From IMG/VR virus record IMGVR_UViG_3300046047_000262: DNA of 64,000 nt. One strand, given 5' to 3'. This stretch comes from a virus. How positions within the stretch are numbered: position 1 is the first letter of the stretch; the number at the start of each line of letters is the position of its first letter. Of this stretch, positions 1 through 64,000 are shown in pieces. The position numbers were made by a program, and so were the translations under genes. The notes under the pieces were generated by a model. The model did not search any database, was not told where the DNA came from, and saw nothing but the letters and a program-made list of their open reading frames with translations.

Positions 1-40
1 CATTACGAGTGAGACGCTCTACCGACTGAGCTATGGGGGC
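1..40 (-). tRNA. tRNA-Thr(CGT), 3' half cut by window edge
   Basis: GCCCCCA-TA-GCTC D arm; anticodon loop CT-CGT-AA. Confidence 0.85.
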
Positions 41-69
41 ATGATACCATCATCTTGATGCTATCCACG

Positions 70-152
70 TGTCGTCAGAGGGAATCGAACCCTCAAGTCC
101 TAGGACACGGCGTTCTGAACACCGCACGTTTACCTGATTTCGTCATGACGAC
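70..152 (-). tRNA. tRNA-Leu(CAG)
   Basis: Cloverleaf, loop TT-CAG-AA, long V-arm, GGTTCGATTCC, A73. Confidence 0.9.
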
Positions 153-156
153 AATG

Positions 157-231
157 TAGCTCCATTGGGACTCGAACCCAAACCTTATGATTGAAAGTCA
201 TATATGCGCGGACCAAGCACACTGTGGAGCC
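157..231 (-). tRNA. tRNA-Glu(TTC)
   Basis: TATGA/TCATA stem, loop CT-TTC-AA, T arm GGTTCGAGTCC; D arm divergent. Confidence 0.8.
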
Positions 232-402
232 ATAAATGGATACCACTAGTACCATAGTGGCATCCATGGACGTAGCCATCGGACATGTCCATGGATGATG
301 TATAAGTTCATGCATACATGTTCATAATGTATTACACGACACGGTATTGGTACGACCGTATCATCATTATGATCCTTGTCCGATTCCTGCAGGTAGGCCA
401 CG

Positions 403-478
403 TGGTGCCCACGGTCGGACTCGAACCGACAACCCTCAGTTTAGGAAACTGATGCTCTATCCATTGAGCTACGTAGGC
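403..478 (-). tRNA. tRNA-Arg(CCT)
   Basis: Loop TT-CCT-AA, A20, encoded CCA. Confidence 0.95.
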
Positions 479-487
479 AATGATTAC

Positions 488-516
488 ATGATACCATGTT
501 CCGCCGATGATGTCAA
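488..516 (-). promoter_or_regulatory. sigma70-type promoter internal to the tRNA array
   Basis: Minus strand TTGACA-17 nt-(TGG)TATCAT just upstream of tRNA-Arg(CCT). Confidence 0.7.
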
Positions 517-525
517 TATGAATCG

Positions 526-598
526 TGCCCCGGATGGGATTCGAACCCACAACCTACTGATTAGAGGTCAGTCGCTCTATCCATTGAGCTACCAAGGC
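526..598 (-). tRNA. tRNA-Arg(TCT), C33
   Basis: ACTGA/TCAGT stem, loop CC-TCT-AA, A20. Confidence 0.92.
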
Positions 599-630
599 AT
601 ATACTAAAGATGATCATAGCAAGGTCATCA

Positions 631-706
631 TGGTGCCTCTGACAGGATTCGAACCTGCAACGCCTGGTTCCGAGGACCAGCGCTCTATCCATTGAGCTAC
701 AAAGGC
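631..706 (-). tRNA. tRNA-Arg(TCG), C33
   Basis: Loop CC-TCG-GA, A20, encoded CCA. Confidence 0.92.
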
Positions 707-707
707 G

Positions 708-781
708 TGCCCATAATCGGATTCGAACCGATAACCTTCTGTTCCGTAGACAGACGCTCTATCCAATTGAGCTATATGGGC
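708..781 (-). tRNA. tRNA-Arg(ACG)
   Basis: Loop CT-ACG-GA, A20. Confidence 0.95.
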
Positions 782-793
782 ATGATGATGAAG

Positions 794-880
794 CGGATAG
801 TGCGGGATTCGAACCCACGGATCTCATAGAAGATCACGATCTTTCCAAGATCGCTCATTCGACCACTCTGACAACTATCC
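794..880 (-). tRNA. tRNA-Ser(GGA)
   Basis: Loop TT-GGA-AA, long V-arm, G73. Confidence 0.93.
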
Positions 881-1085
881 AAGTATGATAGAACGTTTGC
901 ACTTGCCGGCATGAAACCGACAGTGCGTAGCCCGAGTCACAGATTATGGGTCTGTACCGAACACGTTCTAATCCAGATAAAGCCCTGATCCTATGATTGT
1001 CTTCAATCCTCATAGGAAGAACAATGATCTGTTTCTCATGATGTGAGCATGATAGTGAAGCCTACCGATGTTCTCACCATGATAG

Positions 1086-1172
1086 CGGGTGGAGTGGGAG
1101 TCGGACCCACGGTGGTGTTACCCACACTGGTTTAGCAAACCAGTCAGCATTCACCGAATTGCAATTCCACCC
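1086..1172 (-). tRNA. tRNA-Ser(GCT)
   Basis: Loop TT-GCT-AA, V-arm, G73; T loop variant TCCGACT. Confidence 0.85.
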
Positions 1173-1204
1173 ATGAACAGTAATCATTATACCATGAATA
1201 CTCG

Positions 1205-1290
1205 CGGAGTGTAAGGGAATCGAACCCCTAACCGGATTAACGGCATCCGTTTTCAAAACGGAGCGGACTTGCCAATAGCCCACACACTCC
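1205..1290 (-). tRNA. tRNA-Ser(TGA)
   Basis: Loop TT-TGA-AA, V-arm, G73. Confidence 0.9.
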
Positions 1291-1329
1291 ATGGAGAACC
1301 CCCATCACCACCATACGATGATGACAGGG

Positions 1330-1404
1330 TGGTACAGGTCAAGGGAATCGAACCCTAGGAATCGATCATGTAAGTATCGTCCCCGTTCCTGATAACGGAC
1401 CTGT
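1330..1404 (-). tRNA. Atypical tRNA-like gene, nominal anticodon TAC (Val)
   Basis: Perfect acceptor ACAGGTC/GACCTGT plus ACCA and a T loop; D arm abuts the acceptor with no U8-A9; loop CT-TAC-AT. Confidence 0.55.
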
Positions 1405-1569
1405 TGACATGTCTCAAGATCATGCTTCAAAGTAAGTACCACCAATCCGCCGATATCATGATGCGTTCTCTAGAATCAGCATCATGATCGTTGAGTATCG
1501 ACCGGTGGTATCCGATGGCATCTTCGCAACGACGAATGCTTCCACTGATCAAGTGGCATCGAATTATCG

Positions 1570-1642
1570 AGCGGGCAACGGGATTCGAACCCGCGGTCTC
1601 AACCTTGGCAAGGTCGCGCTTTACCAACTAAGCTATGCCCAC
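1570..1642 (-). tRNA. tRNA-Gly(GCC)
   Basis: Loop TT-GCC-AA, U73. Confidence 0.93.
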
Positions 1643-1668
1643 ATTATGGTATCAGCATTGATACCAAG

Positions 1669-1742
1669 TGCTCCCAAGTGGATTCGAACCACTGACTTCA
1701 TCTGCGTGAGAGATGCGATCTACCGGACTGATCTATAGGAAC
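1669..1742 (-). tRNA. tRNA-Val(CAC)
   Basis: Loop CT-CAC-GC, A73. Confidence 0.9.
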
Positions 1743-1744
1743 GG

Positions 1745-1821
1745 GTGCGGGAGAGGGATTTGAACCCCCAACAACATGCTTATGAGGCACGAGAGCTACC
1801 GAGTTGCTGCTTGATCCCGCG
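1745..1821 (-). tRNA. tRNA-Met(CAT), initiator-like
   Basis: CGCGGG start with C1:A72 mismatch, loop CT-CAT-AA; lacks the three G-C anticodon-stem pairs. Confidence 0.8.
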
Positions 1822-1862
1822 TGGATAATCAGGAATCGAACCTGAACGTGTACCATATACCC
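1822..1862 (-). ncRNA. 41-nt acceptor+T-arm minihelix with G3:U70 and A73
   Basis: GGGTAT-ATGGTACACGT-TCAGG TTCGATT CCTGA-TTATCC-A. Confidence 0.5.
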
Positions 1863-1868
1863 TGTTAA

Positions 1869-1944
1869 TGGTTCTCCGAGCTGGATTCGAACCAACACTA
1901 TTCCGTTCCAGAGACGGATGCATTGCCAGTTATGCTATCGGAGA
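1869..1944 (-). tRNA. tRNA-Gln(CTG)
   Basis: U1:A72, loop CT-CTG-GA, encoded CCA. Confidence 0.92.
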
Positions 1945-1976
1945 ATACACTTGGAATCATGATGACACCAAGTCCG

Positions 1977-2047
1977 AGCGGATGACGGGAATCGAACCCG
2001 TTCCGAATGCTTGGGAAGCATCCGTGCGACCACTACACCACATCCGC
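1977..2047 (-). tRNA. tRNA-Gly(CCC)
   Basis: GCGGATG acceptor, loop TT-CCC-AA, U73. Confidence 0.93.
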
Positions 2048-2072
2048 AATGATATGCTAATATCAAGTTAAG

Positions 2073-2143
2073 CTGCCCATGCTGGGATCGAACCAACGTT
2101 AAGAGTTCCAAAGACTCCCGTCTTGCCATTAAACGAATGGGCA
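2073..2143 (-). tRNA. tRNA-Gln(TTG)
   Basis: U1:A72, loop CT-TTG-GA, G73. Confidence 0.92.
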
Positions 2144-2308
2144 ATACATGGTTTTGGTTACCAGACCATGAACTGGCTTAGCTAACCCTAAGTACACACT
2201 TTCAATCAAGAAAGCTTCCCGTATCGCGTTTAAGTTGCTGTCTTCGCGCGCATCCCACAGATGAACTGCCTATCGGTTGGGGTTGTGGACTCGATAGTGA
2301 GGGAACCG

Positions 2309-2352
2309 TGATGCAGAGGGATTCGAACCCTCGATAAGCCTTATCCTGCATC
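2309..2352 (-). ncRNA. 44-nt mini-tRNA (acceptor, one hairpin, T arm)
   Basis: GATGCA-G-GATAA GGC TTATC-GAGGG TTCGAAT CCCTC-TGCATC-A; all stems perfectly paired. Confidence 0.6.
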
Positions 2353-2363
2353 CTACTACATCG

Positions 2364-2434
2364 AACTGGTGATCGGAGTCGAACCGACTTACACTGTTTT
2401 GCAGACAGCTACCTGGCCGTTTGGTTACACCAGC
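2364..2434 (-). tRNA. tRNA-Cys(GCA)
   Basis: Loop CT-GCA-AA, U73. Confidence 0.9.
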
Positions 2435-2480
2435 ATAGTACTCTCAACGTGCAGAGTACATGACAACATCTGTTATCAAG

Positions 2481-2551
2481 AGGCTCACCAGAGAATCGAA
2501 CTCTGATCGCTTGTTTACAGGACAAGTGCTCTCCCATTGAGCTAGTGAGCC
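2481..2551 (-). tRNA. tRNA-Thr(TGT), C33
   Basis: CTTGT/ACAAG stem, loop CC-TGT-AA. Confidence 0.88.
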
Positions 2552-2595
2552 ATATGTGTATATTATAACACATCTCTCAGACAAAATATACCACG

Positions 2596-2666
2596 AGCGG
2601 ATGACGGGAATCGAACCCGCATAATCAGTTTGGAAGACTGACATTCTACCATTGAACTACATCCGC
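2596..2666 (-). tRNA. tRNA-Gly(TCC)
   Basis: Loop CT-TCC-AA, U73. Confidence 0.95.
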
Positions 2667-2898
2667 ATCAATTATCATCGTCCCGCACCGGGGACGTCCA
2701 TACGCATACGAACCCGTGTGTATACTACGATGCCTTGTACGGGGCATCGTGTGGGTACATCACGAAATTCATTGTTGTATTGCACATGTTTTCCCTATCA
2801 TCACCATGAGCTCAGGTAATCATTCACATTGCAGGTCGACTCTACACGGATGATCACTGCTCATGGGTACTTTCAGACTCACAGGTAGTACGATAACG

Positions 2899-2971
2899 TG
2901 GAGACGATGGGTATCGAACCCACTACCTTCTCGATGCTAACGAGATGCTCTACCAATTGAGCTACGTCCCC
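2899..2971 (-). tRNA. tRNA-Ala(AGC), A34
   Basis: GGGGACG/CGTCTCC with G3:U70, A73; loop TT-AGC-AT. Confidence 0.92.
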
Positions 2972-3175
2972 AAAATGATCGATTATGAGTGATCATAACC
3001 GATCCATGTATCAGGAGAGCAACCTCATCATGATTATTGCATACTTCTTCGTATGCTCGTCAAGCGGTCCAAGCAGAGCAAAGAACCCAATCATTGTTGA
3101 CACTGGAAGCCCTATTGGCCACATCCTGAAACAGATGATACACCACACGTAGTACTACGTGATTCATCTACCATC

Positions 3176-3249
3176 GTGAATGACATGGGATTCGAACCCA
3201 TGATCTCTTACATTACCGTAAGCGCTCCTACCAATTGAGCTTCCATTCA
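3176..3249 (-). tRNA. Atypical tRNA with 6-nt anticodon loop, identity undetermined
   Basis: Good D and T arms; CTTAC-GGTAAT-GTAAG anticodon arm. Confidence 0.6.
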
Positions 3250-3383
3250 ACCAATCATTGAAAATCCTTTATAGCACAGGACAATCGATCATCTGGTTAT
3301 GTTATACAAGGGCACTATGATTCTGATAGAACCATGCTCTCATAAGAACCGTATTTGATGACTGTTATCATACTACGGTATCG

Positions 3384-3459
3384 TCGTGGAGGATGGATTT
3401 GAACCATCAACCTCATGGATATGAATCATGCGCTCTAACCTGACTTGAGCTACCCCACG
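3384..3459 (-). tRNA. tRNA-Met(CAT), elongator-like
   Basis: Loop TT-CAT-AT, C1:G72, A73. Confidence 0.85.
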
Positions 3460-3478
3460 ATAAGTATGATCATGATAG

Positions 3479-3551
3479 TGGAGACAATGGGATTCGAACC
3501 CACCACATTCTCCGTGCGAGGGAGAATCGCCGCCCAGGAACATGTGTCCCC
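3479..3551 (-). tRNA. tRNA-Ala(CGC)
   Basis: G3:U70, A73; loop CT-CGC-AC; unusual D arm. Confidence 0.85.
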
Positions 3552-3564
3552 ATGATGCATACCG

Positions 3565-3636
3565 TGGATACATGAGGGATTCGAACCCTCACCTTCTCCG
3601 TGCAAAGGAGATGTGCTACCATTGACACTAATGACC
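3565..3636 (-). tRNA. tRNA-Ala(TGC) with irregular acceptor stem
   Basis: Loop TT-TGC-AC; acceptor GGTCAT/ATGTATCC is bulged. Confidence 0.75.
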
Positions 3637-3643
3637 AGTATCG

Positions 3644-3727
3644 TTGTGCGTGAGGGATTCGAACCCCCGTACTTTCAATAAGAACTGGGTTACGGCCAGT
3701 CGCATTTAACCACTCTGCCAACGCACA
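3644..3727 (-). tRNA. tRNA-Tyr(GTA), C33, U1:A72
   Basis: Loop CC-GTA-AC, V-arm, A73. Confidence 0.85.
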
Positions 3728-3859
3728 ATAGTATCAAGATTGATGTGATCATGTTCCCATCCTTGATACATATGGGAGCATGCTTACAATAGGATTTACA
3801 GGTAGGTTAACCTATGAGCTACAAACCCATTATCCCTCCTACCACACCTATTGCAAACG

Positions 3860-3946
3860 CGGTCGATGAGGGATTCGAACCCCCGATAGGCTTTCACCTA
3901 TACTTGTTTTCAGGACAAGCTCCATAAGCCACTCGGACAATCGACC
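3860..3946 (-). tRNA. tRNA-Ser(TGA), C33
   Basis: Loop CC-TGA-AA, V-arm, G73; paralog of 4249-4335. Confidence 0.9.
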
Positions 3947-4144
3947 AAGCAGGATAAGTCTGCCGTTTCGACTCATCCTCGTATCATGTTACAGTAGCAT
4001 TATAATCCACTGGTGTGAACGGGAATTACTGCATGTATTCGTTCACATTGACAGCAAAGCGTATACACCTTGCTGTCATAATGGTTGCAATCCTTGATGG
4101 CATAACGGCGACACCAAGGATTTCACTGCTGTTGTAAGCATGAG

Positions 4145-4219
4145 TGCCGTTGTAGGATTCGAACCAACGATCTTCTGATTCGGGAGGTCAGATGCTCTAT
4201 CCAATTGAGCTATAACGGC
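4145..4219 (-). tRNA. Arg-type tRNA with 9-nt anticodon loop (CCG/CCCG)
   Basis: A20 Arg body like 708-781; TCTGA-CCTCCCGAA-TCAGA. Confidence 0.75.
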
Positions 4220-4248
4220 AATGGTGATAGTCAGAATTACTATCATCG

Positions 4249-4335
4249 CGGTTGATGAGGGATTCGAACCCCCGATAGGTTTTCACCTATGCTTGTTTTC
4301 GAAACAAGTTCCTTCAACCACTCGGACAATCAACC
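4249..4335 (-). tRNA. tRNA-Ser(CGA)
   Basis: Loop TT-CGA-AA, V-arm, G73. Confidence 0.93.
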
Positions 4336-4356
4336 ATAATTATCAATATGATAACG

Positions 4357-4429
4357 TTGGACTATCGGGAATCGAACCCGAATCTATGGTGCCACAGACC
4401 ATCGCTCTAACCGTTGAGCTATAGACCAC
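4357..4429 (-). tRNA. tRNA-His(GTG), G-1 opposite A73
   Basis: Loop CT-GTG-GC. Confidence 0.85.
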
Positions 4430-4676
4430 ATAGGTCACACGATTCAAGCCATCATGTGACCAGTTTAACGTCATGAGACGTATTATTGTATAGGGTGAAT
4501 GGTATGCCCATTCTTGATGCTCCAATCCTTTATGTATGAACGTGTGGTTATATCCATACAGGTATTGGAGATGTTCCGCCAACCAGATGACGCCTGGCCA
4601 CGCACCACTGAGACTTGATGGTGATGAGATCCCACTACACGAGTGAATAGCTTATGCCTACAACGTGTGATCATCG

Positions 4677-4750
4677 TGCCGACAGTCCGGGTCGAACGGA
4701 CAACCTCAGAGGCTTCAACTCTGCGCTCTCGCCAATTGAGCTATGACGGC
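4677..4750 (-). tRNA. tRNA-Phe(GAA)
   Basis: Loop TT-GAA-GC, A73. Confidence 0.9.
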
Positions 4751-5004
4751 ATAAACGGGAAGCTTTTCGGTCTTGTACTTCAACTATCATCGCTTCCCTT
4801 CAGTATTCCAACTGCTGATACCATATGACGATGGTATCATTGTTCACATTGAATGAGTGTGAACAATCACAGGGTTTATCGCTCGGTACGATGCTCCTAC
4901 ACCCTATAGACAGTCATTCTTATCGGCGTTATGACTACGTGCGTGATTACCTTATCCTATCGTCATGATGTCACTCATAACGGTGATCCCGCTTTATTAC
5001 CCAG

Positions 5005-5075
5005 TGTCTTAAGAGAATTATGATATCTCGCATACTTGCTTCTATCCAAGTGCTCTTCCTCTGAGCTATTAAGAC
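5005..5075 (-). tRNA. Atypical tRNA: Lys-type body, 8-nt anticodon loop, ATCATAA T loop
   Basis: GTCTTAA/TTAAGAC acceptor; D arm identical to Lys 8241 and 8991; ACTTG-GATAGAAG-CAAGT. Confidence 0.6.
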
Positions 5076-5160
5076 ATTTTCAGTCGGATGGATCGTCAAT
5101 CCATCGTTACGGTTGTTCCTACCGTGGTCTTATATAATGACTTTAGCCTACGACTGAACG

Positions 5161-5244
5161 TGCATCCGACCTGACTCGAACAGGCAAGTCCATGATGGAC
5201 GATGGTTCCTAGGACCATTGTGTTTACCATTTCACCACGGATGC
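5161..5244 (-). tRNA. tRNA-Leu(TAG), C33
   Basis: Loop CC-TAG-GA, V-arm, A73. Confidence 0.9.
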
Positions 5245-5249
5245 ATGTG

Positions 5250-5323
5250 TGCCCACAAGAGGGCTTGAACCTCTGACCTTGGAATTATGAGTTCCGCGCT
5301 CTGACCGACTGAGCTATGCGGGC
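5250..5323 (-). tRNA. tRNA(CAT), Ile2- or Met-type
   Basis: Loop CT-CAT-AA; third CAT tRNA in the array. Confidence 0.85.
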
Positions 5324-5462
5324 ATTAATGGCGGCTTTCCCGCTAGCACGATGTTCTCATCGAACGAGCAACGACATTGTACGGGCATAACAACCTGAGT
5401 TGATTAAGTTAATAACCACTTGAGCCAGGTTGACCTTGAGGCGACTGTTGCCATACCCCTCG

Positions 5463-5526
5463 TAGTCTCACGAGGAATCGAACCTCGTCGTTTGATGGAA
5501 CCTCAGGAATACTACCAATTGAGACC
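5463..5526 (-). ncRNA. 64-nt shrunken tRNA with the tRNA-Glu acceptor stem
   Basis: GGTCTCA/TGAGACT-A identical to Glu(CTC) at 7496; intact T arm; D and anticodon arms reduced. Confidence 0.55.
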
Positions 5527-5534
5527 ATTTTAGA

Positions 5535-5653
5535 CCTAAGTGAGTGAGATGCGACTGCTTTTTCAATGCTGCACTACCAATCCCCACGGAGATTGAGCGG
5601 GATTCGAACCCGCAAGGACTTAGTTATTGTCCACCACTTGCCACTCACTCAGG
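5535..5653 (-). ncRNA. YrlA/Y-RNA-like RNA with a circularly permuted tRNA domain
   Basis: 12-bp terminal stem enclosing V-arm, T arm (GCGGG TTCGAAT CCCGC), loop-closed acceptor hairpin, TA, D-like arm. Confidence 0.65.
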
Positions 5654-5721
5654 ACTGGAATCCGTATTAGGACACCAGCAGAAATGATTATAGGAGTAAC
5701 TAATTCCAATCATTACCTACG

Positions 5722-5805
5722 CGGATGATGCGGGGGTCGAACCCGCCACGGTATTACCCTAACCTCATTAGCAGTGAGGCGCTTTAGCCGCTCAGCCTAC
5801 CATCC
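5722..5805 (-). tRNA. tRNA-Ser(GCT)
   Basis: Loop CT-GCT-AA, V-arm, G73. Confidence 0.9.
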
Positions 5806-5989
5806 ATTGTTTTTCAAACAGCTCCAAGAGGAACAGATTGATTTATTATTGAGTTACAGATCCATAATGTCGTGTATTGTCAATGTATCCTAACATTGAC
5901 ACGAGGTGGCCTTCCCCCGAACCTTGATGGACGACACCATCAAGGTTTCCAACATGATCATACGTTCATGCCGCCAATTCCACGACTAG

Positions 5990-6041
5990 AGTCTCAAAGA
6001 GGAATCGAACCTCAACATGCACACGGCATGGTCATCCAGAC
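5990..6041 (-). ncRNA. 52-nt D-armless mini-tRNA
   Basis: GTCTGGA/TTGAGAC acceptor with one mismatch, CATGC-CGTGT-GCATG hairpin, GAGG TTCGATT CCTC. Confidence 0.45.
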
Positions 6042-6159
6042 TGAATCCCAACGAGTGTAATCTCGTTAGAGCATCGAAAGTCTTCGATACACCAACATCC
6101 GCATTAGGGTTCGTCCCCCCTCCTCACCCAGTCGACACTGGTTGAGGTCAGATATTGCG

Positions 6160-6231
6160 CGACCACGACGGGAGTCGGACCCGCTGTCCTCTCCTCGACA
6201 GGGAGATGCCTGACCGTCAGGCTCCGTGGCC
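6160..6231 (-). tRNA. tRNA-Asp(GTC)
   Basis: Loop CT-GTC-GA, G73, T loop variant TCCGACT. Confidence 0.85.
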
Positions 6232-6405
6232 ATATGATTCTGGTGGGACTGGTGTACCTATCTAGGGTCATAGACCAATAGGTACGCGAATCCTGATCAC
6301 CAGCAAGTAATGCGGATGATTGCCTGCCGTGGCTACAGCAGTCATCACGTCTAGCGAGCCGTGCGTCATGTTTCCATCACGTATATGACCGTTTCAACGA
6401 TTGCG

Positions 6406-6461
6406 TGGAGCGGCACGGATTCGAACCGTGCTTCGGGTATAGGTTCGAATGAATCCACCCC
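6406..6461 (-). ncRNA. 56-nt tmRNA-TLD-like Ala-identity mini RNA
   Basis: GGGGTGG/CCGCTCC-A with G3:U70; stemless D loop; TTCG/CGAA hairpin; CACGG TTCGAAT CCGTG. Confidence 0.6.
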
Positions 6462-6615
6462 GCATTTCTGGCTCGGGATAACCAATCCCAAGCACTATTG
6501 AACCAATATGATGACCAGCAGAATGGTTAACCTCTACTATTCACCATCAAACACCCCTATCACATGATCCTGTCACCATTCACATGTAAGCATACGGAAT
6601 ATAACCATATACCAG

Positions 6616-6689
6616 TACCTTCTACGGGATTCGAACCCGTACTAAACAGTTCCTTAGACTGTCGCCTCTACCAATTGGGCTAAGAAGGC
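6616..6689 (-). tRNA. tRNA-Leu(AAG), A34, no long V-arm
   Basis: Loop CT-AAG-GA; 5-nt variable loop; Leu-type D arm; A73. Confidence 0.88.
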
Positions 6690-6747
6690 AAAGACTGGTC
6701 GATCATATTGGATCAACCAGTTCTAGAGCATCTCATTCGACGACTCG

Positions 6748-6830
6748 TACCCCCACTCGGACTTGAACCGAGATTCCTTGCGGAAACCGCTTTTGAGGCG
6801 GTCGTGTCTACCAATTCCAACCATAGGGGC
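6748..6830 (-). tRNA. tRNA-Leu(CAA)
   Basis: Loop CT-CAA-AA, V-arm, A73. Confidence 0.93.
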
Positions 6831-6833
6831 GGG

Positions 6834-6917
6834 GTGTACAACGGGACTCGAACCCGCATGGGATAACTCCCATCAGGGTCACAACCTGATGTCGCAAACC
6901 ATATCGACCTTGTACAC
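6834..6917 (-). tRNA. tRNA-His(GTG) with long V-arm
   Basis: G-1:C73, loop TT-GTG-AC, V-arm TGGGA-GTTA-TCCCA. Confidence 0.85.
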
Positions 6918-6919
6918 AG

Positions 6920-6992
6920 CGACCACGACCGGAATTGAACCGGTGACCTCTTGCGTGACAAGCAAGCGTTCTTACCCCTGAACTACGCGGCC
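6920..6992 (-). tRNA. tRNA-Asp(GTC)
   Basis: Loop TT-GTC-AC, G73. Confidence 0.93.
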
Positions 6993-7196
6993 ATATCATC
7001 CTTTACGGAGATGAATTGAGATGGCACTCAATCTAGTATCCCATGCCATCACCGCAGGGTTCGTCGCCCCCTGATTAAACGTGCAACGATGATAACCATC
7101 ATTATCAGCGCTTCCTGATGATCCGACTCATTCTCACTAAACGCTGATTAGACTATTTGAATGAGCTATGTGATATCAATATGTACTCACGTTGCG

Positions 7197-7268
7197 AGCC
7201 TTGACTTAGAATCGAACTAAGATCAACTGCTTACTAAACAGTCGCACGAACCATTGTGCTATCAAGGC
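7197..7268 (-). tRNA. tRNA-Thr(AGT), A34
   Basis: GCCTTGA acceptor, loop TT-AGT-AA. Confidence 0.9.
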
Positions 7269-7327
7269 ATTCATAGTATTCCGAAACATGTAATCACGTA
7301 TTGGAATGTTAATATGGAAAAGATTAG

Positions 7328-7398
7328 TGCCCCATCCGGGAATCGAACCCGGTTCTGACCCTCCACGGGCCTGTTCTAACCAGTGTCACTAATGGGTT
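7328..7398 (-). tRNA. Degenerate or atypical tRNA (nominal TGG)
   Basis: Intact T arm; GGCCC-GTGGA-GGGTC anticodon arm; frayed acceptor end. Confidence 0.45.
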
Positions 7399-7405
7399 GT
7401 TAATC

Positions 7406-7486
7406 CTGATGGCATCAGGTAATTAGGCTGATGACATCAGAGAACGTTCCTTTGGTATCATCGGGTAATTAGGCCGACGATACACC
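7406..7486. repeat. Two hairpins sharing the loop GTAATTAGG
   Basis: catcag-gtaattagg-ctgatg and catcgg-gtaattagg-ccgacg. Confidence 0.7.
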
Positions 7487-7495
7487 GGACCTCCG

Positions 7496-7568
7496 TAGTC
7501 TCAGCGGGAATCGAACCCGCAATCTTCTCCTTGAGAGGGAGACGAGGTAACCGTTGCTCTATGAGACC
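7496..7568 (-). tRNA. tRNA-Glu(CTC)
   Basis: Loop CT-CTC-AA. Confidence 0.92.
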
Positions 7569-7829
7569 ATAAGTCATGGCTGATAGTTCCATGACTGTAT
7601 CATGGTACTCCATGAACGAGACTGTTCTCAGTCAGCGAGGATAGTGTTTATAGAACCTGAGGTATGGTTTAACTAACCCACAGTAACAGGCAGTTGACTT
7701 CTACTCCATCAATACGATATTCCATCCAATTCGATGTGATGTTGAAGCGTGCGACGAGGAACCCGATGTCCCATGGTTATCAATCATGGTCCGCTATTTC
7801 CACTATTAGTGGCTGCACGATGACACACG

Positions 7830-7884
7830 TGGAATTATGGGAATCGAACCCATGACCATGCTGTTAGCAGGGCACCATGTTTCC
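7830..7884 (-). ncRNA. 55-nt D-armless mini-tRNA containing CTGCTAA
   Basis: GGAA/TTCC-A ends, ATGGG TTCGATT CCCAT T arm, single central arm. Confidence 0.45.
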
Positions 7885-7905
7885 TGTCAACAAGTGTTGA
7901 CAAAG

Positions 7906-7976
7906 TACGCCCACCAGGAATCGAACCCAAGTCAAGAGGTTTGGAAGCTCTTGTGTTACCACTACACCATAGGCGT
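7906..7976 (-). tRNA. tRNA-Trp(CCA), A73
   Basis: Loop TT-CCA-AA with C31:C39 mismatch. Confidence 0.8.
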
Positions 7977-8039
7977 ATGTTGACGTTCCCTATGTGTGGT
8001 CGCGTCATGATGATGTATAAGCAAGATCGTTGCTTATCG

Positions 8040-8120
8040 TGGTGCATGGGGGACTCGAACCCTCGAACCCTGTGGGAGCTGGTTTACAGCCAGCCGCAAT
8101 TGCCGCTATGCGAATGCACC
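8040..8120 (-). tRNA. tRNA-Tyr(GTA)
   Basis: G1:C72, loop CT-GTA-AA, V-arm, A73. Confidence 0.92.
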
Positions 8121-8148
8121 ATAAAGGTGGGTCAATGCGTTATACTCG

Positions 8149-8215
8149 CGTACATTGGGGAATCGAACCCCGCTGTTTGAAGAGTTTCACTTCACTTTGA
8201 TCCGGACACCAGTCC
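8149..8215 (-). pseudogene. tRNA-like remnant
   Basis: T arm GGGG TTCGATT CCCC, TGAAG/CTTCA arm, GGAC-TGGT-GTCC D-like arm; no pairing acceptor found. Confidence 0.35.
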
Positions 8216-8240
8216 AAAACCGAGCTGCAGATCGGTTTCG

Positions 8241-8312
8241 TGCCTCAGGAGAATTATGATATCTCGACCCTCTGTTTAAGAGACAGATGCTCTTCCTCTG
8301 AGCTACTAAGGC
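8241..8312 (-). tRNA. tRNA-Lys(CTT) with ATCATAA T loop
   Basis: Loop CT-CTT-AA; T arm GAGAT-ATCATAA-TTCTC. Confidence 0.85.
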
Positions 8313-8313
8313 G

Positions 8314-8385
8314 TACGGGTAGATAGAATTGAACTATCCTTTCTTCTGTATCAGAGAAGTGTTCTAACCGATGAACTATACCCGT
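8314..8385 (-). tRNA. tRNA-Ile(GAT)
   Basis: Loop CT-GAT-AC, A73. Confidence 0.88.
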
Positions 8386-8494
8386 AAACGAACGGCTCCC
8401 TCTCAAAGTCATTGCTCCTCGTTTTAGAACAAACATTATGAGGGGGTTACCGGGCAGACTGTCTCTCGACTAAAGCTGGTTGCCAACAACTCAG

Positions 8495-8577
8495 TGCCCT
8501 TACTCGGACTCGAACCGAGACTCCTTACGGAAGCCGATTTTAAGTCGGCCGTGTCTACCAATTCCAACCATAAGGGC
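8495..8577 (-). tRNA. tRNA-Leu(TAA)
   Basis: Loop CT-TAA-AA, V-arm. Confidence 0.93.
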
Positions 8578-8582
8578 ATTCG

Positions 8583-8712
8583 GAGTACGTATCGGAATTG
8601 AACCGGTATACGTGGTGCGCTTAACCAATACCCACGAATATGAATATCTTCATATCACGTAGGCGCTGGAATTGGACCAGATCATCACGCACCACGCCAG
8701 ACCACTCGTACC
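8583..8712 (-). ncRNA. Double-elbow tRNA-mimic RNA
   Basis: Open acceptor plus T arm joined by a perfect 9-bp helix to a second T arm plus loop-closed acceptor. Confidence 0.6.
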
Positions 8713-8794
8713 TTCCTACCAGATTCGGTAAGACTTGGAAAGATGCATCATTCCAAGCATTATGAGACATTATACTAGTATTTCTCATAACCTG

Positions 8795-8876
8795 TGCCTC
8801 TACTCGGACTCGAACCGAGACTCCTCACGGAAACTGATTTTAAGTCAGTCGTGTCTACCAATTCCACCATAAAGGC
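8795..8876 (-). tRNA. tRNA-Leu(TAA), second copy
   Basis: Loop CT-TAA-AA; paralog of 8495 and 6748. Confidence 0.93.
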
Positions 8877-8990
8877 ATAATGTGAGCATCGCACTCACAA
8901 GGTTGCTATAGCGTTCGGCTCATTAGTGGTCACAACTAACCATGATAGTACTTAAACTATGCTGCTAACTCAAAGCCTACTGATACTGCG

Positions 8991-9062
8991 TGCCCCCGGA
9001 GAATTACGATATCTCGACACGCGGATTAAAAGTCCGCTGCTCTTCCTCTGAGCTACAAGGGC
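8991..9062 (-). tRNA. tRNA-Lys(TTT) with ATCGTAA T loop
   Basis: Loop CT-TTT-AA; T arm GAGAT-ATCGTAA-TTCTC. Confidence 0.85.
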
Positions 9063-9152
9063 ATGATGTTGACGATTGTACACTTGCCAACAGGTTTGCG
9101 TGATATATTCGCTTATCGCGGGTAGACGCATCTACCTGATAACCATGAGAAC

Positions 9153-9266
9153 AAGATGTACGAGGAATCGAACCTCGGTCGCCGACCCTGGCAATGAAGG
9201 AGTCGAACCTTCCACAGGATGGGTCTAACATCCTGTCTGACCTACCATAACAGTCAGCATACATCT
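9153..9266 (-). ncRNA. 114-nt tRNA-like RNA with two T arms (nominal anticodon AGA)
   Basis: AGATGTA/TACATCT acceptor; 5-bp D stem; 8-bp anticodon stem; two GG-TTCGA-NT-CC arms. Confidence 0.65.
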
Positions 9267-9290
9267 CAACATTGTTCTCACATGTCATCG

Positions 9291-9379
9291 CTGGTCTAGC
9301 AGGAATCGAACCTGCGATACCCTTTTACGGGATTCTGACGCATTAACAGTGCGTTGGCATGCCGCTTGCCGATAGACCA
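9291..9379 (-). tRNA. tRNA-Asn(GTT) with long V-arm
   Basis: U1:A72, G73, loop CT-GTT-AA; about 20-nt variable region with CCC-GTAAAA-GGG. Confidence 0.85.
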
Positions 9380-9695
9380 ATAAGTACGGGATCTTACCGT
9401 TCCTCAATGATACTCTTCTCAATACCATTAACCATGTATACCTGCGATAATAGGAGTTAATCACTGTAAGCATTTGATGCTTCGGATATGTTCCATAGTG
9501 TATGCGATGTGTCCTACGCGAGATGCAGCATAGATGCACGGTTCACATAGATTATCGGACAAGCCATACTCCGTTAATCGTATTGATGAGATATGACAAG
9601 GTGGTCACAGGGCACCTACACCTCGTCATTGCACGCGGTTATCAATGATAACCATGTAAGCCATTGGTGTCCCTTAGCTTACATTATGCGTACCG

Positions 9696-9766
9696 TGCTC
9701 CCACGGGGAATCGAACCCCGATTTACTGATTAAGAGTCAGCAGTTCTACCGTTGAACTATAGAAGC
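9696..9766 (-). tRNA. tRNA-Lys(CTT)
   Basis: Loop CT-CTT-AA, canonical T loop. Confidence 0.92.
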
Positions 9767-9966
9767 AAAAACCCGTATGACCCTTTGAGGGTAACTCACT
9801 CTCAAACTAGAATGGGTCATACGGGAAAATCACCAAACAAAGGAGAAGGATCGAACCTTTCCTAGCAAAAACCGTATGACCGTTTGAGGACAACTCGCTC
9901 TCAAACTGGAAATGGGTCATATGGTAAATAATACGCTAACAAAGGAGTACTGTGCCTTGCCCTAGC
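9767..9966. repeat. Two tandem 100-nt structured repeats (candidate sRNAs)
   Basis: Units 9767-9866 and 9867-9966 share the CCGTATGACC...TTTGAG..CTCAAA...GGTCATA hairpin, AACAAAGGAG and CCTAGC. Confidence 0.85.
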
Positions 9967-10008
9967 ATACCAAACCGCATATGCTTCTGCCGTATTGCTA
10001 CGACATAG

Positions 10009-10079
10009 CTCCCCGAGAAAGAATCGAACTTTCATTAAATGATTAACAGTCATCCGTTCTGCCCTTGAACTACCGGGGA
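10009..10079 (-). tRNA. tRNA-Asn(GTT)
   Basis: TCCCCGG acceptor, G73, loop CT-GTT-AA. Confidence 0.92.
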
Positions 10080-10087
10080 ATAAAGAT

Positions 10088-10566
10088 GCCGGTGATAACG
10101 CTCACCGGCGGGCGGCATGGTTGATACCTTGATGAGATCATGCTGTTCTCATCATTGGTCAGGATCATTCGTCCTGATTGGTCAGCTCTCATGCCATCAT
10201 GATGACTGGTATGATTGCGTATGTGATTCATCTGAAGAAACTTTTTTAATGACTACGGGCCGTCAGTGTTTCATGAATGACGTTGGTGTCCCGCTCATGG
10301 GTTATCATCGCGTGCTCGGAATACAATGTAATCCTCGTCAGGTGTTGCCACCATCGGTTGTAAGGGCGATGTCTTCCCCATGCTCGATCCTGTGTTCAGG
10401 CGCTCCGTCACGTGCTCACATGGTGACCAAACACGATAATTCTTTAACATTCCGGTATCGTGACCGTCGCATACATCTCCCGCAGTAATGAACTGCCATC
10501 CTCGTTAAGTTATGTGACCATCCTATCGTGACTTGCCTTGGTTGTCAACCTCGGCGTGTCGCGATG
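10088..10566. ncRNA. Candidate large structured RNA(s)
   Basis: About 480 nt with no credible ORF, packed with nested hairpins. Confidence 0.4.
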
Positions 10567-10582
10567 ACCTCGATGATCATCG

Positions 10583-10656
10583 TCGGCTATGTCAGATTCG
10601 AACTGACGGTCTCCTGCTCCCAAAGCAGGCGGATTACCAAGCTTTCCTAATAGCCG
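10583..10656 (-). tRNA. tRNA-Pro(TGG)
   Basis: CGG start, loop TT-TGG-GA, A73. Confidence 0.92.
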
Positions 10657-10732
10657 TTATCTTTTCAATTTTTGTTTCCGATGAACCAGTGTATCATAAT
10701 CTTTCGATTACGCAACATCGGCGTGTCGGTCG

Positions 10733-10804
10733 TCGGAATGGACTGGTTCGAACAGTCGTTCTCCTGCACCCGAAGCAGGCGGATTACCACTTTCCTACAT
10801 CCCG
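10733..10804 (-). tRNA. tRNA-Pro(CGG)
   Basis: CGG start, loop TT-CGG-GT, A73. Confidence 0.92.
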
Positions 10805-10824
10805 TTACATTCTTCAATTATACA

Positions 10825-10859
10825 CTGAGCCCCGAATCCTTTAAGGGTCCGGGGCTCAG
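10825..10859 (-). terminator. Strong GC hairpin ahead of the first tRNA (terminator or attenuator)
   Basis: CTGAGCCCCG...CGGGGCTCAG inverted repeat. Confidence 0.55.
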
Positions 10860-10881
10860 AACATCTGATGTGTAATCACAC

Positions 10882-11028
10882 TTACACGATAAGCCCCACT
10901 CTCATGGGATAACCGAAATCTTGAATTGTATTATTCTGCAAGGACCATGACACTGGTTTCAGACATGGGAGCATGGCTGAACGCTTAATGTCATTACGAT
11001 GTATCATACTTGATTGTAACGATCTCAT
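10882..11028 (-). CDS. 48-aa leader ORF (MRSLQSS...MRVGLIV)
   Basis: GGAAGGAG Shine-Dalgarno 6 nt before ATG, directly downstream of a consensus promoter; below the ORF-track cutoff. Confidence 0.55.
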   Translation of the reverse strand: MRSLQSSMIHRNDIKRSAMLPCLKPVSWSLQNNTIQDFGYPMRVGLIV

Positions 11029-11066
11029 AGCCAACTCCTTCCTTCATGTCCACTTGCCTGATACTT

Positions 11067-11095
11067 ATTGTACCACACAATATCAACGTTTGCAA
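11067..11095 (-). promoter_or_regulatory. Array promoter P2
   Basis: TTGCAA-17 nt-TACAAT with extended TGTGG. Confidence 0.8.
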
Positions 11096-11147
11096 AACAA
11101 TCTAACAAATTCTTTTTTTCAACTCGTACTGATGAGCTTGTAATATC

Positions 11148-11175
11148 ACTATACCACATAATATCAGTATGTCAA
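11148..11175 (-). promoter_or_regulatory. Array promoter P1
   Basis: TTGACA-16 nt-TATAGT with extended TGTGG; sequence paralogous to P2. Confidence 0.8.
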
Positions 11176-11244
11176 AACAATATCACCATTATTTTTCGAT
11201 TATTCTGATAACACCCGATAACCATTGGTATACCAGCGTTCCCA

Positions 11245-12366
11245 TCATCTCTGTAACATGACTATGGTCTTCAATACCGCGAGTTCAAGGAACGGTTTGC
11301 CATCAGGTGCCCACACCATGTTCTGCATCGCCTCACCAAGGAACCCGAATGCTCTGACCAGTTTCTCATTACCCGTGTCCTGAGCGATCTTCCTGTGGTT
11401 CTTGAATAACAGCATATCATTCTCGCTTTCCTCATTATTCGCAAGGAACAGCATGCTCCTGGTATCGTTGAGCAGATTCTGAATGAGCGTCTTGGGATCA
11501 TCCCCGTCCACAATGGCATCATTGATGACCTTGAATGCGTTGATGACATCACGCTGCTCATATACCGCCCTGGTCAGATCGATACTATGATTGACTGGGA
11601 TCTCACCAGTGGACAGGATGCGTTCCAATGTGGACAATGTTTCCCTTACGGAACCACCGCTTGAACTGACACCACCGGCTTTGATGACTTGTAGTATCTG
11701 GTTCTTCGATATCCTGTGATCCTTTACCAGATCGGTCGCATCCTCTTTGGATATGCCGTACCCTTCGGATTTGCATACATTCATACACAGGTTACCAAGA
11801 TCCTTGACCGATACCAGATGGAACGCCCTGTTCTGGATTCTTGATGTCAATGTCGTCGGCATGGCGTTGACATTCGTGGTACACATGATGAACAACGAGT
11901 TCACATGCTCATCCTCCAACGGTATCAGTAATGAATCGTAAGCGATCTTCGATAGGTTATGCACCTCATCGAGAATCCATACTGGTCTATTGACGCCATC
12001 GGCGGCTCGTCGTGACTGATCGACGATTCTACGGACATCCTCCACTGAACCGTTATTCGCCATGGATAGGTAATGGACACCAAGATTGGTTCCATCATCG
12101 ATACTGGTGCATACATCACATACGTTACATGGTTCACCATCATCGGTGAGATGTTGACAGTTCACTGCTTTCGACATGATCTTCGCCACACTGGTCTTAC
12201 CCGTTCCACGGGGTCCTGCGAAGATGTACGCATCCGCAAGCCTGTGATTGATCACGGCGTTCCTGAGATCATTGACGACAGCATCCTGTCCTATGACTTG
12301 GCTCCATGTCCGAGGACGATACTTCTTGTATAGTTCGATATGTTTAGTGTTATCATTTGTGGTCAT
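11245..12366 (-). CDS. dnaX: DNA polymerase III clamp loader gamma/tau-like (short form)
   Basis: LYKKYRP, GPRGTGKT, Zn module C..PCNVCDVC, ILDEVH. Confidence 0.93.
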   Translation of the reverse strand: MTTNDNTKHIELYKKYRPRTWSQVIGQDAVVNDLRNAVINHRLADAYIFAGPRGTGKTSVAKIMSKAVNCQHLTDDGEPCNVCDVCTSIDDGTNLGVHYLSMANNGSVEDVRRIVDQSRRAADGVNRPVWILDEVHNLSKIAYDSLLIPLEDEHVNSLFIMCTTNVNAMPTTLTSRIQNRAFHLVSVKDLGNLCMNVCKSEGYGISKEDATDLVKDHRISKNQILQVIKAGGVSSSGGSVRETLSTLERILSTGEIPVNHSIDLTRAVYEQRDVINAFKVINDAIVDGDDPKTLIQNLLNDTRSMLFLANNEESENDMLLFKNHRKIAQDTGNEKLVRAFGFLGEAMQNMVWAPDGKPFLELAVLKTIVMLQR

Positions 12367-12488
12367 ACCATCATGATACCCGTATTCCTACGATCCGCGA
12401 GATAAGCGGTAATATCGATTATCAGCACTGTTATGGTCGTTTGCGTACAGTCACCCATAACCAGTGTTTTCTCACGACTTTTTATTGA

Positions 12489-12532
12489 ACTATGTACAGA
12501 ATGAATGTATATACTAGCATTCTGTACATAGT
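12489..12532. repeat. Conserved palindromic element, copy 1
   Basis: TACAGAA-N5-GTATATACTA-N3-TTCTGTA; also at 61843-61888. Confidence 0.75.
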
Positions 12533-12549
12533 CGATTCTCAGCGTGGGT

Positions 12550-14739
12550 TCATAATGTCATCATGTTGAAATCATCGGGTGAGATCACGGGTACTCCGAG
12601 TTTCAGTGCTTTCTTGATCTTCGATGAGGATGATGACGGGTCACCGATCATGTAATCGGTATCCTTATTCGGTGCGGATTGGGCGATCCCACCCATGGAT
12701 TCGATGTGCTCCTGCCATGTTGTTCTATTAGCATACCCTTCAGGAACACTCCCTGATATGGAGAACCTCTTACCAGTGATCGCATTATCCTGCGTACTGG
12801 GTTCCTCGGCTTCCGCATCATCGTTCTCATCATGGTCATCCATGCGTAATCCAGTATCCTTGAGCCTGTCGATGAGTGTCTTATGCGAATCCAAGCCCAC
12901 GATGATGTTATGTGCACGGATGGGGCCGATGCCATCTATTGATGACAGTTCGTCCTCACTGGTTCCAGCTATCTCATCTATACTATGGTAATGCTTGGCG
13001 AGTAGACGAGATGTCCTCAATCCTAGATCCTTGATCGCTAACGCCGCCATGACCTTATAATACGGAAGTTCCTTGCTTGCATTGATGTATCCGATGATAT
13101 GACGAGCATTCTGCACACCTATATGCCGCTCGGTGCCCTTATCGGTTGTTCCCAGCGATGTGTTAGCTAGGTCTTGTTCAGTGAGATCATAGAAATCAGC
13201 GATATCATTGACTTTACCTGAAGCATGTAACGCATCAAGGTACTTAATGGACATACCATCGAAGTTCAGGAGCTTCTTACTGACCGCAGCTCTGAGAACA
13301 TAAGCGTTCTTACTTGGGCAATCAGGATTATTACAATACGTGAGTTTATCACCCGCATCGAGCTTACTACCGCATGATGGGCAAACCGTTGGCGGCGTAA
13401 TCCTTGGTGATTGATCGTCAGAATACACGATTCCCTTGAAATACGGGATGACATCATTAGCCTTCTCCACGATGGCTATGGACCCGATCCTGATATCATA
13501 CGCATTCATAGTACCCGTATTATGAAGTGTTGCATTACTATTGATGCTTCCACCGAATTCAGTGGGTTCATAATTCAGTACCGGCGTGATCCGCCCTGTT
13601 TTACCTACCGTCCATTCCACTCCTGTTATTTTCACGCGAGCCTTGGCTCCAGGGTACTTGAATGCTATCTGTGATAACGGGTGCTCATTGTTAGAACCGA
13701 GTTTCTCATCCATCTCTCGTTCGTTCACAGGTTTGATGACGATACCGTCAGTAGGGATATCAAGCAATGGCCGTACTGGTCCGAACATATCCACGATGCT
13801 CATGGTTTTGTCAATAAGATCATCACCTTCCACGGTAAGTGATGATGGGCAAGGATCGTTAGTGGCGTTCCATTCACGGGTAGTTGCATCAGTGATCGTA
13901 TCTATTCCCGCTTCATGAAGCTGGGCTTCAGTGGCATCGCCGACGATCTTATACAGGATGAATGATAACCGTGCGTTGTACCCGAGTCCTTTCGCGGCTT
14001 TCCTGATGATGCCGGCGTTCGCGTTCCTGTAATTGGAGAATCGAGAGCCTGTTGCCTTCATCCTGTTATCATCGGCATCCCTGTAGTCAGATGGTCTAAG
14101 GAACAGTTCACCGCGTACTTCCACGCTTATGGGATGGCTAAGGTGCCCTGGCAGTCCTTGGATCGTGATTTCGTTTGAACTGATCAGATATGATACATCC
14201 TCACCATCAGTACCGTTACCACGTGTGGACATGGATGACAGGATGCCATCATGGTATACCGCCGAGCACGCGATACCGTCAAGTTTGGCTTGGAGTTTGA
14301 ATCCTGTAGCACCCGCTTTGACCATTCTGTTCAAGTAGTTCTCCACGGCATCGCGTGTTTTGGCTTTTTCCAATGACAACATGGGTACATCATGATGAAC
14401 ATGTTGTACTGTCGGTGTCACTGTGGTACCTGCTGCGACCGCGCCTTCAAGCAGATCGTGGAGTTCAGGATCATTGATCGCATACCGTTTGCTCAAGGTT
14501 CTCAGGTACTCTATGCTTTCATCGTATTCCTCATCGGTCATTCCTGAATCACCGAGTTCCTGGTAGTACGCTTTAGCAGCGGTCATGAGTGATGATTTCA
14601 GTGTATTGATGGTGTCCAGATCATCATGGTAATGAGCTATCATATCCTGTTCGTCACCATGAGGGTAATCTCGGTATTCGCAATCCTCGGGTGTTGCCGC
14701 GTAACATGATGCTACACCTTGAGGTGTGATATGGAACAT
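12550..14739 (-). CDS. ligA: NAD-dependent DNA ligase with N-terminal Cys/His tag
   Basis: KLDG, TRGNGTDGEDV, EVRGE, C4 Zn finger, HhH, BRCT. Confidence 0.95.
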   Translation of the reverse strand: MFHITPQGVASCYAATPEDCEYRDYPHGDEQDMIAHYHDDLDTINTLKSSLMTAAKAYYQELGDSGMTDEEYDESIEYLRTLSKRYAINDPELHDLLEGAVAAGTTVTPTVQHVHHDVPMLSLEKAKTRDAVENYLNRMVKAGATGFKLQAKLDGIACSAVYHDGILSSMSTRGNGTDGEDVSYLISSNEITIQGLPGHLSHPISVEVRGELFLRPSDYRDADDNRMKATGSRFSNYRNANAGIIRKAAKGLGYNARLSFILYKIVGDATEAQLHEAGIDTITDATTREWNATNDPCPSSLTVEGDDLIDKTMSIVDMFGPVRPLLDIPTDGIVIKPVNEREMDEKLGSNNEHPLSQIAFKYPGAKARVKITGVEWTVGKTGRITPVLNYEPTEFGGSINSNATLHNTGTMNAYDIRIGSIAIVEKANDVIPYFKGIVYSDDQSPRITPPTVCPSCGSKLDAGDKLTYCNNPDCPSKNAYVLRAAVSKKLLNFDGMSIKYLDALHASGKVNDIADFYDLTEQDLANTSLGTTDKGTERHIGVQNARHIIGYINASKELPYYKVMAALAIKDLGLRTSRLLAKHYHSIDEIAGTSEDELSSIDGIGPIRAHNIIVGLDSHKTLIDRLKDTGLRMDDHDENDDAEAEEPSTQDNAITGKRFSISGSVPEGYANRTTWQEHIESMGGIAQSAPNKDTDYMIGDPSSSSSKIKKALKLGVPVISPDDFNMMTL

Positions 14740-14816
14740 TATTGATCTTCTTCTTTCCTGTTTTCAGATTACCCTGTCAATGGTACCTGATTAGTTTCAA
14801 TCAATATTGTATCATA

Positions 14817-15767
14817 TTATTTGTTTGGACCGATACCATTATCAATCAGTTTCTTCTTCATTTTCTTGTGGGCTGATGTCAGCGTCCTGTTGAATGTCTT
14901 CCTATCCATGTCCATGATTTCGCGGGCTTCGGCGTTGGTGATTCGTTTCTCGCCTTTCTCGGTCATCCTTCCAGGACCGTATACTAATCCAAGGATCTTC
15001 TTCTCATCATCGGTGAGATCGATCATGGCTTCGGCTATGGCCTTGCTGACGGCATTGCCTTCAATGATGTGGGATGGATCGAGGTCTCCCTGATTACCGA
15101 ATGTTGTAATCGCATCATCAGTTGGATTGATAATTTCGAGCAAGGATGAGTTACTGCCGTCATCATTGAATGCGGGTCCTTCCAATGAGAATGACATGGA
15201 GTTGAACATCATCATCTTATTATATTCAGCCTCATCAATCTTCTCGGATATAAGGATACCGTTCATGACTTCAGGTGTTATGGTTATACCTTTGTTCTTA
15301 GCCGCGGCGAGCTTATGGTTGATCGAGATGAGTTTTTCCACTTTCGACCTAGGGAACTTTGCCACTTTCGAGATGTCATGACCATGACGTTGAATGTAAT
15401 GGAATATCCATTTGGTGGCGTACGTGGAGAACTTGAATCCCCTGTCAGGATCGTATGTCTGCAATGCTCTGGCCATACCAGCCATGCCTTCGCTGATGAA
15501 GTCCTCCTCATCAACACCTACAGGGCAATCCTTATACATTCTGTGTGCCATTTTGAACACCAGCTTACGATTGGCATACGCGAGAAGGTTCGCGGCCTTC
15601 CTGCCATCCGCGAGTTCCTCCGGTGTAGCATCATCCGATCTGGATGCTTTGAGCAATCTGCCAAGGAACAATTCCTCTTGCAGATTGAAAAACTCGTTAC
15701 TGTAACCTTTAATGGTAAGCTCTTGTAGTGTTATCACGCTTTCGTTGCTTTCTGTCATCGTATCCAT
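14817..15767 (-). CDS. Sigma70-family sigma factor
   Basis: ANRKLV, YDPDRGFKFSTYATKWI (region 2), region 4-like C-terminus. Confidence 0.9.
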   Translation of the reverse strand: MDTMTESNESVITLQELTIKGYSNEFFNLQEELFLGRLLKASRSDDATPEELADGRKAANLLAYANRKLVFKMAHRMYKDCPVGVDEEDFISEGMAGMARALQTYDPDRGFKFSTYATKWIFHYIQRHGHDISKVAKFPRSKVEKLISINHKLAAAKNKGITITPEVMNGILISEKIDEAEYNKMMMFNSMSFSLEGPAFNDDGSNSSLLEIINPTDDAITTFGNQGDLDPSHIIEGNAVSKAIAEAMIDLTDDEKKILGLVYGPGRMTEKGEKRITNAEAREIMDMDRKTFNRTLTSAHKKMKKKLIDNGIGPNK

Positions 15768-15831
15768 ATATAATATTATGAATCATAAAAACGATTCCGC
15801 GAGAATCGCGTTAAGGAACGGTGAGTATCAA

Positions 15832-16506
15832 TCAACGAATCGAAGCGTACCCCAGCTCCTTGAACGCATTGGCTTCATCAGTAGACATGGCATCATATTT
15901 AGGGACGTAATTAGACCTCATTGATGCCGATGCGTGCTGTTCATCATTATTCGGATCCACCATGATAGATACGACGGGTTCCCCATCAGGTTGCCTACCA
16001 TCAATACCATTGATACCCATCCAGATGCTCGTATCACTACTGGTGTCATCCTTCATCCCAAGAACCCTGTCAGCCACGACTTCGATCTTCACGCCGTTAT
16101 CGACAAGTTTCCTTGCACCTGCGATCAGGCTTGGTTGTGCTTTGAATGATGAGAGAGGACCGTCGGCGGCTTCACTCATGGTCTGCGTGTAAGCGTCCTC
16201 GTCATCATGGAACCATGCGTGCTTGATGTCATCAGTGTCAACATCATCAAGCTGATCGGCGTCGAAACCCATCTTATCGATCATGAATGATCGCATGGAT
16301 TCGGATATGGAGTATGAATCCCTGTTGAAATCAACCGCGGTGAACTCATCCTTATGCTTGTTCAAGTATGATATGTACGCTTTGGCTTCTTTGGAATTGG
16401 CTCGATGATCGAAATGCGGGCATCTTCCGGCACCGGGATGCTTTGCTCTGCACACGGTAGTTGAGAACGTCCCATCGGCATTATGTATGATACCCATTCT
16501 ACGCAT
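15832..16506 (-). CDS. Hypothetical protein with N-terminal Cys/His tag
   Basis: AAAGGAG SD; H..CRAKHPGAGRCPHFDH. Confidence 0.8.
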   Translation of the reverse strand: MRRMGIIHNADGTFSTTVCRAKHPGAGRCPHFDHRANSKEAKAYISYLNKHKDEFTAVDFNRDSYSISESMRSFMIDKMGFDADQLDDVDTDDIKHAWFHDDEDAYTQTMSEAADGPLSSFKAQPSLIAGARKLVDNGVKIEVVADRVLGMKDDTSSDTSIWMGINGIDGRQPDGEPVVSIMVDPNNDEQHASASMRSNYVPKYDAMSTDEANAFKELGYASIR

Positions 16507-16576
16507 CTGTTTCCTCCTTTAAGTTCATTACTGTAATATATCTAACAATGCTAGGTCGATCACTGGTTATCAGGGT

Positions 16577-17467
16577 TCATAATGCCATGACTATCACGAA
16601 GATACTAATGATGATGATAACAGTGAACACGGGAATGAACACGAAGTTCTCAATGAGACCGCCTGCTTTTATCGGCAGTATTCTGATGTTATACCAGCAT
16701 TTACCCCTGATAGGAATAGGAGCGAGTATAGGATCACCCTGCGTGGTCAGGCAATCACCGAGTTCATGTATCAACCATCCGATACCGAATCCCACTCCCA
16801 TCATTGTGTAATCAGTGTTATCAGGTAGCATGGATATCAGCATCCATACGACACCTATGGAGAACAATGTCGGAATGACCGTTGATAACACGGGGCCTGC
16901 ACTTGATTTCATCTGTCTGAGAATCGGTTTAGCCAGTACTGACAATGCGATATGCGAAGCAATGAACGCTATGATGATCGCGAACGTCTTACCAGTAATA
17001 GTGAACCCCGAGATCGGTATATTGATCTTATCGGAGCATAGGAACGTAGCACCAGCGCCGAACAGGAATGCGGCTAATGCCGTATGGTAGAATCCACGAT
17101 GGGCTTCCTCAAGATCCTTATCGTATTTGGTGTGAACCAATGTCTTCAGTATAGGTGCTGTCACCCTCATGAACATTGATATGCCCTTACCAATGAACCC
17201 CAGTGATGATTTCGCTGATGACTGAGTGTTATCGAGATCCGGCATCAACGCACCACCAGCTATGACCAGAACCAATAATACGAGTACAATAATGCTCTTC
17301 GTATGGAATACCTGCTCATACCAGGCTTCCTTGAACGCGAACACCGCTAGGACAGCCGCCACAGCGGATAGAGCATGCGTGGTGCCCATGAACCCTGATT
17401 CATCAGCTAGTCGTTCACGTAACCTAGTCATCACGACATGCTTCCTAATAGTATCGATCATATTCAT
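16577..17467 (-). CDS. Membrane metal-dependent hydrolase (YdjM-like)
   Basis: MGTTH, PDLD, HRGFYH, HELGD motifs; several TM segments. Confidence 0.85.
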   Translation of the reverse strand: MNMIDTIRKHVVMTRLRERLADESGFMGTTHALSAVAAVLAVFAFKEAWYEQVFHTKSIIVLVLLVLVIAGGALMPDLDNTQSSAKSSLGFIGKGISMFMRVTAPILKTLVHTKYDKDLEEAHRGFYHTALAAFLFGAGATFLCSDKINIPISGFTITGKTFAIIIAFIASHIALSVLAKPILRQMKSSAGPVLSTVIPTLFSIGVVWMLISMLPDNTDYTMMGVGFGIGWLIHELGDCLTTQGDPILAPIPIRGKCWYNIRILPIKAGGLIENFVFIPVFTVIIIISIFVIVMAL

Positions 17468-17474
17468 TGAATAT

Positions 17475-17520
17475 CAAGAAACCCCGAGTATTTTTTATAA
17501 TGTATACTCGGGGTTTCTTG
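17475..17520 (-). terminator. Inverted repeat after topoisomerase A gene
   Basis: CAAGAAACCCCGAGTAT...ATACTCGGGGTTTCTTG. Confidence 0.65.
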
Positions 17521-17539
17521 TGATACCACTAGGATGGCA

Positions 17540-19963
17540 TCACGATACCAGACTGATGCCCATAGCCGGCGCGAACTTTCCTGTACGCTTGGTTGCTGGC
17601 GGGGGTGCTATGATCTTACCGTTCTGTATGACAGCCCCATCAACAATGGCATCAGTGATTTCATCATTACCGATAATCGTATGGCATTGAGTACCAGTAC
17701 CACCACGTGATTGCACGGTGATGTCACTGACAGGGGTGGTCTTCACACTATGCTTACTGATAGTGATCAGGTTATCCGACTTCTTCCGTGCCACCGTGAC
17801 CTTGACCACGGTATCATCACCCTTGAGCTTCATACCTGCGATACCGTTAGAACCTAATCCCGTAGGCTTGATATCATGCGGGTCGAACCTGAGTGTCTTG
17901 CCTTGGGCGGTCACCAGAATGACCGTCGCATCCGCCGGCATGTTCTCAGTGTTGACGGCACCGATGATACGATCATCGTCATCAAGGTTGATGAACTGCT
18001 TATCAGTCCAGTTATCCCTGAACTCGTACTTGTACTTCCTGACCTTACCATTCCTAGTGAATAGCATGACTTCGGAAGCATCAGGCATCAATGTTACCAA
18101 TGATACTTTCTTCGGTAACACTCCTAATGATTGGGCGTTCATGGGCTTGCCCTCAACAAGATACTGCATTGGCAATGAGTACGCAATGCCGTCATCAGCC
18201 ATCATGAGCACTCGACCCTTACTGGATGATTGCATCGTGGACGTGTAGGGTTGCCTTGCCCTGGAACCGATCTTGCTGTCAGATGCACTCTTAGGTTGAG
18301 TATCACTGAGCAGTATCTTACCATTCGCAAGAATCGTCACATTGGATTTTATATCCTTATCGGCTTTCCGGATGGACTTTCCTTCGCGTTTCATGATGGC
18401 ATTGACTTCATCCACAGTCATGGATGACACTTCGGTATACCTCTTATCACCGATGATTTTCTCCTCATTGGCGAGTTCCCCGTCAAGAACCTCGATAAGG
18501 GTGTCCTTATCATGAAGGATCTTATTAAGACCATCAATGTCTTCCTGTAACTGCTTCTTTTCCGATTTCAATGCGATACCATCTTGTTTCGTCAGTCGTT
18601 TCAATGGCATGGCAAGAATGTAATCAGCTTGTTCGGCAGTGATGTGGAACGCTTTGCGTAGCTTGTCCGCAGCTGTAGTAGAGTTCTCCGAATGCCTGAC
18701 AATGCTAATGACCTTATCAATGTCCACTAGCACGGTGATGATACCATCAATCATGCTCATTCTGGTCATCTTCGTATTGATAGCGTTGTTGCTTCTCAGG
18801 ATGATGCCATGCTCCCTAAGCATCAGGAAGTTCTTCACCAGTTCCCTGACACCCAGTACCACTGGTCTACCGCCGACGACAACGGTATTCAGCACGTGAT
18901 ACGATAATTGGAGTTTCGTGGCCGTCTTCTTGAATAATCCTGCGGCTACGGCTTCAGGGTTACCGTCACGTTTCACGTTGACCAGTAATCGCACATCATG
19001 CTTGTTCTTCTGACCAGTGTAATCATTGATATCAGATATGTACTTGCAGGATGGATCACCGTTACGAATAAGTTCACGAACCTTGTCCACAACGGTTCGC
19101 GTGGACACATCGGGTGGCAGCTCATAGAAGATGATCTTCGACTTACCTCGTTCACCATACTCAATGGTGTATTTCGATCTGATGGTGAATGAGCCTTTAC
19201 CAGTCTCATAGTATTCCTTGATGCCACTGGTACCCAGAATGATGCCACCAGTCCAGAAATCGGGTCCTGGCATGGCTTTCATCACCTCGTTGATACTGGC
19301 ATCAGGTTTTTTCAGTAACAGTCGGCAGAGTTTCAATGCTTCCGTAGGATTATGTGATGGCATTGACGCTGAGTATCCTACGGCGATGCCAGTGCTGTTA
19401 CCATTGATCAGAGCTACAGGCCATCTTGTGGGTAGGATCTTGGGTTCCAACAGTTTGCCGTCGAAGTTCTTCACCATTTCTGTTGAACCATTGCGTGTAT
19501 CCTCAAGAAGCTCCATGGCCGCTTGAGTAAGTTTGGTTTCAATGTATCTTCCTGCAGCAGGTTTATCACCTGGGTGCGGTCCGAAGTTACCTTTGCTTCC
19601 ATCAACCAGTGGTACTCGTAATGAGTATGGTTGTGCCATACGTGCGATGGTATCACCGTCAACTGCGTGCGGGTGGTAACGCATGACGTTACCTGCTATT
19701 CTACCTACCTTCATATTGCCTTTATTAGGTAATACGCCGTCCTCGAACATCGTCCAGATGATGCGGCGGTGGACTGGTTCCAGCCCGTCATCACCGTCAA
19801 CCAGTGCCCTGCCCCTGATGACTGACAGAGCGTAAATGAGATAGGTTTCCTTATTGAACTGGGATAAGTCTACATCAATGATCTCTTTCGCATTATCCTT
19901 GAAATCCTGCGGTGTGAGATCCGACCCGAAATCATCTGCGGCCGCTTTCTTCTTTCTTGCCAT
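17540..19963 (-). CDS. Type IIA topoisomerase subunit A (GyrA/ParC-like)
   Basis: DGLEPVHRRI, YHPH, AAGRYIE catalytic Tyr, GIAVG, GPDF, beta-pinwheel CTD. Confidence 0.93.
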   Translation of the reverse strand: MARKKKAAADDFGSDLTPQDFKDNAKEIIDVDLSQFNKETYLIYALSVIRGRALVDGDDGLEPVHRRIIWTMFEDGVLPNKGNMKVGRIAGNVMRYHPHAVDGDTIARMAQPYSLRVPLVDGSKGNFGPHPGDKPAAGRYIETKLTQAAMELLEDTRNGSTEMVKNFDGKLLEPKILPTRWPVALINGNSTGIAVGYSASMPSHNPTEALKLCRLLLKKPDASINEVMKAMPGPDFWTGGIILGTSGIKEYYETGKGSFTIRSKYTIEYGERGKSKIIFYELPPDVSTRTVVDKVRELIRNGDPSCKYISDINDYTGQKNKHDVRLLVNVKRDGNPEAVAAGLFKKTATKLQLSYHVLNTVVVGGRPVVLGVRELVKNFLMLREHGIILRSNNAINTKMTRMSMIDGIITVLVDIDKVISIVRHSENSTTAADKLRKAFHITAEQADYILAMPLKRLTKQDGIALKSEKKQLQEDIDGLNKILHDKDTLIEVLDGELANEEKIIGDKRYTEVSSMTVDEVNAIMKREGKSIRKADKDIKSNVTILANGKILLSDTQPKSASDSKIGSRARQPYTSTMQSSSKGRVLMMADDGIAYSLPMQYLVEGKPMNAQSLGVLPKKVSLVTLMPDASEVMLFTRNGKVRKYKYEFRDNWTDKQFINLDDDDRIIGAVNTENMPADATVILVTAQGKTLRFDPHDIKPTGLGSNGIAGMKLKGDDTVVKVTVARKKSDNLITISKHSVKTTPVSDITVQSRGGTGTQCHTIIGNDEITDAIVDGAVIQNGKIIAPPPATKRTGKFAPAMGISLVS

Positions 19964-20056
19964 GTATACCTTTCCTTACCCTTACATACGATTACAAGGC
20001 ACAACCCATAAGGTGCGCCTTGTATCATTATACCGTTATCTATGTGTTTTCACCGT

Positions 20057-20743
20057 TTACCTACGGCCACCACCGCCTAGAAGCTGAAGTATATCAAGGA
20101 AGATGTTCACAAAGTCAAGATACAATGATAATGCTATGAACGTTGAATAATTCGTGACATCCAATGATGAGCTTGAATCCTGTAGGGTCTTCACCATCTT
20201 AGCATCCTTGACCGTGACAATGGAGAACAATACCAAGGATATAGCTGACATAATCATCCACGGGATAGGTACCTTGAATAACAGCATGGCGACTTCGACG
20301 ACAATGAGAACAAGGATTCCAGCCGTGGCGATAACCGATATCTTCGTCAGATCGGCTTTTATCGTGAATCCAATGATGGTCAGCACGGCGAAGAACAACA
20401 CTGATGTCAGGAACGCCATGGTTATGGCCATTGTCGAGTACTGGGTGAACACGCTTGCTAACAGGAATCCGAAGAACGCCGCTTCACCATAGAGCACACA
20501 ATTCATGGCGGTATGCGAGATAGTCTGTATGCGTTTACCTACCCATATGTTCACTGCTATCATCGCGAACATCCCAACAAGAGCAGGGATGATGCCCATG
20601 TAGAATCCTATATAATTGGCAATGAAAGCCAGTACCGCCGATAGTGCTACTGCTGATCCTGCTTTCATGAAAGTCCTACGGATGATACTGTTATCATCCA
20701 CGTTATTGATTGTTGCCTGGTACGTTGTACTCATTATTAACAC
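20057..20743 (-). CDS. Bax inhibitor-1/YccA family membrane protein
   Basis: 7 TM; ALSLYLDFVNIFL. Confidence 0.9.
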   Translation of the reverse strand: MLIMSTTYQATINNVDDNSIIRRTFMKAGSAVALSAVLAFIANYIGFYMGIIPALVGMFAMIAVNIWVGKRIQTISHTAMNCVLYGEAAFFGFLLASVFTQYSTMAITMAFLTSVLFFAVLTIIGFTIKADLTKISVIATAGILVLIVVEVAMLLFKVPIPWMIMSAISLVLFSIVTVKDAKMVKTLQDSSSSLDVTNYSTFIALSLYLDFVNIFLDILQLLGGGGRR

Positions 20744-20746
20744 TTC

Positions 20747-21199
20747 CTACTCATTGATGTACTGGGATATCTTATCTTTCGTATCATTAGTAATATCGTA
20801 ATCATGATGAAGATTGATCGTAGTAATACCCGATATGGTTTTCACTGATTCCACTGACCAATTGGAAGGGTCAATAACCATCTTACCATCGTTGGTCAGA
20901 ATAGTGGCGTTAGTTACATCGAATCCCTTGGCGTTAAGTATGTTCAAAGCATTCGACCATTTCTGACCAGTGATAGCGTTGATGATGTCAGCACTCATCT
21001 TCCTGTCAGGTGTTTCCGTTGCAGTGCTATGCGTTGATGGTGCTGCACCTTCGGAAACGCTGGGTGACGGGTTCTTGTCATCGTTTGTCATCTTAAGATT
21101 GTTTGATGACATACCAGCGAACCCAAGAATAATGATAGTGATCACCGCCGAGATGACACATGCAGTGACGATCATTCTCTTATTGATTAACTCGTTCAT
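20747..21199 (-). CDS. Membrane-anchored protein with possible PASTA-like domain
   Basis: N-terminal TM, S/T/P linker, ITGQKWSNALNILNAKGF. Confidence 0.65.
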   Translation of the reverse strand: MNELINKRMIVTACVISAVITIIILGFAGMSSNNLKMTNDDKNPSPSVSEGAAPSTHSTATETPDRKMSADIINAITGQKWSNALNILNAKGFDVTNATILTNDGKMVIDPSNWSVESVKTISGITTINLHHDYDITNDTKDKISQYINE

Positions 21200-21897
21200 T
21201 ATGACTCCTTCTGCTGCATGATGGTATTAGCGATGGCGGTTCCCTGATCATCCGCATGATTGTCGTTCAGGTAATCCATTCCAGCCTGAGCATCAAGAAC
21301 TGCTTTCACGTTCAGATCCTTGGATTCATCGATGATACTTTGTTTGAACTTGCTGAGTGAGGCACTGATGTTATCAATACTGCTTGCATCGGGATACAAG
21401 TCCGGACGATTACTATAATCCGATCTGATCTTCATGAGTGATGCTGCGGTAAGGAACTTGGAATTGAACTCCTCGCGGATCGGTTCCAAGGGCACTCCCC
21501 TGAGAGTGGCGAGTTGTTCGAGATCATTATAAGCATTGATGATCTCTATGGCATCGGGATCGGTTGATGCCAATGGTGCCAGAATGTCTATAGGTGATCC
21601 TTTGCCTGTATCATATGTGGCTTGTTCGGCATCGTCCTGTTGTGATTGCGCTTCGGCTTTGGCCTTATTGATTGCGGCTTGTTCCTTGGCTTTACGTTTC
21701 TTGTACGCGGATGATGCCATGAGAATACCGAATACGATGGAGAACACCGCGGCGAACGTCAATGCGAACACTGCCAACCATGATAGCAATGATCCGACTA
21801 CACTGATGATCACCAGTATGCCGATGGTCTTCAAGATCCAATGGTTGCTCATGCTTCTCCTCTTTCTATGTGACATATACAATACCAATATTATCAA
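21199..21897 (-). CDS. Hypothetical membrane protein
   Basis: Two N-terminal TM segments, helical C-terminus; start probably 21876 or 21852. Confidence 0.7.
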   Translation of the reverse strand: MIILVLYMSHRKRRSMSNHWILKTIGILVIISVVGSLLSWLAVFALTFAAVFSIVFGILMASSAYKKRKAKEQAAINKAKAEAQSQQDDAEQATYDTGKGSPIDILAPLASTDPDAIEIINAYNDLEQLATLRGVPLEPIREEFNSKFLTAASLMKIRSDYSNRPDLYPDASSIDNISASLSKFKQSIIDESKDLNVKAVLDAQAGMDYLNDNHADDQGTAIANTIMQQKES

Positions 21898-21930
21898 ATA
21901 TCCGAGTACAAAGCAAGTGATGTTTCAATG

Positions 21931-22770
21931 TCAACAATAATACTCATTACCATCGTATTCCTGTGCCTTGCCTACCGCATCGGGGATGACCCACTCAGGT
22001 GGTAGATCGGGGTCGTTCTTGGCATCCTCCAAAGCATCGAATATCCTGTACATGATGTCATCCGACAGCAAGTGCAGGAACAATGCGTTCTTCAGATCCT
22101 GTCCTTGCATCTCACCCTCATTGAACTGGGCTCTGATGTAACGATCAAGGTAACTGATGATCTTGATCGTCAGGGGTAGCTGTTTGTAATCATACATCTT
22201 AGCCAGCATGCTTGCCGACACGTTGCGCCATAATAACTGTGCTTCCTCATCCCATAATTGACTGTCAAGGAACTCTATGGCATTATGCTTCTCGTTATCG
22301 CTCATCCCAGGGCGCCTAGTAATGAGATCGGTCAGGATACCCTCTAAGGATTCGACAACCTCAGCTACAACGCTGACGGCATCAATGTCAGCAGCATGTA
22401 TACCAAGACTATCAGCGATTTTAATGATGTTCTTATTACTGAGATCATCCATTCTGAATGGTCGACGTTTCTTGTTCTCGTATAACCATGGCGTACGTTT
22501 CATGGATGTTATCTTGGTTTCAATGAGATCAGTGATGATATCACTGAAAACCGCATGGGTTTCTATTCTGTATTCCTCCTGAAGGTAACTATCAGCGAAC
22601 GCTGGACCATTGTATCGTATACTGAAAATGAATTCAAGGGTCTCCCTGTCCAACCATATGGGGAAGCCGATATCAGCATCCCTATCGAAATAGCTGTTAT
22701 CGGCTTTCTTTACTGGTCTGATCTTTGATTCATCATCGATACCATTCGTCACAAGCGTGCTTTCTCTCAT
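21931..22770 (-). CDS. Hypothetical protein
   Basis: 279-aa ORF in co-oriented run. Confidence 0.75.
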   Translation of the reverse strand: MRESTLVTNGIDDESKIRPVKKADNSYFDRDADIGFPIWLDRETLEFIFSIRYNGPAFADSYLQEEYRIETHAVFSDIITDLIETKITSMKRTPWLYENKKRRPFRMDDLSNKNIIKIADSLGIHAADIDAVSVVAEVVESLEGILTDLITRRPGMSDNEKHNAIEFLDSQLWDEEAQLLWRNVSASMLAKMYDYKQLPLTIKIISYLDRYIRAQFNEGEMQGQDLKNALFLHLLSDDIMYRIFDALEDAKNDPDLPPEWVIPDAVGKAQEYDGNEYYC

Positions 22771-22802
22771 TACCCAATCAAGTGATCACCATTAAGGTAT
22801 AT

Positions 22803-23669
22803 TCAGCTTCCTAGGAATACACCTGCGAGCAACGCGATGATACTCAAGAATGTCACTGATGCTGCTGCTATCGTGGTGAATCGGATTTCCTGCCTCTTAC
22901 CCATCTCATATTTCCAACGTTCATCATCTGATAGACCACTGACGTATGCGAATTCTTCGGGATCACCAATAGGCTCGTAATCGGTCTTAGAATCAATCCA
23001 CTCAGTGAAGACCTCCTTCTCAGTCTTCCCGTCATCATTCACAGGCTCCTGATCGTGTGTGGTTTCATTACCGCTGGCTGGCACTGATGCTTCGGTGGAT
23101 TCGATCGCACGGGCCTCACTAGTCTTCTTGACGGCTTCGGCCAGTGATGCTGCCGGATTGTCAACAATGATGTGGATACCATTGGTCTCATCGAGTTTCA
23201 AGGTTACGTCCACTGGACCATTATGTACTGTTAACAGGTTGTCATTGAACCTCTTATGAATCTCTTTGACCACTAATGTGGATCGCCTTTTAGATAAGGT
23301 GGTATCATCCTCATCATAATGGGCGATGCCAGTAGTGTCATCAAGATGAAGCATCGCACCCTGATCATTGACAATGGCATCGTTGATCAAAGTATCAACA
23401 AAACCTTTCGCTGTCCAAGTCGCGGTCTTCTTCTCAGTTATGGATGGTGCTGGATCCTTCTTGTTGACAGTTGTCTTCGTGTTGGTAGCAGTTGGTTTCA
23501 CTGTTTTCGCTGATTCGTTGAATTGTCGATCCCTGCGGACAGTAGCTGGGCTTACATGAAGCTTAGCAGCAATATCCTTGTCGTTCAATCCTTCAGTGAC
23601 GTATTTTCTGACTGATTCACGGCGGTCATCACGATCCTGTTTTTGGGTGTTCTTTACTGTATCTGTCAT
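22803..23669 (-). CDS. N-terminal HTH, C-terminal TM protein
   Basis: GLNDKDIAAKLHVSPATVRRD; hydrophobic C-terminal tail. Confidence 0.75.
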   Translation of the reverse strand: MTDTVKNTQKQDRDDRRESVRKYVTEGLNDKDIAAKLHVSPATVRRDRQFNESAKTVKPTATNTKTTVNKKDPAPSITEKKTATWTAKGFVDTLINDAIVNDQGAMLHLDDTTGIAHYDEDDTTLSKRRSTLVVKEIHKRFNDNLLTVHNGPVDVTLKLDETNGIHIIVDNPAASLAEAVKKTSEARAIESTEASVPASGNETTHDQEPVNDDGKTEKEVFTEWIDSKTDYEPIGDPEEFAYVSGLSDDERWKYEMGKRQEIRFTTIAAASVTFLSIIALLAGVFLGS

Positions 23670-23689
23670 ATTCGTTTACCTTTCTGCGA

Positions 23690-24241
23690 TCAAGCTAGGA
23701 ATTCCTCTACGAATTGTAGAAGTTCCTTATAATCATTGATTCGTGTCTGTAAGTCGTGAATCTTACCAGCTTCCTCGTAAGCTTCCTTTGAAGCTGGGAA
23801 TTCAGTGGTGCCTCCTGTTACTGCTCTGGCGGCATCAGGGTCAGCGATGGCGGCAAGTTCCCAATGTGCACGCCGCTTGTCACGGGATTCGGAACCGAGT
23901 GCTATACCTGCTTTGAAATCGTCGGCTTCAAGAAGTGCTTCCTCTTTATCCAGTGTTTCCAATGCCGAGTTCAGTGCGGTACCGCTTAATAGCTTGGCAA
24001 TGAACTTGTAATCATCATCATCAACGCTTTTGGTAAGGAATCTGGCTATACCAAGAACCCTGGTATCCGATTCATCGTCAAGCTTACGTTTCCAATCCAG
24101 TACTTCTTCAACCTGTTTCGGTGTGATATTGGAAGGTCTCCTATTCCTATTAGGACTCTTCTTCGGTCTTGGCTTGCTTTCAGTTGGCTTGACCTGCTGG
24201 GATTCCTCTGAGAATGGGTTGAGATTGTTCTCATCCGACAT
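23690..24241 (-). CDS. Hypothetical protein
   Basis: AAAGGAG SD; 183 aa. Confidence 0.75.
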   Translation of the reverse strand: MSDENNLNPFSEESQQVKPTESKPRPKKSPNRNRRPSNITPKQVEEVLDWKRKLDDESDTRVLGIARFLTKSVDDDDYKFIAKLLSGTALNSALETLDKEEALLEADDFKAGIALGSESRDKRRAHWELAAIADPDAARAVTGGTTEFPASKEAYEEAGKIHDLQTRINDYKELLQFVEEFLA

Positions 24242-24306
24242 GTTTACGCTCCTTTGACTACTGGTGTTACCATTATGCGATCATAATAGCAATATCATCA
24301 TTAGCA

Positions 24307-24648
24307 CTATATCGTGGAACGTATTGATTGTACGATATCATGGTGAATAGTGTTCATGGTGACCACATTGCTTCCAGTCATGATGAACATGTCATGTACC
24401 GTTGTATTCGCTATCTGATTGAGCTTGTCAATGACATCCTGTTTCCTATAGGTACATGGAATATGGTATTGCCTGTGATTACAGGATGGTTCCAGATTGT
24501 TCTCATGGTGATCGACACTTACGTAGACGGTGCCCATGACGATACCTTGAACCTGGGTTTTGGAATCGTCAGCGGAGGTTATGATGGTTGCTATGTTCTG
24601 ATGATTATCAGCGTAATCAACCAATGTATCTTCAATCATGGTTCGCAT
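24307..24648 (-). CDS. Hypothetical protein
   Basis: AGGA SD; 113 aa. Confidence 0.55.
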   Translation of the reverse strand: MRTMIEDTLVDYADNHQNIATIITSADDSKTQVQGIVMGTVYVSVDHHENNLEPSCNHRQYHIPCTYRKQDVIDKLNQIANTTVHDMFIMTGSNVVTMNTIHHDIVQSIRSTI

Positions 24649-24911
24649 CTCGTTTCCTATCCTTATCCTTGTTTTTTCTTACTATTATTATAACAAAATG
24701 CATGGATAAACACGCATTAGAATCGTTGTTATTCCAACGATTATAAGGTTTTTTTACAGGACATTTATGTCCTGTTATCAGGATCGTTGTAATGGTGATA
24801 TTCTTCATTCCCATATGTTGTTAGATGATGGAAACTTGATATTATAGTAGTGATGATTGAAGCCCATTTCGGTGGGCTTCAACTCACTGCACTGAGAAGA
24901 AAAGGAGTATT

Positions 24912-25133
24912 ATGGTTACTGTATACAGTAAGGAAAATTGTCAGCGTTGCAAGGCGACGAAACGTAAGTTGAATGCTATGCATATTGATTATCGTGAAGT
25001 GGATGTCGAGGCGGTGCCGGCTGAGCGTGATAGGTTGCTTGGCATGGGGTTCAGGGAGATGCCCGTGGTTGATGCGGATGGTGACATGTGGTCAGGGTAC
25101 AGGGTTGACAGGTTGGCTTCATTGTCAGCATGA
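24912..25133 (+). CDS. nrdH: NrdH-like glutaredoxin
   Basis: VTVYSKENCQRCKATK, MPVV, WSGYR; AAGGAG SD. Confidence 0.93.
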   Translation: MVTVYSKENCQRCKATKRKLNAMHIDYREVDVEAVPAERDRLLGMGFREMPVVDADGDMWSGYRVDRLASLSA

Positions 25134-25159
25134 TGTCATTCTTGTAAACGAATAGTAAT

Positions 25160-25186
25160 GGGGGGCGGTGATGATCACCGCCCCCT
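25160..25186. terminator. Bidirectional terminator
   Basis: GGGGGCGGTGA-TGA-TCACCGCCCCC between convergent genes. Confidence 0.8.
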
Positions 25187-25202
25187 TATTGTATGCCCGT
25201 GA

Positions 25203-26501
25203 TTACTTCAATGGTAATGAGTAATCCGAGTGATCGGGCATTTGTATGTTATCAAGCATCTTCTTCACCCGTTTATCACGGGCATCACTTGAATTTGATT
25301 CCGACATGGCTATGGTTCTTGCAAACGCCTTGTTGATATCCTCATTGTCAAGATGGGAGAGAATCGTCTTCTTCTTGGCTTTCGTCAGACGCTTCTTGGT
25401 CTTGATGCCTTCCTTGATCAGGTTAGAGAATCGCAGTGATTGTTCCTTGATCGAGTTATCAAGCAGTACGCGAGCGGAACGACCATTAGCGAACGCATCG
25501 GTTTCCCTGAGTTGGGCGAACGCATCCTTGAATGCCGTCTCATTATCCTTACTGATAGTGATCTTTCTGGATTTCGCTCTGAACTTGACAATGTGTACAA
25601 GCTCGTCATCATCGTAATCAGCGAACTCAATCTTTTCCGAGAATCGTGAACGTAACCCCGGATTGGCATCGAGGAACGCTTCAGTCTCATTGGTGTATCC
25701 AGCGGCGATGACCACAAGTCTGTCCCTATTATCCTCCATGAGTTTCAACAAGGTGGAGATAGCTTCGGTACCGAACGTATCATCATCACCATTTTTCAGC
25801 AGGTAGCATTCATCAATGAACAGCACTCCATCCATTGCTGATTTCACCACTTCCTGCACCTTGGTGGCAGTCTGTCCTACGAACCCAGCGACCAGTCCTG
25901 ATCTATCGGTTTCCACGAACCTATCGGTTTTCAGAATACCCAGACCTCGCAGAATCTTCGCGTAGATTCTGGCGACAGTGGTCTTACCTGTTCCAGGACG
26001 ACCAGTGAAGACAACGTGATAGGAGATCACATTATCCTTTTCATCGGCTTCGTTCACCAATCCGAGTTTCTTACGTTCAAGATCGGCTTCGATAGTGGCA
26101 CGGATAGTGATGATCTCGTTCTTGACATCATCAAGACCTACAAGATCATCAAGTTCCTTCTCCGCTTCCTTAAGAAGCTTGGCACGTGCCGCCGCATCCT
26201 CTTTGGCTTTTTCCTCTGCAGTCTTCTCCTCGGTTTTCTCTTCCTTGGATTCCTGTACCACTACAGTCTTCTTGGGTACACCCAGCAATGCTTGTGCTAT
26301 GGTTCCGTTCTCAGCATTATTCTTCTTCAAGCTGGCGTAATCACGTTTCGCTGTATCGAGAATGCTTTCTACAGCCGCATCAGGATCATCATCAAGTCCT
26401 TTCAACGGTTGATTCGCATTACCAAGAATCCTGTTGAGAACATCTCTTTCATCATCAATATTAAGAGTGTTCGACAGAAAATCGTCAAGTTCCGAAGTCA
26501 T
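25203..26501 (-). CDS. CbbX/SpoVK/EccA-like AAA+ ATPase
   Basis: LVGLDDVK, HVVFTGRPGTGKTTVAR, GVLFIDECY, NPGLRSRF. Confidence 0.9.
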   Translation of the reverse strand: MTSELDDFLSNTLNIDDERDVLNRILGNANQPLKGLDDDPDAAVESILDTAKRDYASLKKNNAENGTIAQALLGVPKKTVVVQESKEEKTEEKTAEEKAKEDAAARAKLLKEAEKELDDLVGLDDVKNEIITIRATIEADLERKKLGLVNEADEKDNVISYHVVFTGRPGTGKTTVARIYAKILRGLGILKTDRFVETDRSGLVAGFVGQTATKVQEVVKSAMDGVLFIDECYLLKNGDDDTFGTEAISTLLKLMEDNRDRLVVIAAGYTNETEAFLDANPGLRSRFSEKIEFADYDDDELVHIVKFRAKSRKITISKDNETAFKDAFAQLRETDAFANGRSARVLLDNSIKEQSLRFSNLIKEGIKTKKRLTKAKKKTILSHLDNEDINKAFARTIAMSESNSSDARDKRVKKMLDNIQMPDHSDYSLPLK

Positions 26502-26568
26502 CTGTATAAGTACCTTTCCCTATAAGTTGTTATCATGAATACAAGGATACCATAGTATCATGCATTTG

Positions 26569-27276
26569 TCATTTATTAGTAATCTTGAATTCCACAGTGT
26601 AGCCCTTATCCTTCACAACTTGCTGTAAAGTATCAAGGAACCCGTGATTCAGGAATCCTTGTGCTTTATTATAGGAATCGAATATCAGCTCAATAACGGT
26701 ATTCGATTGTTTGATCGGTTTCGGGAACGCATTCAACAGGGTATCAGTATCCTTGTTCTTGGATTTCGACACTGCAGTAACAATGCTGCGCCATTCCATA
26801 ATCACCGCATTAGCATCCTGAAGCCCAGCGTCCTTGGCAGTGATGGATTGTTCCTCGTTCAGGTCGAATGGAAGATCCTCAGGGCTACGCATATCAACAA
26901 TACTGTCATCATCCTTATCCTGATCAGGATCGTAATCATCCTCATCTTCAGGTTCAGTAGGTGGAATCACCTCGGGTTCAGGTTTCCGTACCACCGTCGG
27001 CGTGGCAGCATTTGATGACTCTTGTTGGCGTTCGGCAAGCATCCGTTTACGAACCGTTTCGAAGACCTTACCGAGTTTCAACCCTAGTAGCATGCATAAT
27101 TGGATCAGAACATCATAGGGAAGGGAAGTGCTCATCCATTCCTTGAATTGTGCTGGTGTGACTTCGAATTTAGCCGCAATATCCTTGGGGCCGATCTTCT
27201 TTTCCTTCATCACGTCCATAAGATAACGCATGGTTTCATGATTGGCGTCCGCCGCCATTTTAGAGATTTTAGCCAT
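26569..27276 (-). CDS. XRE-like HTH protein
   Basis: IGPKDIAAKFEVTPAQFKEW N-terminus, acidic linker. Confidence 0.6.
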   Translation of the reverse strand: MAKISKMAADANHETMRYLMDVMKEKKIGPKDIAAKFEVTPAQFKEWMSTSLPYDVLIQLCMLLGLKLGKVFETVRKRMLAERQQESSNAATPTVVRKPEPEVIPPTEPEDEDDYDPDQDKDDDSIVDMRSPEDLPFDLNEEQSITAKDAGLQDANAVIMEWRSIVTAVSKSKNKDTDTLLNAFPKPIKQSNTVIELIFDSYNKAQGFLNHGFLDTLQQVVKDKGYTVEFKITNK

Positions 27277-27279
27277 TGT

Positions 27280-27918
27280 CTACTTTCCTTTTCTTGTTGT
27301 ACGGTATTCTTTAGGTGCGAGTTTGTCATGACTAGTGTCTTTCCCCCATGGCCATTGATAGCTCCAAGGATTATAAGGCACGTACTGGTATGATCCCCGT
27401 TCCACACTGGATTCAGGGTCATCAATGATCTCAATGGTCAACAATGCGGATACATGATTGGCTCCATCAATGATGACAGCACCATCATTATTCTCATAGA
27501 TGTCATAATGCTTATCGGTTGGTAGCTTCGTGGATACGAAGTGTTCCATGATCAGCAATGCGTCTCGTTTATTATGACCATCGTACACTAGGAATCTGGT
27601 GCTTGAACGATCCTTGGGGAACGTCACTCTGATCGCATAATGATTATGGTCAATAACGGGTTGTTCCTTTTTCACAATGTTACCATCATTCTTATCATCG
27701 GTAACATGCGAGTCATCGGATGCATGATCTGGTTCGGGTTCGATGATAGTAACCTTATGAGTATCAGGTTCTGGTTGATGCTTGATGGCATCCACTGGGT
27801 TTCTGGTATCATCAATGGAAGCCACCACGTCATCAGTGAATCCTGATATCGATGATAACAGTTTGCCAACACCTCTGCCAGCTTGTCTAGCCAATCGTTC
27901 AGCATCTTCTTGTTGCAT
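27280..27918 (-). CDS. Hypothetical protein
   Basis: GGGGG SD; 212 aa. Confidence 0.7.
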   Translation of the reverse strand: MQQEDAERLARQAGRGVGKLLSSISGFTDDVVASIDDTRNPVDAIKHQPEPDTHKVTIIEPEPDHASDDSHVTDDKNDGNIVKKEQPVIDHNHYAIRVTFPKDRSSTRFLVYDGHNKRDALLIMEHFVSTKLPTDKHYDIYENNDGAVIIDGANHVSALLTIEIIDDPESSVERGSYQYVPYNPWSYQWPWGKDTSHDKLAPKEYRTTRKGK

Positions 27919-28010
27919 AATACCCCCTATACCATCATACCGTAATGTGATAGGAAAAGTATAACAGCAATTCCCGTATTATGCAAGTGGATGATGTTGT
28001 CACATGGGAA

Positions 28011-30500
28011 TCATATGGTGAATCGCTTTGATGCCTTTGATCCTGGTTCAATGTTTGGTCGTTCTGGTGTCACAGTGGGTTCATCATCGGCGAATGGGTC
28101 GAAGTCGGTCAGACTGTCATCATTGATATCGAATGACGGCAGACTCATATCCTCGTTGGTTATGGGCTTCTGATGATCGGTCGTATGAGTAACAGGTTTC
28201 TGAACGTCCATAACAGGAGTATCATCGATCATCCTGCTCTTGTGCACTGCGGTATGACCAGTATTACGATCCTTACTGCTTGGTGTGGCCGTCTTCGTCA
28301 TCGTATTATCATCCACAGGATTGTTTATACTATAAGGTTTCCTAGTTGCGGTATTATCCGTTTGTTCTCGTTTGATGACTGGTGCGCTTTCACCAACGAT
28401 ACTAGGTTTGATGATGTCCATGGGAGCCATAGAGGGATCGTAATAGTTCTCTAATACCTCGTATGGGGGTATCATGATTACTTTATGTGCTACTGCACCT
28501 GATGTGTTCTTATCAATCCTGTCGTATGAGTTCTTCTTGATGATGATCGCTTCCGATTTGTAATTGTTCTCATCACTCGGCATTGACAAATGGGCGAACT
28601 CTGATGGGTCGATGATCCATTCATCAGTCGCTGGAGCAATGTTAACATTGAAATTCCTGTTGTTATTCCAATTGAATACGCCTAGCATTTGTTGGTTACG
28701 TTTCATAACACTGTAATGTGCAATCTTATGCGTACCGATAATCTTCGCCGCCATCATTCCAGTATCATAATTCGAACCAGCATGGAATATGAAGTTAGAA
28801 CACGTATCAAGCAATGATGAAATGTATGCTGCCGTTCCCGTAGCTTCCTCGATCTGTTTCAATGATTGGAATGCGAGGGTTACACCAGTCTTCGCTGATC
28901 GACCTTTTTCCAAGATGGATTTCACGCATGTGGGTGGAAGTGATTGGAACTCATCAATATATACTGATACAGGATTAATCTGTCCTGCATTGCCTCTTGA
29001 TGATGACATGTTAGAGATATCGGTACATACTAATGAACCTATGAAGGCTCCTCGTGATTGTGATGTCGCCGCGTCCAGTGAGAACAGTACGACATTATTA
29101 GGTTCGCTGGCGAGCTTGAATATATCGATCGATTTACAATCCGTACCATTGTTGGAACGGAGCCAACGACCATACTCGGATGACATGATGCCCTTGACGA
29201 CGGATTGATACTCGCTTCTTGCCTGCTGGACTCTTTTAGCACTGTCGTTTCTCGCCATTGGGTTCAGTAATGCATTCAGTTCTGATGCCATCTGCCTGAT
29301 ATATGATGCTCCTTCGATCTTATTCATCGCATTGATCACTGCGTTCATGTTGCCAGGATCAAGCATCTGTGAGAATATAGGGAATTCTCCCTGAGTGGTA
29401 TCTATTTCAGGCACTTTATCAAGGATACCTATTTTTCGAGCTTCCTCAATGATAGAGAAAACCTCCGAAAGATACGTCAGGGCATTCTGACGGTATACTT
29501 CGGATTGCTTGTCCCATACTCTGGTACCCAGAAGCATATCGGCTTTGATAGATACCGAACCGTGTGCAAGAGGGTCCCATGTCGCTGGACCATCAGGATT
29601 ATCAGCGACCTTGTAATCCTGATTAACCGAGAAGTGGTAGAAATGGGTACCTTGACGTTCACGAGCCATATGAGCAACTCCTGAAGCCAACTCAGGATCA
29701 TTTTTATTATCTATGATGAAAGTGGTCTTACCTGAATCTATATCTCTTTTAATACAGGACAACATGGTTTTCGTCTTGCCTGAGCCTGCGGCACCAGTGA
29801 TGATAGTATGCTTCACCACTTCATTTTCATTACGGATAATAGGTACCCATCGGCGTTCCTTAGTAGGATCGGATGCCATGTTCATCGGCTTATCCTCGAT
29901 ACCCAACGGAATGTTACCAGTGTTCCCATAAGGTACGAGAGTATCCTCTTTCATGGATTTTATGGTTTTCTGCTTACGGTATATCTCCAATGGGGTCAGT
30001 CTGAATTCAAAGTGGTACATCCAAGGCTTGACACCTTCTACAGTGGTAAGGAACGGAAACTTTCGCATCTGCCTGATCTGATGCTGAACAAGCAATATGC
30101 CGACCCATGGTCCTAGAATAAGACCAAGCGTTATGGCACTGATGATTACAGGTGATACCAAAGTGCCGTACCCATGAAGGATTCCATTGAATCCACCCAT
30201 GGAGTTCCAAGCTGCATCAATTTGGGATACGGGATGAAGAGCCATCATGAGGATAGTTCCGATGGCTGTGACTATTAGTCCTAATGTAGCGAGAACGGAA
30301 CGCTTTAATCGAAGGAATCTGAATAAAGCATAGAATAGGGATGCTATGATGATGAACGGTACGAAGACAATAGTGATGACAGCAGTGATCAATCCGGCAA
30401 GTAACTTACCGAAATCACCGTTGTCACTAGTACCATTATCCTGGCCCGCGTCATCAATCTTATCCTCATCTATTGTCGTTGAGGGATCATCATATACCAT
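28011..30500 (-). CDS. VirD4/TraD-like type IV coupling protein
   Basis: 3 N-terminal TMs, HTIITGAAGSGKT, VYIDEFQS, KGRSAK..LAFQSLKQ. Confidence 0.85.
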   Translation of the reverse strand: MVYDDPSTTIDEDKIDDAGQDNGTSDNGDFGKLLAGLITAVITIVFVPFIIIASLFYALFRFLRLKRSVLATLGLIVTAIGTILMMALHPVSQIDAAWNSMGGFNGILHGYGTLVSPVIISAITLGLILGPWVGILLVQHQIRQMRKFPFLTTVEGVKPWMYHFEFRLTPLEIYRKQKTIKSMKEDTLVPYGNTGNIPLGIEDKPMNMASDPTKERRWVPIIRNENEVVKHTIITGAAGSGKTKTMLSCIKRDIDSGKTTFIIDNKNDPELASGVAHMARERQGTHFYHFSVNQDYKVADNPDGPATWDPLAHGSVSIKADMLLGTRVWDKQSEVYRQNALTYLSEVFSIIEEARKIGILDKVPEIDTTQGEFPIFSQMLDPGNMNAVINAMNKIEGASYIRQMASELNALLNPMARNDSAKRVQQARSEYQSVVKGIMSSEYGRWLRSNNGTDCKSIDIFKLASEPNNVVLFSLDAATSQSRGAFIGSLVCTDISNMSSSRGNAGQINPVSVYIDEFQSLPPTCVKSILEKGRSAKTGVTLAFQSLKQIEEATGTAAYISSLLDTCSNFIFHAGSNYDTGMMAAKIIGTHKIAHYSVMKRNQQMLGVFNWNNNRNFNVNIAPATDEWIIDPSEFAHLSMPSDENNYKSEAIIIKKNSYDRIDKNTSGAVAHKVIMIPPYEVLENYYDPSMAPMDIIKPSIVGESAPVIKREQTDNTATRKPYSINNPVDDNTMTKTATPSSKDRNTGHTAVHKSRMIDDTPVMDVQKPVTHTTDHQKPITNEDMSLPSFDINDDSLTDFDPFADDEPTVTPERPNIEPGSKASKRFTI

Positions 30501-30538
30501 GTATACTCAATATCAATTGATTGTATATGTGTACATAT

Positions 30539-31672
30539 TTAATCGTCGAATCTAGCGAGCTCTGCTATAGCACCTCGTATATCAGGGTCTTCAGGATACC
30601 CCGCTCTACTGAACATACCATCCTTATATTCCCATATCTTGTTCGTTCTGATGGCTGCGGTTTCATCGTTCTTTATGATATTCGATACCTCAGTGATCTC
30701 AGTGACTTTATGTTCCCCTGTCTTCTTGATCTTTGCTATCTGGACAATATAATCAATGCTCTCTGCGATATCCTTATTAATAGCTGACATCGGCATACTG
30801 GCTGCTCCTGGCGATTTTTTGACGAACCTGGCCATCTTACCTAAAGCTCTGTTCGGATCATCAGCGTGAATAGTAGTCAAGGATCCTTCATAACCAGAAT
30901 TGGCGGCGGTCAGGAAGTCAGCGAACTCAGGACCCCTGGTTTCACCAATGATGACTCTTGCTGGTCTCATTCTGTTTACCTGAGCCACAACCCATGCAAG
31001 GGATGCCTGATCCTTTGCATCACGACCTGGTGCATCCGGGTAGCTGGCAAGATAGGATACATCTTGGATGTCCAGTCTCAATTCGGGGGCATCCTCACAT
31101 ACGATGACTCTCTCATCTTCTTTGAAATACTTTACCATGGCCGATAGCAGGGTCGTCTTACCTGCTCCGGATCCACCTGAAACGACTACCGTCTTCTTCT
31201 TCTCCACAAACAACTGGATAAGCTTACGCATATCCGAATTCATGGTGCCCATTGCGGTCAATGATTGCATAGTCTGGCCAAGATCATTCTTCACCATGGT
31301 TACCTGAGGGAACCCTTCAACGGCTACTGGTGGCAGAACAATATGAGTCCTAGCCCTGACTTCCTTGCCATCAACCATAAGCCTGATGCTACCCTCGAAC
31401 AAACAGAACGATTCCCTGATCTTATTACCATAATGAACCATATTACTTTCCAGGTCCTCGGTACCTCTCATGAAATCGTCATTGTCTTCCCATCTGACGT
31501 ATTGTTTCGTCCCATTGACCTCAATTGGATTCACGGGAACACGCTTACCATTCTTGGTCATGAAGATGTTATCAGGACCGTTGATCATGATTTCCGATAC
31601 TGACGGCATGGCTAACAGAGTGAACAGCACCTTCCATTGTTTGGTTGAGGTTTTACTCAGGTCCACAGACAT
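30539..31672 (-). CDS. CpaF/TadA/VirB11 secretion ATPase
   Basis: SEIMING, SGGSGAGKTT, RMRPARVIIGETRG, GSLTTIHA. Confidence 0.92.
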   Translation of the reverse strand: MSVDLSKTSTKQWKVLFTLLAMPSVSEIMINGPDNIFMTKNGKRVPVNPIEVNGTKQYVRWEDNDDFMRGTEDLESNMVHYGNKIRESFCLFEGSIRLMVDGKEVRARTHIVLPPVAVEGFPQVTMVKNDLGQTMQSLTAMGTMNSDMRKLIQLFVEKKKTVVVSGGSGAGKTTLLSAMVKYFKEDERVIVCEDAPELRLDIQDVSYLASYPDAPGRDAKDQASLAWVVAQVNRMRPARVIIGETRGPEFADFLTAANSGYEGSLTTIHADDPNRALGKMARFVKKSPGAASMPMSAINKDIAESIDYIVQIAKIKKTGEHKVTEITEVSNIIKNDETAAIRTNKIWEYKDGMFSRAGYPEDPDIRGAIAELARFDD

Positions 31673-31687
31673 ATATTCTTGCTCCTT

Positions 31688-31957
31688 TTATCTCAGGTTT
31701 TTTACTGGACGGAACTTAATATCGGAATGTGCAGTACTCTGGGTCGTGCTACCTGTTGATGGAACGTAGACCTCCCGTGAAGGTACCTCCTTCTTCGTGA
31801 ATGAACCTACCCCACGAATCTTGATAACGGTGTCAGCATCGGCGTCATGCAACTCATCGGCAAGGGCTTCGAACACTTTTTCCACTCTGTACGCACTGAT
31901 ACCATTCTTCTCGGATATCTTTTTGACTAGTTCCCTGTGGTTTAATGTTGTGGTCAT
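31688..31957 (-). CDS. HU/IHF-family DNA-binding protein
   Basis: ELVKKISEK, IRGVGSF, PSTG, IKFRP. Confidence 0.88.
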   Translation of the reverse strand: MTTTLNHRELVKKISEKNGISAYRVEKVFEALADELHDADADTVIKIRGVGSFTKKEVPSREVYVPSTGSTTQSTAHSDIKFRPVKNLR

Positions 31958-32493
31958 GAAATGCCTTTCGTGTGATCATTGTCATCGTATTTGAATCCTG
32001 AGTCCATGGAGCTCTCATCGGGTTCCACATTGATTCTCGGTTGTATGTCATCAATGGAGAGCAGATCATTGATCTTCGATAGTGTGGTGTCATCATTATC
32101 GTGAGCAGTTGGTTTCAATGATTCAAAAGGATTAGAAACCCGCTGATGCTCAACGGGGATATCTATACTAATCTTCGTTTCCTCATCATGGAACAACTCA
32201 TCACTGCTCATCTCCTCGTCATTATCATCAGCGTCGATAATGTCAGGCAAGGATTCCTCCTCAGGCTCTTCAACAGTTTCATTGGTGATCTCATCCTTGG
32301 AGATCACCCCCAGTGAATCCTCGCCGCCGCGACCTACTTCATCGGAATCCTCGATCACCGGCAGTATAGGCAAAGCCTGATCCTCGTATGCCTTTGATTG
32401 TTTCATACCGATGATGAATAATACAATGGAGACTATAAGGACTATTAGCATACATGCTAGCAACCCGTAACCAACTATATTTATCAGGTTCAT
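31954..32493 (-). CDS. Membrane-anchored acidic protein
   Basis: N-terminal TM, D/E-rich tail; overlaps neighbours by 4 nt. Confidence 0.7.
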   Translation of the reverse strand: MNLINIVGYGLLACMLIVLIVSIVLFIIGMKQSKAYEDQALPILPVIEDSDEVGRGGEDSLGVISKDEITNETVEEPEEESLPDIIDADDNDEEMSSDELFHDEETKISIDIPVEHQRVSNPFESLKPTAHDNDDTTLSKINDLLSIDDIQPRINVEPDESSMDSGFKYDDNDHTKGIS

Positions 32494-33548
32494 TTCCCAC
32501 TCCTGTCTATGAGACGTAATGCCAGGAACACTGGTCGTTCCTGTGAGAGTTCAGGCATATTGATGAAGGCCGACCATGATCCATGACCGTGGTCATGGTC
32601 ATACTTGATGGCGAATTCCCTGAGTCCACCTGACTCCGTGGCGATGAGATTCTTGAAATCATTGATGACTGCACTCTGCTTGCTTTTCTCATTCTTACTG
32701 AGTCTGCCGATGGCGTCGGTGTCATAGAGACCCAGGCCGTTGACTATCTGTAATCGTTGTTCAGGAACAATATCCAGGTAATTCATGTATTCCATCCAGA
32801 ATTGCTTGCTATCTGGTTCAAGAAGGGATGATATGCCGCCATTATCGGAAACCTCCCTATCAATGACCACAGCATCGGTGACAGGTGTATGCATCGGGTA
32901 TCCCGTATTGAAATCCGATTGTTCCGTGACATCCTTGAGCGTCATCTTCGCGTTCTCTTTGAATGCCGTTTTGTTGGATCCCTTACGACCATACATGGAC
33001 TTCCAATCAGCCTGTCCTGAATGGAAGTACTCCAGTACCTCATCATCACTCGGTTCCCTTCCGAGGTCGGCTTTCATCTTCGTCCTTACTGCGGCTATCT
33101 TTCTGAAAATACGGAGTTTCGATGGTGACATGCCGAATTCGGATTCGTTCTTACTCGCGGCACGTTCAACAGTGGTCTTGATCCAATTCATCAGGTAGTT
33201 CATGGCTGAATCCATCTTGTTGAGGTCGGCTTTCATCAGCATCTTATACAGCCCCTCAAGAGCGGCCTGTTTGAGGTCTTCCTCTTCAAGGATCACATGA
33301 AAAGCACGGGGCTTATCCATTTCATCCCTAACAACCCTGTTGATAAGCCATTCAACCCTGGAGTATATGATTGCGAAAGCATCGTCACCTTTCCTGACGG
33401 CACGTCGCAGATCAACACGCTCCGAACGAGTCAACGACCCATCATCATCGGCTAGTTTAAGCTTTGCCGACTCACCTGCTTGGAACAATGGAAGATTAGC
33501 CTCGTACAGATCCTTATCGATGAAATTCGATCCATGTGCTTTCTTCAC
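32490..33548 (-). CDS. Divergent sigma-factor-like protein
   Basis: EDLKQAALEGLYK (region 2-like), LGREPSDDEV (region 3-like). Confidence 0.65.
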   Translation of the reverse strand: MKKAHGSNFIDKDLYEANLPLFQAGESAKLKLADDDGSLTRSERVDLRRAVRKGDDAFAIIYSRVEWLINRVVRDEMDKPRAFHVILEEEDLKQAALEGLYKMLMKADLNKMDSAMNYLMNWIKTTVERAASKNESEFGMSPSKLRIFRKIAAVRTKMKADLGREPSDDEVLEYFHSGQADWKSMYGRKGSNKTAFKENAKMTLKDVTEQSDFNTGYPMHTPVTDAVVIDREVSDNGGISSLLEPDSKQFWMEYMNYLDIVPEQRLQIVNGLGLYDTDAIGRLSKNEKSKQSAVINDFKNLIATESGGLREFAIKYDHDHGHGSWSAFINMPELSQERPVFLALRLIDRSGK

Positions 33549-33577
33549 GGTAATAGAATATCGTTGTTTACGCTTAT

Positions 33578-34018
33578 TTAGCTTCTGGACCCAGTGGAAC
33601 CGAACCCACCTTGACCACGATCAGTATCATCAAGATCAGAACTTGGAACGAATACTGCGGGGACATAATCCTGAATCACTAATTGGGCTATACGATCACC
33701 TGTTTCCACATGGAACGTGGTATCCGATGTGTTCAACAAGCACACCATGATCTCACCCCTGTACCCAGAGTCAATCAGTCCAGGAGCGTTCACAATAGTG
33801 ATGCCATGCTTCGCCGCCAGACCTGATCGTGGTACCACGTAACCAAGGAACCCATCTGGGATCTGCAGTGCGATACCAGTTCTCACCAAGTGTCTCTCAC
33901 CTGGTTTAAGATCAATGGTCTCAGATGATGACAAGTCAGCACCTGCATCATCAGCATGCTTCCTGTTAGGGAGTACCGCTTGGGGATCGTCATTGATTTT
34001 CTTTGCCTTGATCTGCAT
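33578..34018 (-). CDS. dut: Trimeric dUTPase
   Basis: AGADL, PRSGLA, GLIDSGYRGE, DRIAQL, RGQGGFGSTG. Confidence 0.97.
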   Translation of the reverse strand: MQIKAKKINDDPQAVLPNRKHADDAGADLSSSETIDLKPGERHLVRTGIALQIPDGFLGYVVPRSGLAAKHGITIVNAPGLIDSGYRGEIMVCLLNTSDTTFHVETGDRIAQLVIQDYVPAVFVPSSDLDDTDRGQGGFGSTGSRS

Positions 34019-34096
34019 GTATTATCCTTTCATGGGTATTGTTCAATATGTATATATTGTACCGAGAATTCATGGGTATTACGATATTCGTGATAT

Positions 34097-34906
34097 ATGA
34101 CTACGGTATATGCTAGGTTCGTTATTAATAAGAAGGATTGGTTGTCGAGTAATCAGCGTCTGAGTCCGATCATGGCGGGATTACGCAGTAAGAGAATACA
34201 GGATTACGCAGAAAAAGTGTGGCGCGGTGCTGTTGCTGATCAGTTCGGCATAGAACCTGTAGAACCTGACAGGACTTCTATCAGTGTTGACGATGGGTAT
34301 GATACTCCAGGTGAGGATTCCTTGCTATCAGTATTAGAAGAACGGTTGGCTTCCCTGATCGATAAAAGAACCGCATGGGATAATGAACATAGTACGGTAT
34401 TCAAGAATGCGAAGACCCATGATCCTGATGCCTACGTTAAACTGCAAGCAGAGCGTAAGGGGATAGCAGAAGCGATAACCAGGCAGAAGCATGCGGTCAG
34501 TGTTCACAAGAACAAGACGAAAAAGGACAATAACAAAGCTCAGAGAGTCCATGAGCGTAACCTGGATAAGGAGCTCGTCAGGGAACGATTACGGTTGAAC
34601 GCCGGTAACAGGGTATTCTCCACGCCCGTGCGTTTTCATGTCAGGGTACATAATATATCAACACACTTGTTTGATAGTCCTAATGCTTACCCCACGGTGA
34701 AACCAACCGAGGATGCGGGTACGAGAACAGGGGTGCTATGGGATGATGATAATAATTCCTGTATTCCGATCACCACGTTCAGGGGAGCCCCGATGCTGGG
34801 GCATGATTACATCCTTGACATCATAGTGGAATCCATTGACACGCCGTTATCCGAGGATCCATTCGCTCAGTACGAGCATGAGTTGGATGAATTCCCCAAG
34901 TATTGA
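34097..34906 (+). CDS. RusA-like resolvase with large insertion
   Basis: WLSSNQR N-terminal motif; DSPNAYPTVKPTED..GVLWDDD C-terminal motif. Confidence 0.55.
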   Translation: MTTVYARFVINKKDWLSSNQRLSPIMAGLRSKRIQDYAEKVWRGAVADQFGIEPVEPDRTSISVDDGYDTPGEDSLLSVLEERLASLIDKRTAWDNEHSTVFKNAKTHDPDAYVKLQAERKGIAEAITRQKHAVSVHKNKTKKDNNKAQRVHERNLDKELVRERLRLNAGNRVFSTPVRFHVRVHNISTHLFDSPNAYPTVKPTEDAGTRTGVLWDDDNNSCIPITTFRGAPMLGHDYILDIIVESIDTPLSEDPFAQYEHELDEFPKY

Positions 34907-34917
34907 ACCTATATGAT

Positions 34918-35682
34918 TTAGTACCAGTTATTGGATTGCCAGAAACTCCAACCACCGCAAGGTGAACCATAACGGCCATTAAGATATGAGATCACCCATT
35001 TTATCTGGGTTACACCATTATCCTTCCAATCATCACCAAACGACGCCATTTTGCTTCCTGGTAATGCTTGACCCAATCCGTATGCACCTGATGACGCATT
35101 GGTGGCATGGACGTTCCACCCGCTCTCATGAGTAATGATGTTACTGAGACAGGAGTATTCACTATCGCTTAATGCGGATTTCGCGTAATCCGCAGCGTCC
35201 CCTGTTCCCGTGTTCGTCGTAGTGTTGTCATCAGTATTGGCGGCATTGTTATTGGAAACAGCTTTAAGAGCGGCGGCTTTTTGCGCCGCATCAGCATCCG
35301 CTTTTGCTTTAGCTGCGGCGGCCGCCGCCGCAGCATTACGCTCGTTAATGATCTGGGTCTGAGCATCAGCACTTGCTTTGATGTTCTTACCCATGTTCTC
35401 GGTATCGTAACCCATTGACCACGAGCCATCATCATCGGATTCCGAGAACAGATCCTTTCTCGTGTAATCCCTGCTGACATTGTTGGATGTTCTCGGTGTT
35501 GATGATACCGTTTTAACGGTACTTGTCGAATTGGATGTTCTACTATTAGTATGCGAGCTGTTGGTATCCGAATTCTGGTATGAAGGCAGCACCCTCATGA
35601 TCGTGAACAAGGATAATGCTATCAACACTATTGTCACTATGGAACAGGCTGTTTTCACTAGTAATGTTCGAGTAATATGCAA
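34918..35682 (-). CDS. Membrane-anchored lytic transglycosylase (SLT-like)
   Basis: HESGWN, SSGAYGLGQALPGSKMA, YLNGRYGSPC, terminal WY. Confidence 0.9.
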   Translation of the reverse strand: MHITRTLLVKTACSIVTIVLIALSLFTIMRVLPSYQNSDTNSSHTNSRTSNSTSTVKTVSSTPRTSNNVSRDYTRKDLFSESDDDGSWSMGYDTENMGKNIKASADAQTQIINERNAAAAAAAAKAKADADAAQKAAALKAVSNNNAANTDDNTTTNTGTGDAADYAKSALSDSEYSCLSNIITHESGWNVHATNASSGAYGLGQALPGSKMASFGDDWKDNGVTQIKWVISYLNGRYGSPCGGWSFWQSNNWY

Positions 35683-35697
35683 AAGTTGTATCCTTTA

Positions 35698-35871
35698 TCA
35701 GATGAATAATGATGCGGCTATAGGTAGTATCATTGCTACCGCTGCGATGATGACGATAAGCTTGGTCGCCATTGTTTTCATGTTGCGATGCTTTTCATAG
35801 GCTTCTTGTTCAGCAGCCAGTTGTTCTCGTTTCTGTGACAAGGTATTACGATGCTGATTATGGGATGGCAT
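35698..35871 (-). CDS. 57-aa protein with C-terminal TM
   Basis: Open ATG..TGA frame filling the gap (MPSHNQ...LPIAASLFI). Confidence 0.55.
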   Translation of the reverse strand: MPSHNQHRNTLSQKREQLAAEQEAYEKHRNMKTMATKLIVIIAAVAMILPIAASLFI

Positions 35872-35873
35872 GG

Positions 35874-36095
35874 TTATTCGTGATCCTTAGTATATGCTAT
35901 GAGCATTACCCCAGTACCAATGCTTATGATTCCGAGGATGCCCGTCATGGCACCTGCTGGGGATAGAGAATCAACGGTAACCCCAGCGGCGGCGTACGTA
36001 CTTATAGTGGGGATGAACAAACATCCCAATGAGATGATGATCACGCCAGCGATCATCAACACCCAAGCTATTATACTACGACTAGTATTGATCAT
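35874..36095 (-). CDS. Small 2-TM protein
   Basis: Two hydrophobic segments; GATATT-N8-ATG upstream. Confidence 0.65.
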   Translation of the reverse strand: MINTSRSIIAWVLMIAGVIIISLGCLFIPTISTYAAAGVTVDSLSPAGAMTGILGIISIGTGVMLIAYTKDHE

Positions 36096-36107
36096 ACTAC
36101 CATAATA

Positions 36108-36695
36108 TCAATTATTTGCCCCGATGCCTGTCCAGCCGTCTTTTTGTCGATAGTATGCATGGGTGCCGATGATGATCTCAGTGAAAATGTTCTGCGCGTT
36201 ATACGTATTGATGAAATCAATGATGATATCAGCAACAGTGTCAGCATCATCATCAGCGATGCCATTGATATCAATGGTTGAAGCTATATTGCCATCAAAG
36301 GAATCAAGCATATTCTCTGTCGGGATGTTACCTCTAAGCCATTCTCGTTCTTCCTCATCGGTACTCCACATCTCTGTGGTTGCCGCAGCATAGACATCCC
36401 CGTTGCATGAGTAGGGTATATGGAGATTATCAATAATAATGGAAGCTACTCTTTTTCGTAATGTTGATCTCCCGTAACGTATCTTCTCTGATAACGCATA
36501 TTCGATTTCCTTATCATGAGGATGCATTCGAAGGTATTGCAAAGACCCCATGGCACTTTTCCTGTTGATGATGTTCTCTTGCTCTTGTAAACGGTCAATA
36601 TTCAGATTCTTGTATTGTGCTGCTCGTTTACGCGATGGTTCCTTAGTCTTCCTGACGAATGCGACTAACTGGTTATCAGAATTCAATGTGTACAT
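36108..36695 (-). CDS. Hypothetical protein
   Basis: AAGGAG SD; 195 aa. Confidence 0.7.
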   Translation of the reverse strand: MYTLNSDNQLVAFVRKTKEPSRKRAAQYKNLNIDRLQEQENIINRKSAMGSLQYLRMHPHDKEIEYALSEKIRYGRSTLRKRVASIIIDNLHIPYSCNGDVYAAATTEMWSTDEEEREWLRGNIPTENMLDSFDGNIASTIDINGIADDDADTVADIIIDFINTYNAQNIFTEIIIGTHAYYRQKDGWTGIGANN

Positions 36696-36808
36696 ACTCC
36701 TTTCATAGCATTATTCTCATCCTCACAGCTTATGATCAGTCAACCCATAATAGTCTCCTCCCAGATACCTACGAAAAACATGATGGAATAACAGTAGTCG
36801 CTTTTTGA

Positions 36809-37879
36809 TTGAATGTCAAGTCCGTATCGAATACTCCTATGATTACCCCCGAATATTCATATGATATAATGTTCGGTATGAATACAGACAATGATAACAA
36901 CACTGATAACAAACATGAGGGCAAGGCCATTGCGGCAGCGTTAGCGGCGAATGCTGGCGTAGCGATAATGAAAGGATTGGTCGCCGCGTTCACAGGATCG
37001 GCATCCATGCTCAGCGAAGCGATTCACTCGGCATCCGATTGCGGTAATGAGATCACCCTGATTATTGGTAAACGAGTAGGCAACAGGAAATCATCGGAAA
37101 AACACCCGTTCGGGTATTCCCGTGCACGATACATAGCATCTCTACTCGTAGCCATCCTGCTGTTCGTACTCGGTGGAGTGTACTCGGTCATGCAATCATG
37201 GTCCAAGCTCATGTTCGTCATGTCATCACCAGAAGCAAGGATCGTACACCCGCATGAACTCCTCATTGCACTGGGCATCGTCATCGTATCAGCGGGACTG
37301 GAAGGATACTCATTACGTAACGGCATCATGGAAGCCAAGGCACAATCGGAAATCAGGGGTGAATCATGGTCGAACGTGTTGTCATTCTGGAAGCACACGA
37401 AATCATCCGAACTCGCCGCTGTGCTCACCGAGGACATCCTTGCTCTTATCGGTCTTGGGCTTGCCGCATTGGGCATCATCGTATCATTGATCACAGGTGA
37501 TGACATGTTCGATGCCATTGGAGGTGTCGCCATTGGTATCCTCCTGATCATCGGAGCATTCCTATTAGGGCAGAAGTCCTCATCCTTACTGATCGGTGAA
37601 GGTATTACCGATCATGAGAGCAAGCTGCTATCAGATGCCATCATGAGTGATTCCCGTGTCCATATGCTGATCAACAAGCAATGCCTACACCTTGCTGAGG
37701 ATGTCGTACTAATCAACGCGAAGATCGAGGTGAATGATGAGATTCACACCGATGATGGCAATGTCATCAACACCATTGAGGATCGTATGCGAGCCGCTGT
37801 TCCATGGTTGAAACTCGAAATCTATATCGAAGTAGATAAATATGACGCTGATTTCGTGTCATCACCCGATGCGTTATGA
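36809..37879 (+). CDS. Cation diffusion facilitator (CDF) transporter
   Basis: SEAIHSASD, HPFGY, TEDILAL; true start probably 36878 after TATAAT. Confidence 0.92.
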   Translation: MNVKSVSNTPMITPEYSYDIMFGMNTDNDNNTDNKHEGKAIAAALAANAGVAIMKGLVAAFTGSASMLSEAIHSASDCGNEITLIIGKRVGNRKSSEKHPFGYSRARYIASLLVAILLFVLGGVYSVMQSWSKLMFVMSSPEARIVHPHELLIALGIVIVSAGLEGYSLRNGIMEAKAQSEIRGESWSNVLSFWKHTKSSELAAVLTEDILALIGLGLAALGIIVSLITGDDMFDAIGGVAIGILLIIGAFLLGQKSSSLLIGEGITDHESKLLSDAIMSDSRVHMLINKQCLHLAEDVVLINAKIEVNDEIHTDDGNVINTIEDRMRAAVPWLKLEIYIEVDKYDADFVSSPDAL

Positions 37880-39115
37880 TGCTGGACATATGGTGACAGG
37901 TGTACCATTCGATGACCCTATATGCGCCAGTTCGAATGATAATGGATGATCCTTACTGACCATCGCCGTGTCACCAGTGTTTCCTTTAATGGTGAAGGAT
38001 GAGCCGTTCCGTTTAATGAGAACGGCTCGTTCCAAACTGATCTTGTCCCAATTGACGTTATCAGAGCATACTATACTACTGAGATCAATGGTTCCAGTCC
38101 ATGGTATGCTCCATTTGGAATCAGTGGTTATCCTGATGTTCACTGGAACGTCCCATGATGATGCACCGTGAGTACCAGTGGTGCTGATGGTGGTAGTGAA
38201 ATGCGAAGCGTCAACGTTCATATCATCAACGTCGGGTTTGATGCTCAGGTATATGGTCTTATCATTCGAGTACTCATTCATGGTTCCATGTATGGTCAGT
38301 ATGCCCGTGTCCTTATTGTACTCATGGGTGAGATTGTTCAGACCACTGACCTGATTGGTATCAGGGTTGATTCCCCAGAATGGTGGTAGTTTCGTATTAA
38401 TGCTTAACGACCATGATGTCTTCTTGCCTGAGTACTGCTGGTTCTTATCGACGCGGATCACGTACTGAAAATCTGGTGAGTTATCGGAATAGTACTGATA
38501 TGAAGCCGTGACTGAGGTCTCCGCCTGATCATTATTGTCAGGTACGGTGCCATCGCCGTCAATGATGTCAGTATCATTGGTATCATCCTGTATTCTCGTC
38601 CATGACCCTTTACCATTGGAACTGGTATACCTGTATGACCATCCAGCGTAGTGCTCGTTAGAACCGTCTATCGTGTACGTGTTATCATTGAGCACACTGA
38701 TGGCAAGCGTGTTACCAGTGGACGTGTGGAACGCCTGAGAGCCGATATAGGCTATGCTGGACGGACCTATCGTCCATGTCTTACCCATGGTGCTGTTAGT
38801 GCTAACCGTGCTATCTGCGACGTTATACGATACTCCTGTGGTGGTATCGTTCACTGGGACTCCTGTGATGGTTATCCCCGATATGGAACCGTTGACGGAT
38901 TGCGTTCCTGTTTCCATGGCAAGTGATGCATTGGATGCATCACTGACGACGGATGCCTTGAAAGCACTGATTTTCTGATTCAAGTATACTGGTATTGCTA
39001 TCGCCGTAAGAATTCCGATGATAATGATGACCACAAGTAATTCTATAAGCGAGAATCCTTCTCGTTTATGGTTCATTCTGAGTTTCCTTAATGTTGATTG
39101 AAGCCGATTATTCAA
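37874..39115 (-). CDS. Type IV pilin with C-terminal beta-rich extension
   Basis: EG-FSLIELLVVIIIIGIL prepilin motif, IPVYLNQ. Confidence 0.9.
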   Translation of the reverse strand: MNNRLQSTLRKLRMNHKREGFSLIELLVVIIIIGILTAIAIPVYLNQKISAFKASVVSDASNASLAMETGTQSVNGSISGITITGVPVNDTTTGVSYNVADSTVSTNSTMGKTWTIGPSSIAYIGSQAFHTSTGNTLAISVLNDNTYTIDGSNEHYAGWSYRYTSSNGKGSWTRIQDDTNDTDIIDGDGTVPDNNDQAETSVTASYQYYSDNSPDFQYVIRVDKNQQYSGKKTSWSLSINTKLPPFWGINPDTNQVSGLNNLTHEYNKDTGILTIHGTMNEYSNDKTIYLSIKPDVDDMNVDASHFTTTISTTGTHGASSWDVPVNIRITTDSKWSIPWTGTIDLSSIVCSDNVNWDKISLERAVLIKRNGSSFTIKGNTGDTAMVSKDHPLSFELAHIGSSNGTPVTICPAS

Positions 39116-39153
39116 ATATCGCGGCTATCAGGATATAACCTGTTATTGATATA

Positions 39154-41580
39154 ATGATGCATAGGAGGAAACACATGACAAGAAAACTCGTACTAGTCGA
39201 ATCACCTACGAAAGCCAAGCACATATCTCAATTCCTAGGCAAGGATTACACGGTAAAAGCCACTAAAGGATATATGTTCGAGCTTATGGATACGAAACGT
39301 ATACCAAAGGATAAGAAACAGGATTACGGTAACTACAGTATAAACGTGAATGATGGCTCATATGATATGCTACTCGATTACGCCCATGATCATGGCAGAT
39401 CGAGCAGGGCGGCAGTAGATGAGATCAGGAAAGCCATCGCTTCCGGAACATATGATGCTATCTACTTCTCCACTGACCCTGATAGGGCTGGGGAAGGCAT
39501 ATCATACCAACTTGTCAATCATCTCCGATCCGTCATCAGTAAATCGGGTATCAAAGTATACAGGGCAACATGGCATGAGATCACGAAGAAAGCCATTGAT
39601 TACGGCATCGCCCACGCTGGGACCATTGATGTGAGCATGGCGCAGGCAGACGAAGCCAGACTCGTATACGATAGGTTGTTCGGGTACAGCGTATCACCAT
39701 ACCTATGGCGTGTCGTCGCATCGGGTACTTCAGGCGGCAGGGCACAATCACCGGCGTTACGACTAGTCGTAGCAAGGGAGAAGGAACGGTTGTCATTCAT
39801 CAGTAGAAGTTATGGTTCCATTGATGCCTTGTTTACAATCAATCATGGTGATGTGAAAGCCCATTTACGTGAGTATGATCATCAGCACATCGCCGGATCA
39901 TCATCATTCGATGATAAGGGCAACGTCAAGGAAGGAACCTTGGTGTTGACCGATGAGAACATGAAACCAGTAGGAAAACGATTGAAAACACTCTCATACC
40001 ACGTGGATTCCGTTACCAAGAAGCCGTACACACGGCGACCATCGGCACCATACACGACATCGACGTTCCAGCAGGATGTGGGTACCAGATTAGGGTTATC
40101 ATCCAAACAACTCATGGGAATAGCCCAGAAACTGTTCGAGGAAGGAATCATCACGTATCATCGTACTGATTCCATCGCATTATCCGATGAGGGCACTAAG
40201 GCCGCAAGGAACGCCGCGATCAGCAAGTATGGAACACCATCCGTACCATCACAGGCTAGAATATACAAGCCTAAGGGCAAGAACACTCAGGAAGGTCATG
40301 AGGCACTCAGACCGGCCACACTTGATAACGGTTCGTTCGCATTGCCGTCAGCGTTGAAATCACGATTGAACGGCATTGACAGGAAAGCATATGACGTGTA
40401 CACGTGTATATGGAATAGAACGGTGGCATCACAGATGAATGATGCCAAGGGTGTCACGACGACGATCAACATCGCAGGCGGGGATGCTGATGCCATGTTC
40501 GCATCCGTGGGCACCGTGTTCTCGGATCTGGGCTGGATGAGACTGACCAAGCCGGTGAACGATAGTGATGATACTAACGCATTGCCTATGGTACATGAGC
40601 ATGATGAAGCGGAGTTGGTGTCCTTGAAACCAAGCATGCATGATACCGAACCACCAGCACGATTCACTGAACCCCAACTTGTAGCGAAGCTTGAGGAACT
40701 TGGTATAGGTCGACCATCCACGTATGCCAGTATAGTTAGTGTGAATCAGGAGCGAGGGTATGTGAAGAAGAAGGGTAAAGCCATGTACCCGACGTTCCGT
40801 GGTATGCAGGTCGCTCAGATCCTTGAATCGAAGTTGTCATCGTTCGTCGATTATGGGTACACTGCTAACATGGAGACCGAGTTGGATAAGATAGAACACG
40901 GTTCCAAGAAGCGTAATGATTTCCTTGATGAGATATGGTCTGGTAAGAAGGGCATCGAGCATAATGTTCTATCCTTGTCAAAAAACATTGATTGGGAGGA
41001 GATCAACGCATACTCGACCATTGATCTTGGTAACGGGTATATCGTACAGGTATCAAGGAATGGTGCTTGGCTTCAGAATCCCGAATCCCCGAAGAATGAA
41101 CAGGGATTCAGAACGGGTGCTAAACTTGATGATGATGCGATGGTAACTGATTTCATGTCCGTTGAGACATGTGTAAGCACGTTATCACAAGCTGCTGACA
41201 GGAATGATAACAGGGAATTAGGCATTTTGTCATCAGGTCCGTATAAGGGTTGGACGGTGACTGTAAGGGATGGTAAGTACGGTGCTTACGCACAAGCGGT
41301 GAAGCCTAAAGCCACGAAGAAGGACAAGCCTGTTAACATGACGTTGACCGAGGGCATGGACATGAGGGCAGTCACTCTTGATGACATCGCTGGACTATTC
41401 GCTGAGACGAAACTTCCACGACAGCTTGGTGAGGGGTTCTTCACTGGAATCGGTAAACGCGGACCATGGATAGGATATAAGAGTAAGCCGAGGGGTAAGG
41501 CGAAGTTCAAGTCCCTACCTGATGGCAATGATCCCAGGACCATTGAGCTTGATACCGCTAAGAGCATCTGGAACTCCTGA
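39154..41580 (+). CDS. topA: DNA topoisomerase I
   Basis: LVESPTKAK, DPDRAGE, GRAQS, ITYHRTDS, GIGRPSTY, DGKYGAY actinobacterial-type C-terminal repeats. Confidence 0.95.
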   Translation: MMHRRKHMTRKLVLVESPTKAKHISQFLGKDYTVKATKGYMFELMDTKRIPKDKKQDYGNYSINVNDGSYDMLLDYAHDHGRSSRAAVDEIRKAIASGTYDAIYFSTDPDRAGEGISYQLVNHLRSVISKSGIKVYRATWHEITKKAIDYGIAHAGTIDVSMAQADEARLVYDRLFGYSVSPYLWRVVASGTSGGRAQSPALRLVVAREKERLSFISRSYGSIDALFTINHGDVKAHLREYDHQHIAGSSSFDDKGNVKEGTLVLTDENMKPVGKRLKTLSYHVDSVTKKPYTRRPSAPYTTSTFQQDVGTRLGLSSKQLMGIAQKLFEEGIITYHRTDSIALSDEGTKAARNAAISKYGTPSVPSQARIYKPKGKNTQEGHEALRPATLDNGSFALPSALKSRLNGIDRKAYDVYTCIWNRTVASQMNDAKGVTTTINIAGGDADAMFASVGTVFSDLGWMRLTKPVNDSDDTNALPMVHEHDEAELVSLKPSMHDTEPPARFTEPQLVAKLEELGIGRPSTYASIVSVNQERGYVKKKGKAMYPTFRGMQVAQILESKLSSFVDYGYTANMETELDKIEHGSKKRNDFLDEIWSGKKGIEHNVLSLSKNIDWEEINAYSTIDLGNGYIVQVSRNGAWLQNPESPKNEQGFRTGAKLDDDAMVTDFMSVETCVSTLSQAADRNDNRELGILSSGPYKGWTVTVRDGKYGAYAQAVKPKATKKDKPVNMTLTEGMDMRAVTLDDIAGLFAETKLPRQLGEGFFTGIGKRGPWIGYKSKPRGKAKFKSLPDGNDPRTIELDTAKSIWNS

Positions 41581-41612
41581 CATGCTATGATGACGATAAG
41601 AGAAAGGATCTG

Positions 41613-43469
41613 ATGATGTTCGATGATGTCATAGGACTGCATGATGATTTTGCCAAGGAGCTTATCCATAATGAGACGATAACGGATCCATCATTATTCG
41701 CACATGAGATGAACATGCGTGATTACACTCATGAGAACAGTCCGAAACGTATTCGTGAACTTGATAAGACCATGAATAGTCTGGTATTCGCTTTGACGAC
41801 CAGTCCATCACTGATGATCATGGTCAGTGGTCATCGACATGTCGGTCGTACGTATGCGGTGGAATCATTATCTTGGAATTGCTATCATGGTATCAGGGTT
41901 CCCGCTTTTCTTGCCGGTCGTAAGATATACGAGGTTGATCCGGAGGTCGTTGATGGTGATGATACCAAGTCAGCGGCTTGGAACAGGTTCCTTAAAGGCG
42001 GGTATGATGCGGGCATCATTCTGCATACCGATGATTTCTCGGTTGCATCCGATATCGTGAACTCACGAACGAAGACACCTGTCATCTTGGAAGCGGAGTT
42101 GAAATCAGTACTGATGAACAAGCTCTGCGAGGATAAGGATATGAGATTCGTCACGATCAAACCAGTGAACAGGGTATCTCATCAGGTGGGGATCATCAGA
42201 CGGATACTGGGTAATGATACAGGATTCATGAAACGTTTCGGTTATATACCATCCGACAGTGTGCTTACTCGATGCGTACAGATCATTGCTCTGAACGCTG
42301 ATCTGGATACGTTCAAGCCGGATGATGTCATTGAACTGGTTGAGGAGATGGTAACCGCTTACATAGTTCAGGATGATCGCGGTGGTAAGCAGATGGATAC
42401 CCGTTTCGTGAATACGTTCGTATCGAATACCTATGGTGTTCAAGCGACCGATATCAGGAACATCAGGATCATACCTGATCATGTTGAAGTTGACGATGTT
42501 GAGCATCATGGTGATGGTACTACGGGTTCGGGTACGTTTACCACGGATTCGTTGACCAGCAAACTGCAGTCAATGGTCATAGGTCAGGATGATGCGATAG
42601 CAAGGATAGCACCATGTATCATCAGGCACCAAGTAGGATTGGCTGATACGCATAAACCGATAGGAAGCTTCCTTCTTGCCGGTCCATCTGGGGTAGGTAA
42701 GACGGAGACTGCTAAGGCATTGGCGAAAGTGCTATTCGGTTCAGAGGATAACATGATTCGCATAGATTGCTCGGAACTGTATGCGCCGCATATGGTTTCC
42801 AGATTACTTGGAGCTCCGCAAGGATACGTGGGGTATGGTTCAGGTGGTCAGTTAAGCAACTTCCTGTTGAAGCATCATGATAGTGTCATCCTGTTCGATG
42901 AGATCGAGAAGGCTCATCCAAGCATATATGATAGTGTGTTACTGCAGATGTTGGATGCTGGCCGTGTGACATCCAGTCAGGATGGTGTCATTGATTGCAG
43001 TGGTACGCTCATCCTGCTGACATCGAATATAGGTTCATCACATGTTGATGATGATGGTATGAAATCCACTGGGTTCAGTAACGCTTCATATGATAGTCAG
43101 ACTATTCTGGAGAAGGATATATCATCTGCGGTAAATCATAATTTCAGGGTGGAGCTTATTAACAGGTTCGATGATGTCATTGTCTACCATCCGTTGACGG
43201 GCGATGCGTTACGGCGGATCTTCAAATTGAAGTGGAATACGATTGAGGAAAGATTAGCTGATCATGGTATTCATGTTGAGATCGAGGAGGATGTATTCAC
43301 TTCCATATCGGCTTCAATGCGAGTCGACAAGTATGGTGCAAGGAATATGCTCAGGGAGATCAACCGAAGAATCGTTGATCCGTTAGCTGATATCATAGCT
43401 GTTAACCCTGACAGGAAGAACTTCAGGATCGTCATGGATGAAACATCACTAAGGATTCTCGATATATAA
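41613..43469 (+). CDS. ClpA/B/C-like ATPase, degenerate D1 and intact D2
   Basis: VIGQDDA, GPSGVGKTE, RIDCSE, FDEIEKAHP, ELINRFD, GARN. Confidence 0.88.
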   Translation: MMFDDVIGLHDDFAKELIHNETITDPSLFAHEMNMRDYTHENSPKRIRELDKTMNSLVFALTTSPSLMIMVSGHRHVGRTYAVESLSWNCYHGIRVPAFLAGRKIYEVDPEVVDGDDTKSAAWNRFLKGGYDAGIILHTDDFSVASDIVNSRTKTPVILEAELKSVLMNKLCEDKDMRFVTIKPVNRVSHQVGIIRRILGNDTGFMKRFGYIPSDSVLTRCVQIIALNADLDTFKPDDVIELVEEMVTAYIVQDDRGGKQMDTRFVNTFVSNTYGVQATDIRNIRIIPDHVEVDDVEHHGDGTTGSGTFTTDSLTSKLQSMVIGQDDAIARIAPCIIRHQVGLADTHKPIGSFLLAGPSGVGKTETAKALAKVLFGSEDNMIRIDCSELYAPHMVSRLLGAPQGYVGYGSGGQLSNFLLKHHDSVILFDEIEKAHPSIYDSVLLQMLDAGRVTSSQDGVIDCSGTLILLTSNIGSSHVDDDGMKSTGFSNASYDSQTILEKDISSAVNHNFRVELINRFDDVIVYHPLTGDALRRIFKLKWNTIEERLADHGIHVEIEEDVFTSISASMRVDKYGARNMLREINRRIVDPLADIIAVNPDRKNFRIVMDETSLRILDI

Positions 43470-43473
43470 ACAG

Positions 43474-43514
43474 TAATGGGCACGAACCCGAAATACCAAG
43501 GTTCGTGCCCATTA
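43474..43514. terminator. Bidirectional terminator
   Basis: TAATGGGCACGAACC...GGTTCGTGCCCATTA between convergent genes. Confidence 0.8.
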
Positions 43515-43530
43515 TCATATGGTGATGCTA

Positions 43531-44763
43531 TCAGTTGCTGGGGGTTAATCCGACAAGTCTGTTACCATTGCCATCACCTGTGCATGTCTGCAGGTAGGTT
43601 CCTGATGATGGTGCTGTAGTCTGGTTGACATTGTTGCTGGTGACCACGTACTTCCTACCATTCACAGTAACCGTTGATCCGAGGGTAAGGTAATTGATAC
43701 GGTTACCACCGGTGTTATTATGCTGGGCGTAGATGTTCGTGTTACCACCATAATAACTGATGTGGGTGAGTCCACCACGATCAACTGCTCCCTGGCATAC
43801 AGGGTCGGCATCATTAGGTGTACAATCCGCTGATGAGGTATAAGAACCGTTGCTCGTATAGGTCCGTGTATACGTTCTACCGGCCTTAGTATATGTTTTC
43901 GTATACGTTCTCTTGGCGGTACCTGTCGTCGACCTTGATGAAGACGATGCCTGCGATCTTGCAGCAGATGCTTGTGCTGCCGCTGCGGCTTGTGCGGCGG
44001 CTACTTGCTCGGCATATTGTTGTTGTGATGATTTCACCTTGTTCATGGAATCGTTTATGGCATTCACATTGGAGTTCATACCGTTAACATCAGATACCTT
44101 AGCATTCAATGAGGTATTTCCTGAGTTAATGGAATTCTGTAATTCTTGGCGAACATTGTTATCAGCTACGTTACCGTTTGATGATGACAAGAGATCATTA
44201 GCGTTCTTCAATGTGCTCGTTAATCCTGATTTCGCGTTATCAACGGTTTTCTCGTACTTGGAATGAGTGGCTGCGGCGGACCACATTCTCAGGTTATCAC
44301 CAGCTGTATCAGCGGCCTTGGTATCCTTGGTAAGTTTATTAGTGGCGTCCTTGATCTGATCAATATCCTTGCCTTCTGTAGTAAGGGTCTTGTATACCGT
44401 TGATTTTGATTCCTTCACCGCTACGGTATTCGCACTCCTCACTTTATTGAGGGCATTGGGATCCTTGACATCACCGTCAGCCCATGTGGTTATAGCTTGG
44501 GTATCCTGTAATGATGCATTCAGATCGTTATGCTCGTCCTTATTAGCTTTAAGAGCCGTACTATAGCTTTTTTGTGCTTCGTTAAGTTGATCGGCATGGA
44601 CTTTCTGCATAGTACCACCAACACATGCGATTAATAACAGTGTTACTGCAGTAGTAATAATGATGGGTTTTCTTTTACTTTTCTTGTGTTCGGTGCTTTC
44701 GAATTCCATCCCCTTGTTTTCTCCTATCATCGGGATCAATAATTGACGGAATGCTAATATCAT
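43531..44763 (-). CDS. Membrane-anchored coiled-coil protein with C-terminal sortase-like domain
   Basis: TM, helical stalk, YAQHN...LQTC...R; start probably 44709. Confidence 0.7.
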   Translation of the reverse strand: MILAFRQLLIPMIGENKGMEFESTEHKKSKRKPIIITTAVTLLLIACVGGTMQKVHADQLNEAQKSYSTALKANKDEHNDLNASLQDTQAITTWADGDVKDPNALNKVRSANTVAVKESKSTVYKTLTTEGKDIDQIKDATNKLTKDTKAADTAGDNLRMWSAAATHSKYEKTVDNAKSGLTSTLKNANDLLSSSNGNVADNNVRQELQNSINSGNTSLNAKVSDVNGMNSNVNAINDSMNKVKSSQQQYAEQVAAAQAAAAAQASAARSQASSSSRSTTGTAKRTYTKTYTKAGRTYTRTYTSNGSYTSSADCTPNDADPVCQGAVDRGGLTHISYYGGNTNIYAQHNNTGGNRINYLTLGSTVTVNGRKYVVTSNNVNQTTAPSSGTYLQTCTGDGNGNRLVGLTPSN

Positions 44764-44795
44764 GGAATGTCGAATAATCGTGTTATCATGAATAT

Positions 44796-45266
44796 ATGAG
44801 CGATAACGAGCATGATCTGATCATTGGCAGGTTCCAGCCCATCCATAACGGGCATGTACGCATCATACGGAATGCGAACTCACCTGTCGTAGCCGTCATT
44901 GGTCATTCCCATGCCGATAAGCGGAACCCATTGTCCTTACCAACTAGGATGAGCATGGTTAAGCGGACGCTTCCCGATGTGACTGTCATCAATGCCGACA
45001 CGGGGTACATTCCAAGCATCATCGAGGATCTGCACGTTCCGATCAGTAGAGTGATAGCAGGTGATGACAGAGCTGATGATTATCGGAACCAGTTATCAAG
45101 GGCGAACATGGATGTTCCGGTAGTGACCATGACAAGGGGCGGTTCGGAATCATCAACCAAGGTCAGGGAGTTGGTCGTTCATGATGATCTGTTGGCGTTC
45201 ATGCGTATGGTGCCTCGGTCAGCATGGTCATCATGGGGTGAGCTCAGGCATATGCTCACATCATGA
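44796..45266 (+). CDS. Cytidyltransferase-like nucleotidyltransferase
   Basis: IGRFQPIHNGH, NPL, AGDDR, SSTKVR. Confidence 0.88.
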   Translation: MSDNEHDLIIGRFQPIHNGHVRIIRNANSPVVAVIGHSHADKRNPLSLPTRMSMVKRTLPDVTVINADTGYIPSIIEDLHVPISRVIAGDDRADDYRNQLSRANMDVPVVTMTRGGSESSTKVRELVVHDDLLAFMRMVPRSAWSSWGELRHMLTS

Positions 45267-45926
45267 ATGATATGAATTATTGATTATAGTATTGAGATTA
45301 GCAGGGGTCTTCATGCGTTTCATCATGTATATGCATGAGAGAAGAGTATCCTCATCATTAACATTGAACGTAGTGATAGCACTTGGTCTGAGTTTGATGC
45401 TGAACCATGCATCCGGTTCGGTCTGATTCGTGAACCTGGGTTCCTCGTTCCGATTACTTATGATCACTGCGGTGCCATCACGCATTGATTGGCAACGATG
45501 CCTGAAATCGTCAATGGCCATATTGAGAGCTTTGTTCACCAGATCAGTATCAGTGGATGTCCATGTCATGGTATCAGGTGCATTCAAGTTGATTGCAAGG
45601 CATAATTGGGCGATGGCAACATTGTCCTCATCAAGGCCAAGGGTATTCACGATGGTAGTACACCGATCAATCTCAGTGTTGATTCGTTCAAGAGTATTCC
45701 GAATGCTCTCAATGTTCGCTTGGGAACTTTCCGCGAAGGAACTGGCTTCATCGTATTCCTTGATGAGCTTCTCGTAATTCTCATCGGAAGGATTCTCCTC
45801 GTAAGCGTTCACACGATTCTCCGCATTGAGAATGTTCGTATGGGCGGCGGCGTCCTTGGTTATCGCCTCATTCAGATCCTTCTCCTTACGATCACGACGA
45901 TTACGCATGGCATCCAGCTCGGTCAT
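45261..45926 (-). CDS. Coiled-coil hypothetical protein
   Basis: 221 aa; AAGGAA SD. Confidence 0.7.
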   Translation of the reverse strand: MTELDAMRNRRDRKEKDLNEAITKDAAAHTNILNAENRVNAYEENPSDENYEKLIKEYDEASSFAESSQANIESIRNTLERINTEIDRCTTIVNTLGLDEDNVAIAQLCLAINLNAPDTMTWTSTDTDLVNKALNMAIDDFRHRCQSMRDGTAVIISNRNEEPRFTNQTEPDAWFSIKLRPSAITTFNVNDEDTLLSCIYMMKRMKTPANLNTIINNSYHS

Positions 45927-46053
45927 ATACAGGTTCCTTTCATTGTATCCTAGGTTTATTGTACCAGGTTCTCATGAATGTGAACATGATGTTACCTTGA
46001 TTGCATGCTATACTGGATGTAGATAATCACATTGAAGGAGGCATACGTACAAC

Positions 46054-47034
46054 ATGGTTCATGTGGATACCATAACACAGCACGGCGAGGCGTCATTGAA
46101 AGCCGTGAAAGCCTCATGCGAACTTAATAAGGATATCACTGAAGCAGTAGGGAAGAACAAACTGTGGCGAAGGATACATCCTATAGATAAGCATAGGATC
46201 GATGAACTCTGGTCAACCATGGACGCATTGGGATGGGCATGGGTGACCGTCACTTGGAATGATGAGCGACCAGGAAGATTGTACGCGGTGACCATACCCG
46301 ACATGCCTTCCAGTGATGGTGATGCGGTGAGCAACCCCATGGATACGAAACATACGGACTCATTATCCGATGCGTACATGGTGAAAGTATCCATTGAACA
46401 ATCATTGATATCCAGGACGGCAACTGAACTCGGTATGGTACCAGCTGAGATCACCGCCACGAACATCGGTTCCCTGCGTGATGATATCCACGGTTCCTCA
46501 ACCATACTCTGGTGTTGCACCCGTCCCAATGATAATATAGCATTCGAACCCAGGGTACAGGCATGGTTGATGTCATTGTCATCACAATCGTACACGGATG
46601 CGTACTGGGATCCTGATTATGAGAACAGGATGCTCAAACTGGAATCTCACTGGTCGTATGCAGACGATGATATCATCGGCGGACTCATAGAATTCCAAGG
46701 CGATGCTAAACGGATCGGTGTGGATACGCTACCCTTGCAGAAAGCCATGGATAAGGTCATGTCGAATCCTGCGATCATGTCATCACCTGCCGATAATGCC
46801 GAGATCGCGGCTGATATTCACAGGTTGGACTCGGCTGCCGTCAACATTCTCAGCATCATGTCAACATCACATGATGGCATTGATGACACGTTACAACAAT
46901 TCTCACACGCCATGGAATCCTTCATCAAGAAACTCGGTAAGTACGGAATCGTACATACCATAAGCGATGAGATCAACGTCCGTGCGGCGTTATCAGCATT
47001 CAATGATGTTGATAATCTGAACGGCGATATGTGA
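46054..47034 (+). CDS. Hypothetical protein
   Basis: AGGAGG SD; 326 aa. Confidence 0.75.
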   Translation: MVHVDTITQHGEASLKAVKASCELNKDITEAVGKNKLWRRIHPIDKHRIDELWSTMDALGWAWVTVTWNDERPGRLYAVTIPDMPSSDGDAVSNPMDTKHTDSLSDAYMVKVSIEQSLISRTATELGMVPAEITATNIGSLRDDIHGSSTILWCCTRPNDNIAFEPRVQAWLMSLSSQSYTDAYWDPDYENRMLKLESHWSYADDDIIGGLIEFQGDAKRIGVDTLPLQKAMDKVMSNPAIMSSPADNAEIAADIHRLDSAAVNILSIMSTSHDGIDDTLQQFSHAMESFIKKLGKYGIVHTISDEINVRAALSAFNDVDNLNGDM

Positions 47035-47642
47035 AAGGAACAATGATTACACAGGAACCATACATACTGGGATTGGATCTCGATGGTACGATATGCGATT
47101 ATCCAAGGGGTCTCAGTGATTTCATGCATAAGAACTATCCTGACCCTGATCATTACTCGCTTGTTGATGCGACGGGTTGGGAATTCCAGGATATGAACGA
47201 GTACCTGACTGTCCAACGTGAAGCGGTAGCCGATGATCTCTACGCTAATCTCAAAGTGTATGATGGTGTTGCGGACACTCTTGCCGAGCTGTCATCAATG
47301 AATGTTCATATCAGGATCGTGACGGATAGGTTCTTCGCCGGTAGGGATCAACAATCCATTATATCCTATGATACGGTATCATGGCTGAAATATAATAACA
47401 TACCATATGATTCCCTGTGTTTCACTGGTATCAAGGATAACATCGGTGCTGACTTGTATATTGAGGATTCACCTAAGAACATCAACGATCTGCGTTCAAG
47501 TGGGTACCATACCATGGTACGTGACCAATTGTACAATCTTAAGGTTCATGGGCCACGATTGCGGACATGGGTGAACTCCGCTCAGACCATCATGGATGAG
47601 ATAGTTGATACCGAAAAAATAGGCGTTAGCATCAATAAGTAA
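47031..47642 (+). CDS. 5'(3')-deoxyribonucleotidase (NT5C, HAD)
   Basis: LGLDLDGTICD, IVTDR, DLYIEDSPKN. Confidence 0.88.
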   Translation: MKGTMITQEPYILGLDLDGTICDYPRGLSDFMHKNYPDPDHYSLVDATGWEFQDMNEYLTVQREAVADDLYANLKVYDGVADTLAELSSMNVHIRIVTDRFFAGRDQQSIISYDTVSWLKYNNIPYDSLCFTGIKDNIGADLYIEDSPKNINDLRSSGYHTMVRDQLYNLKVHGPRLRTWVNSAQTIMDEIVDTEKIGVSINK

Positions 47643-47745
47643 CTAGGGCAATAAAAACTTATACGTAATAATCGTATTAAACGCTTAGAGAGCCGTTTAT
47701 TCAACGTTTAGGGGTATCTGAGCGGTCATATGATTATGAATATGG

Positions 47746-47782
47746 AATAACCCCCACGGGGATGATACCCGTGGGGGTTATT
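47746..47782. terminator. Bidirectional terminator
   Basis: AATAACCCCCACGGG...CCCGTGGGGGTTATT. Confidence 0.8.
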
Positions 47783-47801
47783 GTTACCATCCTATACAGG
47801 A

Positions 47802-49400
47802 TTATTCAGCAGTGGTTCGCGACTTCCTCCAAGCGAATCCTGCACCGATAATGGCGAGAAGGAACACGAACAGACCAATACCACCCGTAGCGGGGATACT
47901 AGTGATCTTCGGAGCATTATAGAATGTTCCAGTAAGATCCGTATTCGCCTTGAAGAACCATGCGGCCGCAGCGCCAGTTGAAGTCAGACCTGAGATCGCA
48001 CCATTATCATCACGGGTCGCAGTGATCGTGAAATCAGCGGTGGTACCATTAGGAACAGTGACATGACCAGCACCAGCCTTCACCTGGGCGAACGTGTACT
48101 TCGCCGAGTCCAGACCATTCACCACGAACTTACCATTCGCATCAGTAGTCAGCGTATCGGTTCCAGCGGGATCGATCACGTATACGCCATCAGCGGTCTT
48201 CGTGACCTTCAATGCCGACCCATCCCTACTGATAGTGAACGTGGAACCCGCAACCAGAACACTGTTATCAACGAAATCAACGTTAGTGAACGATGACTGG
48301 TACGTGTACACGCTCACCTTGGATGATGCCGATGCGTAAGCGTTACCTGTCAGGGCATCCTTAGTGTAAACAAGAATAGCAGATGCGGTGATAGGTGCTG
48401 GCTGAGTTACCGTGGATGACTTAGCGGTATTCAGTAATATTGCACTGTACTTCACATCCACGACGGTTCCCGTAGTGATGGTGCCATCGGCAACATATGA
48501 TGACAGGTTGATTGCAGTGGATGTCTTAGTATGCGTGATCCTATCCGTGGTATCAAGCTTGGTACCGTTGACAGTGACCGTCAGATCAGCGTCATTGAAG
48601 GATAATGATGTCGGCAATGTGATGGTAGGACGGAAGATGTACTTGGAAGTATCATAACCTGTAAGCACAGGAGCGGTGATCGTAGTGTCGTAATAGACCT
48701 TATCACCGATCTGATGATCGTTATCCGTGGTATCAGCACCAGTGGAATCCACCAGTTTGCTTGATACTACGGCTTCAGTCGACTTCTCCTCGATCTTACC
48801 CAGTGAACCATCAGCGAAATTCGCACCGTTCACCGTGGTACCGACAAGCATCGGGATGGAATCGGTTCGACCGCCATCCTGATTCGTCGGATAATCCTTG
48901 GAAGCATCAATGACAAGGTAATACCCATCACTGAGACCATTGATGACCGTGGTATCTGATGTAGCCGTCACTTGGGCGTTCGTAGCGGCATCAATCAGTG
49001 AACTCACATCGGATTGCTTCACCAGCTCGGTAACGAACGTACGAAGCTTACCCTGCCAGTTATCACCATCAGCACGCAGTTTCCATGCCACGTACCCGAT
49101 AGGGTTATCAGCATACTGGGTGCTCTTATACCCTTCACCCATGCTGTCCAGAACGGTTTCCGCAGCGTTGACCACGGTACTGTTGGATTCCACATCAAGA
49201 CCCTTGACGGTTCCATCGGTGTTCAACTCCGCATTAGCGTACGATCCCAGTGGGATCGCCTCGTAGAGATGCTCGCTCGTCGTGTTCGTGATGGTGATGG
49301 AAGCAGTGCCAGCATCAGCCGCCATTGCCGGTGTGACCATGGTAGTCCCCATGGCGATGATGGCAGCACCGGCCACCAGTGTCTTTTGTAACTTGTTCAC
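47802..49400 (-). CDS. Sortase-dependent major pilin
   Basis: Signal peptide, GLSDGYYLV, KIEEKS pilin-motif Lys, E-box-like, IPATG+TM+basic tail. Confidence 0.88.
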   Translation of the reverse strand: MNKLQKTLVAGAAIIAMGTTMVTPAMAADAGTASITITNTTSEHLYEAIPLGSYANAELNTDGTVKGLDVESNSTVVNAAETVLDSMGEGYKSTQYADNPIGYVAWKLRADGDNWQGKLRTFVTELVKQSDVSSLIDAATNAQVTATSDTTVINGLSDGYYLVIDASKDYPTNQDGGRTDSIPMLVGTTVNGANFADGSLGKIEEKSTEAVVSSKLVDSTGADTTDNDHQIGDKVYYDTTITAPVLTGYDTSKYIFRPTITLPTSLSFNDADLTVTVNGTKLDTTDRITHTKTSTAINLSSYVADGTITTGTVVDVKYSAILLNTAKSSTVTQPAPITASAILVYTKDALTGNAYASASSKVSVYTYQSSFTNVDFVDNSVLVAGSTFTISRDGSALKVTKTADGVYVIDPAGTDTLTTDANGKFVVNGLDSAKYTFAQVKAGAGHVTVPNGTTADFTITATRDDNGAISGLTSTGAAAAWFFKANTDLTGTFYNAPKITSIPATGGIGLFVFLLAIIGAGFAWRKSRTTAE

Positions 49401-50269
49401 ATTAACCTTTCTGTTATGGAGTTCATGATCATGAACCTGTTCCTATGAAAATTCCTGATGATCATCCTACTCGCGATCAACATGATGACATCAAACATGA
49501 TGATGACGGCATACATAAGAACATGATCCTTCTGGTCATCATTGTTTATTGTACCATCTTTTACACGAATAGCATCAATCACAAGCCTATGCGTATTCAC
49601 ACCATACGGTGTGCATGTCAACAATGTGATCATATCCTTACCCTTGACCACGGTAAGCTCACTCACCTGCTCGGGTTCTATGACACTCACAGTACTGACC
49701 TTGTATGATAAACGTTCACCCATGACATCAACATAGATCATATCACCACTGGACAGTTCGTCCGCTCTGGTGAGTAGGAGATTATTCGGTTTACCACGAT
49801 GACCAGCTATCACCGAGCGGGTTGATTCCCCGCCCACTGGTAATGAAGTACCGTATAAGTGACCAAGCCCCTGATTGAGTACTTGTTCCGATGTCCCGTG
49901 CCTGACAGGAAGCTTCAAGGATATTGAGGGTATGCTTATCGTAGCCATGATTCCATCATCGGTGCGCAACGCATTCGTATATGATGACGGGTATGATATG
50001 CTCGCCTTCGGGTAAGGGTCACCAAGGGATGATTGCGGTGACGATGCGATACCATGATTGTATGATACCGCATTCCTGATGATGCTTTTCCGTTGTGACG
50101 ATGGAATACTCGATACTTCCTTTGCGTGTGATTCCACCGCGTATGACTCATGCATATTGTTCACTATCATCATGCCCACGGGTGCAATACCGACGATCAG
50201 GAGAACACAGGCTATGATACGCCATGTCAACGCCTTACCGCTCATTGGCAAACACCTTTCTATACGCAC
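49397..50269 (-). CDS. Class C sortase
   Basis: DPY lid, GHLYGTSLPVGG, AGHRG, TLLTCTPYGVNTHRL. Confidence 0.96.
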   Translation of the reverse strand: MRIERCLPMSGKALTWRIIACVLLIVGIAPVGMMIVNNMHESYAVESHAKEVSSIPSSQRKSIIRNAVSYNHGIASSPQSSLGDPYPKASISYPSSYTNALRTDDGIMATISIPSISLKLPVRHGTSEQVLNQGLGHLYGTSLPVGGESTRSVIAGHRGKPNNLLLTRADELSSGDMIYVDVMGERLSYKVSTVSVIEPEQVSELTVVKGKDMITLLTCTPYGVNTHRLVIDAIRVKDGTINNDDQKDHVLMYAVIIMFDVIMLIASRMIIRNFHRNRFMIMNSITERLM

Positions 50270-52928
50270 ACGACATGATGATGCCGATGATCAATGCAGT
50301 CAATGGTACCACAGTTCCCATGAGATTGCCACCCGTCGCCGGAATCATGGTGATCACAGGGGTATTCGTCACCACTGTGGTTCCTGAATTGTCAACACTG
50401 ACATCATCATACGAGCTTGTCAGCACCCACATTCTACTACTGGCATTGAATTTGAGCATGAACATACTCACCGTCTGGTAACCAGTAAGCGATAATTGAC
50501 GCACCGTGATCGTATTATCCGTATCCAGATCATTGAATGTCATCATACCCTGATCATTCGTCATGAGTGTGGAAGTCCCGTTCCCATCATCCACGGTGAA
50601 TTGGGCATTAGGTATGGACGCACCCGAGTTATCCTTAAGTTGGATATTCACCGAAGCGGTGAGCGGTGCTTTCGTCACGGTGATGATGATTCGTGAACGA
50701 TCCGCACTCGTGGACACTGAGAAACCCCAATCAGTCGTCACCATACTGGATGAACCATTATCGAACATGACTGATGTGATGATACCATTACCGTCCCTGT
50801 TCACATGGATCCGGACAGTAGTCCCGGGTATGATGATACAAGACTCCCCGTTACCCGCTGGCAATGCTGCCATGTCATCATCACCGACAGTAATCTGCGT
50901 ATGAACCCCATCACATTTACCGTAATGCAACGAACCTATCCTATTACGTCCTGATAACTGTTCGATACTTACCGTGGATGCCGCTTTCCAAACACCCAGA
51001 TCACGGGCGTTCATCCGGAATGACACCCCATCAGTACTCGTGATAGCTCCATTGGATGATGACCAAGTACCATCATCATGTAGGCTCATGGTGACATCCA
51101 ATGTAGTAGAACCATCACTGAACGCCCAGGATGCAGGTAATGATATGGTGGCTTCGAAAGTTCCAGAAGCCGAACAGACGCCATCACTGGTACATGAGAC
51201 GGACTTACTGGTGATCGACGGGCGTGTAACGGCATCCGACCATTCATCATGAACCGTCACGTCGAATGGATGCATCACTGGTCCAGCTGGTACGGTTACC
51301 AGCGTGGTACCAGTACCGGCCGAGGAACTCGACCATGCGGACATATCACCTTTATTCACCAAGGCGTTCTTTGAAGTAACGCTACTGATACTTGAACCAG
51401 TAGACCAATGACCCTCATGATCAACCCATGATCCTGTCATCAATGATGATGGTGACAGGATTGATGACACTGTTGAATCATCGGCTTTGATCTTATCCCG
51501 TACCCATGATTGCGTTGATGTTACAGGATTCCATGATTCAGGCCAAGTGGGAATCGTATAATCGTTCACCGAAGCCTGCTGCAAAGTGCCGGTGTTCACC
51601 AGATTCAAACCAGAACCCGTGATACTGGCAACAGGTGATGTACTACCGATAAACGCTAGTTTACCTGTATTATCAACAGCAGTGGTGTTCTCCTTGATGA
51701 CACCGCCCTCTAGGATCAACGTACCCGAGTTGAGAACACCGACACCACTACCACTGATGGTACCAGATGACATCAACATGGTGGAACCAGCAGTGTTGTT
51801 CACTGCTTGAATGCCACCAGTGAGAATACCAGTCGAACTCATGATCAGCGAACCATTATTGATGATTCCAGTGCCGATACCATTCACTGATGCGGACCCT
51901 GATAATAACAGGTGACCTGATGATTGGTTGGTAACAGGATTTATCGTAGCGTCATGCGAGGTGAGATCAGAGCTCCCCGCCACGTTAAACTTACCCGAGT
52001 TGATCATGGTGGTGGCGTCACTTGTCGTACCGTCAACAGTAAGCATGGAACCTTGACCATTAGTGATGATCCCGCCATGTAGTGTGCTTGTTCCTATGGT
52101 TCCCGTACCTGCTGATTCAAGAACAACACGGGTTCCCGTAAGGTTTGATCCTGTGATGCTCATTGTTGACTGATGCCAAGTGACATTGGTATTGGTGATC
52201 GTGGAATCGGTGATTGTCCCCGAGCCGCCTGTTGACTGGTAATGGATACTGTCAGCGATGATACCATTGATCTTTACAGTCGATCCCCATTCCTGATGTA
52301 TACCCGTGTTCCCATTACCATGCAATGAGAACGCACCGTTGACATTAAGCGAACCGTTCTGTGTAGAGAACACATCGCCATTGACGTTCATGGTCACGTT
52401 AGCAGTGGTATTGAATACTCCTTGCCCACCGCGAATGTAGAACATCGCATTAGTGTAATCACCGCTCATGCTCACAGGTGATGACCAATTCGCTTTAACG
52501 ATACCCGTGTTCTCGGTATCCACTAATGCTGTTGCCTTGAGATTACTCGTATTGATATCATACGCATTGAACCCACCGTAAACAGTGAACACATTACCAG
52601 CGGTACCAGTGAACGTGATGTTCCTGATCGTGAGAACCGATGATGATGGTACCATGATGGATGCCCATGATCCTGATGATGAGTTCATGGTCAGCGTGAT
52701 GTTCCCATTACCTGGAGCTGGGATCAACGTAACATTCGCGTTTGCGGGCATCACAGTGTAAGCGGCATCCATGGTGATGTCGTTTTGTAGGCATATGGTG
52801 CTCGAACCTGAAGCATTACTCAATGAGTTCTCAAGTTCTGTAGCTGTCGTCACGCTTACCGAGCATACAGTGTCGGCATGTGATTCTGGTACGCAGAACA
52901 TGCCCGCCACCATAGCGATGACGGGCAT
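50235..52928 (-). CDS. Pilus tip or ancillary adhesin with beta-helix-like region
   Basis: N/G/S/T-rich repeats, Cna-B-like C-terminal domain, IPATG+TM+basic tail. Confidence 0.82.
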   Translation of the reverse strand: MPVIAMVAGMFCVPESHADTVCSVSVTTATELENSLSNASGSSTICLQNDITMDAAYTVMPANANVTLIPAPGNGNITLTMNSSSGSWASIMVPSSSVLTIRNITFTGTAGNVFTVYGGFNAYDINTSNLKATALVDTENTGIVKANWSSPVSMSGDYTNAMFYIRGGQGVFNTTANVTMNVNGDVFSTQNGSLNVNGAFSLHGNGNTGIHQEWGSTVKINGIIADSIHYQSTGGSGTITDSTITNTNVTWHQSTMSITGSNLTGTRVVLESAGTGTIGTSTLHGGIITNGQGSMLTVDGTTSDATTMINSGKFNVAGSSDLTSHDATINPVTNQSSGHLLLSGSASVNGIGTGIINNGSLIMSSTGILTGGIQAVNNTAGSTMLMSSGTISGSGVGVLNSGTLILEGGVIKENTTAVDNTGKLAFIGSTSPVASITGSGLNLVNTGTLQQASVNDYTIPTWPESWNPVTSTQSWVRDKIKADDSTVSSILSPSSLMTGSWVDHEGHWSTGSSISSVTSKNALVNKGDMSAWSSSSAGTGTTLVTVPAGPVMHPFDVTVHDEWSDAVTRPSITSKSVSCTSDGVCSASGTFEATISLPASWAFSDGSTTLDVTMSLHDDGTWSSSNGAITSTDGVSFRMNARDLGVWKAASTVSIEQLSGRNRIGSLHYGKCDGVHTQITVGDDDMAALPAGNGESCIIIPGTTVRIHVNRDGNGIITSVMFDNGSSSMVTTDWGFSVSTSADRSRIIITVTKAPLTASVNIQLKDNSGASIPNAQFTVDDGNGTSTLMTNDQGMMTFNDLDTDNTITVRQLSLTGYQTVSMFMLKFNASSRMWVLTSSYDDVSVDNSGTTVVTNTPVITMIPATGGNLMGTVVPLTALIIGIIMSCAYRKVFANER

Positions 52929-52970
52929 GATTACTGAGATGATTGGTTTGATGCTATACCTACTGATGGG

Positions 52971-53381
52971 TTATCTTCCTTGTTTCCTGGTGAACATACC
53001 GAGAGCATTGTCGATCAGTGATACTGGAATGTCATATTGTTTTGAGATGTACTCAACCGTGGTATCATCGCTCTCATTGTGGTGCCGTTGTCGACGTAAT
53101 GCGTACAATCCCAGGATGGCTCCCAGTGCCCAACCCTTGTGTTCAGGAGAGATGATAGTCCGTTTGATAGTGGTCGTGGTCTGCTGCGGATCGTCAGTGA
53201 TGATCGCGGCGATGGCACCTGAGAATAAGGTATCCAGTGTTTTCCTGTTACGGATCTTCGGTGCCGCGAATGACATGACCTGATTAGCGGCTCGCCCTTC
53301 TTCAATGGTGAGTGTTCTTGGCAACCTGTGTCGGCGTATCCAATCGGCTACCCTGTAATCAACGTATTCATTCGTGTCCAT
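52971..53381 (-). CDS. Hypothetical protein
   Basis: GGAAGGAG SD; 136 aa. Confidence 0.7.
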   Translation of the reverse strand: MDTNEYVDYRVADWIRRHRLPRTLTIEEGRAANQVMSFAAPKIRNRKTLDTLFSGAIAAIITDDPQQTTTTIKRTIISPEHKGWALGAILGLYALRRQRHHNESDDTTVEYISKQYDIPVSLIDNALGMFTRKQGR

Positions 53382-53412
53382 AGGGTCTCCTTCCTAAAGT
53401 TTCATTATACCA

Positions 53413-53446
53413 GAATAGTGCCCCTGTTCTCATAGGGGCACTATTC
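53413..53446 (-). terminator. Terminator hairpin
   Basis: GAATAGTGCCCCT...AGGGGCACTATTC. Confidence 0.75.
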
Positions 53447-53458
53447 ACTATCATAGGC

Positions 53459-54712
53459 TCACTTGTTGAGTTCGATGTCTTTCATGATCTCTTCGGTTGA
53501 AGAGTTCAGGTTGCGTGCTTCCTCGTTACGCTTCTCAGTGTAATCAACCATAGCTTGATGCTTCTTGATGTTGATTGCAAGTTGTTCCACCTGCTGGGCA
53601 TCACGCTGACGCATGGTTTCAATGAGCTTCATCTGCTGGTCAAGAGCCTTCTTGGACTTCTCCAGATCATTGACAGTGGAATTACTGTCATCATAGATGC
53701 CGTTCATTGAGTTCTCAAGATTCTGAGCATTCGCTTCAGCAAGGTTATCGCTTGCTGAGTTCAGTGCGGTGTTCACACGACGTGCAGTCTCCTGAGTGGA
53801 GATACCCTGAGCGATACGAACTGCACTCTGGAACTGGAACAAGGAGGTGAGTCGTGCTCGACGGATCTCGTCAAGCATCTTGTTGTGACCCTTGATCAGA
53901 ATCTGTGCTGACAGGATGTACTGCATGTTACTGGATGCGATGGACAGCAGATCCATGGCTCGTCTCTGGATAGTGGCGAGAACCTCTGATTTCAATGCGA
54001 GAATCAGTTCTGGGTCAGCACCTTCTTTTTCCATTTCGGCGATGCGAATGGTCAGCTTGTCGGCAATGGCGGTGGCGAGAGCGGCTTTTTCCTTGGCGAT
54101 GCGGACGGCTTTCGTGGCGTTCTTCTGCTCATCATAGTACTTCACGATGTCCAAGGTCATCTGTGTCTCGCTGCGTTTCAATGCGTCGAAAATCTCATCA
54201 ATGACCGCACTGGCTTTGGTAGCCCTAGTCATGAAGGACTTCAGTGGATCATAGAACTTACGGAGAATCTTGTTGTTCGGACGATGAATGACCGCACTAC
54301 GAGTATTCAGATCGTTCAACGTGGAACTCAGTTGTTCAAGGGTCTTGGCAACATCCTTATCAGCTTGTTCACCTCGTTCCAACTGACCAAGCTTCGCGTT
54401 AAGATGATTATCCTGATCGACCTTCGGCAGGAATGGTTCAAGGCTTTCCTGACCGAACTCACTGTACTGATCGTGAATCTTCTTCAGATCAAGACCATCA
54501 AAGTTCAGACTACTCAGATTATGAACCTCACGATCAGAATCCTCTGCAATCTCCTTCTGCTTCTCAGCAGTCATCTCGTTGAGAACCTGGGCCTGTGCGG
54601 CCACTTCGTCAACATTGATATCCAGTTGACTCGGATCCTGTGCCTGTTCCTGTGCTGCTCCCATATGTAATAACCCTTTCCTTAATGGTCCGTTTAATAA
54701 CAGTGGAACCAT
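53459..54712 (-). CDS. TelA/KlaA-like toxic anion resistance protein
   Basis: All-helical; QRRAMDL, LDEIRRA, SDNLAEANAQNL resemble TelA; true start probably at the downstream MGAAQE Met. Confidence 0.75.
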   Translation of the reverse strand: MVPLLLNGPLRKGLLHMGAAQEQAQDPSQLDINVDEVAAQAQVLNEMTAEKQKEIAEDSDREVHNLSSLNFDGLDLKKIHDQYSEFGQESLEPFLPKVDQDNHLNAKLGQLERGEQADKDVAKTLEQLSSTLNDLNTRSAVIHRPNNKILRKFYDPLKSFMTRATKASAVIDEIFDALKRSETQMTLDIVKYYDEQKNATKAVRIAKEKAALATAIADKLTIRIAEMEKEGADPELILALKSEVLATIQRRAMDLLSIASSNMQYILSAQILIKGHNKMLDEIRRARLTSLFQFQSAVRIAQGISTQETARRVNTALNSASDNLAEANAQNLENSMNGIYDDSNSTVNDLEKSKKALDQQMKLIETMRQRDAQQVEQLAINIKKHQAMVDYTEKRNEEARNLNSSTEEIMKDIELNK

Positions 54713-54764
54713 AATAGCACATATTAAACGGTAATGTCAAATCAAATGGTATAGGAATAATATT

Positions 54765-54794
54765 ATAGCCCGATTCCAAACGGAATCGGGCTAT
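54765..54794 (-). terminator. Terminator hairpin
   Basis: ATAGCCCGATTCC-AAAC-GGAATCGGGCTAT. Confidence 0.75.
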
Positions 54795-54820
54795 TCACTG
54801 AGAAAACTTATACGGATACT

Positions 54821-55297
54821 CTAATCCTTCCTTAACAGGAATGATACCGTACCATCACCGGCATCACCATATCCTTTCACTCTGATATCCTCCACATGAT
54901 ACCCTTTGAATTCAGTCAGCAAGGTGGCGGCGACCTTATCCAGCACTTGCGAACGTTCCGCATCATCCTGAGTGGGATTCACATTAGCGGGGCGTTCACC
55001 ATAGACCAGATCGTCAGGATCGTCACTGGAATCGGCTTTCGATCCCTTGGCTACCAAGGTTACATGTGCTGTCACCGTGTCACCAGCATCGTTCAGTACC
55101 GCATCAAGAAGCGTCACTGGTCTGAACGGTGAATCATCACTGTTATTCATGCTATCAAAAACGTAATCATGGGCAATCTTACGTAGCAATTCCGATTGCG
55201 GTTTACCTTGGACAGTGACATTGAAACTTACATTGGCTTCAAGAGCATTATCCTCACCAGTATCATACCCGCTGCGTTTCTTCTTGAAAAAGATCAT
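54821..55297 (-). CDS. Hypothetical protein
   Basis: AAAGGTG SD; 158 aa. Confidence 0.7.
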   Translation of the reverse strand: MIFFKKKRSGYDTGEDNALEANVSFNVTVQGKPQSELLRKIAHDYVFDSMNNSDDSPFRPVTLLDAVLNDAGDTVTAHVTLVAKGSKADSSDDPDDLVYGERPANVNPTQDDAERSQVLDKVAATLLTEFKGYHVEDIRVKGYGDAGDGTVSFLLRKD

Positions 55298-55313
55298 TCA
55301 TACACCTTTCTTG

Positions 55314-55895
55314 TTAATACATGATTACATAGAACACGATCACGGTAACCATGAGCACAGGTACCATCAGTGACCACGCTGAATCAGCGAACTTATACGA
55401 TAATCGTGATGACCTGCCGAACCTGATCGCCCACATCCTCCATAATACCCAAATATCAAGCAGTATACCCGTGAACATGGTCAGGCACCACGGGCACAAC
55501 GCACCGATGACCACAGCACTTTGATAGGATAACCAAGCAGCGAAGACGAACGCTCCAGCCATGCCGATTCTCACGCACCATGTCATCCACTTGGGAATGC
55601 TCACTTTCGACATGATAAGCACGCCGAGCATCATGATCAATGGGAACGCCATGAGTCCAATGAAAGCATTGGGAACAGGCTTACCTGAAATGTTCAGTAA
55701 TGTGGATTGCCAGGATGCCGCGACCTTGGAACAGGATACTTTAGCACTGATATCACATGAGTACACGGCATCAGGATGCCCTGCTGACCATAATGCTTCA
55801 ATGGATAGCATCAGGCTGGCGAGTGCTCCCATTCCTGATCCGATGAACAACCAGAATCCATGCCATGGTCGTGAACGTCTTAATGTATTAATCAT
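55314..55895 (-). CDS. Vitamin K epoxide reductase (VKOR) family
   Basis: SCDISAKVSCSKVAASWQ, VPNAFIG, LCPWC. Confidence 0.92.
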   Translation of the reverse strand: MINTLRRSRPWHGFWLFIGSGMGALASLMLSIEALWSAGHPDAVYSCDISAKVSCSKVAASWQSTLLNISGKPVPNAFIGLMAFPLIMMLGVLIMSKVSIPKWMTWCVRIGMAGAFVFAAWLSYQSAVVIGALCPWCLTMFTGILLDIWVLWRMWAIRFGRSSRLSYKFADSAWSLMVPVLMVTVIVFYVIMY

Positions 55896-56542
55896 GCGTT
55901 TACTTCCTTGGTTCGCAATGACCCTTGGTTCACGTATCCTATTACAGCTGAGAGATCAAGGTTATTAGTCTGCATGAATCGTATGAACAATACCGTGAAC
56001 ACAGCCATGATCACCAGACTGACGAATAATCCTATCATGGGTACGATCTTACCTGATGCGTGATGAATCTTGGAATCCCTGAATAATGCTATAATCGATA
56101 AGACCAATCCGACTAAAGGAATACAGAAGGCGAAGAACAAACCGATGATGCCAAGTACGTCAACAGGATCATGATGAGTATCCTTATCATCAACATCATC
56201 ATTTACGGTGGTGTTCGCATTCAATGATTGCTGTTCATTATCATCATGATCCTGATTGGAATGCTCAGGAATCTGATCAACGGTAATGACAGGTACCTGT
56301 TCAGGTTGGTTGATCTGTTCATCAGTGAAATCAGCATCAATACCAGTATCAGTACTATCATCAGCAACGGGCACCATAGGAGTGGTACGATTCTGATCGA
56401 CGGCATTGAGATTCAGTGCGAATGGTGATTCACCATGATCCTTATCGTCGGTATGCGATGGCGGTCTATTCGACCAGATCATCTCCTTGTCATCGAATCC
56501 ACTGTCATCAGTGAACGGGTTCCTTCTCGTAGGCAGCACCAT
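55892..56542 (-). CDS. DUF4190-like membrane protein
   Basis: Acidic disordered N-terminus; LGIIGLFFAF..PLVGLVLSIIAL TM pair. Confidence 0.65.
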   Translation of the reverse strand: MVLPTRRNPFTDDSGFDDKEMIWSNRPPSHTDDKDHGESPFALNLNAVDQNRTTPMVPVADDSTDTGIDADFTDEQINQPEQVPVITVDQIPEHSNQDHDDNEQQSLNANTTVNDDVDDKDTHHDPVDVLGIIGLFFAFCIPLVGLVLSIIALFRDSKIHHASGKIVPMIGLFVSLVIMAVFTVLFIRFMQTNNLDLSAVIGYVNQGSLRTKEVNA

Positions 56543-56578
56543 GGTACATCCTTTCCTGCTTAACCTCGTTTATACTCA

Positions 56579-57088
56579 TTATATCGGATTTATGATGAAA
56601 TCAGGGAATTCCTTATCATTCCACTCAAGGATGTTATGACCATTGATGGCGTTCATGATGCCATTGTGTTCATGAGTGGTCATGGATACCACGATGTTCG
56701 CTATGATGCCGATATACTCGTCATAGCGATCGGGTGGGCACGAGTCATTGCCTATCATCAGATCTAATCCTTGCTCATCGTTGAGGTCAATGGTGAGCGT
56801 GCCCGCGGATCTGGTATCATCTGATAACCTGATGATATGATCGTCATCTACACCTGACATGTCACGTACCATGGTGATGGCATTACCATCGACATGATCG
56901 TTCGAGTTGTTCCTTAACATGGTTATTGGTAAGTTCTCTGAGAACTCGCATATATCGCAATCGGTTCCTGGTAATGGTAGGAACACGGAACCATATGATA
57001 ATGCTTGCATACACGCCGTGGATATGTTGTCATTAGTAGCGGGGTCCGTATTTACGACCAGCCACTTTCCCGTATCATGAGATGCCAT
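56579..57088 (-). CDS. Hypothetical protein
   Basis: 169 aa; GATATT-N8-ATG upstream. Confidence 0.65.
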   Translation of the reverse strand: MASHDTGKWLVVNTDPATNDNISTACMQALSYGSVFLPLPGTDCDICEFSENLPITMLRNNSNDHVDGNAITMVRDMSGVDDDHIIRLSDDTRSAGTLTIDLNDEQGLDLMIGNDSCPPDRYDEYIGIIANIVVSMTTHEHNGIMNAINGHNILEWNDKEFPDFIINPI

Positions 57089-57111
57089 GTGAAGGTAATA
57101 TCAGGAAAACA

Positions 57112-57158
57112 TATGGAATGGGCTTGAACGAAGCGTATCCGTTCAAGCCCATTCCATA
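57112..57158 (-). terminator. Long hairpin after rIIB-like gene
   Basis: TATGGAATGGGCTTGAACG...CGTTCAAGCCCATTCCATA. Confidence 0.75.
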
Positions 57159-57174
57159 GCACTACTGATTATGT

Positions 57175-58176
57175 TCAGTACTCATCCTCGTCGTCATCAT
57201 CATAACGATCCTCATCATTGTCGCCGTACTCATCATAATACTTCTCGTTGTAATCATCCTCGTCATCATCATCGTCGCCAAACCAAGTCGGTGCGGTGTA
57301 CGGTGTGTCTGTCTCGCCAATGACCTCATAACGGCAAGCACGGAGCTTTTGACCATTATGATCAGCAGGTATGGATACGACATCCCTTGGATTGAACTTC
57401 ACTGTGAGTACTACGCTATGTGCGTAATACACCGACGCGTAATCATACGTACCGATATGCAGTCCGGGTGCACACGCCAATTGGGGATCATTCGTGACCA
57501 TTTTCCTGGGCATTTCGATAACATTGCCGACGCTGTTGTCAATGTATCCCTTACGTTCCTCGCCATTGACCAAAGCGAACCCGCTCCAAGTGCTCACGGG
57601 GTGACCATCTTTGTCTCTATTACAGCTCTTATATCCGATAAGGCAACCATCAGTAGTGATGGTGAACCCTTTCTCAGACCCGTTATTGGATGCTTCCAAC
57701 CATGAGAACAATTGTGTACGGACGTACTCAAGATCGTTCGAGTACAGATTCTCAATGAACTTGACCAATGATTCCCAATCAGCATCCTTATTGCTGTCAA
57801 GCACACTGATGAGATGCTGTTCAAGGGTAGGGTCAATAGGTTCGTAATCAATGAAGATCCTATTGCCTTTACGCTTCATCCTACCATCAAGCGCACCAAG
57901 CGAGATGAACTTGTCATTAACGGTCCCAATTACGTTTGCACTCTTATTGGCGGCGGTGATAAGTCTTCGGGCAATGTCATCGATCACATGCTCGTCACTG
58001 GTATTGCGTCTTGATTCCCTTAACTCATCAGCGATCTTCTTTACCTCATCATAGTATTGGTATGATTCAAGGACATTGACCGTTTTGAATTCACCATTGT
58101 CATCAATGTAGGACACATCTATCTGCGTGCTACCGTTATTAGTATTAGTGGTAGAGTTGATACGTTGGATCTTCAT
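57175..58176 (-). CDS. Phage rIIB-like protein
   Basis: ITTDGCLIGYK, EMPRKMV, CAPGLHIG, NPRDVVSIP..KLRACRYEV. Confidence 0.88.
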   Translation of the reverse strand: MKIQRINSTTNTNNGSTQIDVSYIDDNGEFKTVNVLESYQYYDEVKKIADELRESRRNTSDEHVIDDIARRLITAANKSANVIGTVNDKFISLGALDGRMKRKGNRIFIDYEPIDPTLEQHLISVLDSNKDADWESLVKFIENLYSNDLEYVRTQLFSWLEASNNGSEKGFTITTDGCLIGYKSCNRDKDGHPVSTWSGFALVNGEERKGYIDNSVGNVIEMPRKMVTNDPQLACAPGLHIGTYDYASVYYAHSVVLTVKFNPRDVVSIPADHNGQKLRACRYEVIGETDTPYTAPTWFGDDDDDEDDYNEKYYDEYGDNDEDRYDDDDEDEY

Positions 58177-58229
58177 ATTCTTTCCTTTCAGGTTTCCCTA
58201 TTATTATAACATGGTAATGGTCTTTTTTC

Positions 58230-60740
58230 CTATTCGCGATCAATTCCCAGGAGCTTGTCAACAATAGTATTAATAGCATTACCGAATACGCCTTGTACCA
58301 TGCCGTTACTATCAATCTCAGGACAATACGATGATTTAATGATACTGTTCATGGTAAGTATATCATGATTCGACGTATTATCTATCTTCTTTTTGAATGC
58401 GATTAATTTATGAAGTAGATCATTACCCGATAGATAAGGGCCGTTCTCATCGGTCATAAGACCACTAAAATTGCACAGGTATGTATTGAAGAATTCGTCC
58501 GACCATGAATCATCAATATGGAAACGACCACTCAGAATATCCGCGTACCCCTTATCGCCCCGGATTCTATTAATGAAATAGTACACCGCCGCTTTCGTCC
58601 AATCGAAACGATCATCAGCAAGCATGGCTTTCTGGGTGTCACTGATATCATAGTAATTTTGGAACTTTATAGGAGTGTATTCCACATCAATGTTCTCGAA
58701 TATCTTCCAATTGGTTACACGGTATCCTGCTGTTGACATGACATGAAGATGCCCGTAACCCTCAAGCTCCTTGAATACCTTCGCGAACATTGGCTGACGC
58801 CCATTACTGCTGTCAACGAAAACGAATCGTTTACCACTCGCATCAATCGGATCGTTGTTCTTGGCGATATCCGAGATATACGGTTCAAGGGCTTTAGTGT
58901 TCTTGAACGCACCGATATAAATCTCTGCGTTATCCTTGATCAGATCCGACCAATCCGTGATGGTATAGGACTTGTATTCCTCTTTGGCAACACGATGGTA
59001 CAAGTCCAACCCGCTGTCATAACCGTCGAGTTCCCTTACGGCAAGTTCGGGCAGACGCTCCGCCTGCGGTTTTGGCTTTTGCTTCTTCTTGGAAGCAAGA
59101 TACTTCTTCAACTCATCAAATGATACGATTCTGATGTCAGAATGATATGATTTGATCAGCTTGGTTATACGCTTGGATGGTTTTTTACGCATGGTATACG
59201 TATACACGACATTAATGAACTTCGTATCATCCTTGACGACATTCTTGATATATGATTTAAGATCACGAGCAAGTGGTCTCTCCCCGTATATCAGTATCCT
59301 CAAAGTGTTAGCATCGCTTTCATGCTCAGACAGGAACTGTACCCCGATGGTTGATTTGCTCCATTTCCGATATTTGTGATGACCGACGCTCTCAGGATCC
59401 TTCGTTTCAAAGATACTCTTGAATTCAATATTACTATCAGGGCGCGTACCTTTATTCATACGATAAGTACTATTCCTATCATCATGGAATATGATGGGTT
59501 TATCAATAACGATATCATTGGTATGCGAAGACACGGTGAATTTCAAAGCTGTATTGAATGCAGGCATTTTGAATTTCCTATCAAAGATACGTGATTCGAT
59601 AGGGAACATCTTCATAAGATGCTCCAATAACGTAAGACCATTGATTCTATTATGCCATTGGGTTTCGCGGATCACCAGGTTCATTATCCTTGGGATATCC
59701 TTGTTATCAAGATGACCGAACATCGCTTTCACCACGGTTTCAGGATTGTCCTTCAACGAGAACTTCTCCTCCAGTTTAGATATGATGGCGTCCAGACGTT
59801 CGTTCTTAGTAATGGAATCACGCGATGATGAGAAATCAACCATACCAGGCTTGATGACCAACACCATATTGTTCGCGGTATTACGGTAAGCATACTCATC
59901 AGGGAACATCCGATACGGCCATCCTGAAAGTACTGATATGAAGTTTTTGCTGACGAATGATTTAGGCGATTCATCAACGAATGATGACATGATGGAATCA
60001 AGCTGACCCTTACGGTAATAGATCTGACCATAAGCATGATCATCCTCATCAAGAAGGATATCCATGAGGTAGGAGTAATTATCACCGAATGAACTGGCAT
60101 CACCGTTAATAGCGATAGGAACGTTATCATCGGCGTATTCAGCATACTTCTTAGCGGAATTAACGAACTTGTAAACATCCTTAGTCTGGGTAGGGATCTT
60201 GACCATCGTTCCATTCGGCTTATCAACCTCAGCCTCATTGAAAATACGCATCACATTCTTATTCGATTCACGATCCATACTGAAATCGATCTCATGACCA
60301 TCCTGAACGGTGATCACCGTGAACGATGTGGTATATGCCAATGGCGATTTCGAACCCAGACCATATGCTCCAATGGCATCAAGATTCTTTTCCTTAGTGG
60401 AAGCACCATACTCGGAGAAATGATTGTTCACATCATCGATGCTCATACCCACGCCATGATCCTCAACGCTGAAATACGGATCCAATAGCGTCGGCGTGTA
60501 AATATCCACAGGTTTCCTGTCCTCGGGTGCCAACAGCATAGTCGCATCCACAGCGTTGGAAATCGTCTCCCTGACGGCGGCTTCGATGGGATCCGGGTAC
60601 AGATCGGTCATACGCTGGGTGAGCATGTCAACCGCATCGACGGAAAACCCCATGGTCTTCTCACTGATCGGTCCACCGTAAAGTTCCTCGGTCTTGATAC
60701 CACTGGCAACCGTATTCGTCTTGCTTAAAGCCATATCCAT
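58230..60740 (-). CDS. Phage rIIA-like protein (GHKL ATPase N-terminus)
   Basis: LYPDPIEAAVRETISNAVDA, DHGVGMS, GAYGLGSKSPLAY, SSSRDS; adjacent to rIIB. Confidence 0.88.
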   Translation of the reverse strand: MDMALSKTNTVASGIKTEELYGGPISEKTMGFSVDAVDMLTQRMTDLYPDPIEAAVRETISNAVDATMLLAPEDRKPVDIYTPTLLDPYFSVEDHGVGMSIDDVNNHFSEYGASTKEKNLDAIGAYGLGSKSPLAYTTSFTVITVQDGHEIDFSMDRESNKNVMRIFNEAEVDKPNGTMVKIPTQTKDVYKFVNSAKKYAEYADDNVPIAINGDASSFGDNYSYLMDILLDEDDHAYGQIYYRKGQLDSIMSSFVDESPKSFVSKNFISVLSGWPYRMFPDEYAYRNTANNMVLVIKPGMVDFSSSRDSITKNERLDAIISKLEEKFSLKDNPETVVKAMFGHLDNKDIPRIMNLVIRETQWHNRINGLTLLEHLMKMFPIESRIFDRKFKMPAFNTALKFTVSSHTNDIVIDKPIIFHDDRNSTYRMNKGTRPDSNIEFKSIFETKDPESVGHHKYRKWSKSTIGVQFLSEHESDANTLRILIYGERPLARDLKSYIKNVVKDDTKFINVVYTYTMRKKPSKRITKLIKSYHSDIRIVSFDELKKYLASKKKQKPKPQAERLPELAVRELDGYDSGLDLYHRVAKEEYKSYTITDWSDLIKDNAEIYIGAFKNTKALEPYISDIAKNNDPIDASGKRFVFVDSSNGRQPMFAKVFKELEGYGHLHVMSTAGYRVTNWKIFENIDVEYTPIKFQNYYDISDTQKAMLADDRFDWTKAAVYYFINRIRGDKGYADILSGRFHIDDSWSDEFFNTYLCNFSGLMTDENGPYLSGNDLLHKLIAFKKKIDNTSNHDILTMNSIIKSSYCPEIDSNGMVQGVFGNAINTIVDKLLGIDRE

Positions 60741-60828
60741 CCTTACAATGTCAACCCCTAGTCAGGGGTGTGTTATTACGATGACACCATTATAAGCATA
60801 GGTATGGCTTGTTGTCAAACGGATAAGT

Positions 60829-61701
60829 CTACAGAATGTCAGCTATGTCCTCAGCGACTTTCGGATCATCACATATCGCATTGAGCTGATCTTTCTCTAC
60901 TCTTTCATAATGATTGCCATCCCGATCGTTCCATAATAGATCCAAGGAACCGTTACCTGCAGTAATCTCAGGTCGTGAGTGGAATCTCTTCTCCAAGCCG
61001 TTGCTCAATGAGACCAACGATGATAATTGTCGTTCTGCGGAGGACGTGTCAATGGATTCCCTTGGTCCGTTATCCGTGGATTCATCGCTGTCATATGACG
61101 AATCGTACTTGATCCTGACATTAGGATGATCCTTGGATACTATGGTCACATTATTCGTTATGCCGTATCCTTGATCATTGTCGGTACTGCGTATACTTGA
61201 CACTGATACCAGGGTTTTGCCATCCGTATAGTTCCTGGAAGCAGTATTCCCCGCACCATACTCGTTCATGTAATTCTCAGTATTGATACTGTGATTATAC
61301 CAATTGTCTCCAAGATGGACATCGACGTTATTGAACGTATCAAGATCCTTGTGTTTCTTCATTGATGGTGATGACCAGACTTTTTCTGATATACGATTGA
61401 CTTGTTCGCATATGGCATCATCATCACTTCTGGCTTCAGCTCCGTTCTTCAGACTGGTCAATCGTTTTACCGCGGCAATGTACGTCTGTTTATCACCATC
61501 AGGTATATCCAAGTGATTGATGACCCTATGAGCAGTGGTTATCGGTTCCAATGATTCCCTGATTGAATTGAATGAATGCAACGATGCGGAATCATGGAAT
61601 TCAACATGATCGGAATTCTTGCTGTTCCTGCATCGTAGCGTTGCATGACATGCAACATAATCACCCGCTGATTTTCCTGTCCTTGCTATATGGCATCTCA
61701 T
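60829..61701 (-). CDS. Hypothetical protein with N-terminal Cys/His tag
   Basis: AAAGGA SD; HIARTG..CHATLRC..DH. Confidence 0.78.
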   Translation of the reverse strand: MRCHIARTGKSAGDYVACHATLRCRNSKNSDHVEFHDSASLHSFNSIRESLEPITTAHRVINHLDIPDGDKQTYIAAVKRLTSLKNGAEARSDDDAICEQVNRISEKVWSSPSMKKHKDLDTFNNVDVHLGDNWYNHSINTENYMNEYGAGNTASRNYTDGKTLVSVSSIRSTDNDQGYGITNNVTIVSKDHPNVRIKYDSSYDSDESTDNGPRESIDTSSAERQLSSLVSLSNGLEKRFHSRPEITAGNGSLDLLWNDRDGNHYERVEKDQLNAICDDPKVAEDIADIL

Positions 61702-61842
61702 AATACGTATCCTTTCCTTAATGAATGATATTCATACATCTATCATGCGAGTAATATGATGGACTATTCGGAGAGGACCGCATCCCACTGGAATCAGTAC
61801 ATGATTCGTTCATTGATACGATAATAAATCATGCTAATAATC

Positions 61843-61888
61843 GATTACCTACAGAACGTAAGTATATACTATCGTTCTGTAGGTAATC
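61843..61888. repeat. Conserved palindromic element, copy 2
   Basis: TACAGAA-N5-GTATATACTA-N3-TTCTGTA. Confidence 0.75.
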
Positions 61889-61907
61889 AATAACAGGTAA
61901 TAGTAAA

Positions 61908-61943
61908 AATGCCGTTTATGGGTGACTGTCCATAAACGGCATT
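61908..61943 (-). terminator. Terminator after exonuclease gene
   Basis: AATGCCGTTTATGG...CCATAAACGGCATT with T-run on minus strand. Confidence 0.78.
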
Positions 61944-61957
61944 AAACGTTCTTATTA

Positions 61958-63139
61958 TCAATCTTTCTCATTAATGAAACCGACACCGATATCCTGTAGA
62001 TGATTACGCATAGCAATCAACATGATATGCGTATCCTCCAGACCAAGATGGCGTTCGGATTCATCAGCACCCAATGCTCCCCATCGCTTCGCATACACTT
62101 CAAGACTGTTCCCCTCATTACCACGAGTAGGATCAATCCGCTGACTAAGCTTCTTCGTATCGATAATCCTGATGATACCCGAACGGCGAGCCTCAGCATA
62201 CCCGGTAATGAACTGCATAAAGAACGAATCCTCGAACTTGGCGTTATGTGCGACGAACGGTACCGATGTCAAAGCATGCAGGATACGATCCTGGGCTTCG
62301 TGATCGGCATCCAATGGTGACAGCCCATCAAGATCGTGAACATTGATACCAGTGATGTTTTCCGATGGGTTCCCCAATCCAGTCCGTTTACTGGGAACAC
62401 CATACTGATGACGTTCCGTATCATAAGTAGGTTCATGACCATTCAGATCAATGGATTCCCATCCTGCATCAATAATCCAATTACGAAGAGGACTCAGACC
62501 CGTCGTCTCAAGATCTATACCTACAACATGTGACACATAAGGCGATGCAACGATCTCCTTGGAGAACGCAGCCCGTCTGTCATCGCCTGAATCCATACGT
62601 CGTTCCAGACTAAGCAGGACATCCTCGATACTCCGACCCTGAGACCATGCGATATCCGTTGCCACCGTATGCATCGCATTCATTTTGCTGGCATCCAATT
62701 CCCAATCAGTCCATACAGGTGGTACATATCCTTCAGTCTTGACGAAGGGCGTTCGGTCATCATCAGGATCGTGTGCCACAGCACCATGAGCCTTCAAATA
62801 ATCGATCTCATCATTGAGTTCACGCGCCCTGATGCCGATGAGCCTCGGGAGATCGTATGATTCCAATTCCATATGACGCATGAACGTGATCCGCATGACA
62901 TTCAATAAGTGCTCAATGTCACCTCTGATCCTGAAACTCTTCGCTAATAATTCTGAAGCATCGGTCTCGAATAGGCTTGGTGCGATCTCCTTGCCATAAT
63001 CCGATACGATCAAGTCATTCTCAAGATTCATACCTGAGAGTAATGATGACTGTTGCACTGGCAACGCGGTAACCCAAGCGGATTTATCCCTGTTGGATGA
63101 TACGAGCAGTCTTCTCTTCTCGTCTTCTAATGTATACAT
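61958..63139 (-). CDS. DEDDh 3'-5' exonuclease (DnaQ-like) with N-terminal extension
   Basis: GIDLETTG, VAHNAKFE, IIDT, RHLGLED. Confidence 0.88.
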   Translation of the reverse strand: MYTLEDEKRRLLVSSNRDKSAWVTALPVQQSSLLSGMNLENDLIVSDYGKEIAPSLFETDASELLAKSFRIRGDIEHLLNVMRITFMRHMELESYDLPRLIGIRARELNDEIDYLKAHGAVAHDPDDDRTPFVKTEGYVPPVWTDWELDASKMNAMHTVATDIAWSQGRSIEDVLLSLERRMDSGDDRRAAFSKEIVASPYVSHVVGIDLETTGLSPLRNWIIDAGWESIDLNGHEPTYDTERHQYGVPSKRTGLGNPSENITGINVHDLDGLSPLDADHEAQDRILHALTSVPFVAHNAKFEDSFFMQFITGYAEARRSGIIRIIDTKKLSQRIDPTRGNEGNSLEVYAKRWGALGADESERHLGLEDTHIMLIAMRNHLQDIGVGFINEKD

Positions 63140-63280
63140 GGTATTATCATACCACGAAATATGGTATGCACCACGGAATGCGGAATATGCTTACGATGGG
63201 AGACCACCACCATGATCATAATGCGAATACCGGTAATATACGGGCGGTGGTAACGAAAGACGAGACTCATATCATGAGGA

Positions 63281-63700
63281 TTACCCTTTGCTCGAATCGT
63301 AGGTCACCGAGTAATCGGATATGTGGGCATTGTTCACAGTGATCAGGAAGGTATCCTGCCCTGATGGTATGTTTACTGTGATGTTATCATCGTCATCGGC
63401 AAGATTCATCGTGGACAGTACTTCGCCTGTTGATGATCTTACTTCCATGATCGCTGTTTGACCGCCATTGGTCGCAGGTCTCCTATCAACAGTGAACCCT
63501 GTCACGGTACCCGAGTTCTGTAAGGATGCCTTATCCAATGCTGTTTTCATACTGGATACATCTGACCTCATGCTATTGGTTATGGTGGTTCGACGTTGAT
63601 CGATGATCGATGGCACCGCCACTGCCGAGATGATCGCGGCTATGATGACCACGACGATCATCTCGATCAACGTGAAACCCCTTCTGATTGTAAGACCCAT
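63281..63700 (-). CDS. Type IV pilin
   Basis: RRG-FTLIEMIVVVII prepilin motif. Confidence 0.88.
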   Translation of the reverse strand: MGLTIRRGFTLIEMIVVVIIAAIISAVAVPSIIDQRRTTITNSMRSDVSSMKTALDKASLQNSGTVTGFTVDRRPATNGGQTAIMEVRSSTGEVLSTMNLADDDDNITVNIPSGQDTFLITVNNAHISDYSVTYDSSKG

Positions 63701-63703
63701 GTA

Positions 63704-64000
63704 TCAGTCTCTCAGTTCCCTACCGAATGCATCCAGATGCCATGGACTACCATGTGCCGATGTCAGTATGAGGATGCCCTCGATGATGCTCCATATTCCA
63801 GTGACGAATGATAACAATCCGAAGCTCAGGATAGTGAGTAACAATTGGGCAACACCTCTTCCCGTACGACCGAGATAGAAATTATGCACGCCGAAGACAC
63901 CAAGGAATATGGCTAATAAACCGGCCGCGATCTTGGATTTGCTCGCACCGTAATACACTTGTTCCGTAGGTTCCTTGTAATATGGATTATACTGTGTCAT
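63704..64000 (-). CDS. TM2-domain protein
   Basis: KSKIAAGLLAIFLGVFGVHNFYLG. Confidence 0.9.
   Translation of the reverse strand: MTQYNPYYKEPTEQVYYGASKSKIAAGLLAIFLGVFGVHNFYLGRTGRGVAQLLLTILSFGLLSFVTGIWSIIEGILILTSAHGSPWHLDAFGRELRD

Follow-up and report, generated by a model that had tools for sequence, protein, structure and literature searches.

Some 14 small modules in the spacers of a large tRNA gene array retain the acceptor/T-arm half (the 'top half') of a tRNA. They share the strand of the tRNA genes and far exceed chance expectation, and the bias towards the top half is real. At roughly even confidence, we read these modules as products of the birth and death of tRNA genes, not as a dedicated RNA system, with the top half surviving as the part that processing enzymes recognize.

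The tRNA array and its orphan T arms

The window (the whole stretch of 64,000 nt that was analysed) contains a tRNA gene array at 1-10804 on the minus strand, made up of 47 tRNAs called by ARAGORN, additional tRNAs called only by Infernal and 7.1 kb of spacers. The minus strand carries every tRNA, and the 47 ARAGORN genes fall between 69 and 10804. A cut tRNA at 1-40 is matched by Infernal and by one of our half-tRNA models (R1, below), and the array therefore extends beyond the window start. The tRNAscan-type check proposed in the first-pass annotation was run with ARAGORN and Infernal; beside the 47, Infernal alone contributed 8241-8312 (51.1 bits), 3571-3633 (45.8 bits) and 3177-3248 (36.1 bits), with a further match at 1748-1818 (26.9 bits) under the cut-off. 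No tRNA-processing or tRNA-repair enzyme genes are encoded in the window. The carrier of the array is a giant plasmid-like element.

T arms were detected in two ways. As a motif (a 5-bp stem with at least four pairs, G53/C61 and a TTCRANN loop), they occur 61 times on the minus strand of 1-11300, 44 times within ARAGORN tRNAs and 17 times as orphans. Shuffled spacers (7110 nt) hold 0.14 motifs per shuffle, with a maximum of 3 in 500 shuffles; the motif scan found none on the plus strand of the array and five on both strands of the remaining 52.7 kb. The second approach used half-tRNA covariance models built from the window's own tRNAs: R2 (T arm plus 3' acceptor strand) and R1 (5' acceptor strand, D arm and anticodon arm). 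Searching the whole window with R2 (filters off, E<=0.1) gave 60 matches, all on the array minus strand (46 of the 47 ARAGORN tRNAs and 14 orphans), and none outside the array. A degenerate tail follows on the array strand: R2 matches at E 0.1-10 number seven to eight there, where the rest of the search space predicts about 1.6. Both counts of orphans bear out the earlier claim of extra tRNA-like elements between the tRNA genes.

The 12 places named in that claim fared unevenly. Nine have R2 matches at E<=0.1 (1330, 1822, 2309, 3176, 5463, 5990, 6406, 7830 and 9153). The element at 5005 is real; it is a paralogue of the array's tRNA-Lys genes with odd T loops and has an anticodon loop of 8 nt; 8583 is weak (R2 11.9 bits, E 0.64); and the supposedly 'permuted' piece at 5535 is matched by neither model. 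Five orphans were absent from the earlier list: the top scorer at 7328-7352 (29.8 bits) and those at 5589-5613, 9188-9212, 8149-8172 and 9837-9860.

Preferential retention of the top half

The two models have matched sensitivity, R1 recovering 45 of the 47 tRNAs and R2 46. Outside ARAGORN tRNAs, R1 adds only the cut tRNA at 1-40 together with matches at 8271-8312, 3595-3637 and 5035-5075; in the window it detects no orphan D/anticodon half lacking a T arm. Elements with only a T arm thus number 13, and those with only a D/anticodon half 0. Since R1 and R2 are equally sensitive on true tRNAs, this 13:0 imbalance does not come from detection alone, and the preferential retention originally proposed survives a matched test. 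Moreover, a 7/7 paired 5' acceptor partner lies within 100 nt upstream of six of the 14 orphans (shuffle mean 1.1; 0 of 2000 shuffles reach six), although the closure at 2432, which sits inside tRNA-Cys, is probably spurious. The anatomy first described is likewise real: a paired T arm in most elements and a closed acceptor stem in several.

How might the bias arise? The genes of the array would duplicate, recombine and undergo internal deletion, and a deletion of this kind would spare both gene ends and retain an acceptor/T-arm minihelix. This half is what RNase P, RNase Z and the CCA-adding enzyme recognize, so a relic that keeps it would still be excised from the polycistronic precursor and would leave the maturation of neighbouring tRNAs undisturbed. 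Without the top half, a relic would be junk that the enzymes could not process and, we infer, would be purged. What survives would serve at most to punctuate processing or would be a short-lived minihelix by-product, like T4 RNA C in type. Because internal deletions spare both gene ends, the bias by itself does not imply a functional repertoire.

Two other routes to such a bias were weighed. Neutral debris could show it through the origin of the relics (internal deletions, with the T loop as the longest word common to tRNA genes) combined with detection, and with no selection for processing. We consider this possible but rather doubtful: detection alone cannot yield 13:0 when R1 and R2 recover 45/47 and 46/47 tRNAs, truncation by rearrangement should also leave 5' halves, of which none are seen, and stems are still paired where parentage has faded. 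The heterogeneity of the set, with its degenerate tail, does fit neutral decay.

Site-specific integration would also yield strictly 3'-biased fragments, as tRNA-targeting integrases generate att repeats by copying the T arm and 3' acceptor strand. Four to five orphans without a 5' partner (5589-5613, 7829-7853, 8149-8172, 9837-9860) would suit this origin. However, the fragments do not copy the 3' end of the adjoining tRNA, the spacers (200-500 nt) hold no integrase or other long gene, and at least five elements possess their own 5' acceptor strand, which together make an att origin highly improbable.

A graded series of elements

The elements, all on the minus strand, form a graded series from near-normal tRNAs to bare T arms. 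Infernal scores the four extra tRNA-like genes at 51, 46, 36 and 27 bits, and the series takes in 6-nt and 8-nt anticodon loops and a displaced D arm. Four to six elements are whole tRNAs with oddities or defects, namely Lys-CTT, Ala-UGC, CAU and a Val-UAC-like gene, plus two whose anticodon loops measure 6 or 8 nt, and at least three of the 12 places (3176, 5005 and 1330) are better read in this way. The tRNA-Ala(UGC)-like gene at 3567-3646 has a defective acceptor stem (Infernal 45.8 bits over model positions 5-66; R1 27.1, R2 21.7). A tRNA-like gene at 3177-3248, with a 6-nt anticodon loop, is missed by ARAGORN and matched by Infernal (36.1 bits) and R2. The paralogue of the tRNA-Lys genes at 5004-5073, with its 8-nt anticodon loop, scores 56 to 8241-8312 (families D16 and D19; R1 19.8), and the initiator-like gene at 1746-1821 is a tRNA of low score whose anticodon is CAU and which has a C1xA72 mismatch (Infernal 26.9 bits; R2 20.8). 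Finally, the cloverleaf-like 71-nt element at 1334-1404 (R2 17.7 bits), called by neither ARAGORN nor Infernal, combines a 7/7 Watson-Crick acceptor, with ACCA after it, and a T arm that contains a U.U pair; its D arm is displaced by 2 nt, and an A.G pair closes its anticodon-type loop, CUUACAU (UAC, Val). Judged by its sequence, it is a putative defective or unorthodox tRNA-Val(UAC). It is the only element that encodes CCA (1404-1334).

Further along the series, D and anticodon arms are reduced or absent. The ~47-nt minihelix-like element at 1822-1868 (R2 19.0 bits; fold z -0.37) sits between tRNA-Gln(CTG) and the CAU tRNA and consists of a 5-bp acceptor, a 12-nt linker and a T arm. The 45-nt element at 2309-2353 (R2 24.8; z -2.43) starts 9 nt past tRNA-Cys and lacks both D and anticodon arms; a 6-bp acceptor encloses a T arm and a 5-bp hairpin that resembles the variable arm of Ser-type tRNAs. 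In the 63-nt element at 5464-5526 (R2 24.1), a 7-bp acceptor and a T arm flank a 32-nt unstructured middle, and the 51-nt element at 5991-6041 (R2 16.5; z -0.37) has a small hairpin and a T arm within a 6/7 acceptor. The 55-nt element at 6407-6461 (R2 26.0; z -2.84) combines a seven-pair acceptor (two G.U) and a perfect T arm with a 24-nt linker, in which an inverted copy of the T loop permits an alternative long hairpin. A 43-nt element at 7329-7371, with a 6/7 acceptor, holds the highest-scoring of the orphan T arms (R2 29.8 bits).

Other members are simpler or composite. At 5589-5613 (R2 24.3), a T arm and 3' strand lack a convincing 5' partner; at 7826-7885 (R2 22.8; z 0.03), a T arm has a 4-bp closing helix; and at 8148-8225, a weak T arm (4/5 pairs; R2 14.1 bits, E 0.15) stands behind two hairpins (tRNA-Sec model 19.8 bits, E 5.5). 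A strongly folded 110-nt spacer element at 8584-8693 (R2 11.9 bits; z -3.79) has a seven-pair closure and terminates in a weak T-arm-like hairpin. The 113-nt composite at 9154-9266 (R2 22.5 and 21.1 bits; z -3.18) carries two T arms, at 9188-9212 and 9153-9177, and is closed by a 7/7 acceptor; it also has a D-like arm of 6 bp and an anticodon-like arm of 8 bp whose loop is 7 nt long. At 9837-9860 (R2 10.1 bits), a degenerate T arm is flanked by two copies of an 80-nt hairpin repeat. Four elements fold far better than their shuffles (z -2.4 to -3.8), whereas eight of 12 have z above -1.3, no better than shuffles, as neutral debris would predict.

No common sequence family was found among the orphans beyond the T-loop consensus. 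At least one element descends from a resident tRNA: 5464-5526 and tRNA-Glu(CTC) at 7495-7568 have identical acceptor strands and 3-nt trailer (7/7 + 10/10). A parent is recognizable in only two further cases, 2309-2353 (closest to a Ser variable arm plus T arm, Ser_tga2 positions 53-79) and 5004-5073 (Lys).

The stems are well kept though parentage is mostly invisible. Old neutral relics would not be expected to look like this, and the pattern is a hint that pairing is under selection.

The step from a retained top half to a functional repertoire, as drawn in the first-pass annotation, does not follow. The set is heterogeneous and grades into low-scoring tRNAs and degenerate T arms. A search for RNA sequencing runs with this locus listed none.

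Relatives, other arrays and known systems

Several elements appear to be missing from related contigs. Contigs of related elements from other runs skip 8580-8909, 9065-9385, 9825-9964 and 7572-7906, each containing an orphan, with joints placed at 80% likeness, some of which may stem from other elements; 8584-8693 and 9154-9266 are each skipped in an X4 contig. Only four orphans accompany the 40 tRNAs of the distant relative G001. Such apparent presence/absence variation fits turnover of tRNA genes and is also what neutral debris would show. In contrast, 6407-6461 looks better conserved than its flanks, a point against that account: with short flanks it retains 88% identity (10 differences in 86 nt, gapless) in variant contigs from three runs, while the surrounding spacer has about 77% identity with gaps, and the three differences displayed all lie in the linker loop. 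Given this conservation, we retain as most likely the part of the earlier idea that saw these elements as processing signals.

The bias is not special to this element, because the same trend occurs in ten unrelated phage arrays and the module recurs in T4 rnaC. It is weaker where arrays were not chosen for orphans: five arrays, four of them chosen for many orphans, have 54 3'-only against 12 5'-only elements (two of the 12 outside ARAGORN tRNAs), and five chosen by tRNA number have 11 against 6 outside ARAGORN tRNAs, a weakening that favours neutral debris. Across 51 phage arrays, 157 orphan T arms accompany 1235 tRNAs, and phages L023, L029 and L101 share an unassigned orphan T arm with compensatory T-stem changes between relatives.

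These changes, the 13:0 bias with closure well above chance, the conservation of 6407-6461 and the strong fold z-scores of four elements would all suit stable small RNAs under selection, akin to T4 RNA C and serving as purposeful decoys or sponges for readers of the acceptor/T arm or 3' tail, or as non-ribosomal aminoacyl carriers. T4 rnaC, a real late RNA, bears the same module (PMC3014915, PMC9697503), and phage tRNAs acting against tRNA-targeting defences, as well as tail-cutting defences, are described (PMC10264068, PMC11464382, PMC11555353, PMC12851939). The compensatory changes, the conservation of 6407-6461, the four strong folds and the reality of T4 RNA C also count against birth and death, as do the well-kept stems. 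Yet we think selected RNAs of this kind unlikely. The elements have no common class, length or sequence and form a continuum reaching degenerate T arms; several are apparently absent from related contigs and few occur in G001; CCA is encoded only at 1404-1334; anticodon nucleases are not decoyable by RNAs without an anticodon arm; and the window lacks a tRNA-processing or tRNA-repair enzyme.

Birth and death of tRNA genes has bacterial parallels. Long arrays in Firmicutes, Mycobacterium and Acidithiobacillus are described as moving horizontally and shaped by duplication, deletion and rearrangement (PMC4758250), and in the Anabaena trn operon 3 of 26 genes without a detectable tRNA are termed pseudogenes (PMC8421152). 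The pseudogenes in these accounts are whole-length genes, unlike the top-half relics here. The terms 'tRNA-like' and 'truncated' are absent from the main text of PMC4758250, and no published account of a bias towards top-half relics was found in the literature on tRNA arrays.

Plant-mitochondrial t-elements resemble the array elements in being acceptor/T-arm-like, non-decoding structures and predicted targets of RNase P and RNase Z (PMC1920247). Structures of this kind, being cuttable by both enzymes, would punctuate long transcripts, as we propose for the array. The t-elements belong to another kingdom and flank mRNAs, whereas the array elements flank tRNAs and their cleavage is predicted. 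Like the array elements, tmRNA and mascRNA-type RNAs mimic the top half of a tRNA, having both a T arm and an acceptor stem. Neither family includes the array elements: ARAGORN calls no tmRNA in the window, where the sole tmRNA-model match spans 17 nt (5597-5613), and the mascRNA model reaches 21.8 and 20.1 bits, well under its gathering score of 42.5.

The closest comparison is RNA C of phage T4 (rnaC, species 1 RNA), which, like the array orphans, lies inside a tRNA cluster on the same strand, and which is matured by tRNA-processing enzymes. Its 3' end matches R2 (22.6 bits, E 7.6e-5) and not R1, and all eight T4 tRNAs match both models. T4 has one such RNA (rnaD has no R2 match) beside eight tRNAs, against about 14 beside about 50 here. 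RNA C has been established as a stable late RNA (PMC9697503) with an unassigned role (PMC3014915, PMC9697503), whereas the array elements are candidate RNAs and the likeness is one of covariance-model score. On that score, the array elements are likely of the same type as T4 RNA C.

The tRNA array and its element

The first 10.8 kb of the window hold a tRNA array on the minus strand, in which ARAGORN places 47 tRNAs at 69-10804. Infernal adds further tRNAs at 8241-8312, 3571-3633 and 3177-3248, plus a sub-threshold match (1748-1818) and, at 1-40, a tRNA truncated by the start of the window. Downstream lie genes for a clamp loader, an NAD-ligase, a sigma factor, GyrA and topoisomerase I, as well as a TraG/VirD4-type coupling protein, a VirB11-type ATPase, a pilin and a sortase, a gene content that fits a giant plasmid-like extrachromosomal element. 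The window is found near-whole in 2 bioreactor-sludge runs and in small shares in 5 more.

Close relatives of the array are absent from IMG/VR, JGI metagenomes, GTDB genomes and GenBank phages. Megablast of the array against GenBank phages returned nothing, and an exact word from tRNA-Thr(AGT) had 0 matches in IMG/VR. A word from 6407-6461 had 1 match there, in an AT-rich stretch of a giant-virus contig whose locus lacks tRNAs, and we read this match as chance. Relatives detected through the clamp loader (IMG/VR, JGI metagenomes, GTDB genomes) are only 31-47% identical and show no common synteny; the nearest elements by this gene have tRNA arrays sited elsewhere. Several of these relatives (L001, L003, L006, L008, L010 and others) have a tmRNA gene of their own near the clamp loader, ~4-9 kb upstream of its gene, with tags such as ANAIQDDYTLAV and ANANKADYALYA; the window is without a tmRNA (ARAGORN, Rfam).

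The array includes A34 tRNAs on the minus strand for Ala(AGC), Thr(AGT), Leu(AAG) and Arg(ACG), at 2898-2971, 7196-7268, 6615-6689 and 707-781, respectively, and two oversized tRNAs on the same strand: tRNA-His(GTG) at 6831-6917 (87 nt, long extra arm, 44.2 bits) and tRNA-Asn(GTT) at 9290-9379 (90 nt, 52.6 bits). Promoter-like sites (32 vs 21.4 +/- 4.4 in shuffles) and terminator-like sites (8 vs 7.3) are not significantly enriched in the array, and its spacers contain no long ORF. The largest spacer, 10080-10581 (502 nt), has on the minus strand a terminator-like hairpin at 10109-10088 and a promoter-like site at 10548-10520, shows small insertions/deletions at 10325-10361 in variant contigs, and gives no tRNA-like match with either of the half-tRNA models described below. 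The unit of an 80-nt tandem repeat (9864-9942 and 9764-9840, minus strand) resembles a terminator, folding as a long two-part hairpin with T5 behind it; one copy stands directly before tRNA-Lys(CTT) and the other before a degenerate T arm at 9837-9860.

Top-half modules in the array spacers

Huge-phage and giant-plasmid tRNA arrays are usually reported as gene lists, and their spacers are ignored. The spacers of this array are not random: they are rich in orphans, that is, T-arm modules outside the ARAGORN tRNAs. We scanned with a motif that combines a 5-bp stem, paired at 4 or more positions, with G53/C61 and the loop TTCRANN. It identified 61 T arms on the minus strand of 1-11300, 44 within ARAGORN tRNAs and 17 in spacers, where shuffled spacers give an expectation of 0.14. 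The plus strand of the array has 0 such motifs, and both strands of the other 52.7 kb of the window have 5.

The two halves of the tRNA were then compared with a pair of covariance models, searched over all 64 kb with filters off at E<=0.1. R1 (5' acceptor strand, D arm and anticodon arm) was built from 47 window tRNA sequences and R2 (T arm and 3' acceptor strand) from 44; R1 replaced a simple D-arm motif scan because the latter, at 3/4 pairs, is too unspecific. Recovery of true tRNAs is nearly equal for the two models (45/47 ARAGORN tRNAs for R1, 46/47 for R2). Beyond these, R1 matches only 8271-8312, 3595-3637, 5035-5075 and the cut tRNA at 1-40, and R2 matches 14 orphans, all on the minus strand between tRNA genes, with no match off the array strand. 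An R1 partner exists for a single orphan (3566-3590, with R1 match 3595-3637), so that 13 elements have the top-half module only and 0 the D/anticodon half only. This bears out the preference for the acceptor/T half that the first-pass annotation had proposed. A degenerate tail extends the set, with 7-8 R2 matches on the array strand at E 0.1-10 vs ~1.6 expected.

The same annotation had read 12 places at 1330-9266 as tRNA mimics and candidate decoy, aminoacyl-donor or anti-defence RNAs. Nine of them match R2 at E<=0.1 and the one at 8583 is a weak match short of that level (11.9 bits), while the supposedly permuted piece at 5535-5590 falls away, being matched by neither R1 nor R2. Its place at 5005 is a real element, best described as a paralogue of Lys genes with an odd T loop. 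Five more orphans were missing from that list, including the best-scoring one at 7328-7352 (29.8 bits).

Several orphans are also closed by an acceptor stem. A 5' acceptor partner paired at 7/7 positions lies within 100 nt of 6/14 orphans vs 1.1 in shuffles, and 0/2000 shuffles reach six; one of the six, inside tRNA-Cys, is probably spurious. By folds the elements form a graded series, all on the minus strand, with four grades. The first comprises whole but odd tRNA-like elements: a Lys-CTT with a non-canonical T loop (8241-8312), an Ala-UGC with a poor acceptor (3567-3646), an element with a CAU anticodon and a C1xA72 mismatch (1746-1821), elements with a 6-nt (3177-3248) or 8-nt (5004-5073) anticodon loop, and one of 71 nt (1334-1404) with a perfect acceptor followed by ACCA, the loop CUUACAU and a shifted D arm. 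In the second, D and anticodon arms are missing and the elements are closed, minihelix-like and 43-63 nt long (1822-1868, 2309-2353, 5464-5526, 5991-6041, 6407-6461 and 7329-7371). Two long composites make up the third, 8584-8693 (110 nt, z -3.79) and 9154-9266 (113 nt, two T arms, z -3.18), and the fourth retains a T arm and 3' strand only (5589-5613, 7829-7853, 8149-8172 and 9837-9860). A t-element-like processing signal would need an acceptor helix stacked on a T arm, as a minihelix that RNase P/Z could cut. Acceptor closure is 7/7 in five or six elements and 5-6 pairs in others. Minimum-energy folds keep it in most closed elements and lose it in 7329-7371; that of 6407-6461 favours another hairpin over the acceptor closure.

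As a set, the orphans lack the full cloverleaf of at least 29 bits (RF00005/ARAGORN) and the 7-nt anticodon loop of a canonical tRNA. Only 2/14 R2 orphans (3566-3590 and 3177-3201) sit within Infernal matches above 29 bits and a third (1745-1769) within a match of 26.9 bits; the remaining 11/14 have no RF00005 match at E<=10. A D arm plus anticodon arm 5' of the T arm is likewise found by R1 in 1/14. A tmRNA would combine a tRNA-like domain with a tag reading frame and pseudoknots; ARAGORN finds none in the window, and the only trace in the Rfam search is a match of model positions 347-363 to 5597-5613. A divergent or two-piece tmRNA at 5589-5613 was considered and rejected, with a tRNA-Ser in the way; a one-piece tmRNA does not fit 5597-5613 because this tRNA-Ser lies 108 nt upstream. 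Integrase att repeats, which would duplicate a target tRNA's 3' end around an integrase or cassette, were also rejected, as the orphans do not copy neighbouring tRNA 3' ends and the spacers lack long ORFs; the sole exception, 5464-5526, matches a tRNA-Glu at a distance of ~2 kb and carries a 5' strand as well. Group I introns splitting tRNAs were set aside for want of an intron-model match at E<=10.

Origin and variation of the elements

Each orphan was aligned locally to every array tRNA. Save for three exceptions, the alignments contain the T-loop consensus alone, and comparison of the orphans with each other revealed no other common sequence. The exceptions are 5004-5073, a member of the Lys family; 2309-2353, which resembles the variable arm and T arm of Ser tRNAs; and 5464-5526, whose acceptor strands and trailer are those of tRNA-Glu(CTC) (7/7 and 10/10 letters). 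These alignments trace the three to tRNAs of the array, from which they arose through duplication and internal changes. A recent-fragment origin for every orphan was rejected, a parent being visible in three only. Kinship of the T arms at 5464-5526 and 9153-9177, identical at 17/17 positions, was also dismissed, as we estimate that ~2-3 such pairs would occur by chance among 61 T arms.

The Lys-type genes at 8990-9062, 8241-8312 and 5004-5073 (minus strand) have a common non-canonical T arm with the word GAGATATCRTAATTCTC and without a TTCRA loop. In IMG/VR the word is present in at least 120 stretches (~200 estimated). Many of them lie in tRNA-Lys genes of unrelated phage arrays, 84-91% identical to the window genes, which suggests that a phage-type tRNA-Lys with an unusual elbow is widespread.

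The acceptor/T-arm half of a tRNA is the part to which RNase P, RNase Z and the CCA-adding enzyme respond. An internal deletion in a tRNA gene would preserve this half because it leaves both gene ends in place. Since such deletions would leave the very half that processing enzymes read, we interpret the elements as products of gene birth and death in an operon that changes fast. The elements would be transcribed through and cleaved at their ends, and relics that cannot be processed would be purged; the survivors would be those still excisable without harm to neighbouring tRNAs and would act, at most, as processing punctuation.

Variation between related contigs bears on this reading. Variant contigs from other sludge runs (X2, X4, X5 and X6) are 85-92% identical over several spacers, namely across 5987-6433, 6343-6579, 6918-7983, 8237-8866 and 9022-9362, in a comparison that lists 40 of 893 differences. 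Four stretches are skipped or reduced to a few letters in them (8580-8909, 9065-9385, 9825-9964 and 7572-7906), and each contains an orphan; the joints, aligned at 80% likeness, may come partly from other elements. The element at 6407-6461 looks more conserved than its flanks. Variant contigs in three runs match 6388-6473 only, with 10 differences and 0 gaps, and then continue into unlike sequence; one of these contigs, from run X5, has 36 differences and 9 gaps when aligned to a longer reference over 6343-6579. From these counts the element is ~88% identical and its flanks ~77%. The 3/10 differences listed all fall in the linker loop, in a listing that covers positions away from the aligned ends.

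This conservation favours a selected, RNA C-like function of the elements (after RNA C of phage T4), as do stems kept without a visible parent and the strong folds of four elements. We nevertheless regard such a function as unlikely, and hold to the birth-and-death reading. More speculatively, giant extrachromosomal elements and huge phages might keep diversified acceptor/T-arm 'half-tRNAs', a many-membered counterpart of RNA C, that would be excised by RNase P/Z, CCA-tailed and used in trans, either as decoys or sponges for host effectors that recognise the top half of tRNAs or their 3' tails, or to titrate processing enzymes in favour of their own tRNAs. We consider this a long shot. The accessible portions of the literature describe both phage tRNAs acting against tRNA-targeting defences and defence systems that cut the tails of tRNAs.

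Other phage arrays and T4 RNA C

The top-half bias is not special to this element. The comparison set consists of unrelated phage arrays, rejected as relatives, that a search with the odd Lys T-loop word happened to bring up. In 51 of these with at least 15 tRNAs (some duplicates), the same motif scan gave 157 orphans for 1235 tRNAs, or 0.13 per tRNA; the window has 0.36 per tRNA, and several of the 51 are equally rich. The array of the distant relative G001 has 40 ARAGORN tRNAs and only 4 orphan T arms. Five arrays, four of them picked for many orphans, yielded 117 complete, 12 5'-only and 54 3'-only elements with R1 and R2, and 2/12 of the 5'-only ones fall outside ARAGORN tRNAs. Five arrays chosen by tRNA number yielded 118 complete elements and, outside ARAGORN tRNAs, 6 5'-only and 11 3'-only, so the bias is general but weaker when arrays are unselected.

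One orphan in the comparison phages is a tmRNA end. Three related phages have a conserved RNA-like stretch of ~140 nt ending in a T arm (L023 5756-5910, L029 4880-5030 and L101 7871-8025), with no Rfam match and with compensatory changes in the T stem (GTTGG/CCAAC, GAAGG/CCTTC and GCTGG/CCAGC). The array of another phage (IMG/VR contig L047, 6286-9317) has 7 identical 25-nt modules of T arm and 3' strand, each scoring 24.6 bits with R2; they are a repeat family of top-half modules.

The 13:0 bias of the spacers recurs in kind in phage arrays unrelated to this one, and T4 RNA C, a stable RNA unexplained for ~50 years, shows it too. If it reflects processing competence, it would show how polycistronic tRNA operons tolerate gene death; if the RNAs themselves are selected, RNA C would gain many relatives and its function would become testable by comparison. 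Under either reading, the pair of half-tRNA models makes the question countable across thousands of arrays. Both T4 RNA C and the occurrence of tRNA pseudogenes in arrays have been described before; we found no published description of the scale seen here or of a measured top-half bias, including in the available parts of PMC4758250 and PMC8421152.

The closest known analogue is T4 RNA C (rnaC, species 1 RNA). According to the accessible text of PMC3014915 and PMC9697503, RNA C and RNA D of T4 are stable late RNAs of unknown role. In T4, R2 scores the 3' end of rnaC at 22.6 bits and also matches 8/8 tRNAs; R1 matches the tRNAs only and not rnaC. Like rnaC, the 14 window elements lie inside a tRNA cluster on the tRNA strand, and 13 of them, matched by R2 and not by R1, have a T arm and 3' acceptor strand without a D/anticodon domain.

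Follow-up and report, generated by a model that had tools for sequence, protein, structure and literature searches.

Background

So far, tagless tmRNAs have been described in a single named phage and in a few organelles. The RNA of mycobacteriophage DS6A has been classed as 'TLD only', TLD being the tRNA-like domain (PMC4131195); it is entered in the tmRNA Website as tmID 11587 and occupies 28478-28557 of JN698994.1 (1479-1558 of our locus L082). A DS6A-like TLD, whether it can be charged or not, is described as a strong inhibitor of tmRNA, perhaps by titrating SmpB (PMC4131195; PMC11915505), and the first of these papers credits the inhibition to Mao et al. 2009. Given this precedent, the idea of an inhibitor or SmpB sponge, which a sequence-only reading had proposed for the locus studied here, is not new. 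Tagless mitochondrial tmRNAs and plastid tmRNA genes of about 65 bp are also known (PMC11915505). These CDS-less tmRNAs belong to the mitochondria of jakobids and oomycetes and to the plastids of Mallomonadaceae (~65 bp) (PMC11915505, PMC3985003), and the jakobid RNAs are covered together with the recognition of G3:U70 by AlaRS in PMC3985003. Full-text searches of the open literature turned up neither a plasmid-borne tagless tmRNA nor one that lacks helix 2; such cases may exist in subscription papers, in supplements or in the tmRNA database itself.

How does the present locus compare with these systems? It lies in a 64,000-nucleotide stretch of DNA from a viral collection (IMG/VR record IMGVR_UViG_3300046047_000262), which was analysed as a whole and is called the window below. 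By its sequence the gene is a tagless (TLD-only) tmRNA of the DS6A type that misses two typical features. Like the DS6A RNA, it is one piece in standard order, tagless, with G3:U70, A73 and a T arm, with U-C-G-A in a stemless D region, and it sits unannotated in the record of a mobile element. The DS6A RNA, however, is 80 nt long with a D-loop GG and a helix-2 hairpin and lies between siphovirus protein genes, whereas the gene has 56 nt and neither feature and is embedded among the array tRNAs of a plasmid-like element that carries transfer genes. It shares its ends and plan with the unannotated phage TLD-only mini-tmRNAs reported below, at the short end of their range of 53-79 nt. The organellar CDS-less tmRNAs have likewise lost the tag frame and kept the TLD, but each is the only tmRNA of its organelle (with a nucleus-encoded SmpB in oomycetes), while the gene is accessory; the host cell presumably carries a full tmRNA of its own. 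The tagless type is already known from DS6A, and the gene has been cut down further.

Features of the gene

The gene was located on the minus strand at 6406-6461, with 56 nt up to the discriminator, or 59 nt with CCA completed. The letters and coordinates of the sequence-only reading were correct, and the G3:U70 pair, A73 and stemless D region that it had named are all present. The acceptor stem has its 5' strand at 6455-6461 (G3 = 6459); its 3' strand, the discriminator and the trailer take up 6404-6413 (U70 = 6409, A73 = 6406). All seven of its pairs form; two of them are wobbles, G3:U70 (6459:6409) and U5:G68. CCA is not encoded, and C-G (6405-6404) follows directly 3' of the discriminator. 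The T arm (6414-6430) has five of five pairs and the 7-nt loop UUCGAAU. Between acceptor and T arm there are 24 nt, and the two TLD halves are joined in one piece, in standard order and with no tag reading frame. Position 8 is A, not U, and the D stem and the anticodon arm are absent from 6406-6461. On the same strand, the 24-nt middle starts with a shortened 5' part of the D loop (6451-6454), which holds A8 and no G, so that the GG of the family is missing. Next comes the A-UUCGA motif (6445-6450, placed by model alignment), the SmpB-contact part of the D loop, equivalent to positions 15-20 of E. coli tmRNA. An 11-nt stretch (6434-6444), in which the family helix is impossible, replaces helix 2 and the entire mRNA-like domain, and the 3-nt linker AAG (6431-6433; family consensus GAY) keeps the middle A, the equivalent of A334. 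Upstream, a hairpin is predicted in the leader (6471-6493), ending 9 nt before G1.

The fold drawn in the sequence-only reading included a UUCG/CGAA stem. A 4-bp stem of this kind is possible; it is marginal (-1.0 kcal/mol alone) and it is not the family helix 2, for UUCGA is unpaired in the family alignment and helix 2 begins after it. The minimum-energy fold is a rod of -23.1 kcal/mol, as against -18.2 kcal/mol for the fold drawn earlier. In the rod, the T loop is paired with nine D-region bases and the T stem has a probability of 0.002, in a fold model that takes no account of tertiary contacts or T-loop modifications; both folds contain G3:U70 (P 0.997). The exact complement between D region and T-loop region has 9 bases here and at most 7 (median 4) in 86 relatives, and because of it the predicted fold of the naked RNA is a rod without T arm. 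The T stem is retained in the predicted fold of 54 of 80 relatives.

Detection and alternative identities

Neither ARAGORN nor Rfam at the gathering score made a call at 6406-6461, and no model of the tmRNA clan matched there in an E-value scan of Rfam. The jakobid and oomycete mitochondrial tmRNAs make up the Rfam family mt-tmRNA. The sole match of the E-value scan at the gene was mascRNA (20.1 bits, E 3.5), and membership in mascRNA-menRNA (RF01684) fails against a gathering cut-off of 42.5 bits. Could the combination of an Ala-type acceptor and a T arm have arisen by chance? It occurs twice in the 64-kb window, the second match presumably being a tRNA-Ala, and in none of 100 dinucleotide shuffles. 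The fold z-score of the gene is -3.19.

Several other identities were considered and rejected. A standard tmRNA (RF00023) is excluded by the length of 56 nt, by the lack of an mRNA-like domain and by the lack of an ARAGORN or Rfam call; a two-piece (permuted) tmRNA is excluded by the standard gene order and the absent helix-2 strand. A separate tmRNA coding piece, for which the sequence-only reading had suggested a search, was not found in the 64-kb window, and a pattern for a tag-like frame end had no match in 1-11250 on either strand. The many permuted tmRNA calls that relaxed ARAGORN makes across the window at low thresholds were rejected as noise, and an Rfam tmRNA fragment at 5597-5613 is a T arm only. 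A canonical tRNA-Ala (RF00005) is excluded by A8, by the absent D stem and by a loop that varies between strains. A decoding role was rejected as well, since the UGC in the loop of the sister strain described below is off-centre and absent from the window copy.

Comparison with the TLD-only family

Exact and near patterns of the gene gave no matches in viral contigs and none in metagenome contigs. Blastn of the gene against phages and plasmids returned chance or T-arm-sized matches only, and blastn with one relative (L016) against phages returned T-arm or 3'-end matches only, several of them to full tmRNAs. Relatives were found with a generic pattern of four G, GA, UUCGA, a T loop and an Ala-type 3' end within about 80 nt. 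It gave 78 loci in viral contigs, of which 77 have a full acceptor and every one a full T stem, and the paired positions include pairs that the pattern leaves free. There were 12 loci in genome contigs, 7 of them fully paired, and 51 in metagenome contigs, where short forms only were sought and all have a full T stem. From 87 distinct pattern matches, 6 failed a pairing filter and were dropped before features were counted; the distinct relatives after filtering number 80 and measure 53-79 nt. With a UUGA motif, 18 further distinct intact TLD-only RNAs were found. A loose pattern without UUCGA gave at least 120 loci; most of these were the 3' portions of ordinary tRNAs, and the pattern was left out of all counts.

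A covariance model, R1, was built from 25 relatives of equal D-region length. In this alignment 98.6% of the cells pair, and both sides change in 10 of the 17 pairs, including all five of helix 2. The gene is the best R1 match in the window (34.8 bits, E 3.5e-5), about 11 bits above a tRNA-Ala with 23.5 bits, and the other short T-arm elements in the array reach at most 22 bits. This supports the claim of the sequence-only reading that the locus is a tmRNA tRNA-like domain without mRNA domain. The score is also low for the family: 40 matched relatives score 36.3-69.9 bits, all above the gene, and the DS6A RNA scores 48.3 bits.

Which features have been lost and which have been kept? The gene has what marks the DS6A type in its 7-bp acceptor with G1-C72, G2-C71, G3:U70 and A73, its canonical T arm, its A8 with a stemless D region ending in U-Y-G-A and its lack of a tag; the D-loop GG and the helix-2 stub beside a GAY linker are missing, and the gene is therefore a variant and not a typical member. 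The GG is found in 75 of the 80 relatives, none of which is wholly without G there; the gene, with no G before UUCGA, stands alone in this among 81 family sequences. Helix 2 has its first pair in 78/80 relatives and at least three pairs in 73/80, against no pair in the family register for the gene, which is one of three family sequences without the first pair. In the GAY linker, the first G is present in 71, the middle A in 78 and the last pyrimidine in 72 of the 80 relatives, where the gene has AAG. An extra acceptor G-U like that of the gene, and a length of 56 nt or less, are each seen in 3/80 relatives.

These losses bear on the binding of SmpB. By cryo-EM, A15, U17, G19 and A334 of tmRNA are SmpB contacts (PMC8363625). 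When assigned by model alignment and the E. coli numbering, the equivalents of all four are present in the gene (6450, 6448, 6446 and 6432, respectively). The D-loop GG makes D-loop/T-loop contacts. According to a review, D-loop/T-loop contacts are required for SmpB binding (PMC3968760). With the GG and helix 2 gone, binding of SmpB is probably weaker than for DS6A-type RNAs; judged by analogy it is uncertain, and less secure than the sequence-only reading implied.

Well-formed TLD-only genes were also seen in bacterial genome contigs, namely L086 and L091 (Opitutales MAG) and L090 (Saccharibacteria MAG), and within 13-gene tRNA clusters in L093 and L094 (Christensenella MAGs). The genes of these five contigs are probably on prophages or islands. 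Viral contigs further contain elements of 41-59 nt with an Ala-type acceptor and a T arm and without UUCGA: L214 (3001-3041), L232, L245, L152 (3001-3057) and L169/L202/L265. The L214 element (41 nt) lies in a tRNA array, and that of L152 at most 3 kb from an ARAGORN tmRNA call.

Conservation in a sister strain

DNA of the element is present in sludge bioreactor metagenome runs, and a sister strain, essentially one other haplotype, was found in runs X4 and X5. The X4 contigs across 6405-6473 have eight differences from the window and no gap, six in the gene (6436, 6438, 6441, 6447, 6449 and 6450) and two in the leader. A single contig of X5 spans 6322-6473; it is recorded with three of the six gene changes and with a total of 21, which agrees with the X4 haplotype. 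The acceptor, T arm and discriminator have 0/32 changes in the sister strain, against 30/180 substitutions plus gaps in the flanks (p 0.010), while the middle has changed at 6/24 positions, which differs from the stems (p 0.004) and not from the flanks (p 0.39; all Fisher tests with the 32-nt stem set). The T arm is identical across contigs of runs X1, X2, X4 and X5. At the 3' end, 6403 differs from the window in two strains and 6404-6406 are unchanged.

Within the A-UUCGA motif, 6450, 6449 and 6447 have changed in the sister strain and 6448, 6446 and 6445 are kept. The changes thus hit the equivalents of 15, 16 and 18, which vary among the relatives, and spare 17, 19 and 20. The sparing is suggestive: for three of six positions such a distribution is expected by chance in about 1 in 20 cases, but it comes from one haplotype. 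Positions 17, 19 and 20 were fixed by the search patterns, and their tally among the relatives is no evidence of invariance; U17, G19 and A20 are also present in DS6A and in five full tmRNAs, which were found without those patterns. The equivalent of A15, one base of the SmpB pocket, differs in the sister strain, while those of U17, G19 and A334 are kept in both strains, that is, three of the four SmpB contacts. The hexamer of the sister strain is also found in 4 of the 18 distinct intact TLD-only RNAs (L325, L327, L330 and L334), and A at position 16 is also seen in the full tmRNAs of the related elements G001 and G002.

The predicted folds were followed by hand. In the sister strain the small UUCG/CGAA stem loses one pair and gains one, two of the nine fold-back pairs of the rod are broken and one has turned into G-U, and, with its loose-end letters, the leader hairpin (6471-6493) still appears to form. 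Over 4500-8500, runs X1, X2, X4 and X5 show several diverged strains of the element, some with a rearranged array order.

Genomic context and origin

The gene lies inside a tRNA array of about 11 kb, with 47 ARAGORN genes at 69-10804, all on the minus strand, spaced every 100-400 nt and extending past the window start. At the array head there is a strong sigma-70-type promoter-like site (11148-11175, minus strand, 11/12 with TG), which is a consensus match only, 16 such sites having been found where 10.7 are expected. A C-G trailer like that of the gene is seen in 26 of 44 scored array tRNAs, and an encoded CCA in 3 of them; the gene thus ends like its neighbours. The ORFs of the window include DnaX, NAD ligase, a sigma factor, a GyrA/ParC-like subunit and a TraD-like coupling protein, together with a VirB11/TadA ATPase, topoisomerase I, a class C sortase and pilin-like proteins. 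Among 47 of the 52 ORFs (five below 100 aa excluded), no capsid, terminase, SmpB, AlaRS or aminoacyl-transferase family was found with NCBIfam or Pfam. The best plasmid tRNA matches are to megaplasmids of Bifidobacterium, Curtobacterium and Pseudarthrobacter. From its genes and tRNAs, the source appears to be a giant plasmid-like element that is likely actinobacterial.

Where did the gene come from? We searched 13 related or array-bearing records, 10 of the viral collection found via DnaX and 3 actinobacterial plasmids. A full tmRNA is present in 5 of them, including G001 and G002, which have the closest DnaX; the first tRNAs in the array of G001 are Pro(CGG), Pro(UGG) and Asn(GUU), the same as in the window. 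A TLD-only gene was found with R1 in none of the 13, two weak matches being rejected as overlapping ordinary tRNA-Ser and tRNA-Leu genes, and ARAGORN and Rfam found no full tmRNA in the window. With full tmRNAs in 5/13 records and tagless ones in none, the gene is probably a reduced form of the element's own tmRNA. This is the simplest origin, the alternative being a phage mini-tmRNA captured by the element; a full gene may still lie in the element beyond the window. For megaplasmid pMP7017, a full tmRNA beside a tRNA array is described as highly transcribed (PMC10832533). The full tmRNAs of megaplasmids and giant elements (pMP7017, W01-W03, G001 and G002) resemble the gene in their place in or near a plasmid tRNA array and in their G7-A8 start, and 3 of 5 end with A-C-G, as the gene does. 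Those of actinobacterial megaplasmids and giant elements differ from the gene in being 356-392 nt long with tags of 12-13 residues, where the gene has 56 nt and no tag; compared with them, some 300 nt are gone from it, among them the tag, the pseudoknots and helix 2. SmpB is present in one of five records tested; a Curtobacterium megaplasmid (L348 in W02, CP018784.1 492257-492682) has a full tmRNA and smpB on one plasmid record.

Possible function and rival explanations

What might such an RNA do? In the scenario that we prefer, the mRNA domain was lost from a full tmRNA like that of the related elements. The array transcript would be cut at the 5' end of the gene by RNase P and its 3' end trimmed and completed with CCA, as tRNA biology suggests for the neighbours, and AlaRS would charge the processed RNA through G3:U70. 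Alanylation is likely, provided that the gene is expressed, in view of its anatomy and its conservation in the sister strain. By analogy with DS6A, SmpB would be bound at the elbow of D loop and linker. The bound RNA could damp trans-translation of the host or give a stalled chain one untagged alanine; for SmpB binding together with either outcome, we would put the chance somewhat below even. In competing with the host tmRNA for SmpB, which it may do weakly, the RNA would add no degradation tag. The reading as a whole, a reduced, array-processed and alanine-charged tagless tmRNA that competes for SmpB, is offered tentatively and falls a little short of an even chance: the lost GG and helix 2, the non-consensus linker, a middle changing at the flank rate, the altered A15 equivalent, the low R1 score and the rod fold count against it, as does the lack of a homolog of the exact form in the pattern searches. 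Since the array holds several other shrunken T-arm elements, the retention of the gene may simply be a trait of the array as a whole.

Three other explanations were weighed against this reading. The gene may be a vestige of a tmRNA that is kept only as a processing signal in the array transcript, in the fashion of mascRNA, with the freed RNA doing little. RNase P and the 3'-end enzymes recognise just such a unit of acceptor stem and T arm, and a vestige of this kind would therefore act as a cut site. The pattern of conservation, limited to acceptor, T arm and C-G trailer with a middle drifting like the flanks, agrees with this explanation, as do the structured spacers on both sides of the gene and the roughly eight other short T-arm elements of the array. 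However, G3:U70, A8 and the SmpB-contact bases would be superfluous for a cut site and yet are kept in both strains, the tRNAs of the array already provide sites every 100-400 nt, and the gene is alone among the short elements in fitting the TLD model well (34.8 against at most 22 bits); we consider this explanation somewhat unlikely. The RNA may instead be an alanine minihelix that acts independently of SmpB, supplying non-ribosomal transferases with alanine or serving as a decoy for AlaRS, for EF-Tu or for toxins that target acceptor stems. In favour of this, G3:U70, through which it would be charged, is in every predicted fold (P 0.997), the elbow features GG and helix 2 are lost, and very short Ala-type elements without UUCGA do exist in viral contigs, such as the 41-nt one of L214. 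It is an unlikely role, however, for no aminoacyl-tRNA transferase, AlaRS or SmpB family was found in 47 of the 52 ORFs, alanine could be supplied by the two canonical tRNA-Ala genes in the window, and the spared motif positions point to SmpB.

The last explanation is a neutral relic, a decaying piece of tmRNA or tRNA-Ala, or a fold-back that obtained its UUCGA from its own T loop by template switching. In its favour are the 9-base complement of D region and T loop, larger than in all 86 relatives (maximum 7), the low R1 score and the failure to find a distant homolog of the exact form in viral or metagenome contigs. Against it, the stems show 0/32 changes beside diverged flanks (p 0.010); the sister strain breaks fold-back pairs and yet reaches a motif variant of intact relatives; and A8 with a missing D stem fits tmRNA, not tRNA-Ala. 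A neutral relic is quite improbable. A stronger version of the preferred reading is that the 59-nt RNA is a minimal tmRNA mimic derived from the conjugative giant element's own tmRNA, which would be alanylated, would grip SmpB with neither helix 2 nor GG, and would serve against tagging. We doubt this version; if it is true, a plasmid-borne RNA switches off or de-tags the trans-translation of its host and is the smallest SmpB-binding scaffold.

Why does the reduced tmRNA matter? Standing at the margin of the family, it is in effect a deletion mutant supplied by nature, in which alanine identity and three of four SmpB contacts are kept in two strains while GG and helix 2 are gone. Together with the sister-strain allele and the DS6A RNA it would form a series for the requirements of SmpB, in which a decoy, a tagless rescuer and a mere alanine acceptor could be told apart. 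With it, a giant plasmid-like element joins the phages as a carrier of the tagless type, and the full tmRNAs of related elements suggest a route from full to tagless.

Other elements of the array

The spacers on both sides of the gene, 6232-6404 and 6462-6614 (minus strand), each have several predicted hairpins, with -54.8 and -47.4 kcal/mol in a calculation that had no shuffle control; they could be unannotated RNAs released by processing of the mini-tmRNA. Shrunken or D-armless T-arm elements of 40-64 nt, missed by ARAGORN, were seen on the minus strand at 2308-2353, 1822-1862, 5463-5526, 5589-5651, 5990-6041, 7830-7885 and 9188-9247, and several of them end with A-C-G like the array tRNAs. 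The element at 1822-1862 has a short acceptor of the G3:U70 type. That at 9188-9247 has a stem of 7-8 bp with AGA in the loop and is nested in a 114-nt helix (9153-9266).

The array tRNAs include some with A34 anticodons, which are rare in bacteria: Leu(AAG), Thr(AGU) and Ala(AGC) at 6615-6689, 7196-7268 and 2898-2971, respectively. The tRNAs of G001 include Leu(AAG), Thr(AGU), Ala(AGC), Ser(AGA) and Ser(ACU). At 3566-3642, 3177-3248, 1745-1821, 7327-7398 and 1333-1404 there are full-length tRNA-like genes whose arms are damaged or unusual; the odd-armed types are Ala(UGC)-like with a broken acceptor, Thr(GGU)-like, initiator-like and Pro(UGG)-like, and one has a long anticodon arm.

Follow-up and report, generated by a model that had tools for sequence, protein, structure and literature searches.

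In bacteriophage T4, the small RNAs rnaC (139 nt, also called species 1) and rnaD (119 nt, species 2) are annotated at the end of the tRNA cluster, directly after tRNA-Arg; to our knowledge no role has been assigned to either of them, and they are annotated merely as small stable RNAs. Parts of the tRNA architecture recur in other RNAs. In tmRNA, a molecule of about 350 nt, the tRNA-like domain combines an acceptor stem and a T arm with a stemless D loop, and a long helix replaces the anticodon arm. In permuted, two-piece tmRNA genes the parts come in the order T arm, 3′ acceptor strand, linker, 5′ acceptor strand. The G3.U70 pair marks alanine identity. D-armless mitochondrial tRNAs have a D-replacement loop and a lengthened anticodon stem under the acceptor/T-arm stack; they keep the anticodon loop, and they decode. 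The tRNA elbow and tRNA mimics have both been reviewed, and a 2026 preprint deals with three bacterial tRNA-mimic families; several tRNA mimics are reported to be freed by RNase P or to accumulate in a stable form. RNase P also processes tRNA-like substrates that are not tRNAs, as well as CCA-less T4 precursors (RNase P review, PMC11143913).

Here we report on a 130-nt element located at 8712-8583, minus strand, within the tRNA array of IMG/VR virus record IMGVR_UViG_3300046047_000262. The window is the whole stretch of DNA that was analysed, 64,000 nucleotides long. Positions within the element are numbered along the minus strand, nt 1 being 8712 and nt 130 being 8583. The array stands at the start of the window and comprises about 50 tRNA genes on the minus strand, spanning 69 to 10804, with a strong promoter-like site upstream of the whole array at 11175-11148. 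ARAGORN detected 47 tRNAs in it, all on the minus strand, and Rfam gave 46 matches at gathering score, all of them tRNA, 3 of which are absent from the ARAGORN genes. An encoded CCA is missing in most tRNAs of the array, and likewise in the element. The protein content of the window was read from a Pfam scan of 50 ORFs. Outside the array it includes a clamp loader, an NAD-dependent ligase, a sigma factor, GyrA-like and TopA-like proteins, HU and a dUTPase, together with a TraG/TraD-type coupling protein, a secretion ATPase, pilin-like proteins and a sortase. This content fits a giant plasmid-like mobile element, which the host replicon would then be, rather than a T4-like phage. The sequencing runs containing the stretch of the element are labelled bioreactor sludge metagenomes.

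The immediate surroundings of the element are the following:

8494..8577, minus strand: tRNA-Leu(UAA), copy 1 (ARAGORN; Rfam, 47 bits)
8713..8793, minus strand: spacer upstream of the element, reaching to tRNA-Leu copy 2 and containing three hairpins (−25.0 kcal/mol; z −3.54)
8794..8876, minus strand: tRNA-Leu(UAA), copy 2, upstream of the element (ARAGORN; Rfam)

Copy 1 begins 5 nt past the last base of the element. The two tRNA-Leu copies are identical at 75 of 84 columns, and three pairs are changed on both sides; we concluded that both copies have been maintained and that the duplication is not fresh. In the spacer, a TATAAT word sits in the loop of the first hairpin, and a weak promoter-like match was found at 8788-8759.

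A first-pass annotation of this locus had described the element as two tRNA elbows joined through a common helix. All the strings and helices that it named were found on the minus strand, at 8712-8583. From 5′ to 3′, the parts of the element are:

8707..8712, minus strand: acceptor-like 5′ strand GGTACG (nt 1-6), pairing with 8584-8589 (probability 0.70-0.94)
8698..8706, minus strand: outer stemless D-like loop AGTGGTCTGG, 9-10 nt from nt 7, containing G10 and G11 (from the sequence)
8687..8697, minus strand: 5′ strand of the long helix (nt 16-26), pairing with 8610-8620 (probability 0.76-1.0)
8666..8680, minus strand: inner T-loop-like hairpin CTGG-TCCAATT-CCAG (nt 33-47), with a 4-bp stem and a 7-nt loop (probability 0.54, about 0.5)
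8630..8664, minus strand: closed acceptor-like stem of 7 bp and its cap hairpin (nt 49-83; probability 0.87-1.0)
8621..8629, minus strand: inner D-like loop ATTGGTTAAG, 9-10 nt from nt 84, containing G87 and G88 (from the sequence)
8610..8620, minus strand: 3′ strand of the long helix (nt 93-103; from the fold and pair probabilities)
8591..8607, minus strand: outer T arm (nt 106-122) with loop TTCAATT (probability 0.16-0.39)
8583..8589, minus strand: acceptor-like 3′ strand CGTACT (nt 124-129) and a discriminator-like C (nt 130; from the sequence)

In the fold, five helices take up the full 130 nt. The acceptor-like stem GGTACG/CGTACT (nt 1-6/124-129) consists of 5 Watson-Crick pairs and G1.U129, with A7 lying opposite A123. 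The helix announced as a perfect 9-bp one, CGTGGTGCG/CGCACCACG (nt 17-25/94-102), does consist of 9 Watson-Crick pairs, and a G.U pair at each end brings it to 11 bp. Six bases connect it to the inner T-like hairpin, and four bases separate it from the outer T arm. The inner acceptor-like stem GCCTACG/CGTGGGT (nt 49-55/77-83) has 7 bp, two of them G.U; past a bulged U56 it gains 8 bp more (nt 57-64/69-76, loop GATA), for a total of 15 bp. In the outer T stem, three contiguous G-C pairs (CGG-TTCAATT-CCG, nt 108-120) are followed by a C107xA121 mismatch and then by A106:U122. The body of the element is therefore an 11-bp helix leading to a three-way junction with the T-loop-like hairpin and the 15-bp capped stem. 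Both the anticodon arm (5 bp and a 7-nt loop) and the D stem are absent, and since this branched body replaces the D and anticodon arms, the element cannot read codons. A tRNA interrupted by an intron was considered and rejected, as cutting out nt 27-92 leaves a helix lacking an anticodon loop. A protein-coding reading was likewise dropped: only short ORFs without relatives are present, and the sole ORF running across the element (55 aa) matched the window's own entry alone among 5.8 billion sequences.

Folding of the minus strand gave a minimum free energy (MFE) of −49.4 kcal/mol (z −3.64, 1 of 200 shuffles being equally good), compared to −36.8 kcal/mol (z −2.35) for the plus strand, so that the minus strand is better by 12.6 kcal/mol. 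The claim that G:U pairs favour the minus strand agrees with this result, with the six G.U pairs counted and with the tRNA genes being on the same strand. The secondary structure drawn in the first-pass annotation scored −47.1 kcal/mol, 2.3 above the MFE, and its layout held up on folding: the acceptor stem reached a pair probability of about 0.94, the long helix 1.0 and the capped stem about 1.0, those of the T hairpins being lower. Strong structure is nevertheless usual in the spacers of this array. When 26 segments were compared using 60 shuffles, a setting in which the element had a z-score of −3.12, 10 of the 25 other spacer segments had a more negative minus-strand z-score, and fold stability alone therefore does not single out the element. 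This speaks for a reading of the element as evolutionary debris, that is, a chimeric or decayed tRNA remnant together with a hairpin-rich spacer, which would be transcribed, degraded and functionless. We hold this reading to be possible, though rather doubtful, for reasons that follow. Against it stand the two long nested helices, which are perfect (9 Watson-Crick pairs in one, 7+8 bp in the other) and close exactly at the tRNA-like junctions. The flanking tRNA-Leu copies also argue against it, as their divergence, with three pairs changed on both sides, indicates that the block is no fresh duplication.

T-loop-type hairpins (stem of at least 4 bp, loop T[TC]C[AG]ANN) are rare outside tRNAs: they were found 12 times in the coding part of the window, which amounts to 105.4 kb when both strands are counted, and from this about 0.015 are expected per 130 nt. 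The outer T arm of the element is identical, at 15 of 15 nt, to the T arm of a tRNA-Asp at 6930-6944. We concluded that at least the 3′ part of the element is tRNA-derived. Under the debris reading, this T arm could come from a tRNA-Asp-like copy, and fragments of that sort are common here, 15 T-arm motifs being present in the array outside detected tRNAs. The survey of these motifs included the following pieces:

1404-1333, minus strand: 72-nt cloverleaf missed by both detectors
5526-5463, minus strand: 64-nt mini element with an acceptor stem and a T arm, without an anticodon arm
5712-5589, minus strand: 124-nt element
6461-6406, minus strand: 56-nt mini element of the same layout as the 64-nt one, with G3.U70 and a discriminator A
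9266-9153, minus strand: 114-nt element with a 7-pair acceptor stem, a D arm, a 7-pair anticodon-like stem and two successive T arms

Because the 114-nt piece has two T arms, a second T arm is not unique to our element. No sequence similarity was found between the element and the other odd pieces of the array. These other non-decodable pieces have 7-pair acceptor stems, either all Watson-Crick or with 1-2 G.U pairs, and 5-bp T stems. Compared to them, the tRNA-like top half of the element is poorer: its 6 acceptor pairs open on a G.U, position 7:66 is an A.A, and the T stem contains a C.A. Such mismatches in the outer T stem and in the acceptor stem are again in favour of debris.

The first-pass annotation interpreted the same layout as a double elbow, in which an open outer tRNA elbow and a circularly permuted inner one would share the 11-bp helix and offer two faces to elbow-binding factors. 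The topology, a normal and a circularly permuted tRNA-like top half on one shared helix, is internally consistent. The series acceptor strand, UGGU D-like loop, helix strand, connector, CAATT T arm, acceptor strand occurs twice, and the two units can be aligned: nt 1-56 and nt 77-130 match in register with the same order of parts, an alignment equalled in score by 7 of 2000 shuffles, in a half-versus-half test picked after the sequence had been seen. This similarity fits a two-top-half topology, and it also argues against debris. In addition, both T loops match U-N-C-R-A and have a G:C closing pair, the TCC T loop is known from two detected tRNAs of the array, and both stacks are able to reach 12 layers.

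The predicted ensemble is less favourable to the elbows. G10 and G11 are mostly paired with C108 and C107 (P 0.66-0.68); the MFE structure pairs nt 9-12 with nt 106-109 and nt 87-91 with nt 29-33, and G87 and G88 are mostly paired with nt 32-33. The unpaired probabilities of the two GG are accordingly low (0.18 and 0.19 for G10 and G11, 0.21 and 0.05 for G87 and G88), and both D-like loops and both T loops are simultaneously free in 0.1% of the ensemble. The low probabilities of the T hairpins, 0.54 for the inner and 0.16-0.39 for the outer one, point in the same direction. Energy models ignore tertiary contacts, and paired GG are thus a lack of support for elbows rather than a disproof. A descriptor of the two-elbow design, written post hoc, matched the element itself and one false locus spanning real tRNAs, which also counts against the double elbow; it had no match in the arrays of two relatives of the replicon, in the T4 tRNA region or in 105 kb of coding sequence. 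What stands of the double-elbow interpretation is the layout, the strand, the consistency of the topology and the similarity of the halves; on the other side, the GG of the D-like loops are mostly paired in the ensemble, and the general class is a known one. We consider it improbable that the element works as a double elbow. In an equally improbable form of this interpretation, the element would be a pseudo-dimer, in which two units of about 55 nt, each with an acceptor strand, a D-like loop, a helix strand, a T arm and another acceptor strand, would pair by domain swap, giving one open and one capped, permuted top half; excision of the cap would then give a two-piece RNA with two acceptor ends.

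Natural variants bear on these readings. The stretch was found nearly unchanged in two sludge runs. A diverged version of 8298-8746, element included, was present on contigs from three runs and is about 86% identical; in one run it differs by 54 substitutions and 10 gaps over 449 nt. The retention of the element in a lineage diverged by about 14% in this region is a further point against debris. Within the element, where the variant was compared by indels only, it has an extra base at 8605, on the 5′ side of the outer T stem, and lacks one at 8623, within the inner D-like loop; on the 3′ side of the cap stem it lacks a base at 8636 and has an extra one at 8640. Judging from the sequence, the indels at 8605 and 8623 would be tolerated by the first-pass structure and would disturb the competing MFE helices; they fall where the double elbow could accommodate them, and to that extent may favour it. 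An apparent identity of nt 1-29 in the variant was dropped, since the contig graph is ambiguous there. Other contigs join 8579 to 8877 and 8579 to 8910, the element being absent together with tRNA-Leu copy 2. As related lineages exist without the element, it is dispensable, which is what debris would be.

We then turn to family membership. ARAGORN called neither a tRNA nor a tmRNA on the element. Rfam 15 gave nothing on the element at gathering score, nor when the threshold was relaxed to E≤10 for 8560-8800 and to E≤5 for 1-11300; a match to an existing Rfam family, which by the first-pass annotation would have removed the novelty, was thus not found. The canonical tRNA model (RF00005) gave no match overlapping 8583-8712, for a cloverleaf threshold of 29 bits. 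As to a T arm stacked on a 7-bp acceptor stem, as in canonical tRNAs, the picture is mixed: the loop TTCAATT and the G:C closing pair are present, the T stem has 3 G-C pairs, a C.A mismatch and an A:U pair, with pair probabilities of 0.16-0.39, and the acceptor stem has 6 pairs and an A.A. The YrlA model (RF02553) had no match on the element, and no Ro/TROVE (rsr) protein was present among the 50 ORFs of the window scanned against Pfam. The mascRNA model (RF01684) gave weak matches elsewhere in the array (5464-5526, 6407-6461 and others) and none on 8583-8712.

The stemless D-like loops and the long helix replacing the anticodon arm recall tmRNA, and led us to weigh a mimic of the tmRNA domain, one copy single and one permuted. 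Excision of the cap hairpin (nt 57-76) would leave two pieces, and the inner G.U at the 3:70-equivalent would draw alanyl-tRNA synthetase or SmpB. In outer-stem numbering, the inner stem indeed reads G78:C54, U79:A53, G80.U52. The 56-nt element at 6461-6406, in the same array, has a T arm as well as G3.U70 and a discriminator A, and a tmRNA gene is present in more distant relatives of the replicon. Against this mimic, the element was matched neither by ARAGORN nor by the tmRNA models (RF00023, permuted forms), the only tmRNA-model fragment of the array being at 5597-5613, and neither a tag reading frame nor pseudoknots are found in it. The outer acceptor stem has U3:A127, and so no G3.U70; the equivalent G.U occurs solely in the closed inner stem (G80.U52), in a register that we chose ourselves, and cleavage of the cap is purely hypothetical. 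We give this mimic very little credence.

Searches for homologues covered viral, plasmid and metagenomic sequences. Exact 23-mers and 25-mers of the element had 0 and 0 occurrences in IMG/VR contigs. A loop-pair pattern applied to metagenome contigs gave 12 loci, none of them a homologue (four 3′ ends read as tmRNA, one as tRNA, and the remainder were unrelated), and the window's own sequence was absent from them. With a second loop-pair pattern, IMG/VR yielded 2 loci, both consisting of a tRNA T arm and a spacer. By blastn against phage and plasmid records, the tRNA-Leu parts matched at most. A single-sequence covariance model, R1, was built from the element and the first-pass structure. In the window it found only the element itself (164 bits, the next match being at 11 bits), hence no paralogue; it gave nothing in loci L001-L003, in T4 rnaC and rnaD, or in two whole related records, and no match at the 2 IMG/VR loci. 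The proposed check for homologues in phages and plasmids, as carried out with blastn and with R1 on these selected loci and the two related records, thus yielded no homologue and, consequently, no alignment from which covariation could be read.

For the replicon itself, no relative closer than the two related records was found in the collections searched. Its clamp loader is at most 40% identical to its nearest relatives in IMG/VR and about 31% identical to those in genome contigs, plasmids and phages, and the GyrA-like protein, used as a query, found no relative in IMG/VR. The two related records, those with 40% clamp loader identity, carry arrays with 49 and 47 tRNA matches, and no element of this design was found in either array. 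That the element is a singleton, having no paralogue in the window or in these two arrays, is in keeping with debris, and the lack of a homologue weighs against the double elbow.

Taking these results together, the reading that we favour, tentatively and at somewhat less than even odds, is that the element encodes a stable, non-decoding tRNA-like RNA, co-transcribed with the array and released by tRNA-processing enzymes. The element would be transcribed from the minus strand along with the tRNA array. The 12-layer acceptor/T-arm stack would direct RNase P to cleave before G1; the 12 layers of this outer stack are made of 6 acceptor pairs and a 6-layer T stem holding one C.A mismatch. At the other end, RNase P cleavage at the next tRNA-Leu and subsequent trimming would define the 3′ terminus, and CCA would be added post-transcriptionally, as is needed for most tRNAs of the array. 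The predicted product is a stable RNA of about 130 nt, which may act as a tRNA look-alike, that is, a decoy, a sponge or a scaffold for proteins that bind the tRNA top half. This role is the least supported step.

Several lines of evidence point to this proposal. The helices and loops are present in the sequence, the minus strand folds better, the probabilities of the main helices are high, and the T arm is identical to that of tRNA-Asp. The array runs on one strand with a promoter-like site upstream, its tRNAs lack an encoded CCA, and it contains other tRNA-like pieces. Finally, T4 rnaC and rnaD provide a precedent, the substrate range of RNase P is suitable, and a lineage about 86% identical keeps the element. 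Against the stable-RNA proposal, no homologue was found, the tRNA-like top half is poor and its outer T hairpin has a low probability, the spacers of the array generally fold strongly, and related lineages do without the element. As a single locus in an uncultured element, it is a lead rather than a result.

The tRNA arrays of large phages and of giant plasmid-like elements also encode non-decoding tRNA-like small RNAs. If the proposal is correct, the element would be another build of such an RNA, with a tRNA top half on a branched body and maybe a permuted second one. Should the two-elbow fold be true as well, the element would be a compact natural scaffold for studying elbow recognition by RNase P, the CCA-adding enzyme, modification enzymes, synthetases and tRNA-targeting defence nucleases, and would suggest that mobile elements deploy tRNA decoys beside their tRNAs. 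As a pseudo-dimer, it would represent a class of tRNA mimics that is new, and it could keep two tRNA-binding factors a fixed distance apart.

It remains to place the element among the known systems. With the tRNA-like domain of tmRNA it shares a stemless D-like loop and a long helix, and its inner domain follows the part order of the permuted genes; it differs from tmRNA by its 130-nt length, by having no tag frame and no pseudoknots, and by an open acceptor stem without G3.U70. D-armless mitochondrial tRNAs resemble it in their D-replacement loop and long helix, the helix of the element ending instead in a three-way junction. YrlA (RF02553), mascRNA/menRNA (RF01684), plant-mitochondrial t-elements and the skipping-rope, DUF2693-FD and salivarius-1 RNAs are, like the element, non-decoding copies of the tRNA top half or L shape; in the literature searched, none was found that is described as carrying two T-loop hairpins, one at each end of a single helix. 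The first-pass annotation knew of no described RNA class with this architecture. At the general level this does not hold, T4 rnaC and rnaD being annotated; the specific two-elbow design was not found in the literature searched, from which the 1970s T4 papers and most subscription journals were absent. The T4 RNAs show no similarity to the element in sequence or by covariance model, as R1 scored two T4 tRNAs at 10 bits only and missed both rnaC and rnaD, and the layouts differ: rnaC is four-way and cloverleaf-like, whereas the element has a helix leading to a T-loop hairpin and a closed acceptor-like stem. Like the element, rnaC is closed by a stem, forms long hairpins and places a T arm close to its 3′ end. 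With rnaC and rnaD the element further shares its location inside a tRNA cluster, beside a tRNA gene and on the strand of the tRNAs; it is likewise non-decoding, and at 130 nt falls within the 119-139 nt that these two RNAs span. By this analogy, the element is likely to be the same kind of object as T4 rnaC and rnaD.

A total of 15 T-arm motifs was found outside the detected tRNAs. The following pieces each combine a T arm with a matching acceptor stem, and all were absent from the ARAGORN calls and from the Rfam matches at gathering score:

1333-1404, minus strand: near-normal cloverleaf, its anticodon loop unusual, 72 nt
2308-2363, minus strand: piece of about 55 nt
5463-5526, minus strand: mini element, 64 nt
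5589-5712, minus strand: element with long hairpins, 124 nt
5990-6041, minus strand: piece of about 55 nt

The array also holds these tRNA-like elements:

6406-6461, minus strand: mini tRNA-like element, 56 nt, with a 5-bp T arm and a stemless D loop
9153-9266, minus strand: tRNA-like element, 114 nt, with a 7-bp acceptor stem, all Watson-Crick

The 56-nt element is devoid of an anticodon arm, its third acceptor pair is G.U and its discriminator is A; it matches the mascRNA model with 20 bits, and looks like an alanine-type acceptor/T-arm domain standing alone. In the 114-nt element a D arm is present, the anticodon-like stem has 7 bp and the loop TTAGACC, and two tandem T arms with a small hairpin between them come next. 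ARAGORN made no call at this locus, and the top Rfam match was tRNA-Sec (20 bits).

When folded on the tRNA strand, the majority of the array spacers between 232 and 10581 were far more stable than shuffled sequence, with z at or below −2.5 in 14 of the 26 array segments and a lowest spacer value of −8.0 at 3947-4143. The array thus looks like a chain of structured RNAs, rather than tRNAs with junk between them. Immediately upstream of its first tRNA, the top sigma-70-like match of the region (11148-11175, minus strand; TTGACA, 16 nt, TATAGT, with TG) is a candidate promoter that may drive the entire array.

Part of the array is variable, since 8580-8909 is present in some related lineages from sludge metagenomes and absent from others. 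Contigs from these metagenomes join 8579 directly to 8877 or to 8910, and therefore lack the second tRNA-Leu(UAA) copy, the three hairpins of the adjacent spacer and the 130-nt branched element. The two tRNA-Leu(UAA) copies (8494-8577 and 8794-8876, minus strand) are identical at 75 of 84 positions. Between them, two pairs of the anticodon stem and one of the acceptor stem are altered in both partners, so both copies appear to be maintained.

As to the replicon itself, genes of the following kinds adjoin the replication genes:

28011-31672, 37874-39115, 49397-50269 and 63281-63700: TraG/TraD-type coupling protein, secretion ATPase, two pilin-like proteins (both carrying an N-terminal methylation motif) and sortase

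This gene content makes the replicon look like a conjugative, plasmid-like element rather than a tailed phage. Two IMG/VR records are its distant relatives, with a clamp loader identity of 40%: G001, which has inverted terminal repeats and is 345 kb long, and G002, of 189 kb. Both contain a tRNA array of about 12 kb (49 tRNA matches in G001, 47 in G002), in which the gene order differs, and in both a tmRNA gene lies upstream of the clamp loader, at a distance of about 5 kb.

Follow-up and report, generated by a model that had tools for sequence, protein, structure and literature searches.

An oversized six-helix tRNA-like gene in the tRNA array of a giant mobile element: a candidate tRNA mimic

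What might a tRNA-like gene of 114 nt, with six helices and two hairpins of T-arm sequence, be doing in an array of tRNA genes? The question is raised by a locus on the minus strand (9266..9153) of IMG/VR record IMGVR_UViG_3300046047_000262, of which a stretch of 64,000 nucleotides, referred to here as the window, was analysed. A role against defences that cut tRNA is now under discussion for the tRNA arrays of phages and giant plasmids, and the irregular members of such arrays are usually ignored because gene finders miss them. An earlier note on this DNA had described the locus as an oversized tRNA with two T arms, unlikely to fit the ribosome normally and possibly a decoy or a switch between alternative elbows. 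The analysis reported here followed the element through its architecture, the roles of its arms, its strain variants and its analogues elsewhere.

Architecture and setting of the element

The array of about 50 tRNA genes in which the element resides belongs to a giant mobile element. It makes up the first 10.8 kb of the window, where 47 genes were called by ARAGORN and 46 by the Rfam tRNA model, all of them on the minus strand, which is also the strand of the element. The immediate neighbours are tRNA-Lys(UUU) (8990-9062) and a 90-nt tRNA-Asn(GUU) (9290-9379), with the element lying about 23 nt downstream of the latter. A tRNA 5′ part at positions 1-42 of the window (direct-repeat family D19) makes it probable that the array extends further upstream. 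Beyond the array, the window encodes a pol III gamma/tau-like ATPase, an NAD-dependent ligase, GyrA, topoisomerase I and a sigma factor, together with a TraG/TrwB-type coupling protein, a VirB11-type ATPase, prepilin-type proteins, and a sortase with SpaA-like proteins. By their predicted products, these are replication and transfer genes of the sort that very large mobile replicons typically carry. A scan of 47 ORFs in the window brought up no gene for tRNA processing or defence.

On the array strand, 62 T-arm-like hairpins occur, and 13 of them, besides the element's own two, lie outside called tRNAs (Table 1). Many of these orphan arms belong to degenerate or truncated tRNA-like pieces, so that the products of tRNA decay are evidently common in the array. 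A 63-nt acceptor-closed mini tRNA-like piece, for example, is found at 5464-5526, and a D-loop plus T-arm fragment directly follows tRNA-Gln at about 1822-1868. Several of the called genes are themselves unusual. Both the tRNA-Asn(GUU) next to the element and a tRNA-His(GUG) of 87 nt (6831-6917), each on the minus strand, carry a variable-region hairpin of about 15-22 nt, and normal-sized copies of the two occur at 10008-10079 and 4356-4428, respectively. Such long variable arms are not expected in class I isotypes like Asn and His. Other genes specify A at the wobble position, including Ala(AGC) at 2898-2971, Thr(AGU) at 7196-7268, Leu(AAG) at 6615-6689, and an Arg(ACG). A wobble A is unusual for bacteria in Ala, Thr and Leu tRNAs.

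Table 1. Positions, in the window, of the parts of the element and of related features
Feature	Position	Strand	Details
5′ acceptor strand	9260..9266	-	AGATGTA; element positions 1-7; 7 Watson-Crick pairs with 9154-9160; pair probability 0.75-1.0
D-type arm	9237..9257	-	CTGAC/GTCAG with 11-nt loop TGTTATGGTAG containing GG; pair probability at least 0.97
Helix C	9214..9236	-	8-bp hairpin ACAGGATG/CATCCTGT, loop TTAGACC; unique in the window with up to 3 mismatches allowed; anticodon arm (earlier note) or extra hairpin at position 26 (serine-type register)
Helix D	9196..9212	-	GAAGG-TTCGACT-CCTTC; T arm 1 by sequence, anticodon arm (CGA) by class II position
Hairpin E	9179..9194	-	UUGCC-AGGGUC-GGCGA; core GCC/GGC of 3 bp, extendable to 5 bp (UUGCC/GGCGA)
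T arm 2	9161..9177	-	CGAGG-TTCGATT-CCTCG; immediately next to the 3′ acceptor strand, the canonical 7/5 arrangement of a tRNA
3′ acceptor strand and discriminator	9153..9160	-	TACATCT plus discriminator T (9153); no encoded CCA
Leader strand	9273..9281	-	GUGAGAACA; 9-bp leader-trailer helix; 9267-9272 (AUGUUG) forms a 6-nt 5′ bulge
Trailer strand	9145..9153	-	UGUUCUCAU; pairs with leader; includes the discriminator
Segment absent from diverged sister array	9064..9386		Contains the element and the long-arm tRNA-Asn 9290-9379
Orphan T arms (starts)	1341, 1753, 1829, 2316, 5471, 5597, 5998, 6414, 7336, 7837, 8156, 8591, 9844	-	

The acceptor, the D arm, helix C, the two T arms and the small hairpin that had been described earlier are all present in the element, and each is perfectly paired; in fact, all 33 pairs are Watson-Crick, with no wobble and no mismatch. 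The CCA end of the earlier description has to be corrected, as the gene encodes none, and CCA is likewise not encoded in any array tRNA whose 3′ end was inspected. Beyond the acceptor, the flanks form a leader-trailer helix of 9 bp that prolongs the acceptor past a bulge (-14.4 kcal/mol). This duplex ranks as the second strongest among 48 array genes, for which the median is about -6 kcal/mol. No convincing promoter or terminator was found adjoining the element.

Chance can be excluded as the origin of this structure by the spacing of the T-loop motifs and by the fold z-score. The window holds two closely spaced pairs of T-loop motifs, and 100 shuffles produced none; the fold has a z of -3.15, with only 1 of 200 shuffles folding equally well. 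The nearest-neighbour model favours a form in which the two T-like hairpins pair with each other to give a single long arm (-44.4 kcal/mol) over the six-helix form (-39.3 kcal/mol), with the pair probability of each T-like hairpin alone at about 0.09-0.10. Models of this kind give no credit for the tertiary stabilisation of T-loops. Two further ideas about the parts of the element were discarded. A loop-loop kissing interaction between GACC of helix C and GGUC of hairpin E is compatible with the sequence, but it has a chance likelihood of about 5%, and a strain change at 9185 (run X4, below) would break it; helix C as a repeated palindromic mobile unit is at odds with its being unique in the window, where the direct-repeat families reflect generic tRNA similarity.

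Standard tRNA finders do not recognise the native element. It is absent from the 47 ARAGORN and 46 Rfam tRNA-model calls in the window. The earlier view of a six-helix tRNA-like RNA is supported. A permissive Rfam scan brought up only tRNA-Sec (RF01852), at 20.1 bits against a cut-off of 47, and UCA occurs in no loop of the element. ARAGORN found no tmRNA in the window.

Which arm is which

The pattern used to define T arms also matches the anticodon arm of the array tRNA-Ser(CGA) at 4292-4308, whose loop TTCGAAA holds TTCGA, and for this reason the possible registers of the element were tested by a deletion scan. Each internal deletion of 10-49 nt was submitted to ARAGORN, for a total of 2,744 variants. 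A tRNA was called in 64 of them, and 56 of these calls were tRNA-Ser(CGA), every one following the loss of helix C, either alone or with part of the D arm. In the register thus restored, helix D serves as anticodon arm, hairpin E fills the place of the variable arm, and the T arm is T arm 2. Hairpin E and T arm 2 have the same two roles in the Rfam tRNA-Sec alignment, so that the assignment of T arm 2 is common to ARAGORN (with the deletion variants) and Rfam. Helix C was used as an anticodon arm, giving Ser(AGA), in 3 of the 64 calls, with inner coordinates and not the outer acceptor. The frame proposed in the earlier note, combined with the outer acceptor, gave no call in any of the 2,744 variants. 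By geometry, then, the element is a class II serine-type frame with an extra 23-nt hairpin at position 26.

Read as sequence, by contrast, helix D is a T arm of textbook form, with G53-C61 closure and the same TTCGACT loop as is found in the T-loop of the array tRNA-Cys. The claim of two T arms is not established: the T-loop of helix D is perfect as sequence, yet helix D sits where an anticodon arm belongs and the serine-type frame is the only one that ARAGORN recognises. The six-way junction can with equal justice be described as having "two T arms" or "two anticodon-type arms", and the earlier interpretation is accordingly rated as partly supported. Whatever the label, the element shows that a perfect T-loop hairpin can occupy the site of an anticodon arm.

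Position 37 speaks against normal decoding in either register, in line with the earlier view that the RNA is unlikely to fit the ribosome normally. Both 7-nt loops, those of helix C and helix D, have U33 together with C37, whereas the residue at 37 is a purine in all 47 array tRNAs (34 A, 13 G), and neither loop therefore resembles a working anticodon loop. At the other end of the molecule, the 7-bp acceptor AGATGTA/TACATCT directly adjoins a 5-bp T arm with its T-loop, as in a canonical tRNA.

One close comparison is with class II tRNA-Ser. Like the array tRNA-Ser(CGA) at 4248-4335, the element has an acceptor-T branch of 7/5, a long variable arm in which 1-3 bases at the foot are unpaired, and a 5-bp arm whose 7-nt loop spells CGA at the anticodon position; the combination of a long variable arm and a serine anticodon is obtained only when helix D is taken as the anticodon arm. 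The element alone has a 23-nt hairpin between its D and anticodon arms, and it differs further in having C37 where the serine tRNA has A37, U73 (the T at 9153) where the latter has G73, an A1-U72 pair, and a 5-bp D stem. The element and tRNA-Sec (RF01852) are alike in having a D stem and a variable arm that are both long, and perhaps also a 9/4 branch, this alternative branch being one of 13 bp that requires G-U pairs at both ends; unlike tRNA-Sec, it is without a UCA anticodon and has an excess of 29 nt in the anticodon region.

Irregular tRNAs, which together with the species 1 and 2 RNAs of phage T4 are the nearest known counterparts of the element, have been described before. Mukai et al. 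2017 (PMC5389517) reported allo-tRNAs of serine type, junctions that may have five stems, and irregular tRNAs encoded in polycistrons. According to passages of that paper and of PMC7609411, several irregular tRNAs are inactive in translation and have been proposed to be regulatory or tied to mobile elements or toxin-antitoxin systems. The irregular tRNAs of these two sources resemble the element in their serine-type long-arm frames, extra stems and clustering. Allo-tRNAs, as PMC5389517 presents them, are defined by a 12-bp acceptor-T branch of the 8/4 or 9/3 type, and the best pairing of the element is 7/5. The passages of PMC5389517 and PMC7609411 consulted here hold no mention of a six-way junction with a T-loop-like hairpin, and the supplementary figures of Mukai et al. 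may show similar junctions. A full-text literature search for "two T-arms" found no tRNA paper.

Strain variants, relatives and analogues

Arrays of similar genes are hard to assemble, and the earlier note had named an assembly check as a way to examine the element. Region 9060-9362 was looked for in the contigs of four bioreactor-sludge runs (X1-X4), and it is covered in all four, with at most one difference inside the element. X1 and X2 are identical to the window, and one of the two may be its source. X3 represents a slightly different strain with 2 differences, both in the spacer. X4, a more diverged strain, shows 6 listed changes: 4 within the 90-nt spacer 9063-9152, one within tRNA-Asn's variable arm, and one inside the 114-nt element, namely 9185 A>T in the loop of hairpin E, which is the sole strain change within the element. 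Because separately assembled contigs from all four runs span the element and both flanks, and because X3 and X4 carry a slightly different strain, an assembly artefact or chimeric contig is ruled out for practical purposes. The strain differences (1 of 114 positions in the element, 4 of 90 in the spacer) give a hint of constraint that is not statistically significant. Contigs were also what two of the four listed RNA runs (X16 and X17) provided, and they had no match on 9040-9400; being contigs only, they are uninformative on expression.

A diverged sister array in X3 and X4 goes without the element altogether, joining 9064 to 9386 through 25 other letters (one contig in each run, with depths of 13.7 and 60.4, respectively). 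The element is thus dispensable. The same sister array also skips 9422-9580, which is replaced by 2 other letters.

The search for relatives was extended to several collections. Within the window, the best local alignment of the element to 52 array genes scored 20 over 114 nt, which rules out a recent chimera of array members, and no similarity to the six array Ser genes was found. When positions 8000-11000 were compared with phage records there was no match, and with plasmid records only one, of 76 nt and tRNA-sized. A loop-anchored pattern of the element had no hits in viral contigs and 120 loci in metagenome contigs (45 of 64 parts), the best scoring 45 of a possible 228. Since 120 is about the number that chance would give for 19 fixed bases, none of these is considered a relative. 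A search of viral contigs for the T-loops and spacing of the element returned 22 loci, none of them homologous. By anchoring on the flanking pol III gamma-like protein, two relatives with 40% identity were found, along with one of 31% in genomes. The arrays of the two closer relatives (49 and 47 tRNA matches) are without the element, and the sole closely spaced T arms in them consist of a Ser(CGA) anticodon arm beside its own T arm. In sum, no homologue was found in the viral contigs, metagenome contigs, genomes or relatives' arrays searched. The earlier note had held that homologues devoid of the extra arm would count against it, and this expectation is borne out only in part: the sister array is missing the whole element, and the arrays of the two distant relatives hold nothing similar.

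In the two distant relatives (L001, L002), a tmRNA with the tag ANAIQDDYTLAV was noted at 5078-5440, a few kb from the tRNA arrays.

Analogues, in turn, are numerous. When viral contigs (6 of 64 parts) were scanned generically for pairs of T-loop motifs separated by 20-45 nt, at least 124 stretches were returned, for an estimated total of about 1,500. A perfect Watson-Crick acceptor of 7 bp surrounds both hairpins at 13 of 127 double-T sites, versus 3, 1, 0, 0, 0 and 1 in six offset controls; with G-U pairs allowed, the count is 30 versus 7-15. These numbers suggest that a single acceptor stem encloses about one in ten of the T-loop pairs that lie close together in viral contigs. The helix order of the element recurs in L025, L030/L070, L062, L089 and L115, as well as in L269 from a second scan, and in L025 and L269 there are six helices in identical order. 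Another arrangement is seen in L042, L015 and L078, where an outer tRNA-like gene, equipped with a D arm, a T arm and a perfect acceptor of its own, contains a complete tRNA (Phe, Ile and Arg, respectively) within its anticodon region.

Some of the analogues are recognisable as tRNAs. Four oversized ones (113-121 nt) pass the Rfam tRNA cut-off over their full length, at 32.7-41.8 bits, among the 13 sources searched. In L269 and L254, the Rfam tRNA model puts the first T-like hairpin within the variable region. When 16 analogues were put through a deletion scan, the registers were mixed: in most cases the hairpin preceding the first T-like arm served as the anticodon arm, and Ser(CGA) frequently came second. 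One family, L253-L259, is made up of 7 loci with 5 distinct sequences. Its acceptor, variable hairpins and first T-like arm are kept by compensatory changes, and both T-loops are fixed. In addition, L263, L271, L278 and L279 represent a small family of RNAs made up of nothing more than two T-arm hairpins enclosed by a 7-bp closing stem, with two compensatory pairs distinguishing the closing stem of L279 from that of the others. Acceptor-closed RNAs with multiple T arms are therefore recurrent, and at least some of them are under selection. They are analogues of the element and not demonstrated relatives. As for a GG in the loop between T-like arms acting as a D-loop mimic, it occurs in several analogues and would be expected by chance in most stretches of 20-30 nt, and the idea was set aside.

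Possible roles of the element

The reading tentatively preferred here is that the element is a real tRNA-derived gene that would be processed like the neighbouring tRNAs and would probably not decode, and hence that it is a tRNA mimic. The acceptor and T arm 2 form an intact canonical 7/5 "minihelix". Presumably co-transcribed with the rest of the array, the element could have this upper half accepted by RNase P, RNase Z and the CCA-adding enzyme. In the lower half, a T-loop-like hairpin and an extra 8-bp hairpin would replace the single anticodon arm, and since both have C37, normal use by the ribosome and the synthetases would not be expected. The resulting RNA might bind factors that read the upper half of tRNA and deliver no amino acid, and it could conceivably serve as a decoy or sponge in an array of a type for which a role against tRNA-targeting defences has been proposed elsewhere. 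Points in favour of such a mimic are the genuine DNA, the 33 Watson-Crick pairs, the fold z-score, the rejection by ARAGORN and Rfam, the outcome of the deletion scan, C37, the leader-trailer helix, the recurring layout, the four oversized analogues above the Rfam cut-off, and the compensatory changes in L253-L259; points against it are the failure to find a homologue, the sister array without the element, the commonness of tRNA decay products, a conservation signal too small for significance, the preference for a cross-paired fold, and the 47 scanned ORFs, among which no tRNA-processing or defence gene was seen. All told, a non-decoding mimic is the most likely reading and an inert by-product nearly as likely, while a working serine tRNA and a two-elbow switch are less likely.

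An inert by-product would have arisen if a tRNA gene of the array gained a hairpin-sized insertion or duplication and retained no role of its own, and in an array of fast turnover it would be tolerated because the array is redundant. This explanation, a serious one even though it falls short of being the favourite, fits well with the 13 other orphan T arms and the degenerate tRNA-like pieces, with the neighbouring hairpin insertions in tRNA-Asn (90 nt) and tRNA-His (87 nt), with the sister array and the fruitless homologue searches in every collection consulted, and with two 7-nt loops that do not fit an anticodon loop. It has more difficulty with 33 pairs free of mismatches and wobbles, unlike the clearly decayed remnants of the array, and with an extra leader-trailer helix that is hard to explain as an accident. 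Nor is there a donor copy in the window, where the best paralogue scores 20 over 114 nt and helix C is unique, and the layout is conserved with covariation in unrelated phage families.

The remaining possibilities would have the element take part in translation or fold in two ways. That it is a working serine tRNA in a class II frame (CGA, or AGA on helix C), with its extra arm tolerated in translation, is improbable, despite the ARAGORN call of tRNA-Ser(CGA) for the variants without helix C. The connectors that flank helix D, hairpin E and T arm 2 do suit class II geometry, both 7-nt loops spell serine anticodons, other A34 tRNAs occur in the array, and engineered tRNAs with hairpins grafted onto the variable arm are described as remaining active (PMC7590224). 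Against this stand C37 in both loops, where all 47 array tRNAs have a purine, and the discriminator U, whereas SerRS, as set out in PMC7609411, reads G73. The acceptor begins with A1-U72, neither ARAGORN nor Rfam accepts the native sequence, and the array already has six canonical Ser tRNAs, one of them CGA. The switch proposed in the earlier note, in which helix C is the anticodon arm and two true T arms alternate on a single D loop, has the least in its favour of the biological readings and is quite unlikely. Helix D is indeed a perfect match to the T-arm consensus (GG-TTCGACT-CC), and the Rfam model places the first T-like hairpin of two analogues in the variable region. Yet no deletion variant restores a call in that frame with the outer acceptor (0 of 2,744), helix C has 8 bp and a C at position 37, and the folding model prefers the T-like hairpins cross-paired over either one alone.

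Comparison with other mobile genomes helps to place the preferred mimic. The species 1 and 2 RNAs of phage T4 are known stable transcripts, and their function is, to our knowledge, still unknown. Encoded by rnaC and rnaD (AF158101, 70908-71171), they resemble the element in being oversized (139 and 119 nt) and in lying within the tRNA cluster of a mobile genome; like the element, rnaC has a T arm and then an acceptor-like stem at its end. Their internal domains are unlike those of the element, and there is no sequence similarity, with local alignment scores of 11.5 and 9.0 against shuffle means of 10.3 and 9.9. RNAs of the present kind, if made and bound to protein, might help to explain this old puzzle. 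The tRNA array units of plasmids and phages are treated in PMC5966550 and PMC12803027, one of which calls the arrays a putative anti-defence system. These units have in common with the element's array the packing of dozens of tRNA genes on a giant mobile replicon, and the available text of the two sources describes arrays, not a six-helix member.

If RNAs such as this one are made and bound to tRNA-handling proteins, they would add a new layer to the conflict between phages and hosts over tRNA; if they are only debris, they would still be relevant to annotation and to how tRNA genes mutate in arrays. The element is moderately interesting alone and more so for pointing to a class of recurrent genes that escape gene finders. 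A bolder proposal is that the arrays of phages and giant conjugative elements hold an undescribed, widespread class of "two elbows" tRNA mimics, with two or more T arms, in which the upper half is kept and a second T-loop hairpin replaces the decoding arm, the RNAs acting as decoys or sponges for tRNA-targeting host factors. At present, this is a speculative and rather doubtful idea.

Several other unusual loci were noted among the analogues and in the searches for relatives. Of the 22 viral loci with the T-loops and spacing of the element, 7 (L261, L262, L265, L266, L270, L275 and L277) have a complete CCA-ended tRNA and, only a few bases after it, a solitary T-arm-like hairpin, GGTCGG/GGCCGG-TTCGATT-CCGAC/CCGGA. 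The flanks of an oversized double-T gene, L107, form an 18-bp leader-trailer helix of -25.3 kcal/mol; as a feature of the class, leader-trailer pairing was rejected, being strong among 21 analogue loci (23 rows) only in L107 and in L047 (-11.6). Three T-loop-like hairpins follow one another in L040/L047 and L034 (viral) and in L211 (metagenome), with one acceptor stem in L040, L047 and L034. Finally, a 105-nt gene found at G001:C1:10792-10896 and G002:C1:166303-166407 (L249 and L250) is above the Rfam tRNA cut-off, at 44 bits, and has a 9-bp hairpin with a 22-nt loop in place of the anticodon loop.
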